64,000 bases of DNA, from the NCBI GenBank assembly GCA_963662265.2, contig CAXXHA010000024.1, positions 1 through 64,000 of the forward strand. The letters are read 5' to 3'. The DNA comes from Spirochaetia bacterium. GTDB lineage: Bacteria > Spirochaetota > Spirochaetia > CADAEX01. This document shows, piece by piece, positions 1 through 64,000 of the stretch (position 1 is the stretch's first letter; the number at the start of each line of letters is the position of its first letter). Position numbers and translations under genes: made by a program. The notes beneath the pieces were generated by a model. It made no database searches and was not told the DNA's origin. It saw only the letters and a list, made by a program, of their open reading frames with translations.

Positions 1-196
1 CACCTCCAGCCTGTGCCATTGTCTCTACAAGGATGACTCCCGGTACTACAGGATAACCGGGGAAATGACCTTTGAAAAAGTATTCATTTTCTGTATAGGT
101 TCTGTAAGCGATGATTTCCTCATCATCTGTTTTTTCAATATAATCCACATAAAGAAATGGATCTCTGTGCGGTAAAAGTTCTTTGATGTCTTTCAT
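1..196 (-). CDS. fabZ: 3-hydroxyacyl-ACP dehydratase FabZ (5' part; runs off window start)
   Basis: Reverse strand from ATG at 196 reads MKDIKELLPHRDPFLYVD...FFKGHFPGYPVVPGVILVETMAQAG, with the LPHR.PFL and GHFP..P..PGV..E..AQ FabZ motifs; AGGAG RBS upstream. Not in the ORF track. Confidence 0.92.
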   Translation of the reverse strand, partial: MKDIKELLPHRDPFLYVDYIEKTDDEEIIAYRTYTENEYFFKGHFPGYPVVPGVILVETMAQAGG

Positions 197-397
197 TTAA
201 ATTCTCCTGATTTTTATTGCTGCCGCATTGAAAATAATATAAATAATGCTGCTTTTAGCTGAAACTAAACAAAATACAATAATTTTTGACAGATTGCAAG
301 CTGGTTTCAGAATTTTGAATATTCAATAATTTTCATCTATTATACAATAGATTCATAAAGTTGTATTCAAGTTTTTAATCAGGAGATTCTTCCTGTG

Positions 398-2134
398 TTA
401 GTTGCCCGAATAAAGATCCCTGATCTTTTTCCTGGTAATAATTTCCGGAAGAAATACCGGGGGAGTTTTATCATCCCTGTAAAAGGCATAGACAGGGACA
501 CCTGCCTTGCTGTTTTCTTTCATCCATTCGGAAATATGAGGGTCTTGATCTGTAAAATCTCCTTTGAGGAGAACTGTGTTGTTTTCTGCAAAAAGTTCTT
601 TTATTTCATCTGTATTCAGTACCAGCCTTTCGTTGATTTTGCATGTAGTACACCAGTCTGCATAGATATCTACAAAAACAGATCTGCCTTCATCCAGATG
701 TTTTGCCAGGTTTTCTGCTGAGAACTGCATGTCAGTTTTTTTATCTGCTGAAATATTTACACCTTCATAATCAAAATCAGGAACTGATACCGCAGCAGCA
801 ACTGAAAGCAAAAGCAACAGCAGCAGGGCTGTGAATGAATATTTTCTCCTGATTCCTGATAGTGCTATTTTCCCGTAAAGCCATGCAAGGAAAGTAAGTA
901 TGAACAGAAATATAATTATACTTGAAACAACAGATGATGGTTTTCCCTTTGCAAATGATATAAGAAGGTAAAACGCAGTTCCTGCAAGAATAAACCCGAG
1001 AATTTCCTTGAAGTAAACACTCCATTTTCCCGGTTTCGGAAGTTTTTTTACAAGAGCAGGATAAAAACCGAGGAGGAGGAAAGGGAAAGCAAACCCTGTA
1101 CCAATGAAAATAAAAAGCAGGAGAATAAGCATGCTGCTTCCTGAAAGGGAGAACGCTATTGCAGAACCCAGAAAGGGTGCTGTGCATGGGGCAGCGACAA
1201 GTACTGCGAATATACCGGTCAGGAAATGACCTGGATAGCCCCCTTTACCAGACAGTTTACCAGCAGTATTTACTCCCGGAAGTGTAATTGTAAAAACATC
1301 AAACATTGACAGTGCAAAAAGATAGATAGCAGAAATAAGGAACAGTACAAACCATTTATTCTGCATCTGAAATCCCCACCCTGCAAACTGACCGGCATTT
1401 TTAATTAAAATCAGGAAAAGCGCCAGGATAATCAGTGACAGTATTATGCCGGCAGAATAAAAGAGAGAAGATATGAGTATTTCCCTTTTATCATGTTCAC
1501 TCTGTTTTACAAGAGAAAGAGCCTTGATAGACAGGAGGGGGAAGACGCAGGGCATTATATTAAGAAGAAGCCCACCGATAAATGCTAGTATCATGTATTT
1601 AAGTACACCTGATAAAGTTCCTGGCTTATTCAAGGTGCCGGTTGTTTCTGAAAAATTATTATCACTGATTATTCTGTTTTCAGGCAGAGTCAAGGAAACG
1701 TCGATTTCTTCCGAGCCGGGAAAGTAGCAGGTTCCATCCTCATCGCACAGCTGGTATGATGCTTTAAGTTTTAATATCTGCTTCCCTGGAGTTAAATCTT
1801 CAGTATTAACAGTCATTATTATTTCTGCACTTCCGTAATAATTAATTTCCCCTTTTTCCTCTTTTCCTTCAGGGTATTCTGTTTCATATGAAGTATTTTC
1901 AGGGCTTATTATCTCGGCTTTGAAGAAATCCTTATTCAGTGTCTGGTGGAAATTTTCAGGGAACCGGTAAAATACCCTGATCGCGGCAAGTGTGCTGTTG
2001 TTTTCATTTATAATTTCCGTGTCAGCTGTTATTTCAGGTGCCGGCTGTGGGCCGAACTGTGCATATATAGCTGATGAGAAGAGAAAAAGTATAAGTGTTA
2101 AAAAATATCTGATATGATTTTTTTTAAATTTCAC
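398..2134 (-). CDS. dsbD: Thiol:disulfide interchange protein DsbD family
   Basis: Signal peptide, N-domain QLCDEDGTCYFP, TM domain with NIMPCVFP and AAPCTAPFLG cysteines, C-terminal thioredoxin WCTTCK. Confidence 0.9.
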   Translation of the reverse strand: MKFKKNHIRYFLTLILFLFSSAIYAQFGPQPAPEITADTEIINENNSTLAAIRVFYRFPENFHQTLNKDFFKAEIISPENTSYETEYPEGKEEKGEINYYGSAEIIMTVNTEDLTPGKQILKLKASYQLCDEDGTCYFPGSEEIDVSLTLPENRIISDNNFSETTGTLNKPGTLSGVLKYMILAFIGGLLLNIMPCVFPLLSIKALSLVKQSEHDKREILISSLFYSAGIILSLIILALFLILIKNAGQFAGWGFQMQNKWFVLFLISAIYLFALSMFDVFTITLPGVNTAGKLSGKGGYPGHFLTGIFAVLVAAPCTAPFLGSAIAFSLSGSSMLILLLFIFIGTGFAFPFLLLGFYPALVKKLPKPGKWSVYFKEILGFILAGTAFYLLISFAKGKPSSVVSSIIIFLFILTFLAWLYGKIALSGIRRKYSFTALLLLLLLSVAAAVSVPDFDYEGVNISADKKTDMQFSAENLAKHLDEGRSVFVDIYADWCTTCKINERLVLNTDEIKELFAENNTVLLKGDFTDQDPHISEWMKENSKAGVPVYAFYRDDKTPPVFLPEIITRKKIRDLYSGN

Positions 2135-2219
2135 AAATCACCTCATATTATCTGTTGTTTTCTGAATCTTTCAGTTTGCACTGATTTATCTTTAATATGG
2201 CAGATATAACAGCCTGCTC

Positions 2220-2753
2220 CTATTCAGAAGCAAGCTTGTTGAATATGTCAGTTATCTCTTTTTCATCCCATTCCCTTGTTCCTATGAACTGGGCTCTTAC
2301 ATATCCCTTCTTGTCTATGATAAATGTAGTAGGTATTGACCTGATCTGGTAGATTGATGCAGCTTTTCCCTCCTCATCAGCAAGCACCGGGAATGTATAT
2401 TTGTTTTTTCTGATAAAATCTGAGACAGTGCTTTTACTCTCCTGAATATTTACAGCAACAATATCAATTTTTGTTTTATCAATTTTACTGTAGAGTTTCT
2501 CCATTGAAGGCATTTCCCTTCTGCAGGGAGGACACCATGTGGCCCAGAAATTAAGCATCACTGCTTTTCCCCTGAAATCCTTCAGGCTGATCTTTTTCCC
2601 GTCAAGATTTTCTAGTGTGAAATCTATTGAACTGACTTTTTCACTGAAAACCTGAAAGCCGGCTTCCACCATTTCATTTTCAATACTTTCCCCGAAAATA
2701 CCGAATAAAGGTGATACCAGTATCAGAACAAGAAATATATATTTTTTCTGCAT
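2220..2753 (-). CDS. TlpA/ResA-family thiol-disulfide oxidoreductase
   Basis: LNFWATWCPPCRREMP motif, N-terminal anchor, adjacent to dsbD. Confidence 0.9.
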   Translation of the reverse strand: MQKKYIFLVLILVSPLFGIFGESIENEMVEAGFQVFSEKVSSIDFTLENLDGKKISLKDFRGKAVMLNFWATWCPPCRREMPSMEKLYSKIDKTKIDIVAVNIQESKSTVSDFIRKNKYTFPVLADEEGKAASIYQIRSIPTTFIIDKKGYVRAQFIGTREWDEKEITDIFNKLASE

Positions 2754-2818
2754 AATAAGCTCCTTTGAAAATTATATATAGAAAATACTATATTAAGTGC
2801 GGAGTGTCCAATAAAATG

Positions 2819-3463
2819 TTATAAGAAACAGAAAACAAGAACAGAAAAGTTATAGAAAGCATGGGTGAGGGCATTGATATGGAGATTCCTGTGTTTCAGA
2901 AATATAATGGAAAGAAAGAGTCCTGCTGCAAAGGCTGTAAGGATTGCCTGCAGTCCCCCCTGCAGGTGGCTTATTGAGAAGAGAACAGAGCTTATGAAAA
3001 GTGCAGCTTTTTTCCCGTAAGCCGGTTCTGCTGATGATATAAGATATGACCTGAAAAATATTTCCTCCCTGTATCCTGTAAGGAGGGATATTATAAAAGC
3101 CTGTATCAGGAAGAATAATAAATTTCCAGGCATGTTAATCTCATTGGATGGGATCTTGTAAAAGCTGAATACCAGGTCAATTGTCAGAATTATTATGTAA
3201 ACAGGAATAAGGTATAATAATGATACCGGGATAATTCTGAAGCTGAACTTTCTTAAACCGTTAAGATTCTTATCTGTTTTCTTCAGCCTCATGAAATATA
3301 TGAGGAAGAATATCTGAAACAGGGATATTACTGTGTAAACTGCTGTGAGTGAGAAACTGCTGTAAATATCGGTATTTTTCCCGCTGGAAAAGAGTGAGGG
3401 GAAATATAATATAATGTAGAGAATAAGAGGTTCACAGAGGGTGAATATACTGTTATTAAACAT
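2819..3463 (-). CDS. CPBP (CAAX/Abi) family intramembrane metalloprotease
   Basis: EEIFFR, FSISH and HAFYN motifs in a multi-TM protein. Confidence 0.85.
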   Translation of the reverse strand: MFNNSIFTLCEPLILYIILYFPSLFSSGKNTDIYSSFSLTAVYTVISLFQIFFLIYFMRLKKTDKNLNGLRKFSFRIIPVSLLYLIPVYIIILTIDLVFSFYKIPSNEINMPGNLLFFLIQAFIISLLTGYREEIFFRSYLISSAEPAYGKKAALFISSVLFSISHLQGGLQAILTAFAAGLFLSIIFLKHRNLHINALTHAFYNFSVLVFCFL

Positions 3464-3577
3464 TTATTGGCCATGTTATCCATATATATAAAAAAAAGCT
3501 ATTGTAAATCAGATAATAATTGTATAATAATTTAAATTAATTTTAATTTTAATAAAAGTAGAAGCGAAAATTAGACT

Positions 3578-4570
3578 ATGCTGATAATAGTTACTGGAAT
3601 TGTATTACTTATAGCTGTTTTTATACTCCTCAGAATTTTCGGAAGTGATAATTTTCCGTGGATTCAGTTTTATACAAGAGGCAGGGAAAGCGGTTTTGAT
3701 CTGAAGGAAATCAATTTACTTAGAAGAGCTGCGGTTGAGAACAGGATACAGAATCCTGTCTCTCTCTTCTGGTCTGTAAGGCAGCTTGACAGGTGTCTGA
3801 GAAGCATGATTCTCCGTTACAGGAGTAAGGGAAATGACGGGATCAGGCCTGAAATGATTTCCAAGCTTTTTGATTTCAGGAAGAAGGTTGAATTCGACCA
3901 GCCTAAATATAAAATCGGAATAACTACAAGCCGGAAAATATCTGTACGTCAGATAATAAAAATATCTCTTCCCGGAGTAGGAACCTATACTTCCACAGTT
4001 GTTGAAAATTTGCGGAAATATTTTGCAATATCATATCCTCTCGGACCCAAGCTTCCTGTCGGATTTTCCTGGAATTCCCAGAGAATCAATGTCTATTTCT
4101 GGAGAGGCGATGATGCCGGGTATGTTTTTGAAACACGTATTCTGAATGATTATACAGACTCAAGCAAAGTCCCGATACTTCATGTTGCCCACTCGGATTC
4201 CCTTGTCAGGAGTCAGAAGAGAAATTCAGTAAGAGCGGATGTCAATAAAAACGGGTATCTTTATTCACTTAAATCAATTGAAGGGCGGAATGAAAATATT
4301 GAGCAGTCTCCCGGGATAAGGTGCCGTATACTGGATATTTCCGAAGACGGGGCAGCTATTCTTATCGGCGGTAGGGCCAGGGCGGGGCTGCCTATAAAAC
4401 TTCAGCTGAAGCTATATTCTGAAACAATTGTAATGTGCGGAATAATCAGGGGAGTGAATTTCAACCAGAATAAGAACCAGTCTGTTCTGCATATGAAAGC
4501 TGTTCCGTTAAGTTTCAACATGAAAAACAATGTTCTTAGTTACGTATATAATCTTTTCCCCGATAATTAA
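3578..4570 (+). CDS. Membrane-anchored PilZ-domain (YcgR/flagellar brake-like) c-di-GMP receptor
   Basis: N-terminal TM; QKRNSVR (RxxxR) and DISEDG (DxSxxG) PilZ motifs. Confidence 0.8.
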   Translation: MLIIVTGIVLLIAVFILLRIFGSDNFPWIQFYTRGRESGFDLKEINLLRRAAVENRIQNPVSLFWSVRQLDRCLRSMILRYRSKGNDGIRPEMISKLFDFRKKVEFDQPKYKIGITTSRKISVRQIIKISLPGVGTYTSTVVENLRKYFAISYPLGPKLPVGFSWNSQRINVYFWRGDDAGYVFETRILNDYTDSSKVPILHVAHSDSLVRSQKRNSVRADVNKNGYLYSLKSIEGRNENIEQSPGIRCRILDISEDGAAILIGGRARAGLPIKLQLKLYSETIVMCGIIRGVNFNQNKNQSVLHMKAVPLSFNMKNNVLSYVYNLFPDN

Positions 4571-4573
4571 TTT

Positions 4574-5614
4574 ATGAGAAAATTTCTTTATACAGTCATA
4601 TTTCTTCTGTTTTCATTAAATAATGTGAATTCCCAGGATATTCCTGAACAAAAAGACAATATGACTGCTGAAGAAAAATTTACAGCTTCAGATATTCAGG
4701 AAAAGCTTAAAATACTGTCTGCTGTTAAGCCTTCTGAAGAAACATTTGATTTATACAAAAAAGCGGTAGAATATGCCGCTCTCAACAATGCTTTCTATGA
4801 GAATGATCCTTTTTTCGATGAAATATATGTAAAAGCTGTTTCCGGTGTTCTTTCTGTCCTTAACAGCAGTTCGAAAGTTAGAAAAAAAAGCAGCACCAGC
4901 AGTATATATGAACTCCTGAAACTGGTTGAAGACAAGCCTGATCCTGTCCTTTTTCCCCATTTGTACAGAATGAAAAACATGAAATATCCTGATGATATAA
5001 GGGAAAAGGCTGAAAATATTTTCTACAGCAGCAGTATCCCGTTTTATTCAACAGCTTCAAACATAATTGTGAATAACCCGGTACAGGATAAACTTGAAAT
5101 ACTTACACAGGTGCTTGAAAACCCATCCATGAGCCTGATGGAAAAAGGGGAGCTGAGCAGTAAGGCAATGGAAGCAGCATTCAGTTATCATGTATCTGAT
5201 CACAGGGAGACTGAAGCTGTAAAGAATTTGCTTATCATGTGTGTTGATGTTATTCATGATCTGGAGTGGAGCGAGGCATCATCTCTTGTTCTCAGGTATT
5301 TTGATATATTGATTGCATATGAAAATATAGATGCAGTAAGGGATAATTTAAAAAAGACTATAAAAACTCTCGGAATTCTCGGCACTCATGAAGCGGCAGT
5401 AAGATTAAGCATGTATATAGGTTTGATAAATTCTTTTGCCGAAAAGGGACTTGAGTATGATGAGGAAATCCTTAAAGAGGTGATTTTAAGTCTCGGCAAT
5501 ATCGGGGATCTTGCTGCATATGAAAACCTTTCAAATATGGAAAAGCTTGGATACAGCGAAGAAATTATTTCTCTCTCTGAAAAAGCACTTTCCAATCTCA
5601 AAATATCCAGATAA
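4574..5614 (+). CDS. Exported HEAT-repeat protein
   Basis: Signal peptide; C-terminal helical repeats (IKTLGILGTHEA, ILSLGNIGDLAA). Confidence 0.6.
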   Translation: MRKFLYTVIFLLFSLNNVNSQDIPEQKDNMTAEEKFTASDIQEKLKILSAVKPSEETFDLYKKAVEYAALNNAFYENDPFFDEIYVKAVSGVLSVLNSSSKVRKKSSTSSIYELLKLVEDKPDPVLFPHLYRMKNMKYPDDIREKAENIFYSSSIPFYSTASNIIVNNPVQDKLEILTQVLENPSMSLMEKGELSSKAMEAAFSYHVSDHRETEAVKNLLIMCVDVIHDLEWSEASSLVLRYFDILIAYENIDAVRDNLKKTIKTLGILGTHEAAVRLSMYIGLINSFAEKGLEYDEEILKEVILSLGNIGDLAAYENLSNMEKLGYSEEIISLSEKALSNLKISR

Positions 5615-6893
5615 GGCTGTCCGGGATTATTTCAGAGATCTTTTTATTATTTCTGCAGCTGTATTTACCATTGTTGTTTTTCTGGAAATAAACAGTCCCT
5701 CTCCGTTTTATGTACCGTTTCCTGAAAGTGATTTGAAATATATCGAAGCTGTTCTATACAGCGATTCGGTTAAACTTAAAACTGACAGATTTATATATCC
5801 GGTCTGTGTGAGAACTGCAGTTTCTGAAAAAAATATAACTGTAATAACTGACAGGAAGTTTAAAATCATTTCAAAGGGAGAAAATCTTAACTGGGGAGAT
5901 TCTGTCCGTATAAAAAATCTTTTTAAAATAAGTGATTCCCTTTACAAGGGAAATGTTATTCTTCATGCTGAAACAACTAAACCTGTTCTCAGGTTGAGGA
6001 AAAGAATAAAAGATTTCATCGGGAGAAAAATAGAATTAACAGGTTCCGAAAACGGATTGTCGCTGGCACTTCTTACAGGGAGCAGGGATAATCTGATCCG
6101 TGATGATATTGTAAAATTCCGAAAAGCCGGTTGTGCCCATCTCCTTGCCTTGTCTGGTATGCATCTGGGAATTATTTCTCTCTTTTTTTATTTTCTTTTA
6201 AAACCACTGCTTGGTGTGAGAACTGCACTTTTTGCTGTAAATATAATAAACCTTTCATATCTTGTTGTTTCAGGTCTTTCCGCTTCGCTTATTAGGGCAT
6301 GCATACTTACTGCGATTCTAAGCTATGCAAAGGCAAGAGATATTAAAATACCGCTTTTAAGGGCGCTTTTTCTGACCTTTATTATAAATGTTGTTATTTC
6401 ACCGCATCTCGCAGATGATCTTTCTTTTCAGTATTCATATCTTGCACTTACCGGAATAGTGCTCTATGCAAGGCCTCTGTACAGGATTTTTCTCCGCTTC
6501 ATGCCTCCTTTGATATCCGCTCCATTATCATGTTCAGTCAGTGCACAGCTCTTTACAGCGCCTCTCTCTGCATATGTTTTCAAGGAAGTCTTTTTTTCAG
6601 GTATTGCAGCCTCTGTATTGCTTACACCCCTTATAACAGTTTTTATGTGGAGCAGCCTGATGGGATTGTTTATCCCGCAGACCGTTATTTTTTCTTTTAT
6701 TGCAGCAGGGTTGAGAGGGATGAATAATTTTATTTCCTCTTTAATCATGAATACAGCTTCACTGTTTTCAGTCCTTCCCCCCTTAAGGATAAATACTGTA
6801 ACATTCACTCTATTAATTATTTTTAATCTATCTGTTATCATCATGTTGACAGCGCCTTCACCGGGGCTGAAAATATTTAAGAGGTACAGATGA
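5511..6893 (+). CDS. comEC: ComEC/Rec2 family competence membrane protein (start uncertain)
   Basis: AHLLALSGMHLG, SLIRAC and SFQYSYLA motifs; overlaps rsmA start (ATGA). The ORF-track start overlaps the upstream gene by about 100 nt, so the true start may be later. Confidence 0.85.
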   Translation: MLHMKTFQIWKSLDTAKKLFLSLKKHFPISKYPDKAVRDYFRDLFIISAAVFTIVVFLEINSPSPFYVPFPESDLKYIEAVLYSDSVKLKTDRFIYPVCVRTAVSEKNITVITDRKFKIISKGENLNWGDSVRIKNLFKISDSLYKGNVILHAETTKPVLRLRKRIKDFIGRKIELTGSENGLSLALLTGSRDNLIRDDIVKFRKAGCAHLLALSGMHLGIISLFFYFLLKPLLGVRTALFAVNIINLSYLVVSGLSASLIRACILTAILSYAKARDIKIPLLRALFLTFIINVVISPHLADDLSFQYSYLALTGIVLYARPLYRIFLRFMPPLISAPLSCSVSAQLFTAPLSAYVFKEVFFSGIAASVLLTPLITVFMWSSLMGLFIPQTVIFSFIAAGLRGMNNFISSLIMNTASLFSVLPPLRINTVTFTLLIIFNLSVIIMLTAPSPGLKIFKRYR

Positions 6894-7735
6894 ATTATAA
6901 TTCACCTAATGATATAAGAGATTTTCTTGATTCCTACGGTTTCTCCCCGCAGAAGAAATTCGGCCAGAATTTTCTGATAGCAGAAGATGTCAGAAGGAAG
7001 ATAATCAGTATACTGCAGATCCCTGAAAACAGCAGAATCTGGGAAATCGGTCCAGGCATGGGAGCAATGACTTCACATGTTTTTGAAAAGATTGGAAACA
7101 GCGGAGAACTGGATGTCTTTGAAATAGACAGAGGCTTCATCAGAATGCTTACAGATTTATACGGAGACAGGGATAACTTCAGAATTGTGGAAGGGGACAT
7201 GATTAAAACCTGGAAGGAATTCTACCGGGAAAACGGCAAGCCTGACAGGATATTCGGAAACCTGCCATACAATGCAGCATCTGCAATGATCAGTTCCCTT
7301 ATTGAAAATGATGCGGTGCCAGAGAAGATGGTATTTACCGTACAGAAGGAAGTGGGCCAGAGAATGGCTGCGGGTCCGGGAAACAAGGATTTTTCCTCTT
7401 TTTCTGTTCTCTGCCAGTTTGCCTGTGATGTTGTTTTTGAAGAGGAAGTCCGGGGGGGAGCTTTTTACCCTGTACCTGAAGTGATATCTGCAATTGTTTC
7501 AATGAAACCTCACAAGAGGTTTGACTATCTGGAAGATAAAAGCGGATTTTTCAAATTCCTGAGAACTCTTTTCATATCAAGGCGGAAGACAATATTCAAC
7601 AACCTGAAGGGATACGGCAAGGAGACAGTGCTGTCTGCCCTGGCTGACGAGGAAATTGAAAAAACTATACGGGCAGAAACTCTTTCAGTTGAAAAAATAG
7701 TATCGCTCTATGACAGGTTGAGGAAAAGTCTCTAA
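6890..7735 (+). CDS. rsmA: 16S rRNA dimethyltransferase RsmA/KsgA
   Basis: KKFGQNFL, EIGPGMGAMT, GNLPYN and RRKTIFN motifs. Confidence 0.95.
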   Translation: MNYNSPNDIRDFLDSYGFSPQKKFGQNFLIAEDVRRKIISILQIPENSRIWEIGPGMGAMTSHVFEKIGNSGELDVFEIDRGFIRMLTDLYGDRDNFRIVEGDMIKTWKEFYRENGKPDRIFGNLPYNAASAMISSLIENDAVPEKMVFTVQKEVGQRMAAGPGNKDFSSFSVLCQFACDVVFEEEVRGGAFYPVPEVISAIVSMKPHKRFDYLEDKSGFFKFLRTLFISRRKTIFNNLKGYGKETVLSALADEEIEKTIRAETLSVEKIVSLYDRLRKSL

Positions 7736-7952
7736 TAGAAATATTTCTAAAAATATTTTAATGCCGGCAGATAAGCTGATTGTATAAGAGATTCTGAAAG
7801 GGATTTCTTTCAACTGATTCAATCCGGAAAGGCAGAGCAACTGATATTCCTGATTAAGATAATATTTTGATAATTAACTCATGAAGAAAAGATCCGTGAC
7901 CGGCTATTACCCGGCTGAAAGCAGTTGTGTGAAAAATTATGGAGCAAATAAA

Positions 7953-8762
7953 ATGGACAGAATAAAATTAATAATATCTGATATGGATGGAACACTTCTA
8001 GATGATAAACACCGTATTCACAGTGATTTCTGGGATATTCTCAAAGTAATGAAGCGAAAAAATATCTTTTTCTCGGTTGCAAGCGGAAGGCAGTATCACA
8101 ACCTTCTGCGGAATTTCGAATCAGTTAAAGATGATATTCTTTTCATTGCAGAGAACGGGGCCTATGTAGTCTACCGGGGTAATGAGATTTTTTCAGATGT
8201 TATGGACAGGGAAACTGTAAATGGAGTTGTAGAGAAGGCTTCTTCAAGGCAGGGAGTCAGCATTATACTCTGCGGCAAGAAAAGCAGTTATGTTGATGGA
8301 AACGATCCTGATTTCATTCCGTTTGTGGGGAAATATTTTGAAAAAGTTGAAGTTGTTGGTAATCTGACTGAAGTTGATGATGATATTTTGAAAATAAGCA
8401 TATGTGAGCATAGTGGGGTACAGGAAGATACTGTTGAATATTTTCGTGAAGAGGGGAGCAGGTTCAGGGTGACAGTTTCTACAAAAATCTGGATAGATAT
8501 TGCAGGCCGCACAACCCACAAGGGTGAGGCTGTGGAAATTATTCAGAAAAAATTCGGAATAACAAGAGACGAGACTGTTGTATTCGGTGATTATCTGAAT
8601 GATGTGGAAATGATTAAAAATGCAGGCCTCAGTTTTGCAATGGAAAATGCGCATCCGGAAGTTAAAAAACTTGCAGACTTTATAATCGGCAGCAATAACG
8701 AACACAGTGTTGTCGGGAAGATCAAAGAACTAATTGATGCTGATAATCCCGGAAATATATAA
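7953..8762 (+). CDS. Cof-type HAD-IIB hydrolase
   Basis: DMDGTLL, ASGR, KGEA and FGDYLND motifs; start moved to ATG 7953 behind a GGAG RBS. Confidence 0.9.
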   Translation: MDRIKLIISDMDGTLLDDKHRIHSDFWDILKVMKRKNIFFSVASGRQYHNLLRNFESVKDDILFIAENGAYVVYRGNEIFSDVMDRETVNGVVEKASSRQGVSIILCGKKSSYVDGNDPDFIPFVGKYFEKVEVVGNLTEVDDDILKISICEHSGVQEDTVEYFREEGSRFRVTVSTKIWIDIAGRTTHKGEAVEIIQKKFGITRDETVVFGDYLNDVEMIKNAGLSFAMENAHPEVKKLADFIIGSNNEHSVVGKIKELIDADNPGNI

Positions 8763-8975
8763 TTATAAAAAAATGTTGTGCTGCCGGAAAACTTAATCTA
8801 TACTTAAGATCTGATAGTTAATTGAAATTGAAGGAGCACTGTAAACAAGTTATATGATGTAAGTAAATTAAATAACAGAAAAATCAGTTAATAGAAATAA
8901 GTATTAATAAAAATTATTACATATCTAAAATAATAAGAAAAAAAATTATGTTATTGATTCTCGAAAAAAAATGGA

Positions 8976-10812
8976 GTGTTTATGAATTTGAAACTTAGAT
9001 TGAAGCTTAAGGGAAAACTCCTGCTTCCTATATTGGGGATTGTGATATTAGGGATTGCATCACTTCAGGGGTTCAGCTACTGGAAATCCTCTTCCATACT
9101 TGAAGAAGATATAAAAACAGCAATAACAAGGGATGTTTCATCGGCCAACAGGAGTATTGACCAGTGGATCAATACAACAGTTGGAACTCTTAAAAATTGG
9201 GGAAGAAACAGAGTTCTTATTTCTGCACTTGATAGGAACGCCGGTTCTTACGAAGAAGCTACAGAATTTGCAGAACATGCTCTTGAGGATTTTCCTGTAT
9301 ATGAAGGGGTCTCTCTTATCGGAACAGACGGTAAGGTTGTTGCTGCTTCTCCTCCCGAATACAATAATATAGATATAAGCGACAGAGGTTATTTCAGGAA
9401 AGCACTTGGCGGTGAAATAGGTCTGTCTCAGCCTATACTAAGCCGTGCTACAGGCAATCCAATATTTGTAATCGCTGTCCCTGTTAAAGATAACGAAAAT
9501 AAAGTTCGTGGTATTCTCACCGCAGTAGTTAAAGTAACTGAACTTTATGATCTGATACTTGCTCCCATAAAAATCGGATCAAATGGTTATGCATTTATTC
9601 TCAATCCTGAAGGGGTTGTGATAGCCCATCCAAATAAGGATTTTATTCTCAGTCTTGATATAAGCAATACAGACTACGGGAAGGCAATGATAACCAAAAA
9701 AAATGGAATGCATAAGTATTATTTTGAAGAACAGTCACAGTGGAAAATGATGTCATTTGAAGAGGTCGCAAAAACAGGCTGGATTCTTGCTGTTTCAGCA
9801 CCACTGGGTGAATTACTGGAACCTCTTTCAGTGGTCAGGAATGCTGCTGTAATCGGTGCGATTCTTACACTGGCAGCTGTAGCGTTTGTTGTCTTCATTA
9901 TAGTAAACAGTCTCAGCCGCATCTTTACAGTTTTTGTTTCTGTTTTTAAAAAAGCATCGCTGGGGAACCTTAACCAGAGAGTTGATGAAAAATATGAAGA
10001 AAGATCGGATGAAATCGGAGAAATGGCTGCTGCATTTAATGAAATGCTTCCCCGTATGAGAGAGGTTATAGTAGATGTACAGAATGTTTCCGGAAATGTT
10101 GCAGAAGGCAGCCATCAGCTCAGTTCCTCATCTGAAGGTTTTTCCCAGAATGCAAATGAGCAGGCTGCTTCAGTCGAAGAAGTCTCAGCTTCAATAGAAG
10201 AGATGGTAGCCAATATAAACCAGAATGCCGAAAATGCATCGGAAACAGCCAGGATTGCATCAAATGCTGCAAATGACGCAGTTGAAGGTGGCGGTATAGT
10301 TTCCAGAACTGTCGAGGCCATGAAGGAAATTGCAGATAAAATTACAATAATCGAAGATATTTCACGGCAGACAAACATGCTTGCACTCAATGCTGCGATT
10401 GAGGCAGCCAGGGCAGGTGACCATGGTAAGGGATTTGCTGTAGTTGCTGCAGAAGTTAGAAAGCTTGCCGAAAGGAGTGGCGTTGCTGCTTCGGAAATCG
10501 GAAATCTTTCAACTGAAAGCGTTAAGGTTGCTGAAACAGCAGGAGAAATGCTGAACAAGATGGTGCCTGATATTCAGAAGACAGCATCCCTTGTTCAGGA
10601 AATCAAATCAGCCAGCAATGAACAGAGTTCAGGGGCTGAACAGATTAACAAGGCAATGCAGCAGCTGGACCATGTAATACAGAGCAATGCTTCTTCTTCT
10701 GAAGAGCTTGCAGCAACATCTGAAGAGCTTTCTGCGCAGGCAGAAAAAACTGAAAGAGACAATATCTTTTTTTAATACAGATGATTACTTCAGTGAAGAA
10801 GATTCAGAATAG
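8976..10812 (+). CDS. Methyl-accepting chemotaxis protein (dCache-HAMP-MA); apparent +1 frameshift near the 3' end
   Basis: Two TMs, Cache-like periplasmic domain, [34 protein letters not shown]. The track ORF stops at 10775; removing one A from the A6 run at 10744-10749 gives [24 protein letters not shown] ending 10812. Confidence 0.9.
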
Positions 10813-10823
10813 AGGATTTTTAT

Positions 10824-11507
10824 TTGGAAAAACTTTACTCCAGAATGGAAAATCATGTCTCCCGGGAACGGCTTGAAAAAATCAAAGCTGTTTCCCGGGA
10901 AAGAACCAGATATATTTCAGTTGTTCTGAACAATATCTATTATACCCAAAATATAAGCGCTGTAGTCAGGAGCTGTGACTGTTTCGGGATACAGGACCTC
11001 TACATAACAGGTAATTCTCCTTCCACCCATGTAAACAAGCATGTTGCCCTGGGCGCTACTAACTGGGTTGATATACACAGGAAAACATATCTTTCTGATA
11101 CAGAGACTCTTAAAGATTTAAAAAGACGGGGATACAGGATTGTTGTAACCCTGCCTGAACAAGGGGCAACATCTCTCCATGATTTTGATCTGGAAAAAGG
11201 TAAGGCGGCAGTTGTTCTGGGTAATGAAAAAGAGGGAGTGAGTGATGAAGTGAGGGACCTGGCAGATGAATACTTATATATTCCAATGTCAGGCTTTTCA
11301 CAGTCTCTCAATATTTCTGTTTCTGCAGCTGTGATAATCTCTGAACTTGTACGGAAACTTTCTGTTTCAGATATAAAATGGAAGATTGCAGGAGATGAGC
11401 TTGAACAGCTCAGGTACAGGTGGATAAAAAACTCTGTAAAGTGGGGTGAAAGAATTGAGGATGAATACCTTGTGAGAATGGGACATCCGAATGATCAGGC
11501 AGAGTAA
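10824..11507 (+). CDS. TrmH/SpoU family RNA 2'-O-methyltransferase
   Basis: NISAVVRSCDCFG, LGNEKEGVS and IPMSGFSQSLNISVSAA SPOUT motifs. Confidence 0.9.
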   Translation: MEKLYSRMENHVSRERLEKIKAVSRERTRYISVVLNNIYYTQNISAVVRSCDCFGIQDLYITGNSPSTHVNKHVALGATNWVDIHRKTYLSDTETLKDLKRRGYRIVVTLPEQGATSLHDFDLEKGKAAVVLGNEKEGVSDEVRDLADEYLYIPMSGFSQSLNISVSAAVIISELVRKLSVSDIKWKIAGDELEQLRYRWIKNSVKWGERIEDEYLVRMGHPNDQAE

Positions 11508-11666
11508 AAAAACTGATTCTTGAAATCCTTTTTTTTTTAAATTAGTATTATTTATGATGATTAATTTGCAATTGATAGATTAAACTTAATACTGTAAATG
11601 ATATATAGCAATATTTTATTAAATATTAAAAACAACCCTGCTGAAAGATCATGTTTTCGGTTAAGA

Positions 11667-14600
11667 ATGAAATCACTCTATATTCTTTCTTTTCTGTTTT
11701 TTTCCGTATTCAATTTATATTCCAGTGATATTCTGACTGAAAGCGAGCGTGATTGGCTGGAATATAATATTGAAAGCCTGCCTCTCTGGTTTAACCCGGA
11801 TTTCCCTCCCTTTGAATTTTCAGATCACTCAGGCAGTTTTACCGGAGTCGGAGCTGACATATTCCGTTTGATCGAAGAACGCCTGGGAGTCAGTTTTTCA
11901 AAAAAACTTTGTCCTGACTGGAATGATCATTTGAAAGGACTTGAAACGGGAGAATGTTCAATTGCCCCTGTTATAGTCAGAACTGAAGAAAGAGAAAAAT
12001 ATATCCAGTTTACCACACCTTATTCAGAAATACCTGTAGTTATAATAGGAACAGATAAAGTCGGCAATAATTTAAATATAAAAAAACTTGAAAGCTATAG
12101 AGTTGCTGTTGTAAAGGGGTATGCGACAGAAGATTATATAAGAAAGCAGCCTGATATAAAAAATATTTTTACGGTGGAATCGGTAGAAAAGGGACTCCAG
12201 GCTGTAGCATTTGGTCAGGCTGATGTCTTTCTTGAAAATCTTGCCGTAGCATCCTATTTCATAAGTAAGCTCGGAATATCAAATTTGCAGATCGCAGGTT
12301 TTACTGATTATAAATTTATTTTCAGGCTGGGTATTAGCAGTAAATACCCGGTTCTTTTCAGTATTATCCAGAAGGCTCTTTCAGATATCAGCGAAGAGGA
12401 GAATAACGAGGTTTATGATAAATGGGTAAAGCTCAAATCCGATAAACTATCGCCCGGAATAAAACGTTTATTATTTTCCGCTCTGATATTTCTGGCAATA
12501 CTTCTTGCCGGGATATCATTGCTGATATTCGGGCTTAAAAAGAGGCTGAAGACAACATCGTCGGGATTGCTGAAAGAGACTGAAGAAAAGAAACATATTG
12601 AAGCCCGCTTTGAAAGCCTTTTCATGAATGCTCCCATACCTCTGCTGGAAGCAGAAAACAGTGGAAGGGTTTTAAAAATAAATAATGCTTTCTATGATGC
12701 TACAGGGTACAGTATCAGCGATATCCCTGATATTGATTCCTGGTGGCCTCTTGCATATCCTGACCCGGTTTTCAGAGAAAAGGTTAAACGGGATTGGGAG
12801 CTGCAGTTCAGCAAAACAAGTCAGGGAGAAAAACAGATTGAGGGTGGAGTCTTCCGGATAAGGTGTAAAACCGGTATAGACAGGTTTTTTATAATCGGGG
12901 CAAGCCGGCTTGATGACAGGTATATTGTATCTATGATTGATATCACAGACCGGTATAATATCCAGAAAGAGGTGGAAAAGAGCAGGGACACATTTTTTAC
13001 ACTTTTTGAACTAGCCCCTTTCGCATGCGTGATATCAGATTATGAAGGACATTTTCTGATGGTTAACCAGCATTTCTGCGAGAGAGTTGGTCTTAAGCGG
13101 GATGAAATCATAGGAAAGACAAATATTGATCTGAACAGAATTGTTGATCCGGCTGCAAGCAGTGTGATTGCTGGAGATATTCGCAAGAATGGTTACAGTC
13201 CTCCCATGGAAATATTTATCAATGACAACGGCAGTGAAACATATGCCCTTTTTTCAAGCAGGGTCATAGAATGGGAAGGTCAGAATGCTATATTAAGCGC
13301 TACTGTAAATATCACTGAAATAAAGCAGTTTGAGAAGGAATTGAGGGTTAAAGAGGAAAACCTTCGGGTTACTATGAATTCCCTGAAAGAAGGTGTTGTT
13401 GTAACAGATGTTGCCGGGCATATAATACGTGTCAACAGGGCTGCAGAAGAAATGATCGGGATGAAAGAATATGATGCTTCCGGCCGGAAACTGGGGAGTT
13501 TTCTTTTCTTTACTGATGCAAGGACAAAAGAACCTGTGCAAAAAGTCTGCCGTTCAGATGATTTCAATATTCATCCGGAAGGATTTACAGACCATTATAT
13601 TATGAAAGAAAATGACGGGAAAGAGCATCATATTTTAACTTCCTGTGCTCCAGTAAGAAATGACAGAGATGAAATTTCCGGGATTGTTATTGTTTTTCAT
13701 GATGTTTCAGAGGAACAGCGCCTTCAGGAACAACTCAGGCAGTCAGATAAAATGAATGCAATAGGCAAGCTTGCCGGGGGTGTTGCGCATGATTTCAACA
13801 ATATGCTTGGAATTATTATAGGATACAGCGACCTTGCAATGGAGAAAGCCAGGAATGATTCAGAACTTTCTGATTACCTGAAGCAGGTTCTAGATGCGGC
13901 ACACCGTTCCTCGCAGCTTACAAGAAGACTTCTTGTGTTTGCCCGTAAACAGACAATAGCCCCTATAATTCTGGATCTTAACGAAGTTATCGGAAATATT
14001 CTTGATATGCTGAAACAGCTCCTTGGTGAGAATATAAGAGTTGTATGGAAACCATGTGAAGAAAAAGCCGTAGTAAATATTGATCCGGGTCAGGTTGACC
14101 AGGTGCTGGCGAATTTATGCGTTAATGCAAGGGATGCTATTGATGATAACGGAGAAATTATCATAGAAACAGAAAAAGTTTTATTGACTGAAGAATACTG
14201 TTCTTATAATTCCGATGCAGTACCCGGGGATTATATTATGCTTGCAGTATCTGATAACGGATCGGGGATGAGCAGGGATATAATTTCCAGGATTTTTGAA
14301 CCGTTTTTCACTACTAAGTCAAATGATCAGGGAACAGGAATCGGGCTTTCCACAGTATTCGGAATAGTCAAACAGAACAGCGGTTTTATAAATGTATACA
14401 GCGAACCGGGGCAGGGCAGTACTTTTAAGATATTTATTCCCAGGGCTGAAAAGAGTCCTTCTGACAAAGGGGAGTCAGTAAGTGAAATAACCGAAGATCT
14501 TCTCGGACGTGAAACAATAATGGTTGTAGAAGATCAGGAAATTCTCTTAAGCACAGCGACAATGATACTTTCTAATTCCGGTTACAAGGTATTGCCTGCA

Positions 14601-14873
14601 AGTTCTTCCCTGGAAGCAATACAGATAGCAGAAGAAAATAAAATGAAAATAGATATGCTTTTTTCTGATCTTGTACTGCCTGAAATGAACGGCTATAAGC
14701 TTTATAGGCATATTCTGACCTATCATCCCGGGATAAAAAAGCTTTTTACATCAGGATATACAGAAAATGCTGCTAAATTTCTTGAAGATGCAGATTTAAA
14801 ACTGGAATTTATTTCTAAACCCTATACAAAGAAAGAACTGCTTACAAGGATCAGAAAACTGCTTGATAGCTGA
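11667..14873 (+). CDS. Hybrid sensor histidine kinase (periplasmic SBP, 3 PAS, HisKA, HATPase, receiver)
   Basis: Signal peptide from ATG 11667, PPFEF SBP_bac_3-like domain, LAGGVAHDFNN H-box, NARDA, DNGSG, GTGIGLS, receiver VVEDQ...SDLVLP...KP. Confidence 0.9.
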   Translation: MKSLYILSFLFFSVFNLYSSDILTESERDWLEYNIESLPLWFNPDFPPFEFSDHSGSFTGVGADIFRLIEERLGVSFSKKLCPDWNDHLKGLETGECSIAPVIVRTEEREKYIQFTTPYSEIPVVIIGTDKVGNNLNIKKLESYRVAVVKGYATEDYIRKQPDIKNIFTVESVEKGLQAVAFGQADVFLENLAVASYFISKLGISNLQIAGFTDYKFIFRLGISSKYPVLFSIIQKALSDISEEENNEVYDKWVKLKSDKLSPGIKRLLFSALIFLAILLAGISLLIFGLKKRLKTTSSGLLKETEEKKHIEARFESLFMNAPIPLLEAENSGRVLKINNAFYDATGYSISDIPDIDSWWPLAYPDPVFREKVKRDWELQFSKTSQGEKQIEGGVFRIRCKTGIDRFFIIGASRLDDRYIVSMIDITDRYNIQKEVEKSRDTFFTLFELAPFACVISDYEGHFLMVNQHFCERVGLKRDEIIGKTNIDLNRIVDPAASSVIAGDIRKNGYSPPMEIFINDNGSETYALFSSRVIEWEGQNAILSATVNITEIKQFEKELRVKEENLRVTMNSLKEGVVVTDVAGHIIRVNRAAEEMIGMKEYDASGRKLGSFLFFTDARTKEPVQKVCRSDDFNIHPEGFTDHYIMKENDGKEHHILTSCAPVRNDRDEISGIVIVFHDVSEEQRLQEQLRQSDKMNAIGKLAGGVAHDFNNMLGIIIGYSDLAMEKARNDSELSDYLKQVLDAAHRSSQLTRRLLVFARKQTIAPIILDLNEVIGNILDMLKQLLGENIRVVWKPCEEKAVVNIDPGQVDQVLANLCVNARDAIDDNGEIIIETEKVLLTEEYCSYNSDAVPGDYIMLAVSDNGSGMSRDIISRIFEPFFTTKSNDQGTGIGLSTVFGIVKQNSGFINVYSEPGQGSTFKIFIPRAEKSPSDKGESVSEITEDLLGRETIMVVEDQEILLSTATMILSNSGYKVLPASSSLEAIQIAEENKMKIDMLFSDLVLPEMNGYKLYRHILTYHPGIKKLFTSGYTENAAKFLEDADLKLEFISKPYTKKELLTRIRKLLDS

Positions 14874-15139
14874 ATGATTTTATTGTACTTGATAAAAATT
14901 TATAATGTCGATATAATAAGTTCTTAACAGCAAAGTATTTATTGTGATTAACTGTTTTGCGAGGTTTCCAATGCATTGTTTGATGTAGTGGGGATTCAAA
15001 CAAAACTGTGAAGGTGAAAGCAATAAAGAAAAGCATTCTATTAGAACTGGGGTCTTTTCAGGGTCTTTAAAATAATCCGAAGGCAATGATATATGCTACA
15101 TTCAGGTGGCATAATGTGAGCATTCAATATATGTGAAAC

Positions 15140-15186
15140 ATAGGCACTCTAACTCTATTTAAAGAGTTGGAGTGCCTATTTTTTTT
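15140..15186 (+). terminator. Intrinsic terminator/attenuator directly upstream of ablA
   Basis: 17-bp stem ATAGGCACTCTAACTCT / AGAGTTGGAGTGCCTAT (one G-U), 6-nt loop and a T8 tract ending 6 nt before the AGGAG RBS of ablA. Confidence 0.85.
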
Positions 15187-15203
15187 GCCAAAAGGAGTTT
15201 TAA

Positions 15204-16508
15204 ATGGTAAATGTTATTCAAAAAAAGATTATTGAAACAGTTGATGAGGAGGATTTTACGAAATGGGAAAACTGGAAATGGCATCTGAGAAACAGGGTTA
15301 CCCGCCCTGAAAAATTTGAAGAGCTGATGGGAATTGAGTTTCCCGAAGAAGTTAAAGAGAATTTGAAAAAAACAATTGGAAAATTTCCAATGTCAGTCAC
15401 TCCATATTACTTATCACTGATTGATCCGGATGATTATCTGAATGATCCTGTATTTAAGCAGTGTTTTCCCTCTGTTAAGGAACTTTGCGTCGGGGAAAAC
15501 GAGATGAGTGATCCTCTTCATGAAGATGAAGACAGTCCTGTTGAAGGAATTACGCACAGGTATCCAGACAGGGTTCTTTTTCTTGTCAGCAATATGTGTT
15601 CCATGTACTGCAGGCACTGTACAAGAAAAAGAAAAGTTGGAGATGTTGATTTTATACCTGACAGGAAAACTCTTGAAAAAGGACTTGATTATATCAGGAA
15701 CACACCCCAGGTCAGGGACGTCCTTTTGAGCGGAGGAGATCCTCTGATGCTTGATGATGATGATCTTGAATGGATCCTTTCAGAACTGTATAAAATAGAG
15801 CATGTGGAAATCGTAAGAATTGGAAGCCGTATGCCGGTAGTACTTCCCCAGAGAATTACTGATTCTCTATTAAATGTCCTTAAAAAATATCACAAAGTGT
15901 GGATAAATACGCATTTTAACCATCCCCAGGAAATAACCAGAGCCTCAAAAAAAGCAATTAATAAGATTGCTGATGCCGGAATTCCTGTAGGAAATCAGTC
16001 TGTATTGCTTGCCGGTGTAAATGACTGCCCTGTTATAATGAAAAGACTGATGCATCTTCTGGTAAAAAACAGAGTCAGGCCTTACTATTTATACCAGTGT
16101 GATATGTCTGAAGGGCTTGAGCATTTCAGGACACCTGTCGGAAAGGGTATTCAGATTATGGAAAGCCTGATAGGTCATACAACCGGATTTTGTGTCCCGA
16201 CTTATGTTATTGATGCTCCGGGAGGGGGCGGTAAAATCCCTGTTATGCCGAATTATCTGATATCCTGGTCTTCAAACAGAGTAGTACTCAGGAATTACGA
16301 AGGGGTGATTACCTGTTACAAGGAACCTGATTCCTATCAGTACCAGTCATGTGACAAAAACTGCAGCGACTGTGACCTTCAGCTTAAACTTGATGAAGGG
16401 GTTGAACATGCTTCAGGAATAGAGATGCTTCTTGCTGATTATGATGATACTGTTTCCCTGATTCCCCAGGACAATGACAGAATAAACAGGAGGTTGGGGG
16501 ATGAATAA
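15204..16508 (+). CDS. ablA: Lysine 2,3-aminomutase (radical SAM/PLP), AblA/KamA
   Basis: [18 protein letters not shown] (CxxxCxxC), [14 protein letters not shown] and [10 protein letters not shown]; overlaps ablB. Confidence 0.95.
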
Positions 16509-17343
16509 TTATGATACTGTTTCAAAGTATCAGGGAGGGGTGATTCAGCATGGATCATTTAATGACAGAATATATCTTATAAAACCTCCTGATTCTGTTG
16601 ATTCCGGTTTTGTTGATTCCCTGATTTCACTTGCTGAAAACAAAAAATACAGCAAGATTTTTGCCAAAGTACAAATGAAGCATTACAGGGTGTTTTATGA
16701 CAGGGGATTTGTAAAAGAAGCATTAGTCCCCAGGTTTTACACAGATAATGAATCTGCTGTCTTTATGGGGTATTATTTAAATAAAGCCAGGATGGCAGAC
16801 CCGAATACTGATAAATATAATGAAATAATTGAAAAATGCAGTATTAAGAATAATAACTTGCCAGTACTCAATGATGGATACAAAATTGTAAAGTGTTCTG
16901 AAAAAGATATACCACAGCTTTCTGCTATTTATGGAGAAGTATTCAGTTCATATCCGTTTCCAGTTCATGATAAAAAATATCTTGAAAAGACAATGAATAG
17001 AAATGTTGATTATTTCGGTGTAGAAAAAGGCTCAAAACTTGTAGCTGTCTCCTCGGCTGAAAAGGATTTTGAACAAAAGAATGCTGAAATGACAGACTTT
17101 GCAACTATACCTGAATACAGGGGGAAAGGCCTTTCGCAGCTGCTTCTGCTGAAAATGGAAAATGAGCTTGAAAGAAAGGGATTCAGGACTTTTTATACAA
17201 TTGCAAGAGCTGTATCACCTGGCATGAATATAACTTTTTCAAAGCTTGGTTATGAATATAACGGACGGCTAATTAATAATACACAGATATGCGGTTCTCT
17301 TGAAAGCATGAATGTATGGTCAAAAGTTTTGACTGTTAAATAA
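16501..17343 (+). CDS. ablB: Beta-lysine N-epsilon-acetyltransferase AblB (GNAT)
   Basis: [35 protein letters not shown] and [15 protein letters not shown]; directly follows lysine 2,3-aminomutase. Confidence 0.9.
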
Positions 17344-17348
17344 TATAA

Positions 17349-17377
17349 CGGCTATGGCACTGTATGTGTCATGGCCA
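17349..17377. terminator. Hairpin between convergent ablB and glycosylase genes
   Basis: GGCTATGGCAC-TGTAT-GTGTCATGGCC stem (with G-U pairs) in a 40-nt convergent gap. Confidence 0.55.
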
Positions 17378-17382
17378 ATTAT

Positions 17383-17874
17383 TTACTGAAGATAATAATT
17401 GACTGATTTCCATTTTTCGAGTTTTTTATCTAAATTGACAGCATGTGCAGGACTTGTTGAGGGAAGCTTTATTAAATTCTTATAATATAATTCTTGATTT
17501 ACATTTTTGACAAAAATATTATAGGCTTTTGTCCCGTTGAAAAATACTGTTTCAATACAGGGATACTCCTTGAAAATCCAGTCAAAATCATTCATAACCG
17601 GGTTTCTTATATCAGAATCAAGACTTCCTTCTCTTTCGCAGCTTTTTATCACATCCCATAGTCCGATCCGGTTATCAAGAAGAAATGCAAGCCTGCTGCT
17701 GTATTCTTCGGGAAGATTTTCATTTAAAAGCCTTTCAATTATCTGCCAGAACTGATTTCTCCTGTTTGCATAATACTGATCTTTTTCAATAGATATTTTA
17801 CCCGGCATTGAACCGAGGATCAGGATACGGGTATTTTTATTTATTACTGGATCAAATGAATTGCAGAGTTTCAC
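17383..17874 (-). CDS. DNA-deoxyinosine (hypoxanthine) glycosylase, UDG superfamily
   Basis: ILILGSMPG..S....YYAN.RNQFW, GLWDV..C.REGSLDSDI and LPSTSPA motifs. Start placed at in-frame GTG 17874 because the longer ORF overlaps the divergent small gene. Confidence 0.85.
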   Translation of the reverse strand: MKLCNSFDPVINKNTRILILGSMPGKISIEKDQYYANRRNQFWQIIERLLNENLPEEYSSRLAFLLDNRIGLWDVIKSCEREGSLDSDIRNPVMNDFDWIFKEYPCIETVFFNGTKAYNIFVKNVNQELYYKNLIKLPSTSPAHAVNLDKKLEKWKSVNYYLQ

Positions 17875-17950
17875 AGGAATACCATAATATTTATTGTCTG
17901 CCCTGGTAAAGATGGTTATTCTGAAATACTGCTGAAAGGAGAGAAATATC

Positions 17951-18148
17951 ATGAAAAGGGAATGCATCTGGTTTCCAGTGTGTCCGATGAAAAAGTATGC
18001 AGAGACAGGCCTTATTGATGACAAATGGGTAAGCAGATACTGTAGAGGAAGCTGGGGAAATTGTATAAGATATCAGATGGAAAGCCGGGGTGAATATCAT
18101 CCCGACAATATGATGCCGGACGGGAGAATTGATGAAAACCTATCTTGA
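17951..18148 (+). CDS. Small conserved-looking Cys-rich protein (65 aa)
   Basis: AGGAG RBS; CIWFPVCPMK...YCRGSWGNCIRY...HPDNMMPDG; overlaps the next gene. Confidence 0.7.
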   Translation: MKRECIWFPVCPMKKYAETGLIDDKWVSRYCRGSWGNCIRYQMESRGEYHPDNMMPDGRIDENLS

Positions 18149-18983
18149 CTGTATTCCCTGTTTCATGTCTCAGGCACTCAGGGCTTCGAGACTTGCAACT
18201 GGAAATGAAACTGATATAAAAAGAGTTCTTGATAAAACAGCTCAGTTTATACAGGAAATGCCTATGGATTATACTCCCCCGAAAATAGGGGAGCATATAT
18301 ATTCATATATTTCGGAAGTTACCGGAAATATTGATCCTTACTATGAAATAAAAAGGAAAAATATAAAGAAAGCTTTTGATCTGTTTGATTATTTTAAAAA
18401 GCGGATGTCGGGAGAGAAAGACAGCCTGAAGGCTGCTGTAATGCTTTCAATTGCAGGTAATGTTATAGATCTGGGTGTCAAAGGATTTATTAATATAGAA
18501 GATGAAATAATCCGGATACTTGAACGCTTTGATGAAATGGATGATTATTCACTCTTCAGGGAAAAACTTGAAAAATCACAGACTGTGCTTTTTCTGGGTG
18601 ACAATTCAGGGGAAGCTGTATTTGACAGGTTTCTGCTTGAGCATCTAAAGGAAAAGAAAACTTTTTTCGCGGTGCGAGATATTCCTGTTATCAACGATAT
18701 AACAGAAAAGGAAGCTGAAATAATACGTCTTGATGAATTTGCTGATATTATCTCATCAGGTGTGAAAGCGCCGGGAACTATACTGAGCCAGGTATCTGAT
18801 GATTTTCTTGATATTTTTAACAATGCAGATATAGTCATAAGCAAGGGGCAGGGGAACTACGAAGCTCTATCATGTGAAAAGAGGGATATATTCTTTCTGC
18901 TTATAGCCAAATGCCCGGTTATTGCGCGTGATATAGGAACGAAAACAGGTACTCCTCATCTTATTTATAAAAAAGAATACTGA
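18132..18983 (+). CDS. DUF89/ARMT1-like damage-control phosphatase
   Basis: MKTYLDCIPC, DPY, AGNVID, DNSGEAVFD, INDIT and SKGQGNYE motifs. Confidence 0.9.
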   Translation: MKTYLDCIPCFMSQALRASRLATGNETDIKRVLDKTAQFIQEMPMDYTPPKIGEHIYSYISEVTGNIDPYYEIKRKNIKKAFDLFDYFKKRMSGEKDSLKAAVMLSIAGNVIDLGVKGFINIEDEIIRILERFDEMDDYSLFREKLEKSQTVLFLGDNSGEAVFDRFLLEHLKEKKTFFAVRDIPVINDITEKEAEIIRLDEFADIISSGVKAPGTILSQVSDDFLDIFNNADIVISKGQGNYEALSCEKRDIFFLLIAKCPVIARDIGTKTGTPHLIYKKEY

Positions 18984-19125
18984 TGATACGACGACGGAAA
19001 TAACTTCTGAAATGAAATACATGAAGCCTGAATTATATTTTTGATGTTTTATGAAAAGATGAAAAAATATTTAATAATATAAATATAATTTTTGCTGTAT
19101 CTGGAACGTCAGATATATCAAAAAT

Positions 19126-19166
19126 AAAACCCCTTCTGTTGGATTTTTATTCAACAAAAGGGGTTC
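19126..19166 (-). terminator. Intrinsic terminator downstream of dapA (copy 1)
   Basis: AACCCCTTCTGTTG...CAACAAAAGGGGTT stem, with an A-run on the + strand that reads as a U tract on the - strand. Confidence 0.7.
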
Positions 19167-19221
19167 ATATTAAAGTTCCGGCTTTTATATAACAATAATA
19201 AGTGATTATAATTTCAGGAAC

Positions 19222-20100
19222 TTATATTAGTCCCATATCTTTCATAACTTTTTTACAGACTGCTTTTAAATCGTCTGACATTTCACAAAGTGGAAGTCTG
19301 TAAGTTTCCTTGATCATTCCCTTGAGCGCCATCATGTATTTTATAGGCACAGGATTTGTATCACAGAATTCTGCTCTGAAGAAGGGAAGGAGAGAGTAGT
19401 GGAGCTTTCTTGCTTTTTCCATTTCGCCTGCAAGAGCAGCCTGGCACATTTCTTCCATTTTTCCCGGAATAAGGTTACTTGCAACAGATACAATACCGCT
19501 TCCGCCCATTGCAATAAGAGCAGTTCCAAGATTGTCATCGCCTGAAAGTACTTCAAAGCTGTCAGGTTTTGCCGCAATGAGATCCATCATCTGATTGAGA
19601 TCTCCGCTTGCCTCTTTAACAGCAACAATATTATCATGCTGGGCAAGTCTGAGCATTGTGGAGTTTTCTATGTTTTTACCGCTTCTTCCCGGAATGTTGT
19701 ATACAAGAACAGGCATCTCAACACTGTCTGCAATAGTCATGAAATGTCTGTAAAAACCTTCCTGGCTTGGTTTATTATAATAAGGTGCTACCTGAAGAGT
19801 AACATCAGCACCTGCATCTTTTGCAAGTTTAGTCAGTCTTATTGCTTCTTCAGTACAGTTTGAACCTGTACCTGCAATTACAGGAACTTTTCCATTAACC
19901 TGTTTTACAACTTTTTCTATAACCATAATATGGTCATCATGATTAAGCGTAGGACTTTCCCCTGTTGTTCCCATTGGTGCAAGACCTGAAATTCCCTCGT
20001 TGATCTGAAAATCTACGAGATCCTTCATTGCTCCGTCATCATAAGATCCGTCTTCATTAAACGGCGTGACAAGTGCTGTAAATACACCTTTTAATTTCAT
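19222..20100 (-). CDS. dapA: 4-hydroxy-tetrahydrodipicolinate synthase, copy 1
   Basis: TALVTPF, GTTGES, PYYNKP, YNIPGR, catalytic VKEA, SGDD and NPVPIK. Confidence 0.93.
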   Translation of the reverse strand: MKLKGVFTALVTPFNEDGSYDDGAMKDLVDFQINEGISGLAPMGTTGESPTLNHDDHIMVIEKVVKQVNGKVPVIAGTGSNCTEEAIRLTKLAKDAGADVTLQVAPYYNKPSQEGFYRHFMTIADSVEMPVLVYNIPGRSGKNIENSTMLRLAQHDNIVAVKEASGDLNQMMDLIAAKPDSFEVLSGDDNLGTALIAMGGSGIVSVASNLIPGKMEEMCQAALAGEMEKARKLHYSLLPFFRAEFCDTNPVPIKYMMALKGMIKETYRLPLCEMSDDLKAVCKKVMKDMGLI

Positions 20101-20290
20101 ATTTAAACTCCTCTATAATGTTGTTTAACAATAAAATATTAAATTTATTATCATTTATTCGGTTAAATTAAAAGAGCAAAAAATGAAAAGATTATGCTTT
20201 TTGTATAATCAATACCTTTTATTATTTTCTTCACGCTAAAATATTAGAATAATCTTCTTAAATGTAATAAACACATTATAATATATGTTG

Positions 20291-21016
20291 TTATTTATTA
20301 TAAATATGCCAGTATTTGTTTACATCTTCTTTGAGAATATCAATATGCCGTATCAGAGCAGCTTCCGCACTTGCTGAATCATGGTTAGCAAGGGCTGTGA
20401 AAATAGCCAGGTGAGAATCGTTATATGGTTTCCCAACTTTATCTCTGAGTTTTTCAAATAATTCAGACTGCTGACCCATCTTTGAAAGTATCATATATAA
20501 AGATAAAAGTGCTTCATTCCCGGATGCTTTTGCTATTAAAAGATGAAAATCAATATCATCATTAGCGATGCTTAATCCTTTTTCTCTGTCAGAAATCTGT
20601 TTCTTTACAATTTTTTCAAGTTTTTTTAATTCTTTATCTGTGATTTTGTCAGCTGCCAGCGCTACAGTTGCTCTTTCAATTGCTTTTCTAGCTTCAAGAA
20701 CCTGAAGGTAATTATTCAGTGTATCACTGACAACCAGCTCATTCAGAGCATTGTGATAGTGATTTAGTTCAGTCTGATTTGCGGCAGATTTAAGAGCGTT
20801 TAGTCCCTTATCAGTAATTATTCTACCACGGACATTTTCTTTTTTAAGATAACCAGCCTTTTCCAGCTGTTTTAGTACCCTGCCTATTGTAGCAGTACTT
20901 ACTTCAATTCCCTGTTCGGTTATTTCATCAACAATATTCCATGATCCCATTGGTTGATCACTTTCTGCAAGTATTTTTAAAACTATTAAATACCACCTGT
21001 CAGCCATAATGTCCAA
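20291..21016 (-). CDS. Transcriptional regulator: HrcA/NrpR-like winged HTH plus FCD (FadR C-terminal) ligand domain
   Basis: N-term VLKILAESDQPMGS...VSTATIGRVLKQLEKAGYL; C-term LEARKAIE, DIDFHLLIAKASGN, HLAIFTAL and RHI (FCD His motifs). TTG start with AGGAG RBS; divergent from dapA copy 2. Confidence 0.8.
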   Translation of the reverse strand: MDIMADRWYLIVLKILAESDQPMGSWNIVDEITEQGIEVSTATIGRVLKQLEKAGYLKKENVRGRIITDKGLNALKSAANQTELNHYHNALNELVVSDTLNNYLQVLEARKAIERATVALAADKITDKELKKLEKIVKKQISDREKGLSIANDDIDFHLLIAKASGNEALLSLYMILSKMGQQSELFEKLRDKVGKPYNDSHLAIFTALANHDSASAEAALIRHIDILKEDVNKYWHIYNK

Positions 21017-21138
21017 GGTTTGTCTCCTAAGTTTAAATTAATTTTGGTTGAAAAAAGTTTAGATTAATAATTGAAAAAAGACAACTATTATTCCATAAAA
21101 ACACGATTGAAAATAAAACTCTTAATATAACAAATTTA

Positions 21139-21191
21139 TTGACATTAATAAATAAGCAAGATAATATATAGCTACTCATATGATGAGTAGC
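21139..21191 (+). promoter_or_regulatory. Sigma70-type promoter plus operator 1 (GCTACTCA-tatga-TGAGTAGC, 21171-21191)
   Basis: TTGACA 21139-21144, 17 bp, TAATAT; perfect 8-bp inverted repeat just downstream of -10 and just before the GGAGG RBS of dapA2. Confidence 0.8.
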
Positions 21192-21203
21192 AAAGGAGGG
21201 AAT

Positions 21204-22070
21204 ATGTTATCTGGAGTTATTACAGCTTTAATCACCCCTTTTGATGAAAAAGGGAATGTTGATTTTCAGTCTTTTGAAAAAATACTTGGAATGCAAATTG
21301 ATGCGGGAATAAATGGATTACTTCCGCTCGGAACAACTGCTGAAAGTCCAGTACTTAGCGAAAAAGAAAAAGAGAAAATCATAGAAATGGTTTTAAATAA
21401 AGTTGATGGGAAAGTTCCTGTTATAGCGGGTAGCGGATCAAATTCAACTGAAGCTGCAATAAATGCAACTTTGAAAATGAAAAAAATGGGTGTTGATTCA
21501 AGCTTACAGGTTGCACCGTATTACAATAAGCCGAGTCAGGAAGGATTATATCGTCACTTTTCAGAAATAGTTGAAAAATGTGATTTCCCTATTTGGCTTT
21601 ACAATGTACCTGGAAGATCCGGAGTGGAAATTACAACGGAAACTATTTTGCGGCTTTCAAAAGATCCCAGAATTCTTGGAGTAAAGGATGCAACAGGAAA
21701 TGTAACAACAGCTATGGAAGTTTTAAAGGGTGAAACCGGGGATTTTTCTGTTTTTTCAGGTGATGATGCGTTGGCTTTACCAATGATGTCTCTGGGTGCC
21801 AAAGGTGTTATATCTGTAGTTAGTAATCTGATTCCTGAAAAGATGGTTAAATTTACCAGTCTCATACTTGATCGTAAATATGAAGAAGCAAGAAAAATGC
21901 ATTTTGAACTTCTGCCTCTGTTTAAAGCTGCTTTTATTGAAACAAATCCAGTACCAATTAAAGCTGCTATGGCAAGCAAAGGATGGATGTCAGAAAAGTA
22001 CAGGTCTCCGTTATGTAATATGCTTGAAGTAAACAGGAAGAAACTGATGGAAGTTGTTGAAGCTTTCTGA
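21204..22070 (+). CDS. dapA: 4-hydroxy-tetrahydrodipicolinate synthase, copy 2
   Basis: TALITPF, GTTAES, PYYNKP, YNVPGR, catalytic VKDA, SGDD and ETNPVPIK. Start placed at ATG 21204 behind AGGAGG. Confidence 0.9.
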   Translation: MLSGVITALITPFDEKGNVDFQSFEKILGMQIDAGINGLLPLGTTAESPVLSEKEKEKIIEMVLNKVDGKVPVIAGSGSNSTEAAINATLKMKKMGVDSSLQVAPYYNKPSQEGLYRHFSEIVEKCDFPIWLYNVPGRSGVEITTETILRLSKDPRILGVKDATGNVTTAMEVLKGETGDFSVFSGDDALALPMMSLGAKGVISVVSNLIPEKMVKFTSLILDRKYEEARKMHFELLPLFKAAFIETNPVPIKAAMASKGWMSEKYRSPLCNMLEVNRKKLMEVVEAF

Positions 22071-22144
22071 AGTCTGAAAGTGTAATCAGACACAGATGTT
22101 TGGAAAATCTTGATTATCCAGTCTTGTATATGATTGTAACAAAC

Positions 22145-22173
22145 TTGTCAAATTTAATGTAATACTGTAGTAT
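22145..22173 (+). promoter_or_regulatory. Possible internal sigma70 promoter for dapB, without operator
   Basis: TTGTCA-17 bp-TAGTAT immediately upstream of the GAGGAG RBS. Confidence 0.45.
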
Positions 22174-22190
22174 TTTGCCGAGGAGTTATC

Positions 22191-23411
22191 ATGACAAGAA
22201 TAATCATTAATGGATGCTTTGGCCGGATGGGCAGGGTTTTAATTGCAGCTTTGAAGGACCAGGATGACTTGGTTCTGGCCGCTGGAATAGATTTGTCAAT
22301 TCCAACCAAGCATTCTGATTTTCCAGTATTTACATCACTTGAATCCTGTACTGTTGAAGCTGATGTGGTGGTGGATTTTTCAAATCCGAAATCACTATCA
22401 GAGCTATTGCCAGTTGCAGCTTCAAGGAAAATTGCAGTAGTTATTGCGACTACCGGACTGATGCAGAAACATCATGATCTGATAAAGAAATACAGTCAGG
22501 ATATTCCGGTATTTCATTCTGCCAATATGTCTGTAGGTATTAATCTGGTCAAGGATCTGATAAAGAAAGCAGCTTTGATTTTAGGAAATTCCTACGATAT
22601 TGAGATTGTTGAAATGCATCACAGGATGAAAAAGGATTCACCAAGCGGAACAGCTCTTTTGTTGTACAATGCGCTAAATGAAGTTCTAGAGCCAAAAATG
22701 AAGAGTGTATGCGGGAGGGAATCTGATAATCAGTTAAGAACTTCGGAGGAAATTGGAATACATGCAATTCGTGGTGGAACTGTAATTGGGGATCATGATG
22801 TGATTTTTGCAGGACCGGATGAGCTTGTTAAGCTGAGCCATAAAGCTTTCTCGCGGCAGATTTTTGCGATGGGTGCGCTGAAAGCTGCAAAGTATATTGC
22901 AGGTAATAAACCCGGTATCTATACAATGGATAAAATGTTCAGTGAATCAAATGTTGTGACTGATCTTTATACTGTTGATAATGAGGTTCTTATTACTATT
23001 GCAAACCTCCCGGCGAAGATGTCTGTTGTAACAGGTCTTTTAGGTGTAATATCCCAGGAAGAAGTCAATATTGATATGATAAGCCAGACTAATCAGGCTG
23101 GTGAATTATTAACTGTTTCTTTTTCTTTATTCAAATCTGACCTCTTGAAAACAGAAAAAGTTATAAAAGACCTTATAAAGCAGTATCCTGAAGTATATTA
23201 TATTTGTGATCCTGAAGTTTCCAAGATTACAGTAGAAGGTCCTGGTATGGAGCAACAGTCTGGTGTTGCATTTAAAGTGTTTTCATCTCTGGAAAAGGAA
23301 AACATTCAGGTGAAAGCAGTTTCTACATCTGAAACTAAAATATCGTCAATTATTGATATTAATGATAAGGAAAAAGCTGTATCTATTCTGAAAGAAATAT
23401 TTATTATTTAA
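22191..23411 (+). CDS. dapB: 4-hydroxy-tetrahydrodipicolinate reductase fused to two aspartokinase-beta-like ACT domains
   Basis: GCFGRMG, VDFS, ATTG, SANMSVG, EMHHRMKKDSPSGTA and IRGG..GDH over about 250 aa. Then about 150 aa with VNIDMISQ and KITVEGPGMEQQSGVAFKVF...VSTSETKIS, resembling AK ACT1/ACT2. Confidence 0.9.
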   Translation: MTRIIINGCFGRMGRVLIAALKDQDDLVLAAGIDLSIPTKHSDFPVFTSLESCTVEADVVVDFSNPKSLSELLPVAASRKIAVVIATTGLMQKHHDLIKKYSQDIPVFHSANMSVGINLVKDLIKKAALILGNSYDIEIVEMHHRMKKDSPSGTALLLYNALNEVLEPKMKSVCGRESDNQLRTSEEIGIHAIRGGTVIGDHDVIFAGPDELVKLSHKAFSRQIFAMGALKAAKYIAGNKPGIYTMDKMFSESNVVTDLYTVDNEVLITIANLPAKMSVVTGLLGVISQEEVNIDMISQTNQAGELLTVSFSLFKSDLLKTEKVIKDLIKQYPEVYYICDPEVSKITVEGPGMEQQSGVAFKVFSSLEKENIQVKAVSTSETKISSIIDINDKEKAVSILKEIFII

Positions 23412-23444
23412 AACAGCATTTTTACATTGATTAATAAAAAATAA

Positions 23445-23493
23445 CAGGAATCGTGCAGGGGTAAATTATGATGTGATTTATGCACGATTCCTG
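23445..23493 (+). terminator. Long hairpin after dapB
   Basis: Perfect 13-bp arms CAGGAATCGTGCA / TGCACGATTCCTG with additional inner pairing; poor U tract. Confidence 0.55.
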
Positions 23494-23635
23494 AAATATT
23501 TATAAAATAAAAAATCTTCAAATCAGTTCAATATTTTTCTAAAATTCTAAAATAATTTAATCTGTTTTATCAGTATGGCCAAAATCAAGTCTCTTGTATT
23601 TTGTTGAGATTTAAGCGAAAAAAGTTTGGAAAAAC

Positions 23636-23703
23636 TTGACAAGGAATAAAATTGTGTTAATATTATATTGCTACTCACGAGATGAGTAGCAATATAATAT
23701 TAA
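23636..23703 (+). promoter_or_regulatory. Sigma70-type promoter plus operator 2 (core GCTACTCA-cgaga-TGAGTAGC in a 47-bp perfect palindrome, 23657-23703)
   Basis: TTGACA 23636-23641 and extended -10 TGnTAATAT; 21-bp arms TTAATATTATATTGCTACTCA / TGAGTAGCAATATAATATTAA. Confidence 0.85.
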
Positions 23704-23719
23704 AGGAGCATATTTAGAT

Positions 23720-24751
23720 ATGAACCAGCTAAATGTTGCAGTTGTTGGAGCTCTTGGAGCTGTCGGGCAGCAGATGATAAAAACTCTCGAGAAATCAACA
23801 CTGCCTGTAAAAAATTTTGTTCCAATGGATATATCAATTAATAAGGGAAAAGTTTGTAAATTCCGTGATAAAGAGTATGAAGTTGTAACTGCGGAAGAAG
23901 AAGCTTTTAAAGGTGTTGATATTGCACTGTTTTCTGCAGGTGGAGATGCAAGTAAGGTATTGGCACCTCTTGCTGTAAAACAGGGGACTGTTGTAGTAGA
24001 TAACTCCAGTCAGTGGAGGATGGATCCTGAAATACCACTTGTTGTGCCGGAGGTTAATCCTGAGGCTTTACGCACTCATAAAGGTATAATTGCAAATCCT
24101 AACTGTTCAACAATACAGATGCTTGTAGCGTGTAAACCTCTTCATGATAAATTCAGGATAAAAAGAATTGTTGTTTCTACATACCAGGCTGTATCAGGAA
24201 GCGGGCAGAAGGCTATTGAGGAGCTTAAAGAGCAGTCTGAAACATTTTTTACTGACAAACAGTCAGAGGCTAAAGTTTATCCGCATCCTATAGCTTTTAA
24301 TGCATTACCTCACATAGATGTATTTCTTGATAATGGTTATACAAAAGAAGAGATGAAGATGGTGAATGAGACACATAAGATTCTTGACCCGTCTATCATG
24401 GTTTCTCCTACAGCAGTGAGAATTCCTGTTTTCAGGAGTCATTCTGAATCTATTAATCTGGAATTTGAAAATGAATTTTATATGCAGGATCTAAAGAAAC
24501 ATCTTTCAGAGGCAAGAGGTGTCGTCCTTTGTGATTCTCCTGAAGATAATGTTTATCCACTTGCAAGAAAAGCGGAAGGAACCGGAGATGTTTTTGTTGG
24601 TCGAATCAGAAGAGATTCGACAGTAGTTTCAGGAGTAAATCTATGGGTTGTTTCAGATAATCTTCTTAAAGGAGCTGCATACAATGCTGTGCAGATCGCT
24701 GAAACATTGTATGCAATGGATTTGATTAAGCTGCCAGTAGCAGTAGGATAA
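23720..24751 (+). CDS. asd: Aspartate-semialdehyde dehydrogenase
   Basis: VVGALGAVG, DNSSQWRM, ANPNCST, STYQAVSGSG, RIPVFRSHSE and SDNLLKGAAYNAVQ. Confidence 0.95.
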   Translation: MNQLNVAVVGALGAVGQQMIKTLEKSTLPVKNFVPMDISINKGKVCKFRDKEYEVVTAEEEAFKGVDIALFSAGGDASKVLAPLAVKQGTVVVDNSSQWRMDPEIPLVVPEVNPEALRTHKGIIANPNCSTIQMLVACKPLHDKFRIKRIVVSTYQAVSGSGQKAIEELKEQSETFFTDKQSEAKVYPHPIAFNALPHIDVFLDNGYTKEEMKMVNETHKILDPSIMVSPTAVRIPVFRSHSESINLEFENEFYMQDLKKHLSEARGVVLCDSPEDNVYPLARKAEGTGDVFVGRIRRDSTVVSGVNLWVVSDNLLKGAAYNAVQIAETLYAMDLIKLPVAVG

Positions 24752-24755
24752 AGTA

Positions 24756-25799
24756 ATGAAACCAATTGCAGTTTTAAAGTTCGGAGGAACATCTGTTGCG
24801 AATCCGGAACTCAGGGAAAAGGTTTTAAGTCATGTCAAATCCTATATTGATAATGATTATTCTGTGGTGGTAGTTGTTTCTGCAATGGGGCGAAAAGGAT
24901 CGCCCTATGCAACTGATACATTGATTGATCTTCTTCCTGATGGTTTGGAAACCAGTATTGTAAAAGATTTTATATGTAACTGCGGTGAAAATATTTCTGC
25001 TGCAATTTTAGCGGCTGAAGCCTCCATGATGGGGATTGAGGCTGTGCCGTTAACCGGTGGGCAAGCGGGAATAATTACTGATGCCTGTTATACAAAGGCT
25101 AATATTATCCGTATTCAACCAGATATTGTTGTGAATCATCTTTCTAACGACCGGGTAGTAATAATATCAGGTTTCCAGGGACATACAATGCCTGAAGGGT
25201 ATGTTACAACTCTGGGAAGGGGAGGCAGTGATTTAAGTGCTATTTCTCTTTCTGCTGCACTCCACGCAGATGAGACTGTTATATATACAGATGTTCCCGG
25301 GATTGCTTTTGCAGATCCACGATTGGTGCCTGATGTTAAGTTTATTTCATCTATTCCTGTAAAGCAATTATACTGGCTTTCTCTCGGGGGGGCAAAGGTG
25401 ATGCATTCCCGGGCTGTAAAAACTGCAATGGAACGGATGGTATCTTTTTATGTACGGGCTACCGGATCAGATGAAGAGGGAACATTTGTTGATACAGGCC
25501 ATGATACAGCATTCCTTCCATTTGCCGGAATTGCTGCTGTTCCGATGGATAACGGTTTCTCCCAGGTAAGTTTAATCATGACTCCTGATTCTAAAAAAGA
25601 AACTGAAATGATTATGGAATACTGGGATGGAAAAGAAGAAAAACCGGAATTTGAATACCTTGCTGAAAAATGTTGTCTTAAAGCAGTGTTGAAGGAGGAA
25701 CTTTCCACTTGTTTTATTCAGGAAACATGTGGCATTATTTCCGGGAAAGCAAATCTGGATATTTTAAAAAAGGAAAGGGTCCATGACAGAATATTTTGA
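24756..25799 (+). CDS. dapG: Aspartate kinase, DapG/AK-I type, with truncated or degenerate regulatory region
   Basis: KFGGTSV, VVVVSAMGRKGSPYATDTL (DapG-like), TTLGRGGSD, YTDVPG..ADPR and GAKVMH; only about 100 atypical residues follow the kinase domain. Confidence 0.8.
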   Translation: MKPIAVLKFGGTSVANPELREKVLSHVKSYIDNDYSVVVVVSAMGRKGSPYATDTLIDLLPDGLETSIVKDFICNCGENISAAILAAEASMMGIEAVPLTGGQAGIITDACYTKANIIRIQPDIVVNHLSNDRVVIISGFQGHTMPEGYVTTLGRGGSDLSAISLSAALHADETVIYTDVPGIAFADPRLVPDVKFISSIPVKQLYWLSLGGAKVMHSRAVKTAMERMVSFYVRATGSDEEGTFVDTGHDTAFLPFAGIAAVPMDNGFSQVSLIMTPDSKKETEMIMEYWDGKEEKPEFEYLAEKCCLKAVLKEELSTCFIQETCGIISGKANLDILKKERVHDRIF

Positions 25800-26988
25800 T
25801 GTTACAATCATTGGCGGAGGAATTATCGGGTTATCAAGTGCCTATTACCTCAGTCAGCGAGGTAAAAAAGTACTGATTCTTGAAGCTGGTGGATTTGGTC
25901 ATGGCAGTTCAGGTTCCTGTGATGATATGATTCTGTTACAGTCCAAAAAGCCGGGAATAAATCTGAAGCTTGCATTTGAGAGTCTTGAACTTTACAGGCA
26001 GTTATTGAGTGATTGGGGAGAAGATGAACTTGAATTCCTTAATCTGGGGGGAATGATTCTTATACAGAATCAGCAGGAGCTTTCAATTATGGAAGATTTT
26101 GTTGATCAGCAGAAAAAAATAGGGCTTGATGTCAGTATTATTGATAAAAAAGAAATGAAAAAAAAGCAGCCATATGTGAGTGACAGGTATATTGCCTCGA
26201 CCTACAGCGAGATAGATTCACAGGTTAACCCGTTTTCTGTTATGCGGGGATTTCTCTCAAGGATAAAAAAAATGGGTGGTGAAATAAGGTTTTATTCACC
26301 TGTGAAATCCATAGAAAAACAAGGATCTGGTGGCTGGAATATTAAAACTGAAAAAGAAGAAAATTATTATTCTGATGTTGTTGTTAATGCTGCCGGTGCC
26401 TGGGCAGGGAAGATTGCTTCTATGGTTGGACAGGATGTTCCGATAACTCCAAAAAAGGGGCAGCTTGTAATTACTGAAAAGGTACCCTCTCTCGGGGAAA
26501 CTAATTTGTGGAGTGCAAGTTATATGGTTACCAAGTTAAGGCCTGATCTTGTTGAAAACAATTCATCAGATATGGGAATAGGACTTGGCTTTTCATTTAC
26601 CAGGACTACTGACGGGAATTACCTGATTGGAAGTACAAGGGAAAAGGTCGGGTTTGATAAGAGAAATACCTATGAAGCTATAAAGGCGATTATTAAGCAG
26701 GCAACAGGTATACTTCCGGTTCTTAACGAAGTCCATTTTATCAGAACTATTGCCGGTTTCAGACCTGCATCTGAAGATGGGAAGGTTATCCTTGGTGAGC
26801 ATGAATCTGTTCCCGGTTTTTATACAGCAGCCGGGCATGAAGGTGACGGAATAGCATTGGCCCCTGTAACTGGCAAAATCCTTTCAGAGATTGTTTCCGG
26901 AGATTCTGTTGATCCTGAATATCTTCAGTTGTCGCCTGAAAGATTTCTGTCCCGGACAGAAGACAAGGTTTTAAATGAAGTAAGGTGA
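25783..26988 (+). CDS. FAD-dependent D-amino-acid-oxidase-family subunit (PdhB/HcnC/OoxB-like)
   Basis: IIGGGIIG, VVNAAGAW, KKGQLV, AGFRP and GHEGDGIALAPVTG; overlaps dapG. Confidence 0.85.
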   Translation: MTEYFDVTIIGGGIIGLSSAYYLSQRGKKVLILEAGGFGHGSSGSCDDMILLQSKKPGINLKLAFESLELYRQLLSDWGEDELEFLNLGGMILIQNQQELSIMEDFVDQQKKIGLDVSIIDKKEMKKKQPYVSDRYIASTYSEIDSQVNPFSVMRGFLSRIKKMGGEIRFYSPVKSIEKQGSGGWNIKTEKEENYYSDVVVNAAGAWAGKIASMVGQDVPITPKKGQLVITEKVPSLGETNLWSASYMVTKLRPDLVENNSSDMGIGLGFSFTRTTDGNYLIGSTREKVGFDKRNTYEAIKAIIKQATGILPVLNEVHFIRTIAGFRPASEDGKVILGEHESVPGFYTAAGHEGDGIALAPVTGKILSEIVSGDSVDPEYLQLSPERFLSRTEDKVLNEVR

Positions 26989-26998
26989 GGTTGATAAG

Positions 26999-27274
26999 AT
27001 GACAAACAAGGATATATTTATATGCCGGTGTGAAGAAGTTACACTCTCTGAGATAGAACAGGCTATTGATGAGGGATTTATAACTGTTAATGATGTAAAA
27101 CGCCGAACCAGAGCAGGGATGGGGCTTTGTCAGGGAAGAACATGTGGGAAAAGAATTGCCCAGATTATTTCCAAAAAGACTGGAATACCACTTGATACTT
27201 TGCTTCCGGGAACTGCACGCTCTCCTGTGAGAACAGAAAAAATGGAAATATTTAAGGGAGAACAGGATGTTTAG
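26999..27274 (+). CDS. BFD-like [2Fe-2S] subunit
   Basis: ICRCEEV...KRRTRAGMGLCQGRTC...RSPVR, equivalent to the C-terminal domain of OoxA/HcnB-type subunits. Confidence 0.85.
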   Translation: MTNKDIFICRCEEVTLSEIEQAIDEGFITVNDVKRRTRAGMGLCQGRTCGKRIAQIISKKTGIPLDTLLPGTARSPVRTEKMEIFKGEQDV

Positions 27275-27602
27275 GATTAAGCATCACCCTATTCTGGGTG
27301 ATTTGGATGAGAATAAAGAGGAACTTATAACTATCCATGTTGACGGGAAACCGCTTTCCGCAAGGAAAGGGGAAATGATAGCTGCGGCATTACTGTCACA
27401 TGGTATCAGATCTTTCAGGAAAACTAATAAATATAAAAACCCCCGCGGTATATTTTGCGGAATAGGGCGATGCACAGATTGTGTTATGACTGTTAACGGG
27501 ATTCCCAATGTCAGAACTTGTGTAACTCCTGTAGAAGATGGAATGATAATCGAAACCCAGGAAGGTTCTGGAAAATGGGGAGGGGCTGATGGAAAGGTAT
27601 GA
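27267..27602 (+). CDS. [2Fe-2S] ferredoxin-like subunit (Fer2_4, HcnA-like)
   Basis: HPILG, GEMIAAAL and RGIFCGIGRCTDC...NVRTC. Confidence 0.85.
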   Translation: MFRIKHHPILGDLDENKEELITIHVDGKPLSARKGEMIAAALLSHGIRSFRKTNKYKNPRGIFCGIGRCTDCVMTVNGIPNVRTCVTPVEDGMIIETQEGSGKWGGADGKV

Positions 27603-28683
27603 AGTTATTGTTATTGGAGCAGGTCCTGCCGGTCTTTCAGCAGCCATAGAAGCTGCATCAGCAGGATGTAAAGTACTCCTTCTTGATGAAAATTCTAAAC
27701 CTGGCGGGCAGCTGTTTAAGCAGATACATAAATTTTTCGGTTCAAAAGAACACCGTGCAGGTATAAGAGGTATAAATATCGGAAAACAGCTTCTCGATGA
27801 AGCAGAAAGACTTGAGATTGAAGTCTGGCTTGATTCAGAAGTCTGTGGAATTTTTGACCAGCGTAAAATCTGGGTGGTAAAAAACAAGAAGAAAAGCATT
27901 ATGCTGGAGGCCGACAGGATAATTCTGGCTACAGGTGCTACTGAAAATGCTGTAAGTTTTCCCGGATGGCATCTGCCGGGGGTTATGGGAGCTGGCGCGG
28001 CCCAGACAATGATTAATATCAACAGAGTGCTTCCGGGTACAAAAGTTCTGATGATAGGTTCAGGAAATGTAGGTATTATTGTTTCATATCAGCTTTTACA
28101 GGCAGGTGCAGATGTTGTCGCTGTTGTTGAAGGTGCACCCAGGTTGGGTGGATATGGTGTTCATACAGCTAAAATCAGAAGAGCTGGAGTTCCTTTTTAT
28201 GTAAGCCATACAGTAGCAGCTGCGGAGGGTAATGGAAAGGTTGAAAAAGCCAAAATAGTCCAGATTGATTCCAGCTGGAAGCCTGTACCTGGTACAGAGA
28301 AGGAACTGGAAGTTGATACTATCTGTATAGCAGCTGGTCTTTCACCTCTTACAGAACTGGCCTATCTTGCCGGTTGCGAGTTTACCTATACACCTGTGCT
28401 TGGTGGTCATGTGCCCTGGCATAATTCCAGAATGCAGACAAGTCTTGAACACCTCTATATTGCCGGTGATATTTCCGGTGTAGAGGAAGCAAGTACTGCC
28501 ATGGAAGAGGGGAGGATGGCCGGCCTGCAGGCTGCTGCTTCTCTTGGACACATGAGCGACGGGGAAAAGCAGGAAGAGGAAAAGCAGATACAGGCAAGAC
28601 TTGATGATCTGCGTTCAGGTTTTTTCGGAGAAAAAAGAATGAGTGCTAAAAATATGATTTTTGCAGCAGGGGGTGAACAGTAA
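27589..28683 (+). CDS. FAD/NAD(P)-dependent oxidoreductase subunit (PdhA/HcnB-like)
   Basis: VIGAGPAG, GGQLFKQIHKFFGS, LATGA, IGSGNVG and YIAGD motifs. Confidence 0.85.
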   Translation: MERYEVIVIGAGPAGLSAAIEAASAGCKVLLLDENSKPGGQLFKQIHKFFGSKEHRAGIRGINIGKQLLDEAERLEIEVWLDSEVCGIFDQRKIWVVKNKKKSIMLEADRIILATGATENAVSFPGWHLPGVMGAGAAQTMININRVLPGTKVLMIGSGNVGIIVSYQLLQAGADVVAVVEGAPRLGGYGVHTAKIRRAGVPFYVSHTVAAAEGNGKVEKAKIVQIDSSWKPVPGTEKELEVDTICIAAGLSPLTELAYLAGCEFTYTPVLGGHVPWHNSRMQTSLEHLYIAGDISGVEEASTAMEEGRMAGLQAAASLGHMSDGEKQEEEKQIQARLDDLRSGFFGEKRMSAKNMIFAAGGEQ

Positions 28684-29216
28684 TGGCTCATTGTACTAAA
28701 TGTTGTAATGGAGTGAAAATCGATGGAGTGCCATCTGTTGAAGAATTAAAAGCATCTCCCGGGTATCCTTCTTCAGTTGTAAGGGAAAAGCCCCTGGCAT
28801 TTATTGAATGTGTTGAAGAAATTCCCTGTAATCCCTGCGCTTCAGCATGTCCTCAAAATGCGATTACTCTTGAAAAGGGTCTTACATCTCTGCCCAGAAT
28901 AAATCCTGATTTATGTACAGGGTGTGGGATTTGCATAGCCGCATGTCCCGGTCTTGCAATTTATGTAAAAGCAAGGGAATTCGGTCCAGGTCTTTCATCA
29001 ATCATGTTTCCTTTTGAATATTATCCTTTACCGGAAGTTGGAGAGGAAGTGGGTCTGGTTAATAGGTTTGGGGAGAAAATATGCAGCGGTTTTGTTCTTT
29101 CTGTAAAGCTGTCACAAAAATATGATCGTACAGCAATTATTAAGGTTTCTTTTCCGCAAAACTATTTTGAGGATGTTGTTTCCATGAAAAAACTCCCTGT
29201 AAAATATAGTGAATAA
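28683..29216 (+). CDS. 2x[4Fe-4S] ferredoxin subunit with C-terminal beta domain
   Basis: ECVEEIPCNPCASACP and CTGCGICIAACPG; FPFEYYPLPEVG tail; TAATG coupling to the upstream gene. Confidence 0.85.
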   Translation: MAHCTKCCNGVKIDGVPSVEELKASPGYPSSVVREKPLAFIECVEEIPCNPCASACPQNAITLEKGLTSLPRINPDLCTGCGICIAACPGLAIYVKAREFGPGLSSIMFPFEYYPLPEVGEEVGLVNRFGEKICSGFVLSVKLSQKYDRTAIIKVSFPQNYFEDVVSMKKLPVKYSE

Positions 29217-29290
29217 TATTTTATATACTGATATTTAAAATACATTTCACTGATTTATATTAAATAATGCAATAATTAAAAAATAAAAAA

Positions 29291-29346
29291 TTGACAAGTG
29301 GAAAATCTGTGTTATCATTTTTACAGCTGCTCATAATGTGAGGAGC
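29291..29346 (+). promoter_or_regulatory. Sigma70-type promoter plus operator 3 (GCTGCTCA-taatg-TGAGGAGC, 29326-29346)
   Basis: TTGACA 29291-29296 and extended -10 TGnTATCAT; operator has 14/16 matches, the same N5 spacer and a similar position just after -10. Confidence 0.75.
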
Positions 29347-29390
29347 AGTTAAGATGTGTTATAACACAGACAAAATGTATGGAGGTTTAA

Positions 29391-30434
29391 ATGAAAAGTC
29401 TTAGAAAAGGTATTGTTATTTTTATGATACTTGCGGGTGTCTCTTCTCTTTTTGCCGGGGGAAATAAAGAAGCTGCAGTTTCATCCGGAGAAGAAACACT
29501 AAAACCGGCAACTTATACCTGGACAGCTGGAAGTATGGGCGGTGGCTGGTATACACAGGCTGGCGGAATGGCTGCATTATTAAAAGAAAATGCACCTGAA
29601 ATTACATTAAAGGTTATTCCTGGTGGTGGAGTTTCAAATCCGCCGTTGGTTCATACTGGTCAGAACGAAATTGGCTGGGGTGTCGGCTGGGTTGATAAAG
29701 CAGCTTACAGTGGTATTGCACCGCTTTTCGACAGAAAAGTTGACAATATCAGAGGTCTTGCAGGTAATTTTTCTGTTGATTTTTATCATATTGTTGCTGC
29801 AAAAGATACTGGTATTAGCACACTTGATGAATTTGTGGAAAAAGTTAAAAACGGGGAAAAAGTGAATGTTGCAGCTCCCAGAGCGGGAACTTCTGACAGG
29901 GCTCTGACTTCTCTTCTTTTTGATCATCTTGGTATATCTTATGAAAAAATGGAAGCAAACGGCGGAAGAATTATCTATGCTACATATGGCGACATGGTAA
30001 ACCTTTATAAAGACAGGCATGTAGACTATGCAATTGCAACTCTTGGACTTCCTGGAGCCGCAGTAACAGAAATGGCTATTTCCCGGGAAACAACTATTCT
30101 TGAAGCTTCAGATGATCTTGTTAAATATTCAAATGAAACTTACGGAACAGTAGCACTTGAATCTGGTTTAAGCGTTATTCCCGGTGGAACATATCCTGGA
30201 ATTGATGAAGACAAACAGGCGCTTGCGCATACTACTGAAATTGTTGTAAATGCTGATTTACCTGAAATCGTTGTTTATACATTTGTTAAGACATTGATGG
30301 AAAATCTTGAAAAAGTTCAGGACTTGAATCCTAGCTTTAAAAAATACTTTTCAAAAGAAAGTGCGCCAAACACTATGGTTCCTCTTCACCCAGGTGCAGA
30401 GAAGTACTATCGTGAAATCGGTGTTATAAAATAA
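29391..30434 (+). CDS. TAXI-family TRAP transporter solute-binding protein
   Basis: Spirochaete-type signal (SLFAGGNKE), AGSMGGGWY, PGGGVSN, IPGGTYPG and VPLHPGAEKYYREIG. Confidence 0.9.
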   Translation: MKSLRKGIVIFMILAGVSSLFAGGNKEAAVSSGEETLKPATYTWTAGSMGGGWYTQAGGMAALLKENAPEITLKVIPGGGVSNPPLVHTGQNEIGWGVGWVDKAAYSGIAPLFDRKVDNIRGLAGNFSVDFYHIVAAKDTGISTLDEFVEKVKNGEKVNVAAPRAGTSDRALTSLLFDHLGISYEKMEANGGRIIYATYGDMVNLYKDRHVDYAIATLGLPGAAVTEMAISRETTILEASDDLVKYSNETYGTVALESGLSVIPGGTYPGIDEDKQALAHTTEIVVNADLPEIVVYTFVKTLMENLEKVQDLNPSFKKYFSKESAPNTMVPLHPGAEKYYREIGVIK

Positions 30435-30444
30435 AAAATTATAA

Positions 30445-30471
30445 GGGTATGTAATACTGTATTACATACCC
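30445..30471 (+). other. Intercistronic stem-loop between TAXI SBP and permease
   Basis: Perfect 12-bp stem GGGTATGTAATA-ctg-TATTACATACCC; typical position for an element that raises SBP mRNA over permease mRNA (inference). Confidence 0.65.
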
Positions 30472-30496
30472 GAATTTTATTATTGGAGTTTATTAT

Positions 30497-32401
30497 ATGC
30501 GTGAATTGAAAGGATATTTGTCCAAAATTGTCGCAATCTGTTTGGGGGGAGTTGCTCTTTTTCATTTTTACACTGCAGTTTTTGGGGTATTTACTCCCAG
30601 GGTTCAGCGTGGTGTACATTTGATGATACTTTTACCAATGGCATTTTTACTTTTTCCTGCAACAAAGAAATCTCCTAAAGACAGACCAACTGTACTTGAT
30701 TGTATTTTAGCTGTCCTTTCGGTGATTCCGCCTCTTTTTGTAATGTATGCTGATGGCCGGCTGAATCTCAGGTTTGAACTTTTTGATCCGGTATTACCAA
30801 TAGAGGTAGTTTTAGGGCTTTTAAATATATTGCTTATTCTTGAAGCTGTGAGAAGGGTCGTAGTCCCTGCAATGGCTATTCTTATGGCTGCGTTTTTTGC
30901 TTATATTTATGTAGCACCGTTTCTTCCAGGTATTTTTTATGTGAAACCGATGCCTCTGGCCCGGATTGTTGAGATTAATTATCTTTTTACAAGTGAAGGT
31001 ATTTACGGATCTATCGTAGGGGTAACAGCAACTTTTGTTGCAATATTTGTTATTTTCGGTGCTTTCCTGCAGAACACAAATACAGGTGAATATTTTACAA
31101 ATCTGGCCTGTAAGCTTGCAGGAAAAGGCCCCGGCGGACCGGCAAAAATTGCGGTTATTTCAAGCGGTTTGTTTGGATCAATAAGCGGTGTAGCAGCTGC
31201 TAATGTATATGCAACAGGAATTTTTACAATTCCTCTCATGAAAAAACTGGGTTACAAGCCGAAATTTGCAGGTGCTGTCGAAGCTGCTGCCTCAACAGGT
31301 GGTCTTATAATGCCTCCTATAATGGGTGCGGGTGCTTTTGTAATGTCGGAAATTACCGGAGTACCATATTATAAGATCATCATTGCTGCACTTCTTGGAG
31401 CTGTTTTTTATTATGTAAGTCTGATTGTAAGGGTTCATTTATATGCACAGAGATATGACCTTGATAGTGTAACTGACGAAGAGCAGATCACCTGGAAGGC
31501 GATTCTCAAGGATTCATATCAGCTTATCCCGCTTGTGCTTCTGGTTATATTTCTGGTTAAGGGATTTTCTCCGTTCATGGCTGCAGTAGGTGCAATTGCT
31601 GCTACTTTTGCATTAAGTTTTGTAAAAAAAGAAACCATGATGACCCCGAAAAAACTCTGGGACACTTTTGTTCTTTCCGGACAGAATCTTATCATGCTTG
31701 GTGTAACATGTGCCGGTGCAGGTATGATAATAAGTATTGTAACATTTACAGGTCTTGCATTGGGTGTTGCTACAGTCATAACATCATGGTCAGGAGGATT
31801 TCTGCTTCCTGCTCTAATGCTGGTTACATTTACTTCAATGCTGATGGGAATGGGAATGCCGTGTACTCCTGCATATATAATTGCAGTTACAATAGGCGGT
31901 CCTGCAATGCTTGCAATGGGAGTTGATGTACTTCCAGCACATCTCTTTGTGTTTTATTATGCTATTCTTGCAGAAATTACACCACCTGTATGTATTGCAT
32001 CTTATTGCGGTGCAAACATAGCTCAATCAAAACCCATGGAAACCGGATTTGAATCTCTTAAACTGGCCCTTGTCGGATTTATAATACCTTATATATTCAT
32101 ATATAACCCTGCTATGCTTCTCCAGGGTACTTTTATGGAGATTGCTTCATTGTGTTTTATAATGATTTACATAATCGGTTTTATAGCAGCCGGACTTCAG
32201 GGATTTTATATCAGAAAACTGAATTTACTTTTCAGAACAGGTTCAATAGTAATAGCTGGTCTTTTAGTTTTACTTGTTTGTTCAAGTGTTATGGGTAATA
32301 AAACAATTCAAGTGGCAGTTTCAGTATTTGGTTTGCTGCATTTGATTTTTAATGTGTACAAAAAAACCAGAACAAAAGTTTCCAGCGCAATTGCTGGTTA
32401 A
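30497..32401 (+). CDS. TAXI-TRAP fused permease (4TM/12TM, DctQM-like)
   Basis: GGPAKIAVISS, ANVYATGIFTIPLMK, EAAASTGG.IMPPIMGAGAF, GMGMPCTPAY and ITPPV. Confidence 0.92.
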   Translation: MRELKGYLSKIVAICLGGVALFHFYTAVFGVFTPRVQRGVHLMILLPMAFLLFPATKKSPKDRPTVLDCILAVLSVIPPLFVMYADGRLNLRFELFDPVLPIEVVLGLLNILLILEAVRRVVVPAMAILMAAFFAYIYVAPFLPGIFYVKPMPLARIVEINYLFTSEGIYGSIVGVTATFVAIFVIFGAFLQNTNTGEYFTNLACKLAGKGPGGPAKIAVISSGLFGSISGVAAANVYATGIFTIPLMKKLGYKPKFAGAVEAAASTGGLIMPPIMGAGAFVMSEITGVPYYKIIIAALLGAVFYYVSLIVRVHLYAQRYDLDSVTDEEQITWKAILKDSYQLIPLVLLVIFLVKGFSPFMAAVGAIAATFALSFVKKETMMTPKKLWDTFVLSGQNLIMLGVTCAGAGMIISIVTFTGLALGVATVITSWSGGFLLPALMLVTFTSMLMGMGMPCTPAYIIAVTIGGPAMLAMGVDVLPAHLFVFYYAILAEITPPVCIASYCGANIAQSKPMETGFESLKLALVGFIIPYIFIYNPAMLLQGTFMEIASLCFIMIYIIGFIAAGLQGFYIRKLNLLFRTGSIVIAGLLVLLVCSSVMGNKTIQVAVSVFGLLHLIFNVYKKTRTKVSSAIAG

Positions 32402-32543
32402 TATAAATACTGATTATTTCTCTTTGTTTTTTAATTATTGCAGGGAGAATTTTTTTAAAATAGAATCTCTTGAAATAATGATAAAAAAGTCACCTCTTTT
32501 ACAGATTATTTCAAGGGATTATTTATATACATATGGGGGGTAT

Positions 32544-33089
32544 ATGGCAAAAGTCATTCTATTAAGTGGAAGTCCTAATGAAAACGGAAATACAGTACAT
32601 ATCTTCAGAGAAATGGCAAGGAAAATTGAAAATAATGGAGTTGATGCTGAGGTGATATCTCTTGCAGGAATGAACATCAAAGATGTTATGAATGTTAAGG
32701 GCGGATGTGATGACGGATTTGATAAAGTGATAGAAAAAATTATACCAGCAGAAGGGTTGATTGTTGGAGGACCGGTTTACTGGGGTACGGTACGTGCTGA
32801 ATTGATGACTGCTTTGCATAGAATTGCTATGGCTTCCATGAAGAATGGAAACTTTCTATCTCGCAAAATTGGTGGACCGGTTGCAGTTGCCAGGAGGGGA
32901 GGGCTTACTTCTTCAATTCAGGAAATGATGATGTTTTTTCTCTATAATGATATGATTGTTCCCGGTTCTACATACTGGAATATTGTATTTGGCAAGGCTC
33001 CCGGTTCTGCTTTAGAGGATGAAGAAGGTATGAAAACAGTTAACCATTTTGCAGAAAATGTTGCCTGGTTAATCAATAAATTAAAATAA
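32544..33089 (+). CDS. Flavodoxin-fold NAD(P)H-dependent FMN reductase / Isf-like flavoprotein
   Basis: LSGSPNENGNT, GPVYWG, VAVARRGG and PGSTYWN...DEEG. Start at ATG 32544 behind GGGGG; the ORF-track 5' extension is implausible. Confidence 0.8.
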   Translation: MAKVILLSGSPNENGNTVHIFREMARKIENNGVDAEVISLAGMNIKDVMNVKGGCDDGFDKVIEKIIPAEGLIVGGPVYWGTVRAELMTALHRIAMASMKNGNFLSRKIGGPVAVARRGGLTSSIQEMMMFFLYNDMIVPGSTYWNIVFGKAPGSALEDEEGMKTVNHFAENVAWLINKLK

Positions 33090-33196
33090 CAGATATGAAA
33101 ATGTTGATTTGATCAATTTAAAAATAAATTCTGATTCAGTCAGATAGAAATATAAAATTACAGCAATATGCTTTTCATAATAAGTGTGGTTTTTAA

Positions 33197-33245
33197 AAAA
33201 TAAAAAGCAGTATAGGGTTTTCACCTTATACTGCTTTTTTTATTG
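33197..33245. terminator. Bidirectional intrinsic terminator
   Basis: AAAAAGCAGTATAGGG-tttt-CACCTTATACTGCTTTTT with A/T tracts on both sides, between convergent genes. Confidence 0.8.
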
Positions 33246-33250
33246 AATAA

Positions 33251-34246
33251 TTATTTTTTGTTGATTGTTGCAAGTGAAATATTAACAATATCGTTAATGT
33301 TGCAGCCTCTTGAAAGGTCAGAAACAGGTTTAGCAAAACCCTGAAAAATCGGACCGTAAGCATCGAAACCGCCGAATCTCTGTACAAGTTTGTAACCGAT
33401 GTTACCTGCATTGAGGTTGGGGAAGATAAGAGTGTTTGCAAATCCTGCAACTTTGGAACCCGGAGCTTTTCTCTGTCCAACTTCTTCGATAATAGCAGCA
33501 TCAAGCTGAAGTTCGCCGTCAATCTCGAGTTCAGGTTTTGTTTTCTTAACAATTTCAAGAGCCTTTGTTACTCTGTCAACTGTTTCATGACTTGCTGAGC
33601 CTTTTGTTGAAAAAGACATCATTGCGATTTTAGGTTCTGTGAGGAGAAAATCTTTGCAGCTTTCTGCAGCAGCCATTGCAATATCTGCAAGCTGTTCAGC
33701 TGTAGGATCAATAATAAAACCACAGTCAGCCATGATAAGACTTCCGTTGTGTCCCCAGTCTGAACCCGGCTTATCCATTACGAAGCATGAAGATGCATTT
33801 TTAACGCCGGGGGCTGTCTTGATAACTTTAAGAGCTGCAGAAGCAACAGCACCAGTTGAGTTTTCAGCGCCAGCAACCATTGCATCTGAATCGCCCATTC
33901 GTACCATCATTGCGCCCCAGTGAAGAACATCCTGGATCTGCTCTCGTGCCTGATCTTCTGTCATTCCTTTAGCTTTTCTGAGTTCATAGTATTCTGCTGC
34001 ATAAGCATCGAGTTTTTCTGATTTTGCAGGATCGTAAATAGGAGTCCTATCGTTGAGGGTAATTCCTTCTGCTTTAGCGTTTGCCATGATTGTATCAGTA
34101 TCACCGACAAGAGCTACTTCAGCTACAAGATCTTCATCAATAAGGATTTTAGCTGCATTCAGTACACGGGAATCCTTTCCTTCAGGGAGAACCAGTCTTT
34201 TCTTGTTAGCTCTCGCTTCTTTCTTCATCCGTTCGATAAATCCCAT
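33251..34246 (-). CDS. pta: Phosphate acetyltransferase
   Basis: LVLPEG.D.RV, SFSTKGSA, DGELQLDAA, FPNLNAGNIGYK and DLSRG. Confidence 0.95.
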   Translation of the reverse strand: MGFIERMKKEARANKKRLVLPEGKDSRVLNAAKILIDEDLVAEVALVGDTDTIMANAKAEGITLNDRTPIYDPAKSEKLDAYAAEYYELRKAKGMTEDQAREQIQDVLHWGAMMVRMGDSDAMVAGAENSTGAVASAALKVIKTAPGVKNASSCFVMDKPGSDWGHNGSLIMADCGFIIDPTAEQLADIAMAAAESCKDFLLTEPKIAMMSFSTKGSASHETVDRVTKALEIVKKTKPELEIDGELQLDAAIIEEVGQRKAPGSKVAGFANTLIFPNLNAGNIGYKLVQRFGGFDAYGPIFQGFAKPVSDLSRGCNINDIVNISLATINKK

Positions 34247-34503
34247 ATTATCTCCTTTTCTGTTATTTTCAATTTTGATTGTTTTATGGTTGTGATATTT
34301 AACCAGATAATTTTATACAGAAATAAATCAAAAATGCAATATTTACAGATATTACAAATAAATATTTATGAAAAAAAATGATCCATTTCCGCTTTTTAGT
34401 GAAAATCCGACATGCTCCGGGCAGACGGAGAGGTGAGATTTTCATTTTTAGTATACAGCTTTTTAAAAATATCTAAACTGCCTGCCATATTAGTAAACCT
34501 TCT

Positions 34504-34532
34504 TGACAGTTGGGGTCAGGTTAAGTACGATA
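34504..34532 (+). promoter_or_regulatory. Sigma70-type promoter upstream of bactofilin-TPR-mtaB
   Basis: TTGACA-17 bp-TACGAT. Confidence 0.6.
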
Positions 34533-34680
34533 CAGTTAAGATATTGACAGGCCAATATTAACTGTATCTTGTCCTGATACCGGGACTGGATTTACTGTTT
34601 TATTGCCTGAAATTATATCAGGTCCCCTTAGAAACAGGAGAAATATAAATACCTGTTTTATTATGTATCAGGAGAATAAT

Positions 34681-35037
34681 ATGTCGGAAATTAATATTAA
34701 AAATGTTGATGAATCTGAAATAGATACAATTTTATCAGAAGATATAGATTTTACAGGCGAACTCACATTTAATAAACCTTTGATGATAAAGGGTAAATTT
34801 ACAGGTGAGATAAAAGCATCAAGCGATCTTTATGTCGGCAAGAATGCTGTGGTTACTGCACAGGTTGAAGCTGAACTGGTTTCTGTGAAAGGAACAGTTG
34901 AAGGTAATATAAAATCTCATAAAAATGTTGAACTTTTTTCTACATCGGTAATTGAAGGGGATATTGCAAGCCCGTCAATAATCATGGAAAACGGATGTAA
35001 ATTTAACGGCATCTGTACAATGGAAAAAAAAGGATAA
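34681..35037 (+). CDS. Bactofilin (polymer-forming cytoskeletal protein)
   Basis: TILSEDIDFTGEL...IKGKFTGEI...GTVEGNI...IEGDI...MENGCKFNG beta-helix pattern; start at ATG 34681 behind AGGAG. Confidence 0.9.
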   Translation: MSEINIKNVDESEIDTILSEDIDFTGELTFNKPLMIKGKFTGEIKASSDLYVGKNAVVTAQVEAELVSVKGTVEGNIKSHKNVELFSTSVIEGDIASPSIIMENGCKFNGICTMEKKG

Positions 35038-35049
35038 AATGGTAAAAGA

Positions 35050-35673
35050 ATGATGATTAATAAAAAAATATTTTTATTATTATTTTTAATACCTGCATTT
35101 GCCTATTCTCAGGAAAGACCAGATGCTCTTCAGATGTACCGTAACGGCAATTACAAGGAAGCTGAAGAAGTCTGCAGGGCAGAAATTAAAGAAATGCCGA
35201 AGAATATGGATTCATACACAGTTCTGGGCTGGAGCCTTATTAAGCAGAAAAAATATTCTGAAGCGCTTGAAGCTGGTCAGGCTGCTCTTAAAATATCCCG
35301 GTATGACAGCCGTATAATTGAAATATGCGGAGAGGCAAACTATTTTCTCGGAAATAATATTGATGCACTTAATTATTTTGAAGAATATGCAAAACTTGTT
35401 CCGGACGGCGGAAGAATTGATGTAGTTTATTATTATATGGGTGAAATATTTCTGAGGCTTGGTGAATATCATCATTCAGATATAGCATTTTCAACAGCTC
35501 TTTATTATTCTCCCAATATTGCCAGGTGGTGGGCAAGACTTGGATATTCCAGGGAGATGAAGGAAGATTATAAATGGGCTCTTAATTCATATGAAAAATC
35601 ACTTAAGCTTAATCCTTCCTATACTGAAGCACTCAGAGGAAAAAACCGGGTACTTAAGAAAATATCCGGTTAA
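35050..35673 (+). CDS. Exported TPR protein
   Basis: Signal peptide and successive TPR-like helical pairs. Confidence 0.75.
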   Translation: MMINKKIFLLLFLIPAFAYSQERPDALQMYRNGNYKEAEEVCRAEIKEMPKNMDSYTVLGWSLIKQKKYSEALEAGQAALKISRYDSRIIEICGEANYFLGNNIDALNYFEEYAKLVPDGGRIDVVYYYMGEIFLRLGEYHHSDIAFSTALYYSPNIARWWARLGYSREMKEDYKWALNSYEKSLKLNPSYTEALRGKNRVLKKISG

Positions 35674-35676
35674 TCT

Positions 35677-37035
35677 ATGTCGGAAAAAAAATTGAAAGCA
35701 GCATTTTATACTCTAGGTTGTAAGCTTAATCAGTTTGAAAGTGAAGCAATTGCAGACAGGCTGAAGAGCAAGGGGGTACAGATTGTCCCTTTTAATGAAC
35801 AATCAGATATTTTTATCATAAATACATGTACAGTCACATCCAAAAGCGAGCAGAAGGCACGTAGAGTAATCAGGAAAACTGCAAGGGAGAATCCCGGTTC
35901 CCTGATAATTGTTACAGGTTGTTATGTTCAGCTGAATCAGGATGATATCAAATCTATTTCTGAAAATCTTGTAACAATAAGACAGGAAGACAAGGAAGCA
36001 ATACTTGCCCTTGCTGACAGGTATCTTGAAAAAGATCCTGATATTGAAAAATACAGGGAATCTCTGCTTGATCATGATGATGAAGAGTTTACCGGTAAAT
36101 TTTATTTTGTTAATTCTGATTACTCCTTTCACTCCAGGGCTTTTCTTAAAATACAGGATGGATGTAATAATTTCTGTCACTACTGCAGGGTCCCTCTTGC
36201 CAGGGGGCGTTCAGTAAGCCTTGAACACGATAAAGTCATAGAAAATATTATTCAGATTGAAAAAGAGGGGTATAATGAGGCTGTCCTTACAGGAGTAAAT
36301 GTCACAGCATACAGGTCAGAAGGCTATGATTTTCCTGGTCTCGTCAGCCTTATTCTTGAAAAAACAGAAAAGATAAAAATACGCTTATCCTCTCTGGAGC
36401 CGGATATGATTGATGACAGGTACAGGTCTATAGTCTGTAATAAAAGAATCTGTAATCATTTCCATATACCAGTACAGTCAGGGTCTGATAATATACTCAA
36501 GGCTATGGGAAGAAAGTATAAATCCGATAAAATTACTGAAGCAGTCGAAATTCTAAGGTCATCAGGTAGAGATCCGTTTATTTCTGCAGATATAATAACA
36601 GGTTTTCCCGGTGAAACAGATCCGGATTTCGATGATTCATACAATATTCTTAAAAACAATTCTTTTGCTTCCATGCATGTATTCCCGTTTTCAAGAAGAC
36701 CCGGTACAAAGGCTTATCATATGAAAAAGCTTGTGCCTGAACGGATTTCCGGTGAAAGAGCAGAAAAACTTAGAAAATTGTCCGATTCTCTTTATAATGA
36801 GTATGCAGAAAGATGGACAGGTAGGGAAACTGAGGTGATAATTGAGGGCTCTGAAAAGATCGGAGACAGGCTTTTTTTGAAAGGATTAAGTGATAATTAT
36901 CTCAAGGTTATTTTCCCGTATGATAGTTCAGAAAATGAAAAATGTGACGGTAGAATGGCGCTTGTAAGGCTTGGAAAAGAAGGTGAAATCAAAGAAGGTT
37001 TTTTTGCTTCTGAGCTTGTAAATCTTTATATGTAA
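35677..37035 (+). CDS. mtaB: tRNA t6A37 methylthiotransferase MtaB
   Basis: TLGCKLNQFES, INTCTVT, KIQDGCNNFCHYC, GFPGET and HVFPFSRRPGT. Confidence 0.92.
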   Translation: MSEKKLKAAFYTLGCKLNQFESEAIADRLKSKGVQIVPFNEQSDIFIINTCTVTSKSEQKARRVIRKTARENPGSLIIVTGCYVQLNQDDIKSISENLVTIRQEDKEAILALADRYLEKDPDIEKYRESLLDHDDEEFTGKFYFVNSDYSFHSRAFLKIQDGCNNFCHYCRVPLARGRSVSLEHDKVIENIIQIEKEGYNEAVLTGVNVTAYRSEGYDFPGLVSLILEKTEKIKIRLSSLEPDMIDDRYRSIVCNKRICNHFHIPVQSGSDNILKAMGRKYKSDKITEAVEILRSSGRDPFISADIITGFPGETDPDFDDSYNILKNNSFASMHVFPFSRRPGTKAYHMKKLVPERISGERAEKLRKLSDSLYNEYAERWTGRETEVIIEGSEKIGDRLFLKGLSDNYLKVIFPYDSSENEKCDGRMALVRLGKEGEIKEGFFASELVNLYM

Positions 37036-37074
37036 AGGAAATATTAAAAAGTTTAAAATATTTGAAAAAATATA

Positions 37075-37103
37075 TTGACAGTTTTTTGCAATACTGGTAC
37101 ATT
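37075..37103 (+). promoter_or_regulatory. tRNA operon promoter
   Basis: TTGACA-17 bp-TACATT, preceded by an A-rich UP-like tract. Confidence 0.7.
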
Positions 37104-37122
37104 ACCAACGTCGATAAGGCAT

Positions 37123-37195
37123 GGGCCGCTAGCTCAGCTGGTAGAGCAACGCCCTTTTAAGGCGTGGGTCACTGGTTCGAACCCAGTGCGGCTCA
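37123..37195 (+). tRNA. tRNA-Lys(TTT)
   Basis: Acceptor GGGCCGC/GCGGCTC, anticodon arm ACGCC-CTTTTAA-GGCGT and GGTTCGAA T-arm; CCA not encoded. Confidence 0.95.
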
Positions 37196-37220
37196 ACTGA
37201 TACAGTAAAATGTATCGCAA

Positions 37221-37292
<72 letters not shown>

Positions 37293-37295
37293 TTT

Positions 37296-37327
37296 AAGCT
37301 CGAAGAAATTCTTCGGGCTTTTTTTTT
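37296..37327 (+). terminator. Intrinsic terminator of the tRNA operon
   Basis: AAGCTCGAAG-aaatt-CTTCGGGCTT followed by a T run. Confidence 0.85.
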
Positions 37328-37459
37328 GCCTTAACAGCAGGCATATATCAGCCTGGCAGGGTTGCCTGCAAAAGGAAAAGTCATTTATAATATTTGTGAA
37401 CTCTAATGTTAATTATTATTTTGAGATTACATAGAAGCACGTTTTATCAGGAGTAGAAT

Positions 37460-38533
37460 ATGAGTAATAAAGTAGTTTTGACATCTACCGATCTTGATGG
37501 GTACCTGACAGAAAAAGATCATGAATTATTATCAAAAATGAACAGCTATTACAGTGAAGCTGTAAAGATTTTCAAATCAATATCATCCAATAAAGATGAA
37601 GAACCGACAGCTGAAGACTGTGAGCAGATGATTGATATATTCAATACCATGGGTGAATTCATGAAAGAGATTGTTGCAAATGAAAATCGAATCAGTGTTT
37701 ATTCATTTGAAACACCAACTTCAATTCACGGGGAAGCTTCCCGTCTTATTGCGAAACTCAGGGATGTGAATACAAAGCACGGTGAATTTCTTTACTATAC
37801 ACAGAGGGCGTATGAGCTTCTGTTTAACCTTTCACTCTATGGAGATGATCAGAGTAAGAAAAATTATCTGATTGTGAAAACACCTGTTGATAATCCTGTT
37901 CAGAATTATGCAGTTCACAAGATACCGAATATTGATGAAGACCTTAAAGACAGTGTCATGTGCGTAATGCTGAGGGGCGCTCTTCTGCCGTCAATTATCA
38001 TGTCTAAGGAAATTCAGGAATATTCAACAGATAATTATATTACCCCTTTTGCTCTCTTTAAAATCAAACGGGATGATTCAAAAAAAGAAAGCAATATGGA
38101 ATATATACTGGACCTTGACAGGTCATATTTTGATCTTGAATCAATGAACGGAAAAGACCTTATTTTTGCAGATCCTATGAATGCAACAGGGGGAAGTTTT
38201 GTTACAATTATGAAATATCTGATGGAGCAGGGGGTTAAACCCAGATCTGTTAAATTTTTCAATGTAATATCATCTCTAAAGGGAACTCTGAGGATTGTCA
38301 GGGCGCTTGAGAATGTTACAGTGTATACATTGTGGATGGACCCTGTTATGAATGATCTTGCCTATATCCTTCCGGGTCTCGGAGATGCTGGAGACAGGCT
38401 TAATGGCGAGGATGCTGAAGATCACCCCAGAAATATAATTCAGCTGATAGCTGATTATGGTTCAGATATATCTGAACTCTACAGGTCACAGGTGAGAAAG
38501 ATTGAAGAAACAGTACTTTCTGTTGCTGAATAA
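37460..38533 (+). CDS. upp: Uracil phosphoribosyltransferase-like protein, long form
   Basis: KLRDVNT, VKTPV, VMLRGAL, FADPMNATGGS and YILPGLGDAGDR; about 80-aa N-terminal and about 40-aa C-terminal extensions. Confidence 0.75.
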   Translation: MSNKVVLTSTDLDGYLTEKDHELLSKMNSYYSEAVKIFKSISSNKDEEPTAEDCEQMIDIFNTMGEFMKEIVANENRISVYSFETPTSIHGEASRLIAKLRDVNTKHGEFLYYTQRAYELLFNLSLYGDDQSKKNYLIVKTPVDNPVQNYAVHKIPNIDEDLKDSVMCVMLRGALLPSIIMSKEIQEYSTDNYITPFALFKIKRDDSKKESNMEYILDLDRSYFDLESMNGKDLIFADPMNATGGSFVTIMKYLMEQGVKPRSVKFFNVISSLKGTLRIVRALENVTVYTLWMDPVMNDLAYILPGLGDAGDRLNGEDAEDHPRNIIQLIADYGSDISELYRSQVRKIEETVLSVAE

Positions 38534-39428
38534 AATACTTATATTGCTGATAACCTCCGGTATGATAATCTCATGTGCCGGAGGGCTTTCCAGGCGGGAA
38601 TCTGCCCGCGTCTATTATAATCTTGGAAATGCATATTTTGACCTTGGAAAGAATGAAGAAGCTTCATCAGCTTATCTGAGAGCTCTGGAATTTGATGATA
38701 AGCTGAAGGTTGCCTCATTTAACCTTGCAAGGTCCTATGTTGAGGCAGGTAAATATTCAGAAGCTTTAAGGCTTCTCGATAAAATGCTTGAAAAAGATGA
38801 GGAAAATACACTTGTTCATTCTGCCAAAGGATATTGCCTTTTCAGGTTTGGTGATTATGACAAGGCTGCGGCAAGTTACCTCAATGTACTTGAGATAAAT
38901 CCTGCCGATCAGAATGCACTTTTTAATTATGCCCTTATAATGGCTGAACTTGAAAACTATGATGCTGCGATAGAGAAGCTGGCCGAGCTTAAGAATGCAA
39001 ATCCTTCAGATGATAATCTTGTAAGGAAAATTGATTTTGCTGTCGGGCGTGTTTATTTTCTTCAGGACAACCATGATAAAGCTCTTGAATATTTTGAATC
39101 TGTTTATGAGAAAGACCCCGAACATGGAGAAACTGCTGATTTCCTTTTCAGGATATATAAATCAAAACAGTATTATGGAAAAATGGTTGCTGTCGGCAAA
39201 AAATTACTGGAATTGGGCAAAGCTGATAAGGAAACCCTTTATGATATCAGTATGGTTCTGCTTCTTGAAATTGAAGACAGTGAGCAGGGTGTTGAGTTTT
39301 TCGGAAAAACTATTGATGCAGGTTTTGATAATGAAGGTGAAATAAATAAGATTCTTGAGGGGGTAAATCCCTCTTTGAAAAAAGAGCTTGAAAAAATACT
39401 TCAAAACAGAAAAGATTCAGACGATTAA
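38502..39428 (+). CDS. TPR lipoprotein
   Basis: Lipobox IISC; YYNLGNAYFDLG and further TPR repeats. Confidence 0.8.
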   Translation: MKKQYFLLLNKILILLITSGMIISCAGGLSRRESARVYYNLGNAYFDLGKNEEASSAYLRALEFDDKLKVASFNLARSYVEAGKYSEALRLLDKMLEKDEENTLVHSAKGYCLFRFGDYDKAAASYLNVLEINPADQNALFNYALIMAELENYDAAIEKLAELKNANPSDDNLVRKIDFAVGRVYFLQDNHDKALEYFESVYEKDPEHGETADFLFRIYKSKQYYGKMVAVGKKLLELGKADKETLYDISMVLLLEIEDSEQGVEFFGKTIDAGFDNEGEINKILEGVNPSLKKELEKILQNRKDSDD

Positions 39429-39470
39429 TAAATAGGGCTTTATATTTAAACAACAATGAAGGGAGTATTT

Positions 39471-39935
39471 ATGAATAAAAAACTTGTTATTCTTATATTA
39501 TTGCTTGCAGCTTCAGTTCTTTCTGTATCGGCTGAACCGGGCGGGGAAAAAAGGCTTGGATTCGGTTTTGGAGTTCCAAATACAGTATTTATTTTTCAGG
39601 GCGGGCCATATGACCTTAAAATCGGATATGATTTTACAGAAGGGGATGAGTATATGTTTCTCGGCGGTTCTTATATGCTTATCAATTCAAGGCCTATGTT
39701 TGAGAATGTTACAGGAACAATGGCAATAGGTTTATTCGGGAGAATTGCTTTTGGTGATAATGATGATGATTTTATCGGAGGTATGAATATTCCGCTGTCG
39801 GCAGAAATAGCGTTTATTGACAATTTTCTGGAATTTTTTGTAACAGTAGCTCCGGGAATTGAACTTTATCCCAAACCAGCCTTTACCAAGGAAGCTATAA
39901 ATGCCTGGGCCGGTTTTACAATAATGATTGACTGA
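39471..39935 (+). CDS. Exported protein, probable small outer-membrane beta-barrel
   Basis: Signal peptide; alternating Gly/aromatic beta-strand pattern (LGFGFGVP, LEFFVTVAPGI, WAGFTIM). Start at ATG 39471 behind GGAG. Confidence 0.55.
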   Translation: MNKKLVILILLLAASVLSVSAEPGGEKRLGFGFGVPNTVFIFQGGPYDLKIGYDFTEGDEYMFLGGSYMLINSRPMFENVTGTMAIGLFGRIAFGDNDDDFIGGMNIPLSAEIAFIDNFLEFFVTVAPGIELYPKPAFTKEAINAWAGFTIMID

Positions 39936-39955
39936 TAATTATAAAATATATTTAC

Positions 39956-39989
39956 AATCCGTCAGGCTTATGCATGACGGATTTTTTTT
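39956..39989 (+). terminator. Intrinsic terminator
   Basis: AATCCGTCA-ggcttatgca-TGACGGATT followed by a T run. Confidence 0.8.
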
Positions 39990-40039
39990 CATTAATTTTT
40001 GTTACTGTGTCGTTATATAACTGCTAAAAATAAGCTGTT

Positions 40040-40834
40040 TCAGTTGTAAACAAAATATGATGTAATTTTATTTATTGTATTTTTTATGTTTTCCACCGGG
40101 AATTCGAGATATGTTTCCGGGAAACTGTTTTTCAGGTAATTTATAATTTCCCTGTAGTTTCCGACTTTCGTATTTATTGCTGACACTGTGTCAATTTTTT
40201 TGTAATCAGGGCATCCGCAAATCATGCAGTGTGTTTTGCCTTCAAAATCAGGTTCAGAAAAAGAATTTATACTTGAGCATTCATCGCAGCGTATAATTTC
40301 ATCTTCCCTGTAATTTTCTCTTCTGTTTTTTATATTTACTATCAGGTCTATTTTCTGTTTCTTTGTAAATTCTTCAACAAATTCATACTCATAACTGTTG
40401 CAGAGAAGTATGAAGAAATCTCCGTTATTTTCGTTGTCTTTGAGCTTCTCAATTTCGTAAAATACATTATTTGCAGTAAGGTTTTGTTCTCTCTTTATTT
40501 TTTCAGTCATGAGAACAGGCAGTTTTAAGACTTTTGACAGGCGGTGTGCAAGAACTTCATTGTTTATTACAGGGTCCCCTGTAACTATTATTTTATATGG
40601 TGTGGTTTTGATATATGGGTAACCTTTTTTATTAAGACTGAATATCATTCTGCATTTAACAGAGCAGAATTTATTATTAACTGATTCAGATAGAAAATAG
40701 TTGCCGCAGGTTTTGCATATGCTGTATTTGCGGCTGCATTCTGATGAACAGATATTGTTTCTGTTTTTCAGCTGAGTTTTAATAAATTTTCCACAATTTG
40801 TACAATTTTTAAAATTTATTGCAAGATCTGTCAT
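40040..40834 (-). CDS. Hypothetical protein: two Cys4 Zn-finger repeats plus a degenerate adenylate-kinase-like domain
   Basis: CTNCG...CSSEC and CKTCG...CSVKC; KIIVTGDPVINNEVLAHRLSKVLKLPVL; lid-like RCDEC...CMICG. Confidence 0.55.
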   Translation of the reverse strand: MTDLAINFKNCTNCGKFIKTQLKNRNNICSSECSRKYSICKTCGNYFLSESVNNKFCSVKCRMIFSLNKKGYPYIKTTPYKIIVTGDPVINNEVLAHRLSKVLKLPVLMTEKIKREQNLTANNVFYEIEKLKDNENNGDFFILLCNSYEYEFVEEFTKKQKIDLIVNIKNRRENYREDEIIRCDECSSINSFSEPDFEGKTHCMICGCPDYKKIDTVSAINTKVGNYREIINYLKNSFPETYLEFPVENIKNTINKITSYFVYN

Positions 40835-41199
40835 ATAATTAATATATACATTTTTTATAAAAAAAAGCCAGTAAAAAGGTTGACTAAATAAGGTAAAATA
40901 GGTATCTTGATTTCCGCAAGTCAGATAAAGAAAGTTTTTTACAGCTTTTCATTGGTTTTGATTTGAATATTTACATTGAAATATTTGTTACACCTCCGGT
41001 TTGACATCTTACTGGGATGATAATGATTCTTTCGTTGTAGATTAGATCTGTTACAGTTTTTTTTGGATAAATTATATTGAAATATTTACTGCTAAATTGT
41101 TTCTTTGTAAGGATTTATTTAAATTTTTAGCATGTTGAAATCTTTTTTGATAAAGATGGAGTGCTTGAAAAAATAAAAAAAACTTTTTACCGAAACTGG

Positions 41200-41228
41200 T
41201 TGACAGAGAAAAGAGTAAATGATAAAAC
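41200..41228 (+). promoter_or_regulatory. rRNA operon 1 promoter (identical copy at 47088)
   Basis: TTGACA-17 bp-TAAAAC with extended TG and an A/T-tract UP element; boxA-like GTTCTTT at about 41368. Confidence 0.65.
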
Positions 41229-41506
41229 ATTAGAGCATTTGGCACGGAAGTTGCTTGATGCTTAAAAAATAAAAAGCAGAAGCTTGAAGTGAAAACTTGA
41301 AGCGGAAGCGAATGCCGATCTTAACGTCATTCATGGCTGATCGGATTTTCGGGCTTGGTGCCTGAGTAGTTCTTTTTAAATAATGAATAGAGAAGGGACC
41401 TGAAGCGGGTCAAAAAGTTAATTTTTGACAGTTTTAATCTTTTGATAAGAGTAAAGCTGGGAAAAAACCAAAATTGTAACTAACGTTCTTCGGAACGTTG
41501 GAATAT

Positions 41507-43054
<1,548 letters not shown>

Positions 43055-43245
43055 AGAAAGGTAATTATCCAAATGTACTGGATACAGTAGTTCATTTATT
43101 TGAATTACAAAATTGGGTCTTTAATTAGATCCGGATCCGCTTCAGGAAACTTTTTTATATATAATGAGGAGAAATCCTCGGTACGGGTTAATACCCGGGT
43201 ATGGGCTGGTTGTAACCTTTAGTTACTGCTTGTTCATGCAATCAT

Positions 43246-43319
43246 GGGGGCATAGCTCAGTTGGCTAGAGCACCGGCTTTGCAAGCCGGGGGTCCGGGGT
43301 TCGAGTCCCCGTGCCTCCA
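43246..43319 (+). tRNA. tRNA-Ala(TGC) in ITS of operon 1
   Basis: Acceptor GGGGGCA/TGCCTCC with G3:U70; anticodon arm CCGGC-TTTGCAA-GCCGG. Confidence 0.95.
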
Positions 43320-43543
43320 AGAAAATAGTGGAAAACGAAAGTTAACTGCTTTTTTTTAAAGTAGAGAATGGAGATATTTGATATTTTTAGTTTTTACTTT
43401 TATATGAATCTGAAAGATTTTCTTTAGATTCATGTTTATAGCTGTGAAAACAGCAATGTTCTTTAATAGATAAACATTAACACATATAAGGATTTAGAAA
43501 TAAATCTGGTGTTTTTGATAAGAGAAGGGTTAAAAAATAATAT

Positions 43544-46530
<2,987 letters not shown>

Positions 46531-46795
46531 ATATTATTATTTAACTCATTCTCGAATCTTGATAAGCAATGGATGTGCTTGTACATACATTGCCGAAGCG
46601 AGGAAGGGTACTGCCGATAGGCAGCGACCTATTCTCAATTTTCTGTAAGTGTGGTGCTTTTAATACTTGTAGAGATAAAAACATAAAAAGCTTTTTGCTT
46701 TAGTTTTTAACTGAAAAAGGAGTTTTTAGGGTAATTTGATAAAGTTACTTGCAAACAATCCTGATAAATGTTAAAAACCTGAGTGAAAAAAATTA

Positions 46796-46905
<110 letters not shown>

Positions 46906-47394
46906 TTTTTTTTATCTTTTTTTTGTTTCTATATAAACGATACTGTAATTTTTCTGTTTTTAAATTATCCATATTCTGTTAAATCCGCAGTCATAAATGG
47001 AATAGTTTTTATTTTTTATAATATTTTTTCTGTTGAAAATGATAAGAAAAGATAAGATAAATAAAAAAAACTTTTTACCGAAACTGGTTGACAGAGAAAA
47101 GAGTAAATGATAAAACATTAGAGCATTTGGCACGGAAGTTGCTTGATGCTTAAAAAATAAAAAGCAGAAGCTTGAAGTGAAAACTTGAAGCGGAAGCGAA
47201 TGCCGATCTTAACGTCATTCATGGCTGATCGGATTTTCGGGCTTGGTGCCTGAGTAGTTCTTTTTAAATAATGAATAGAGAAGGGACCTGAAGCGGGTCA
47301 AAAAGTTAATTTTTGACAGTTTTAATCTTTTGATAAGAGTAAAGCTGGGAAAAAACCAAAATTGTAACTAACGTTCTTCGGAACGTTGGAATAT

Positions 47395-48942
<1,548 letters not shown>

Positions 48943-49183
48943 AGAAAGGTAATTATCCAAATGTACTGGATACAGTAGTTCATTTATTTGAATTACAAAA
49001 TTGGGTCTTTAATTAGATCCGGATCCGCTTCAGGAAACTTTTTTATATATAATGGGAGATTGTTGAGCAATAGTTTGTACAGTTGATCTCCATTTATGGG
49101 CTGGTCACAAATCTTTGATTTGCTGCCCGCCAACGAGTCGTACCGCAGGTGCTGCGCATCGGGGAACGATCTCGGATGCAAAT

Positions 49184-49257
<74 letters not shown>

Positions 49258-49396
49258 AAATGAATTATCTGAAAATGATAGTTCAGGCTTACAGCTGTGA
49301 AAACAGCAATGTTCTTTAATAGATAAACATTAACACATATAAGGATTTAGAAATAAATCTGGTGTTTTTGATAAGAGAAGGGTTAAAAAATAATAT

Positions 49397-52383
<2,987 letters not shown>

Positions 52384-52649
52384 ATATTATTATTTAACTC
52401 ATTCTCGAATCTTGATAAGCAATGGATGTGCTTGTACATACATTGCCGAAGCGAGGAAGGGTACTGCCGATAGGCAGCGACCTATTCTCAATTTTCTGTA
52501 AGTGTGGTGCTTTTAATACTTGCAGAGATAAAAACATAAAAAGCTTTTTGCTTTAGTTTTTAACTGAAAAAGGAGTTTTCAGGGTAATTTGATAAAGTTA
52601 CTTGCAAACAATCCTGATAAATGTTAAAAACCTGAGTGAAAAAAAATTA

Positions 52650-52759
<110 letters not shown>

Positions 52760-53213
52760 TTTTTTTTATTAATCTTCATTTACTTATTAACAACCAGTCC
52801 TGGAACAAATCCAGGTTGATTACATATTAATTAAACATATCACATCAATTATAATGATCTCATTCTTAAATACATATCTATTAAAAATATCACAACTTTG
52901 AGGAGCAGGTGCCCCCCTTATCACAGACTATGTTCGGAGAAAGACCTGTATTGAACCGTTGTAAAATAAAGAAAAATATGACACGAAGCGGGGGAAAAGA
53001 AATGTTTACTGTAAGCAAAAACAGCAAGCATAGAATAATAAATAAAATTACAAAATTATCTCACATCTACTAATAAAATTAAATAAAACATTTGAAAAGG
53101 CCCTTTTGGGTTCCAGATGTGTAAGTCTGAAACAGGAAGGATAAAAATATAGGTGAGTTATAATAAAAAAAATAGCCACATGCTGAATAGTTAAAGTATT
53201 ATAAAAATTAAAT

Positions 53214-53285
53214 GTCTCCTTCGTCTAGTGGTCAGGACTCCGGGTTCTCAGTCTGGTAACAGGGGGTCGAGTCCCCTCGGAGATA
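53214..53285 (+). tRNA. Degenerate tRNA-Glu(CTC), possible pseudo-tRNA
   Basis: 61/72 identical to tRNA-Glu(TTC) at 37221; anticodon CTC; T-loop GTCGA instead of TTCGA, T7-C66 mismatch and two G-U pairs in the anticodon stem. Confidence 0.7.
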
Positions 53286-53505
53286 AAAGGGCTGTTATTG
53301 TTAATAAGGAAGTCCTTTTTTATCCTGAAAATACTTCTAGTTATAAAAAATCATATTTTTTGACACATAAAAAGCCTTGTTTTTAGTCATATTCTGATGT
53401 TTTAGGAAAAAATTAATAGATACAGAAAGTTTGTAAACAACAAATTGCTGTAATATAATTATATATTAATAAAAAAGACAATAGAAAAACGAGGAGAATA
53501 GAAAA

Positions 53506-54630
53506 GTGTTGGAAAAAGAAAATCAAAGTAAAGTCCTTGTTATAGATGACGAAAGGGTGTTGAGAAGTTGTCTGAGGTATTATCTGGAAGATTTTGAATA
53601 CAATGTGATTGAAGCTGAAAATGGAAGAGAGGGGCTGGATAAAATACAAAATGAAAAGCCTGATGTTGTACTTACAGATCTCAGAATGCCTGAAGTGGAT
53701 GGACTTGAAGTACTTAAAAAAGGAAAAGAAATATATCCTGATTTGCCTGTAATAGTAATATCCGGAACAGGAAGGATTCATGATGTTGTAGAAGCTCTGC
53801 ATCTTGGAGCATGGGATTATATACTAAAACCTGTAGAAGATATGAGCGTTGTTGAGCATCTTGTAAGGAATGCTGTTGAACAGGTTAAACTGAAAAAAAG
53901 AAACAAAGAATATAAAGAACATCTGGAAGAACTAGTCAAAGAAAGAACAAAAAAACTTGAAGAAACTAATTATCAATTGGAATATTCACGAATGCAGATA
54001 ATTGCAATATTATCACAGGCAGCTGAATACAAGGACTTTGAAACAGGCAGCCACTTTATGAGGGTTGCATCTATGTCTGGGATAATTGCAAAAGGCTTGG
54101 ATTGGCCTGAAAGTGATATAAAATGTATAAAACTTGCATCTCCTGTACATGACATAGGCAAGATAGGGATTCCTGATGAAATATTGCTTAAACCGGGACC
54201 TCTTGAAAATAATGAATGGGAGGAAATGAAACAACACTGCATTTATGGTAAAAGCATACTGACAGGAAAAATATTACCAGATTTTATATCACTGACAGGG
54301 ATGGATAAAAAGGATAGTAAATGTAACTGCAACATGCTGGAAAATGCTGCATATATTGCCATGAGTCATCATGAACATTGGGATGGAAGTGGGTACCCAA
54401 ATAGAATCAGTGGAAACAATATACCGGTACAAGCAAGAGTAACAGCCGTGGCTGATGTCTTTGATGCTGTCAGAAGTAAAAGACCATACAAAGAGCCGTG
54501 GTCTGAAGATAGGAGTCTTGAATATATGCATGAGAACTCAGGTAAAAAATTCGATCCTGAAGTGGTTGAGGTTTTCTGTAGAAATATTGATGAAATAAGA
54601 AAGATCCGCCAGTTATACAGTGACGGTTAG
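53506..54630 (+). CDS. Response regulator with HD-GYP domain (RpfG-like c-di-GMP phosphodiesterase)
   Basis: Receiver VIDDE...TDLRMP...LKP; ETGSH, HDIGKIGIPD, HHEHWDGSGYP and ADVFDA..SKRPYK. Confidence 0.9.
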   Translation: MLEKENQSKVLVIDDERVLRSCLRYYLEDFEYNVIEAENGREGLDKIQNEKPDVVLTDLRMPEVDGLEVLKKGKEIYPDLPVIVISGTGRIHDVVEALHLGAWDYILKPVEDMSVVEHLVRNAVEQVKLKKRNKEYKEHLEELVKERTKKLEETNYQLEYSRMQIIAILSQAAEYKDFETGSHFMRVASMSGIIAKGLDWPESDIKCIKLASPVHDIGKIGIPDEILLKPGPLENNEWEEMKQHCIYGKSILTGKILPDFISLTGMDKKDSKCNCNMLENAAYIAMSHHEHWDGSGYPNRISGNNIPVQARVTAVADVFDAVRSKRPYKEPWSEDRSLEYMHENSGKKFDPEVVEVFCRNIDEIRKIRQLYSDG

Positions 54631-54639
54631 GAGGGGGGG

Positions 54640-55627
54640 ATGTTTAAAAAAGTTATAATATTTATATATTTAGTTTTTTCATTGATATTATTAATGTCAT
54701 GTTATAAAACAGATCAGAAAGACACAGAAATTGTTTCTATGCAACTGGGATTGAACAGGAGTGTTAAATCTGCACCTGTTGTAATTGCAGAGGAATCAGG
54801 TTTTTTTAAAAAAAATAATCTGGATGTTGTGCTGAATATAGAACCGTCAGCTATTAATATGATGGATAGTGTAATAAATGGAAAATATGATATTGTCTGT
54901 GTTCCTGAATTCCAGATAGTAAATTATTCATTTAATAATAATGATTTCTGCATTATTGCTGTATTGAACAGAAACCAGAGCCGGTCTCTTATTATGAATA
55001 ATGATGTATTGAAATCTCCTGCCGAACTTGCTGGAACACGAATTGGTCTTGCAGGTAACAGTGCAGGTGAATTATACATTATACAGATTGCTTGTATTTA
55101 ATAATATTGAATATAATTCTGTTGAAATTATATATAAAAAACCAAAAGAACTGCCTTCAGCACTTGCAAGGGGAGAGGTCGATTCCATTATTGTCTGGTT
55201 CCCATTTACCTATGATGCAGTAAAAAAGCTTGGTGATAAGGCTTCTGTTGTTAATGCACAGCTTGGAAGAGACATGTACTGGCTTCTGGTTACAAGAAAA
55301 GAATGGGCAGAAAAAAACAGTAATGCAGTTAAAGCGTTTCTCGGAGCACTTGAAAAGAGTTATGGTGTCATAAATAGTAATCCGGATGTAGCACAGGAAA
55401 TCACTTATCAATATTTGTCTCTTGATCCGGATGCTGTAAGAAACGAATGGAAAGAATATCTTTTTTATCTTGAATTGCCTCAAAGCCTTATTCTTGCCAT
55501 GGAACAGGAAGGTGACTGGAAAAAAAAGCAATTATCAGGAAATCCTGTAATTCCGGATTTTACAGATATAATAGACTGTAGTTATCTTGATGAACTTTTT
55601 CCTGAAAGGGTAACTATTATAAGGTAA
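54640..55627 (+). pseudogene. NMT1/SsuA-like solute-binding lipoprotein split by a +1 frameshift (error or real lesion)
   Basis: Lipobox LMSC and APVVIAEESGFFKKNNLDV; removing one T at about 55072 joins LAGNSAGE to YTLYRLL...ALARGEVDSIIVWFP. Confidence 0.75.
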
Positions 55628-55640
55628 CAGGAAGATAACT

Positions 55641-57548
55641 ATGACATTGAAAAAAAAATCTTTCCTGTTAATTATTGCAGTTTTTGTTATAACTTTATTT
55701 TCCGCCCTTATTCTTACAAATGGGTATATAAATTTAAAAAAGAAAATACAGGTCGAATCCCTGATATTAAAAGCAGCAAGGTCTCTTGAACAGACTTCAG
55801 CAATACTGAATGAATATATGATTCGGGGAAATCCCCGTGTATACAGACAGTTTAAGATACGAATAGAAAATTTCAGGTCAGATACAGCTTTTACAGATCT
55901 TGGGCAATATTCCAGTACTTATAGTTTCATAACTCCTGTAATATCAAAAAAGAGTGATTTACTTTATTATCTTGATAAAATAAGCCAGCTGATAGATGAA
56001 TCACAGCAGGAAGAACTAATTTTTAAGGAAACTATGTCACAGCTTCTTCTTCTTACACATGAAATGAAGATGTATATAATTGACCTTTATACTCAGATGG
56101 GAAATATAATAAAAAAAGAAACAATAGTTTTTACATTTTCTGTTTACGGGAGTTTCCTGTTTGTATCATTGCTTGTTTTTGTAATTATATTCTGGTTAAG
56201 AAGCGGTATATTGAAAAGGCTGTTCAAGCTTGAGCAGGTTGCTTTTAATATAGCTGATGGCGACTATTCTTCTGTAATTGATAATACTGGAAATGATGAA
56301 ATATCTAATTTGTCACAATCTTTCCTGTCAATGCAGTCCTCAATAAAACTGCATATTGAAAATATTTCAGCTGAGAGGGAAAAACTCAGGGTTATACTGG
56401 ATTCAATAGGCGATGGAGTCATTGCTGTTAATAATAAGAATAAAATAATGCTAATGAATTCAGTAGCTGAGAGCTTGACTGGATGGAAAATAAAAAACAC
56501 AGAAAATAAGAAATTTGAAACTGTTTTTAAAATTGTTAACGCATCGACAGGTGAAAAAGTCGAGAGTCCTGTTGCTAGAGTTTTGAAATCCGGGAATATT
56601 GAGTTTCTTTCAAATCATACAGTTCTTGTTTCAAGGACAGGAGAAAAATACCATATTGCTGATTCTGGTTCTCCTATTGTAAATAATTCTGGAAAAATAA
56701 CAGGTGTTGTTGTAATTTTTCGTGATATTACTGAGAAAATACATCTTGAAGAAATGATGATACAATCAGAAAAAATGCTGTCTGTTGGAGGACTTGCTGC
56801 AGGGATGGCGCATGAAATTAATAATCCCCTTGCCGGTATAATACAGACAGCCCATGTTATAAATAAACGTTTAACAGAAAATATAGATAAAAATATACAG
56901 GCGGCGGAAAAAGCCGGAACAGATCTTGAAAAAATAAAGTGTTACATGAAAAATCGTGATATTTACAAGATGCTTGATGATATCAATGAATCAGGTGCAA
57001 GGGCGGCTAAAATTGTAGAAAATATGCTTGGTTTTGCCCGTAAAAGTGAATCTATGGTTTCGTCCAATAATATTGTGGAACTCGTTAACAGTACACTTGA
57101 ACTTGCCAGTACTGATTATGACCTGAAAAAGAAATATGATTTCCGTGGAATTTCTATAATTAAAGAATATGAAAAAGATCTACCTCTTGTACCATGCGAA
57201 GCAGGGAAGATCCAGCAGGTAGTTTTAAATCTTCTGAGAAATGGTGCTCAGGCAATGCAGGAAGCTGATACAGATAATCCATCTTTCATTATACGGGTTT
57301 ATCTGGACAGGGAACAGGAGAATGTTTTTATTGAAGTTGAGGATAATGGGCCAGGAATGGATGAAAAAACCAGAAAGCGAGTTTTTGAACCTTTTTTTAC
57401 TTCCAAACCTGTAGGGGTAGGTACTGGTCTTGGGTTGAGTGTTTCATACTTTATTATAAAGAAAAACCACGGAGGAGATATGTATGTAAGCTCAAAACCG
57501 GGAAGTGGGGCTGTTTTTGTTATCAGCCTCCCGCTTTATCATAAATAA
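55641..57548 (+). CDS. Sensor histidine kinase (2 TM, HAMP, PAS, HisKA, HATPase)
   Basis: DEISNLSQSF HAMP, LDSIGDGVI PAS, LAAGMAHEINNPL, NGAQA, DNGPG and GTGLGLS. Confidence 0.9.
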   Translation: MTLKKKSFLLIIAVFVITLFSALILTNGYINLKKKIQVESLILKAARSLEQTSAILNEYMIRGNPRVYRQFKIRIENFRSDTAFTDLGQYSSTYSFITPVISKKSDLLYYLDKISQLIDESQQEELIFKETMSQLLLLTHEMKMYIIDLYTQMGNIIKKETIVFTFSVYGSFLFVSLLVFVIIFWLRSGILKRLFKLEQVAFNIADGDYSSVIDNTGNDEISNLSQSFLSMQSSIKLHIENISAEREKLRVILDSIGDGVIAVNNKNKIMLMNSVAESLTGWKIKNTENKKFETVFKIVNASTGEKVESPVARVLKSGNIEFLSNHTVLVSRTGEKYHIADSGSPIVNNSGKITGVVVIFRDITEKIHLEEMMIQSEKMLSVGGLAAGMAHEINNPLAGIIQTAHVINKRLTENIDKNIQAAEKAGTDLEKIKCYMKNRDIYKMLDDINESGARAAKIVENMLGFARKSESMVSSNNIVELVNSTLELASTDYDLKKKYDFRGISIIKEYEKDLPLVPCEAGKIQQVVLNLLRNGAQAMQEADTDNPSFIIRVYLDREQENVFIEVEDNGPGMDEKTRKRVFEPFFTSKPVGVGTGLGLSVSYFIIKKNHGGDMYVSSKPGSGAVFVISLPLYHK

Positions 57549-58756
57549 TTACTGGTATTTATTTTTTCCCCTGTGAAGGGTGCTATTGCCCTGTTATAAA
57601 TACCCTGAACATATGCTATTGCCATACCGTAATTTGTAACAGGTACTCCGGCCTCTTTTGCAGGCTTAAGCCTGTTCAAAAGCTGCTTCCTGGTTATCAT
57701 GCAACCGCCGCACTGTATAACCAGTGAATAGTCTGTTATTTTACCCGGAATATCATCAAGTCCTGCAACTACTTCGAAATGAAGTTTTTTACCTGTAAAC
57801 TGACTGATCCATCTTGGAATTTTAACCCTGCCGATATCATCGCATGATGTATGATGGGTGCATGATTCCAGGAGAAGTATTTTATCACCATCTTTAAGTT
57901 CTGATATTTGAGGTGTGCCGTCAAGATATGCATCAAAATCACCCTTGAAACGGGCAAGCATAACGCTGAAACCTGTAAGTGGTATATCTTTGGGTATCAT
58001 TGCATCGGCTTTCAGAAATATACTGCTGTCTGTAATTGCAAGGTCAGGTCTTATCCCTGTTTTTTTGAGAAATATATCGACTTCCCTTTCTTTAAGCACT
58101 ATAGCAACTGCATCATTATCAAGAATATCTCTGATTGCCTGGACCTGGGGAAGTATAAGCCTGCCTTCAGGTGCTTCAATATCAATAGGAACAATCATAA
58201 GGACAACATCCCCGTATGAAAGAAGATCTCCTACAAGAGTCTGCTTTTTGAATGCTGATTCCGGAATAATTTCCTTCAATGCACCCAGTACCGGCCATGG
58301 GTCCTGATCCGATACACTGGAAAAATCAAATATCTGAACTTCTTCAGGTAAATTGATTGAATTTAAATCAAGGTTTTGAATATCGCTCTTGTTGTGAATT
58401 ATTAAAAAGGGTATTTCCTCTTTCCTGAAATCAGTCATTAAATCTTTGTCAGTTCCTGTTATGCTGTTTCCCGATATGAGAATTATAGCAGCATCAATGG
58501 ATTTCAGGACCTTTTTTGTCCTTTTTATCCTAAGGTTTCCAAGGTCTGTCGTATCGCCCAGGCCTGCTGTATCAACAAGAACAACCGGACCTATGCCGGT
58601 AAGTTCAACTGTCTTGTTTACAGGGTCAGTTGTTGTTCCTGCAGTATTGCTGACTATAGATATTTCCTGTCCTGTGATAGCATTGATAAAAGAACTCTTA
58701 CCAACATTTGTCTGTCCAAATATACCTATATGGGGCCTTGCTTCTTTTCCTTTCAT
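57539..58756 (-). CDS. hydF: [FeFe]-hydrogenase H-cluster maturation GTPase HydF
   Basis: GQTNVGKS, GTTTDPV, DTAG, NKSD, APEGRLILPQVQ, ESCTHH..DDIG and QCGGCM. Confidence 0.93.
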   Translation of the reverse strand: MKGKEARPHIGIFGQTNVGKSSFINAITGQEISIVSNTAGTTTDPVNKTVELTGIGPVVLVDTAGLGDTTDLGNLRIKRTKKVLKSIDAAIILISGNSITGTDKDLMTDFRKEEIPFLIIHNKSDIQNLDLNSINLPEEVQIFDFSSVSDQDPWPVLGALKEIIPESAFKKQTLVGDLLSYGDVVLMIVPIDIEAPEGRLILPQVQAIRDILDNDAVAIVLKEREVDIFLKKTGIRPDLAITDSSIFLKADAMIPKDIPLTGFSVMLARFKGDFDAYLDGTPQISELKDGDKILLLESCTHHTSCDDIGRVKIPRWISQFTGKKLHFEVVAGLDDIPGKITDYSLVIQCGGCMITRKQLLNRLKPAKEAGVPVTNYGMAIAYVQGIYNRAIAPFTGEKINTSNYL

Positions 58757-58925
58757 TGTTCATCTCTCTTGTCATATGATAACAGGTAAATATATATGTT
58801 TAATTACCAGAAAATACTGTATTAATGCAATATCATGTTATCTGGAAAAAGTCTGTATTATCAATAAATTATTTTCACTTTACTGATAAATGCAGAAAAA
58901 ATATTTCAGATATCGTGGATTGTAA

Positions 58926-60389
58926 TTACTTGCTATCATTTTTTGTAAGGTCAAATAATGAAAAACCTTCTTTCAGCAGGTTGGAAGTGGATAATATATC
59001 TTTCAAGTGGATGCTGTCTATCAGGTTGAGCTGGTTATTTGCTTCAAAAACACTGCAGGCCTGTTCCTGCATTTTAATGCTCAGCTGCTCTGATTTGTGA
59101 TACCCGATAAAAGGGAGGAGTGCTGTGCATACTGCCGGGCTTGAATAAAGTTTATCTTCAGCAGTCTTGCTGTTTATTTCCAGTTCAGCAAAAAGGTTTT
59201 CTCTGAGAGTCTTGTCTGCCGCTATCAGTAGTTCAATGCTGTTCAGAAATGAGTGGCCTATTAATGGGAGATATGCATTGAGATCAAGCATCCCCTGGGC
59301 AGCAAGTCCTGATATTATCTGATCGTTTGCATATACCCTGTGCGATACGCTGATAACAAATTCAGGGATTACAGGGTTTACTTTTCCCGGCATAATACTG
59401 CTGCCAACCTGTTTCTGCGGTATTTTAATTTCATTATGAGTTATAAGGTCTGAACTCAGAAGCCTTAGGTCTGATACTATTTTTTCAAGTGTTACTGCAT
59501 GGGCTTTCAGGAAACCGTGGACTTCAACAAATGGATCAAGATTGCATGTAGCATCATGCATGTTTTCACTTCTTGTTACAGGAAGCTCTGTCAGCTTCTG
59601 AAGTTCCTGGACAACTCCCATTATAAAAAATCTGGGGGAGGTTATGCCGCTTCCAACAGCGCTTCCTCCGAGGTTTACAACCTTAAGCCTCTCCTGTGCC
59701 CGGGATACTCTCCACCAGTCTCTTGATAGTGCTTCATTATATGTGCTGAAAAGTCTTCCTATTGATGAGGGGACAGCCTGCTGCATCTGTGTATATGCGA
59801 TTCTGAGGCTGTTTCTATATTCTGATTCATATTTTTCAATATCATGCCTGAGAAGGTTGATTTTTTCTTCAAGTTCAAGCATCAGCTTCATTGAAGCTGT
59901 ATGAAGAGCAGTGGGAATAACATCATTGGTGCTCTGATACCTGTTAGCATGTTCGACAGGATCAATTTTCTCATAAGTGCCTGGTTTGTATCCGCTATGC
60001 AGTAATGCTGTGTTTGCGATAATTTCATTTATATTCATGTTGATGCTGGTTCCGGCGCCCCCCTGTACAGCAGGTACTATGAATGATTTGTAATGCCTGC
60101 CCCTTGAGACTTCTACAGCAGCTTTCTGAAGTGCATGAATAATTTTAATATCAGGTATATCAACAGGAATTTCAGAGCCGAAATTTTTCTCTGATGTTTT
60201 CCTGAATTTTTCTATTGTGTTGTAGCATGCAAGTTTTACTGCACCTGCAGCCCTGTACCACTCTTTTGAAAACAGTTCAGTGTCAGGGAAGTTTTCTTTA
60301 GCCCTGTATGCGTGAATACCGTATAATGCGTTTTCAGGGATTTTAACTGATCCTATATGGTCTTTTTCAGTTCTGTAATTTTCTTTCAT
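58926..60389 (-). CDS. aspA: Aspartate ammonia-lyase-like (fumarase/aspartase superfamily)
   Basis: YRTEKDHIG, QGGAGTSINMNINE, QSTNDVIPT and the signature GSSIMPGKVNPVIPE. Confidence 0.75.
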   Translation of the reverse strand: MKENYRTEKDHIGSVKIPENALYGIHAYRAKENFPDTELFSKEWYRAAGAVKLACYNTIEKFRKTSEKNFGSEIPVDIPDIKIIHALQKAAVEVSRGRHYKSFIVPAVQGGAGTSINMNINEIIANTALLHSGYKPGTYEKIDPVEHANRYQSTNDVIPTALHTASMKLMLELEEKINLLRHDIEKYESEYRNSLRIAYTQMQQAVPSSIGRLFSTYNEALSRDWWRVSRAQERLKVVNLGGSAVGSGITSPRFFIMGVVQELQKLTELPVTRSENMHDATCNLDPFVEVHGFLKAHAVTLEKIVSDLRLLSSDLITHNEIKIPQKQVGSSIMPGKVNPVIPEFVISVSHRVYANDQIISGLAAQGMLDLNAYLPLIGHSFLNSIELLIAADKTLRENLFAELEINSKTAEDKLYSSPAVCTALLPFIGYHKSEQLSIKMQEQACSVFEANNQLNLIDSIHLKDILSTSNLLKEGFSLFDLTKNDSK

Positions 60390-60608
60390 ATTTGTTATTT
60401 CTCAGGTTATTTATTGCAAATAAGTAAAAGCTGATTTTTGAATTGAATTTTATCAACTGATATTTATGCCTATCATTAAGATATGAGATGTTTAAGCTGC
60501 TGTCAATGTAATTTCAATAATAATGAAATTGGGTTTGTTTTTAGATGTTATATATAATATTAATAAAGGACAGCTGTTATTTTGCTGCCCTTTAAAAATA
60601 TATAACAA

Positions 60609-62990
60609 TTACGGGATTTGCACGCTGGCACTATTATCGGTTTCATCTGACTCGACAAAATTACCTGTAGTTAGTGTAGCATATATATATTCTCCAGATG
60701 TAAATGTAGGAGGTGTAGTTGAGCTTGTGTATGCAGATCGGATGTAATCATAGTATTCCCCGGGATAGAGTATCGGGAGATTGTCAGGTAAATAGCCGCC
60801 GCCTGCTCCACCACCACTGTAGGTATTCTGCAAAGATACATTATCTGTTACACTTGAATGATTTGTTCCGTCAAGATCTGCATGTGCATTTCCAATATTT
60901 GTTATCCTGTATGTACTTCTAATTTCTGTGTCACTGACCCGTACAGGATTGAATATATTAAGTATCAGGTTTGGAAGTCCCCCTGCAACTGCCCTGTAAC
61001 CGCCGTCTTCTGATGTATATGAACTGTAGATATTATCAGCACTCCTTGCCCTTACCCTGTAGTAATATGTGACACCTGCTGTCGCAGCTGTGTCCTGGTA
61101 GGTGTTTCCTGAAATACTTGTAAGCGCGCCGAAAGATCCTGATAATGTCCTTCTTTCAATAAAATATATGTTTGCTCCTGATACATAATCCCAGGATACA
61201 GTGACATTTGCTGTCGAAGTTCCCTTTGAAACACTGAAGGATAAAGGCGATGGCAGTGTTGTATTTGATTGTACATAGCCTGACTGGGGACTTGATCCTG
61301 ACGAATTTGTCGCCTTTACCTTGAAATAGTAAATTCTGCCCTGGTTGAGTGAGGTAAGTGTGTATGTTGTGCTGCTTCCAGAGTAAACCTGTGTAGTATA
61401 AGTGCCTCCAGAGCTGCTGCTTATGTAAAGCTGGTAGCTTGTTGCCCCTGAAACAGCTGACCAGTTAACCTGTATGGATGTTGATGTTACTGTTCCTGTT
61501 GTCGGAGCTGATGGTGTTGCAGGTATTGTAGGGGCACTTACAGCACCGGATAATGAAGAGTTGCCTCCTGTATTTTCTGCTCTCACCTTGTAGTAGTATG
61601 TTACACCTGATGAGAGGCCGGTGTCTGTAAAGCTTGTGTTGGTGCCTGAATAAACCTGTGTCGAAAATGAACCTCCTGCTGATGTATCCCTGTATAATCT
61701 GTATGAATCGGCACGGAGAGCAGTATTCCAGGAGAGAGCAAGCGAGCTGTTTGTCCTTGTTCCTATTGCAAGTCCTGCCGGTGTATCAGGCGGCTGTACA
61801 ATGTTTACAGTGAAATTGCCTGGTGATGATTCATTTCCCGCTATATCAATTGCTGTTACTGACAGTGTGTGATTCCCATAACTTAAGGCTGAAGTGGGTG
61901 TGTATGCTGTTGAAGCAGTGTTTGTCCAGCTGCCCCCGTCAATGCTGCAGTTGTATGATACTGCGCCTGTGACAGAGTTCCAGCTCCATGTGGGAGTTGT
62001 ATCTCCGGTTGGTGTTGCTGCAGTAACTGAAGGAACTGCAGGGGCTGCTGTGCTCAGGTAAATAGTGTCTGTAAATACTGATGAAAAATTTCCTGCTATG
62101 TCTTCAAGCCTTAGTGATACTGTCCTGTCTCCCGTGAGAGATCTCAATGTCCAGCTCCTGTTTACAGGTGATCCTGCAAGAAGTTCCTGGCTGCTCCAGC
62201 TGCCTCCGTCATTCATGTACTGGGCCCATACACTGTTTGTGTCTGTATAGTTGTAACCGAGGCTCACCCCGATATTGTTTGCTGTTGCTGCATCATTATC
62301 AATACTGAAACTGTTTGCCGAGGGTGAAGTTGTGTCAAGGGTAATTGTTCTTGTTGACGGAGTTGTTGTTCCTGCGTTTGTCTTAAACTCCGCGTTTACA
62401 GTTTTAGAGCCGTCTCCCGATACCAGGTTCCAGGAATAAGTATCTGAATAGGGAACCCAGCTGCTCCATGTAGTTCCCCCGTCGTTTGAAAACCGCATGC
62501 TTTCAACATTACTGATTGTCATGCAGAGGGTTACAGCCGGAGAATTGACATAAAGATGCCTGTTCCCTGAAATTGCAGATCCCCATATGTAGAAATCACC
62601 TGCCGGTGCCCCTGTGTTCAGTATGATGTTGTTCTGCATTGCTACAACATGATGCCCTTCATCCCGGTATTCCGCATATACTGTCTTACTCCCGTCTCCC
62701 AGTGAGAGATTCCATGATTTTTCAGGTGAATAGGTTTCCCAGTCAGACCAGCTGTATCCGGCATTCTTAAACCTCATTTCAAGCGCATCTTCCTCCTTTG
62801 AGACTGAGGAATTAAGAGTTACTGATAGTGAAGAGGTTGGTGCTCCTGAATTTATAATGAATGTATCTGCGACAGGGGAAGAGACTTTGAGCTCTACAAG
62901 ATCCCTCATCTGATCGTTTGGGCATGAAGTTATTACTATTAAATAAATAAGGAGAAAGAAAAAACTGAGTCCGTCATGTTTAACATGCAT
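60609..62990 (-). CDS. Ser/Thr-rich surface lipoprotein with repeated beta modules, an Ig-like domain and about 3 fibronectin type III domains
   Basis: Lipobox ITSC; three repeats like MRF.N.G.SWS.W..Y....SW.L..GDG.KTV; FnIII motifs W......Y.L...YYYKVRA.N..G.S. Confidence 0.8.
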   Translation of the reverse strand: MHVKHDGLSFFFLLIYLIVITSCPNDQMRDLVELKVSSPVADTFIINSGAPTSSLSVTLNSSVSKEEDALEMRFKNAGYSWSDWETYSPEKSWNLSLGDGSKTVYAEYRDEGHHVVAMQNNIILNTGAPAGDFYIWGSAISGNRHLYVNSPAVTLCMTISNVESMRFSNDGGTTWSSWVPYSDTYSWNLVSGDGSKTVNAEFKTNAGTTTPSTRTITLDTTSPSANSFSIDNDAATANNIGVSLGYNYTDTNSVWAQYMNDGGSWSSQELLAGSPVNRSWTLRSLTGDRTVSLRLEDIAGNFSSVFTDTIYLSTAAPAVPSVTAATPTGDTTPTWSWNSVTGAVSYNCSIDGGSWTNTASTAYTPTSALSYGNHTLSVTAIDIAGNESSPGNFTVNIVQPPDTPAGLAIGTRTNSSLALSWNTALRADSYRLYRDTSAGGSFSTQVYSGTNTSFTDTGLSSGVTYYYKVRAENTGGNSSLSGAVSAPTIPATPSAPTTGTVTSTSIQVNWSAVSGATSYQLYISSSSGGTYTTQVYSGSSTTYTLTSLNQGRIYYFKVKATNSSGSSPQSGYVQSNTTLPSPLSFSVSKGTSTANVTVSWDYVSGANIYFIERRTLSGSFGALTSISGNTYQDTAATAGVTYYYRVRARSADNIYSSYTSEDGGYRAVAGGLPNLILNIFNPVRVSDTEIRSTYRITNIGNAHADLDGTNHSSVTDNVSLQNTYSGGGAGGGYLPDNLPILYPGEYYDYIRSAYTSSTTPPTFTSGEYIYATLTTGNFVESDETDNSASVQIP

Positions 62991-63173
62991 TTATGTACTC
63001 TCTTTAATATGTTCCTGTATTATCCTTTACCGACCCATGAGTCGGTATATAAATAATTATAATCCAGACAGATCCTCAGGACAAGTGCTGTATCTGTATT
63101 ATAAAATAATTAAATTGCGATTTGAATGACAGGGATTAAAACTTTTTTCCATATCTGATTTGTGAACAGAATG

Positions 63174-64000
63174 TTATTCTTCAACCCACCTTACATCACC
63201 TTTGAGGTTTTCCAGAGCTTTATTCATTATTGCCCCTGTGTTCTGGGATATAAGGTATGAATTCTTTTCAGCAGTATCAGGTGATATTATTTTCAGCCTG
63301 TTATAATACTGCGTAGCTGTGTAGTAGTTGTCCTGTTCGTAATTTACACGGGCAAGTGATAAAAGGACTTCCGGATCGTCTGGAGAGTTCTGTTCTGCTT
63401 TCTCGTAAAATGCCTGTGACTGTTTAAGCCTGTTGAGAATGTAATACTGATTTCCCTTTTCAATGAGGAAATTCTCTGTAAATATATTCATGTTGTTTAT
63501 TCCGGTTTCATGGCCGTCAGATGAAGCTTTTTCATTTCTCTGCTTCTTTCTCCCATGAAAGGAACTTCTTCTGCAAGTTCATAATCAATAAATTCAAGTT
63601 TCCTGTAAATTTCCCTTGTGAGACCGAAATCAAGCCTCTTGTAATATGCAACTGCCATGTTCTGAAGCATCGGGGCATTATAGGCGTTTTTCCTGTATGC
63701 TTTCTCATAAAGAGGGAGAGCTTCCTCAAGCCTGTCATCTAGAAAATAGAGATTTGCAAGGTTTACTATTGCAGGAGCGTATTCCTTTCCGGCTGACTTT
63801 TCAAATTCACTGTAAGCCTCGTTATATTTTTCAAACCTTGCATAGAGAACACCAAGCTTGTTTGTCAGTTCTGGATATTCCTCTGACAGTCCTATGATTT
63901 CCCTGTACAATTCTTCATCCGGCCTGATTTCCCAGTATGCATAGCTCTTTATATCTTCCAGGTATGCCTCAACAATTTCTTTGCTGTCTGGTATTTTTAC
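63174..64000 (-). CDS. TPR protein, 3' part (continues beyond the window); apparent -1 frameshift at about 63536
   Basis: Frame is open from 64000 to 63497 with TPRs (NKLGVLYARF, NLANLYF). Adding one A at about 63536 joins it through NEKASSDGHETGINN to the 63174-63491 TPR ORF. Confidence 0.65.

Follow-up and report, generated by a model that had tools for sequence, protein, structure and literature searches.

In bacteria of several phyla, a five-subunit flavin/Fe-S dehydrogenase related to PDH1 and opine oxidase is linked genetically to DapA (usually with Asd and a DapG-type aspartate kinase, AK), to an importer, and to an FCD regulator with a conserved operator. As the best explanation, with a probability of about 0.4, gene content suggests that an imported diaminopimelate (DAP)-type substrate would be dehydrogenated by the complex and cleaved by DapA, with ATP formed via Asd and AK. 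The system was analyzed in a window of 64,000 nt (contig CAXXHA010000024.1, positions 1-64,000 of the forward strand, assembly GCA_963662265.2) from a Spirochaetia bacterium (CADAEX01) with a genome of 3.77 Mb that is 90.6% complete. The focal stretch covers positions 20291-32401 (Table 1). Comparisons included 34 loci with a DAO subunit at least 46% identical, 46 loci with a more distant DAO, and 21 genomes carrying the cluster; most relatives are incomplete MAGs.

Table 1. Features of the locus, with positions in the window.
Feature	Position	Strand	Support
Second canonical DapA (4-hydroxy-tetrahydrodipicolinate synthase)	19222-20100	-	PF00701 317 bits; TIGR00674 361 bits, cut-off 206
FCD regulator	20291-21016	-	PF07729 76.7 bits (FCD C-terminus); PF08461 52.7 bits
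Promoter 1, TTGACA-17-TAATAT	21139-21191	+	Then perfect operator GCTACTCATATGATGAGTAGC at 21171-21191
dapA	21180-22070	+	TIGR00674 349 bits, cut-off 206
dapB fused to two aspartokinase-type ACT domains	22191-23411	+	DapB_N, DapB_C, ACT_9, ACT_7; TIGR00036 214 bits
Promoter 2, TTGACA-16-TAATAT	23636-23690	+	Then operator GCTACTCACGAGATGAGTAGC at 23670-23690
asd, aspartate-semialdehyde dehydrogenase	23720-24751	+	TIGR01296 447 bits, cut-off 324
AK, DapG-type aspartate kinase, 347 aa	24756-25799	+	PF00696; best match NF006068 positions 3-289 of 405
DAO-family flavoprotein, substrate-oxidizing (beta-like) subunit	25783-26988	+	PF01266 234 bits
BFD-like [2Fe-2S] small subunit	26999-27274	+	PF04324, PF17806
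Fer2_4 [2Fe-2S] subunit	27267-27602	+	PF13510 107 bits; TIGR01372 positions 15-100; resembles SoxA N-terminus
Pyr_redox_2 pyridine-nucleotide oxidoreductase subunit (alpha-like)	27589-28683	+	PF07992 130 bits
Ferredoxin-like subunit, 2x[4Fe-4S]	28683-29216	+	Fer4_7, Fer4_10, Fer4
Promoter 3, TTGACA-16-TATCAT	29291-29346	+	Then degenerate operator GCTGCTCATAATGTGAGGAGC at 29326-29346, 2 mismatches
TAXI-family TRAP solute-binding protein	29391-30434	+	PF16868; TIGR02122 175 bits
Hairpin, 12 bp	30445-30471		Between binding-protein gene and permease gene
Fused TRAP permease (DctQM-like)	30497-32401	+	PF06808 261 bits
NADPH-dependent FMN reductase family (FMN_red) gene	32352-33089	+	PF03358; after permease

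Domain and family profile matches recovered every gene that the first-pass annotation had named in the window. The coupling of the complex behind asd-dapG also held, with the genes from asd through the ferredoxin-like subunit overlapping or lying no more than 10 nt apart. The kinase is a catalytic domain alone; the C-terminal ACT pair sits on DapB instead. The operator overlaps the dapA start at 21180, so translation probably begins instead at the ATG near 21203, which follows a GGAGGG ribosome-binding site. The N-terminus of the regulator is a winged helix that matches HTH_12 and not PF00392. The second DapA, which follows the regulator on its strand just beyond the focal stretch, has all of the motifs GTTGE, PYY, YNIPGRS, and VKEAS. 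Membership of the FMN_red gene in the module is uncertain; it was absent from the gene families that recur in related loci.

Matches to solved relatives bore out the earlier class assignment of the complex, placing it with PDH1, sarcosine oxidase, and opine oxidase. The DAO subunit was closest to the beta subunit of P. horikoshii PDH1 (1y56_B, 130.6 bits). The Pyr_redox_2 subunit, which is the probable NAD(P)(H) site of the complex, matched SoxA (2gag_A) and PH1363 (1y56_A). For the TAXI binding protein, the best solved relative was the T. thermophilus 'putative GluR0 ligand binding core' (1us4, 102 bits), presumably a Glu/Gln binder. NikD, a DAO/MSOX-family enzyme, carries out a four-electron oxidation of piperideine-2-carboxylate, as outlined in an excerpt of PMC4021061.

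The single palindrome first noticed at three promoters was confirmed as GCTACTCA-N5-TGAGTAGC, lying 3-8 nt after each of three TTGACA/-10 promoters. With up to two mismatches allowed across the whole 3.77 Mb genome, it occurred only at the three window sites and at one terminator-like hairpin (C7:24146). The half-site GCTACTCAT is kept across phyla from Bacillota to Spirochaetota and, in the window's genome, is restricted to the three window promoters. The palindrome is supported as the mark of a conserved regulon, with the FCD protein as the presumed repressor that binds it.

The linkage of the DAO complex to DapA, Asd, and AK, on whose recurrence elsewhere the first-pass annotation had staked its proposal, was found in other genomes across phyla. 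Among the 34 loci with the closer DAO, canonical DapA was encoded in 26, Asd in 21, AK in 16, and the FCD regulator in 27. Among the 46 with a more distant DAO, none carried Asd or AK and 7 had a DapA-family gene. This linkage is specific to one DAO clade. Importers encoded in the same loci were SSF symporters (16/34) and TAXI/TRAP systems (9-12/34). The carriers are strictly anaerobic bacteria from several phyla, and no aerobic ones were found among them.

These patterns bear on whether the complex oxidizes an unrelated imported amine (proline, hydroxyproline, an opine, an N-alkyl-lysine, or D- or L-aspartate) and is merely co-regulated with aspartate-family genes. Sister-clade complexes do occur as stand-alone units with an importer, and the similarity of the TAXI protein to 1us4 points the same way. 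The composition of a variant cluster described below (racemase-like gene, dehydrogenase complex, divergent DHDPS-like gene, and aldehyde dehydrogenase) also mirrors the hydroxyproline pathway. However, Asd and AK are confined to this DAO clade (21/34 versus 0/46 loci), most loci of the Clostridia and Treponemataceae types have dapA inserted between their BFD and Fer2_4 genes, and the in-cluster DapAs are canonical. An unrelated amine is thus quite improbable.

The canonical nature of these enzymes was evident throughout. In-cluster DapAs keep GTTGE, PYY, YNVPGRT, and KEAS, which hold the catalytic and ASA-binding residues, and scored 329-372 bits against TIGR00674; in-cluster Asd scored 447-459 bits against asd_B. 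The window's genome encodes a second asd on contig C1 and three full-length AKs elsewhere, and the window's dapB is the sole DapB found in it. One other, weak DapB_N match in the genome was a 2,4-diaminopentanoate dehydrogenase. The DapB-ACT fusion was present in 120 of 120 relatives among the matches listed, and every source-named one was spirochaetal. The window's DapB-ACT is an ordinary spirochaete DapB.

The first-pass annotation had given DapB a place in the module, with the complex oxidizing the D-center of meso-DAP to THDP and NAD(P)-linked DapB, DapA, Asd, and AK running in reverse. Oxidation at an amino acid center is ordinary DAO-enzyme chemistry, and DapB-ACT shares the operator in the window and accompanies the regulator in three variant loci (L090, L120, and L124). 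But DapB did not prove to be part of a conserved core, occurring in 5 of 34 loci when at least 35% identity is required (9 of 34 by clustering), and the fusion is simply the usual form in spirochaetes. Reversing DapB with NAD(P)+ would cost about +45 to +57 kJ/mol and leave picomolar HTPA, which looks thermodynamically impossible; this is our own estimate by analogy with enoyl-CoA/acyl-CoA couples, using textbook potentials, and is not a computed tool result. The literal reverse scheme is therefore highly improbable.

The lysine regulon of Clostridia and Treponemataceae does not include the cluster: L-box riboswitches precede canonical asd-dapA-dapB-dapD (G007 and G003) or lysC-dapB-dapD (G014) operons, which lie apart from it. 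The cluster Asd is the only asd_B match in four genomes (G009, an isolate, G013, G014, and G015), and the cluster DapA is the only copy in four (G013, G014, G015, and G019). Both are sole copies in three genomes, and one or the other in 3-5 of 21; there, the same genes must therefore serve biosynthesis in the forward direction as well.

Such observations are compatible with a second, lysine-riboswitch-independent supply line for THDP and DAP. The complex would then be the flavin/Fe-S counterpart either of DapB, reducing HTPA, or of Ddh, carrying out a glutamate-synthase-like reductive amination of THDP, with the importer salvaging DAP or aspartate and the FCD protein acting as an end-product repressor. 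The window's regulon contains AK, Asd, DapA, the sole DapB, and the complex, in a genome (90.6% complete) in which profile searches found no DapL, DapD, or Ddh. As first reported for dapD, dapL, ddh, dapF, and lysA, none of the genome's model matches lay on the window's contig. One genome (G010) has DapA, DapF, and LysA and no DapB domain at all, and one locus (L028) has the regulator as first gene of FCD-dapB-dapA-dapL-lysA. Three loci without in-cluster DapB have Ddh next to the cluster, and the Pyr_redox_2 subunit resembles GltD/SoxA electron-input modules. Against this, canonical DapL, DapD_Ac, or DapD is already present in 19 of the 21 cluster genomes, so that the Ddh substitute once offered as an alternative is not needed there. 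The incomplete genome of the window has nearest relatives (G001, G002, and G019) with DapL. The complex would also need different roles in different lineages, its five subunits would do a step performed by single NAD(P)H enzymes with no evident advantage, aerobic carriers were not found, and the aldehyde dehydrogenase/aspartase variant cannot run towards ASA. We regard a forward supply line as distinctly unlikely.

Forward flux might instead end in dipicolinate (DPA). AK, Asd, and DapA would make HTPA, and the complex, as an oxygen-independent counterpart to SpoVF/EtfA, would aromatize HTPA (or THDP) and hand the electrons, at very low potential, to NAD(P)+ or ferredoxin. Aspartate feeding, or re-uptake and sensing of DPA (for example as a chelator), would be the task of the importer and FCD regulator. 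The four functions of the DapB-less core (DapG-type AK, Asd, DapA, and an oxidoreductase) match those of dapG, asd, dapA, and dpaAB in the B. subtilis route (extract of bioRxiv 10.1101/803486). In-cluster DapA is closest to Bacillus anthracis DHDPS (296 bits), NikD is a precedent for DAO-family aromatization (PMC4021061, excerpt), and a DPA-sensing FCD-family regulator, DipR, is described in a portion of PMC11472048. Some Clostridia are also reported to form DPA without dpaAB or etfA, and 5 of 12 Clostridia-type cluster genomes gave no DpaA match. Synthesis is strongly exergonic by our own estimate and compatible with sole-copy Asd and DapA. However, a DpaA-like gene is present in 7 of those 12 genomes, the promoters are of sigma-A type with a repressor operator, and this reading gives no role to the racemase-like, amidohydrolase, aldehyde dehydrogenase, and aspartase partners. 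The cluster also occurs in Spirochaetota, Synergistaceae, and 'Vecturithrix', for which we know of no spore formation. To our knowledge, SBP-dependent TRAP systems and SSF symporters are uptake systems only, and thus fit an end-product pathway poorly. DPA synthesis is unlikely.

DPA could also be the imported substrate, with the complex reducing it to dihydrodipicolinate/HTPA, which would be cleaved to pyruvate and aspartate or sent through DapB to lysine. DPA biosynthesis run backwards would use exactly this core and would not require DapB. Formation of pyruvate and aspartate would account for the acetate, propionate, ammonia, and CO2 reported from a coculture that ferments DPA anaerobically; a passage of PMC9826295 citing Seyfried & Schink 1990 calls the coculture's pathway unknown. 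DipR shows that FCD regulators are able to sense DPA (PMC11472048, in part). Our own group-additivity estimates nonetheless put DPA + 3 H2O -> pyruvate + aspartate at about +54 to +94 kJ/mol and the DPA/dihydro-DPA couple near -0.7 V, a potential lower than that of ferredoxin; no ATP-driven or obvious bifurcating module is encoded in the cluster. For DPA itself, the earlier suggestion of a fermentation to pyruvate and aspartate is not supported by this estimated balance, and DPA import is the least probable of the readings weighed here.

The direction of the pathway is informed by a variant in three Desulfobacterota-type loci (L090, L120, and L124), where an aldehyde dehydrogenase replaces Asd and AK. 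The array consists of TAXI, TRAP, true DapA, the DAO complex, the aldehyde dehydrogenase, and a PRK07475 racemase-like gene. One of the three (L090) also encodes a bona fide aspartase (707 bits, cut-off 681); together, the two enzymes may provide a route from ASA through Asp to fumarate. Because the variant loci carry a second, divergent DHDPS-like gene, the variant's aldehyde may not be ASA. This substitution of aldehyde dehydrogenase (and, in one locus, aspartase as well) for Asd and AK lends support to the catabolic direction originally proposed. Accessory genes in the 34 loci (PRK07475 racemase-like in 5, Amidohydro_3 in 5, and adjacent Ddh in 3) have a catabolic look. The stand-alone pairing of sister-clade complexes with importers and the lack of a DapB domain in G010 are further pointers to this direction.

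In the catabolic reading, a C7 amino-dicarboxylate of diaminopimelate type would be taken up by the importer. Through a series of alpha-C-N oxidations, of the kind that NikD performs on piperideine-2-carboxylate, the complex would bring this compound to the dihydro/4-hydroxy-tetrahydrodipicolinate level, with NAD(P)+, with or without ferredoxin, as electron acceptor. The complex would thereby stand in for the DapB step, whose reversal with NAD(P)+ looks impossible by the estimate above. DapA, acting as a retro-aldolase, would release pyruvate and aspartate semialdehyde. Asd would oxidize the latter to aspartyl phosphate, from which the ACT-less kinase would yield ATP and aspartate.

Several observations run against this reading. 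In the window, the operator is shared by the sole DapB of the genome, an arrangement that fits a lysine/DAP-supply regulon and that, together with a THDP-oxidizing enzyme, would make a futile cycle. Conversion of THDP to HTPA formally requires C4-C5 desaturation, whereas DAO-family enzymes form C=N bonds, so the catabolic proposal needs hypothetical tautomerization and hydration steps. NikD-type chemistry naturally ends in aromatization to dipicolinate. Pure catabolism is also at odds with the sole-copy Asd and DapA of several genomes and with the regulator heading a lysine operon in L028.

Because the operator is also found at the housekeeping dapA-dapB(ACT) operon of this spirochaete, some intermediate could go towards lysine. 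Judged by its gene content, the module would most likely be an importer-linked, repressor-controlled catabolic unit of strict anaerobes, converting a diaminopimelate-like compound to pyruvate, aspartate, and ATP.

The genes that the first-pass annotation reported between 20291 and 32401, together with the palindromes at three promoters, were all found again. To these our analysis added a second dapA, a pair of ACT domains located on DapB rather than on the aspartate kinase (AK), a dapA start that is probably near 21203 rather than 21180, and an FMN_red gene. From asd through the 2x[4Fe-4S] (Fer4) gene, reading frames overlap or are at most 10 nt apart. A 12-bp perfect hairpin (30445-30471) separates the TAXI binding-protein gene from the permease gene and may set the ratio of the two proteins. 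No Rfam riboswitch was detected in the window. Two complete tandem rRNA operons (16S-tRNA-23S-5S), ~5.9 kb apart, occupy 41507-52759.

Table. Genes of the dapA-asd-AK-dehydrogenase locus and its flanks (window positions)
Feature	Position	Strand	Score
Canonical DapA (second)	19222-20100	minus	TIGR00674 361 bits, cut-off 206
Regulator, HTH_12-like winged helix then FCD	20291-21016	minus	
dapA	21180-22070	plus	349 bits, cut-off 206
dapB with two aspartokinase-type ACT domains	22191-23411	plus	
asd	23720-24751	plus	
DapG-type aspartate kinase without ACT domains	24756-25799	plus	
DAO subunit	25783-26988	plus	
BFD subunit	26999-27274	plus	
Fer2_4 subunit	27267-27602	plus	
Pyr_redox_2 subunit	27589-28683	plus	
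2x[4Fe-4S] protein	28683-29216	plus	
TAXI binding protein	29391-30434	plus	
Fused TRAP permease	30497-32401	plus	
FMN_red gene	32352-33089	plus	

The neighbourhood search that the first-pass annotation had proposed showed that this linkage recurs. One genome per species was scanned by alignment of DAO homologues and then by tblastn with the window proteins. The resulting 80 loci were split into 34 close loci (DAO at least 46% identical to that of the window) and 46 distant loci (37-44% identical). Asd and AK accompanied the DAO gene in 21 and 16 of the 34 close loci, respectively, and in none of the 46 distant loci. DapA-family genes (26 of 34 vs 7 of 46), FCD regulators (27 of 34 vs 2 of 46), and DapB (5 of 34 vs 1 of 46) were likewise counted, as were TAXI or TRAP genes (11 of 34 and 14 of 46). 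Five of the eight close loci without DapA end at a contig edge beside the DAO gene, and six of the seven distant loci with a DapA-family gene are simple DAO + DHDPS pairs of Tepidanaerobacter-type genomes. These pairs (L065, L066, L069, L076, L077, and L095; L numbers denote loci from the scan) join a more distant DAO to a DHDPS-family gene without Fe-S subunits, and may be hydroxyproline-type pairs.

Carriers include Clostridia (Geosporobacter, Marinisporobacter, Sedimentibacter, Muriventricola), Spirochaetota (Sphaerochaeta, Pleomorphochaeta, Treponemataceae), 'Ca. Vecturithrix', and Synergistaceae. Gene order follows three layouts. The Clostridia type has asd-AK divergent from DAO-SSF symporter-FCD-BFD-dapA-Fer2_4-PNOR-Fer4, where PNOR is the Pyr_redox_2 subunit. 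The Treponemataceae type reads TAXI-TRAP-(racemase-like)-DAO-FCD-BFD-dapA-Fer2_4-PNOR-Fer4-asd-AK. In the Sphaerochaeta type, seen in the window, the complex genes are not interrupted by dapA, and the cluster has a dapA-dapB(ACT) pair as its neighbour. When all ORFs were clustered, no other widely shared gene emerged in these loci. Only in the window is the permease followed by an NAD(P)H-dependent FMN_red gene. For the window DAO and DapB-ACT, the best named relatives come from Spirochaetales, Treponemataceae, and Sphaerochaeta, and the host is probably a spirochaete. Geosporobacter subterraneus and G. ferrireducens (L046, L054) also encode one further DAO paralogue each (47-48% identical), and none of the partners lies within 10 kb of it. 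The literature searched, covered partly through titles and abstract openings, yielded no account of this cluster.

The enzymes around the complex are canonical. Against the dapA equivalog (cut-off 206), the in-cluster DapAs reach 329-372 bits, and they retain the GTTGE, PYY, YNVPGRT, and KEAS motifs, which we take to be the catalytic Tyr/Thr triad, the arginine that binds aspartate semialdehyde (ASA), and the Schiff-base lysine. When the window dapA is read from 21180, only GTTGE lacks a regex match. The nearest solved structure for the Geosporobacter in-cluster DapA is Bacillus anthracis DHDPS. In-cluster Asds score 447-459 bits against asd_B, and the window copy is full-length (NF011456, 462 bits; TIGR01296, 447 bits). 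These scores and motifs therefore identify the metabolites as aspartyl phosphate, ASA, pyruvate, and 4-hydroxy-tetrahydrodipicolinate (HTPA), not look-alikes. The window AK contains the kinase domain, exceeds the TIGR00657 cut-off only narrowly (210 vs 208.7 bits), and gave no match to an ACT regulatory pair. DapB comprises DapB_N and DapB_C (TIGR00036, 213.7 bits vs cut-off 122), with its ACT pair outside the family definition. This fusion was present in 120 of 120 among the matches listed (43-94% identity), every source-named one being spirochaetal. DapB-ACT is thus the standard form of DapB in that lineage and no specialty of the locus. The ACT pair may be a beta-subunit-like partner of AK or an allosteric switch on DapB. 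DapB-ACT fusions also occur in the deltaproteobacterial loci L090, L120, and L124. The importer matches TIGR02122 (175 bits) and, on a 634-aa protein, PF06808 (261 bits), as expected of a TAXI-TRAP system.

For the DAO subunit (PF01266, 234 bits), the best solved match is 1y56_B (130.6 bits). Pyr_redox_2 (PF07992) and Fer2_4 (PF13510) are encoded by adjoining, overlapping genes that both match segments of TIGR01372 soxA, and the alpha-like Pyr_redox_2 subunit matches 2gag_A (SoxA) and 1y56_A. The complex thus resembles the dye-linked L-proline dehydrogenase PDH1 of Pyrococcus/Thermococcus (alpha-beta-gamma-delta) and heterotetrameric sarcosine oxidase in its DAO beta subunit, Pyr_redox_2 alpha-like subunit, and small Fe-S subunits. 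It differs from both in that Fer2_4 and Pyr_redox_2 divide the alpha function between them, and from PDH1 in its distant DAO subunit (130 bits) and its genetic tie to DapA, Asd, and AK, a linkage that we do not know to have been described for PDH1. Alongside this tie, an unrelated amine as the substrate of the complex seems improbable to us. The DAO clade has its own invariant residues (e.g. D48, N241, W243, and Y280), which differ from those of sister clades. Its clade-specific positions add no basic residue and one invariant acidic residue, D48. Between this clade and its sister, SSF symporters share just 25% identity and TAXI proteins 44%. Neither comparison discriminates among the readings.

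In the bacterial hydroxyproline pathway, the D-hydroxyproline dehydrogenase LhpBEF is followed by LhpC, a DHDPS-family Pyr4H2C deaminase, and an aldehyde dehydrogenase. The cluster shares with it an importer, a similar type of amine-dehydrogenase complex, a member of the DHDPS family, semialdehyde oxidation, and a GntR/FCD-type regulator. Here, however, the DHDPS-family member is a canonical DapA that carries the arginine motif for ASA binding, and the semialdehyde is handled by a true Asd and then a kinase, a phosphorylating sequence that can yield ATP. Among the genes recognised in the window, none looked like a proline-racemase-type epimerase.

Bacillus subtilis dapG-asd-dapA-dpaAB offers a second comparison and with it a rival reading, that the cluster is an anaerobic dipicolinate synthase. 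As far as the available part of one source describes them (bioRxiv 10.1101/803486), the same three functions precede an oxidoreductase in B. subtilis, DapB not being in the set, and some Clostridia make dipicolinate without a recognised synthase. All four functions are thus matched, with a DapG-type AK whose best match is NF006068. In contrast to the B. subtilis route, the oxidoreductase is unrelated to SpoVFA/B, and an importer and a repressor are present. SpoVFA (DpaA; TIGR02853) had no match at E<=1e-20 in the window's own genome. No complementary pattern with SpoVFA emerged among 12 Clostridia-type genomes, since 7 contain a DpaA-like match and 5 do not. Some carrier lineages are also, to our knowledge, not known to form spores. 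We regard a synthase as unlikely, if worth keeping in mind.

All three window promoters have a perfect TTGACA, and the palindrome GCTACTCA-N5-TGAGTAGC begins 3-8 nt after each (two copies perfect, the third with two mismatches). No further site with at most 2 mismatches was found in the 3.77 Mb assembly except one at C7:24146 (contig C7), which looks like a terminator hairpin. The half-site GCTACTCAT was found again upstream of cluster genes in most close loci, with a spacing of 3 nt in the Sphaerochaeta type vs 6 nt in Clostridia. The window regulator has an FCD domain (76.7 bits). Models matched by its N-terminus are HTH_12, FUR, and PadR, whereas PF00392 gave no match at E<=0.001; the L090 regulator carries PF00392. 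The Alcaligenes faecalis dip cluster (PMC11472048) is similar in that a GntR/FadR-FCD repressor, DipR, binds a palindrome repeated at several promoters within a single pathway. It differs in its motif (GTATAC) and in serving dipicolinate catabolism in an aerobe, and the title and abstract of that paper name none of the enzymes of our cluster. The conserved operator/regulator pair provides a handle for ligand screening.

Is the cluster the lysine pathway itself? The window's own genome (G000; 90.6% complete) contains further genes of the aspartate family. A second asd adjoins a full-length AK on contig C1, and two more full-length AKs are present. LysA is represented by a candidate just under the cut-off (294 vs 298 bits), and a full-length, very divergent DapF-like gene (58.7 bits vs cut-off 114.65) lies beside AK on contig C14. 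No DapL, DapD, or Ddh exceeded its cut-off in this 90.6% complete genome, where the Ddh model TIGR01921 gave only two matches of ~21 bits each. There is also no second DapB in this genome. A weak DapB_N match (C29:216318-217382) is a 2,4-diaminopentanoate dehydrogenase (507 bits vs cut-off 400), which points to ornithine fermentation in the organism. In the Sphaerochaeta-type genomes G000, G001, G002, and G019, DapF had no match at E<=1e-15 and LysA-like genes score low (284-298 bits; in G001 directly after dapL), so this lineage may complete lysine synthesis in an unusual way.

Across the 21 cluster genomes (G000-G020), a standard enzyme from tetrahydrodipicolinate (THDP) to diaminopimelate (DAP) was found in 19, G000 and G010 being the only exceptions. 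The enzymes were DapL1 (7 genomes), DapD_Ac (8, among them the one genome with Ddh), and succinyl-type DapD (4). TIGR03540 exceeded its cut-off in 0 of 20 genomes, but this model is narrow and did so in just 1 of 14 control genomes. With DapL1, DapD_Ac, or DapD in 19 of 21 genomes, a substitute for Ddh, the alternative offered in the first-pass annotation, is not generally needed, and we set it aside as a general explanation. In sequence, the complex is unrelated to Ddh. G010, a 7.3 Mb 'Ca. Vecturithrix' MAG (L047), has DapA in the cluster only, with two Asd, two DapF, and two LysA matches; a DapB_C domain was not found, nor any match to DapL1, DapD, or Ddh. In a genome with DapA, DapF, and LysA but without any DapB domain, the complex stands functionally next to DapA, which counts against a purely catabolic role.

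Of the 21 genomes, 16 carry lysine riboswitches. They lie upstream of a canonical asd-dapA-dapB-dapD operon in G007 and G003, upstream of lysC-dapB-dapD in G014 (operon confirmed by annotation), and beside DapB and DapD matches in G013, G015, and G016. None precedes the FCD cluster in these six genomes, and the cluster is therefore a separate regulon. For Clostridia and Treponemataceae, we rejected the idea that it is the whole lysine regulon, as L-box elements precede canonical operons instead. The Treponemataceae operon (L113 in G014, L115 in G016) is lysC-dapB-dapD of the succinyl type. The cluster Asd is the sole asd_B match in G009, G013, G014, and G015, and the cluster DapA is the sole DapA in G013-G015 and G019. 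G013-G015 thus have no asd or dapA outside the FCD cluster, and their lysine pathway is shared out over two regulons. These sole copies count against a purely catabolic role, as does Pleomorphochaeta (L028, 18452-20940), where the regulator heads FCD-dapB-dapA-dapL-lysA. A second biosynthetic supply line, a rival reading that accommodates these genomes, is in our view distinctly unlikely.

Several partner genes look catabolic: close loci include a PRK07475 racemase-like gene (5 of 34), an Amidohydro_3 gene (5 of 34), and an adjoining genuine Ddh (3 of 34). The two PRK07475 racemase-like genes of the window's own genome have no cluster homologues nearby. Variant loci bear on the direction of flux. 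L090, from a deltaproteobacterial MAG, combines a more distant, four-subunit complex in one co-directional array with a PRK07475 racemase-like gene, SDR, GntR/FCD regulator, DapB-ACT, TAXI, TRAP, true DapA (372 bits), DAO, Fer2_4, PNOR/BFD, and aldehyde dehydrogenase. A bona fide aspartate ammonia-lyase (707 bits vs cut-off 681) belongs to the same array. The metagenome contigs L120 and L124 read TAXI-TRAP-DapA-complex-aldehyde dehydrogenase-(divergent DHDPS-like)-racemase-like; their regulator and DapB-ACT genes are divergently oriented. Replacement of Asd and AK by a non-phosphorylating aldehyde dehydrogenase, together with aspartase (found in one locus only), would be understandable only with ASA as a product that is then oxidised, in which case DapA would be cleaving HTPA. 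A caveat is the second DHDPS-like gene after the aldehyde dehydrogenase (L120, 13785-14624; L124, 14912-15571), which has none of the four DapA motifs.

Energetic considerations, which are our own estimates based on textbook values of formation energy and redox potential, constrain how such a route could run. The step HTPA + NAD(P)H -> THDP resembles 3-hydroxyacyl-to-acyl reduction, with an estimated E0' of about -30 to -80 mV, and reversing DapB with NAD(P)+ would therefore cost about +45 to +57 kJ/mol. The original proposal, in which an imported substrate is oxidised to THDP and passed backwards through DapB, DapA, Asd, and AK, is very unlikely at this cost. A reverse route would be plausible only with a flavoprotein in place of the DapB step, and the complex is the sole flavoprotein conserved in the cluster core. 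HTPA cleavage followed by Asd and AK is estimated to be roughly feasible, since oxidising the aldehyde releases enough energy for one ATP.

Chemistry on cyclic imines of the THDP/HTPA type has a precedent in NikD of nikkomycin biosynthesis, a DAO/MSOX-family flavoenzyme that, in the part of the source available (PMC4021061), converts piperideine-2-carboxylate to picolinate in a four-electron oxidation. By analogy, NikD shows that DAO/MSOX-type enzymes can dehydrogenate cyclic imines via the enamine form, and that the natural end point of such chemistry is aromatisation, which here would give dipicolinate (DPA). NikD is a monomeric, O2-using oxidase, whereas the present complex is an Fe-S dehydrogenase with several subunits that occurs in anaerobes, and the two are alike only as members of one family.

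Dipicolinate could also be the starting compound. The enzymatic pathway of its anaerobic fermentation 'has not been elucidated', in the words of the portion of PMC9826295 available, and the cluster is a concrete cross-phylum candidate at the same metabolic node as the open dipicolinate questions. Group additivity gives an estimated formation energy for dipicolinate near -513 to -553 kJ/mol. From this value, DPA + 3 H2O -> pyruvate + aspartate would require about +54 to +94 kJ/mol, and the DPA/dihydro-DPA couple would lie near -0.7 V. We judge dipicolinate catabolism to be highly improbable, solely on the basis of these thermodynamic estimates of our own.

Our preferred reading, to which we assign a probability of roughly 0.4, is that DapA, Asd, and AK run in reverse with a yield of ATP on an imported DAP-type compound, the complex supplying the oxidised cyclic intermediate. 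More tentatively, strict anaerobes might in this way ferment peptidoglycan-derived DAP, with the upper lysine pathway reversed. The flavin/Fe-S complex would perform two alpha-C-N dehydrogenations, replacing deamination and the irreversible DapB step, possibly as an electron-confurcating enzyme using ferredoxin and NAD(P)+. DapA would serve as a retro-aldolase, and Asd with the unregulated aspartokinase would conserve aldehyde oxidation as ATP.

DAP is a major part of bacterial necromass, and we know of no defined anaerobic route for its catabolism. If DAP is fermented as proposed, the cluster would represent a new pathway of substrate-level phosphorylation and, decarboxylation aside, the first route of DAP breakdown to be defined. 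If the catabolic reading holds, biosynthetic DapA, Asd, and AK would have been reused in reverse for ATP gain, and the widespread multi-subunit 'dye-linked' amino-acid dehydrogenases would acquire a physiological role.
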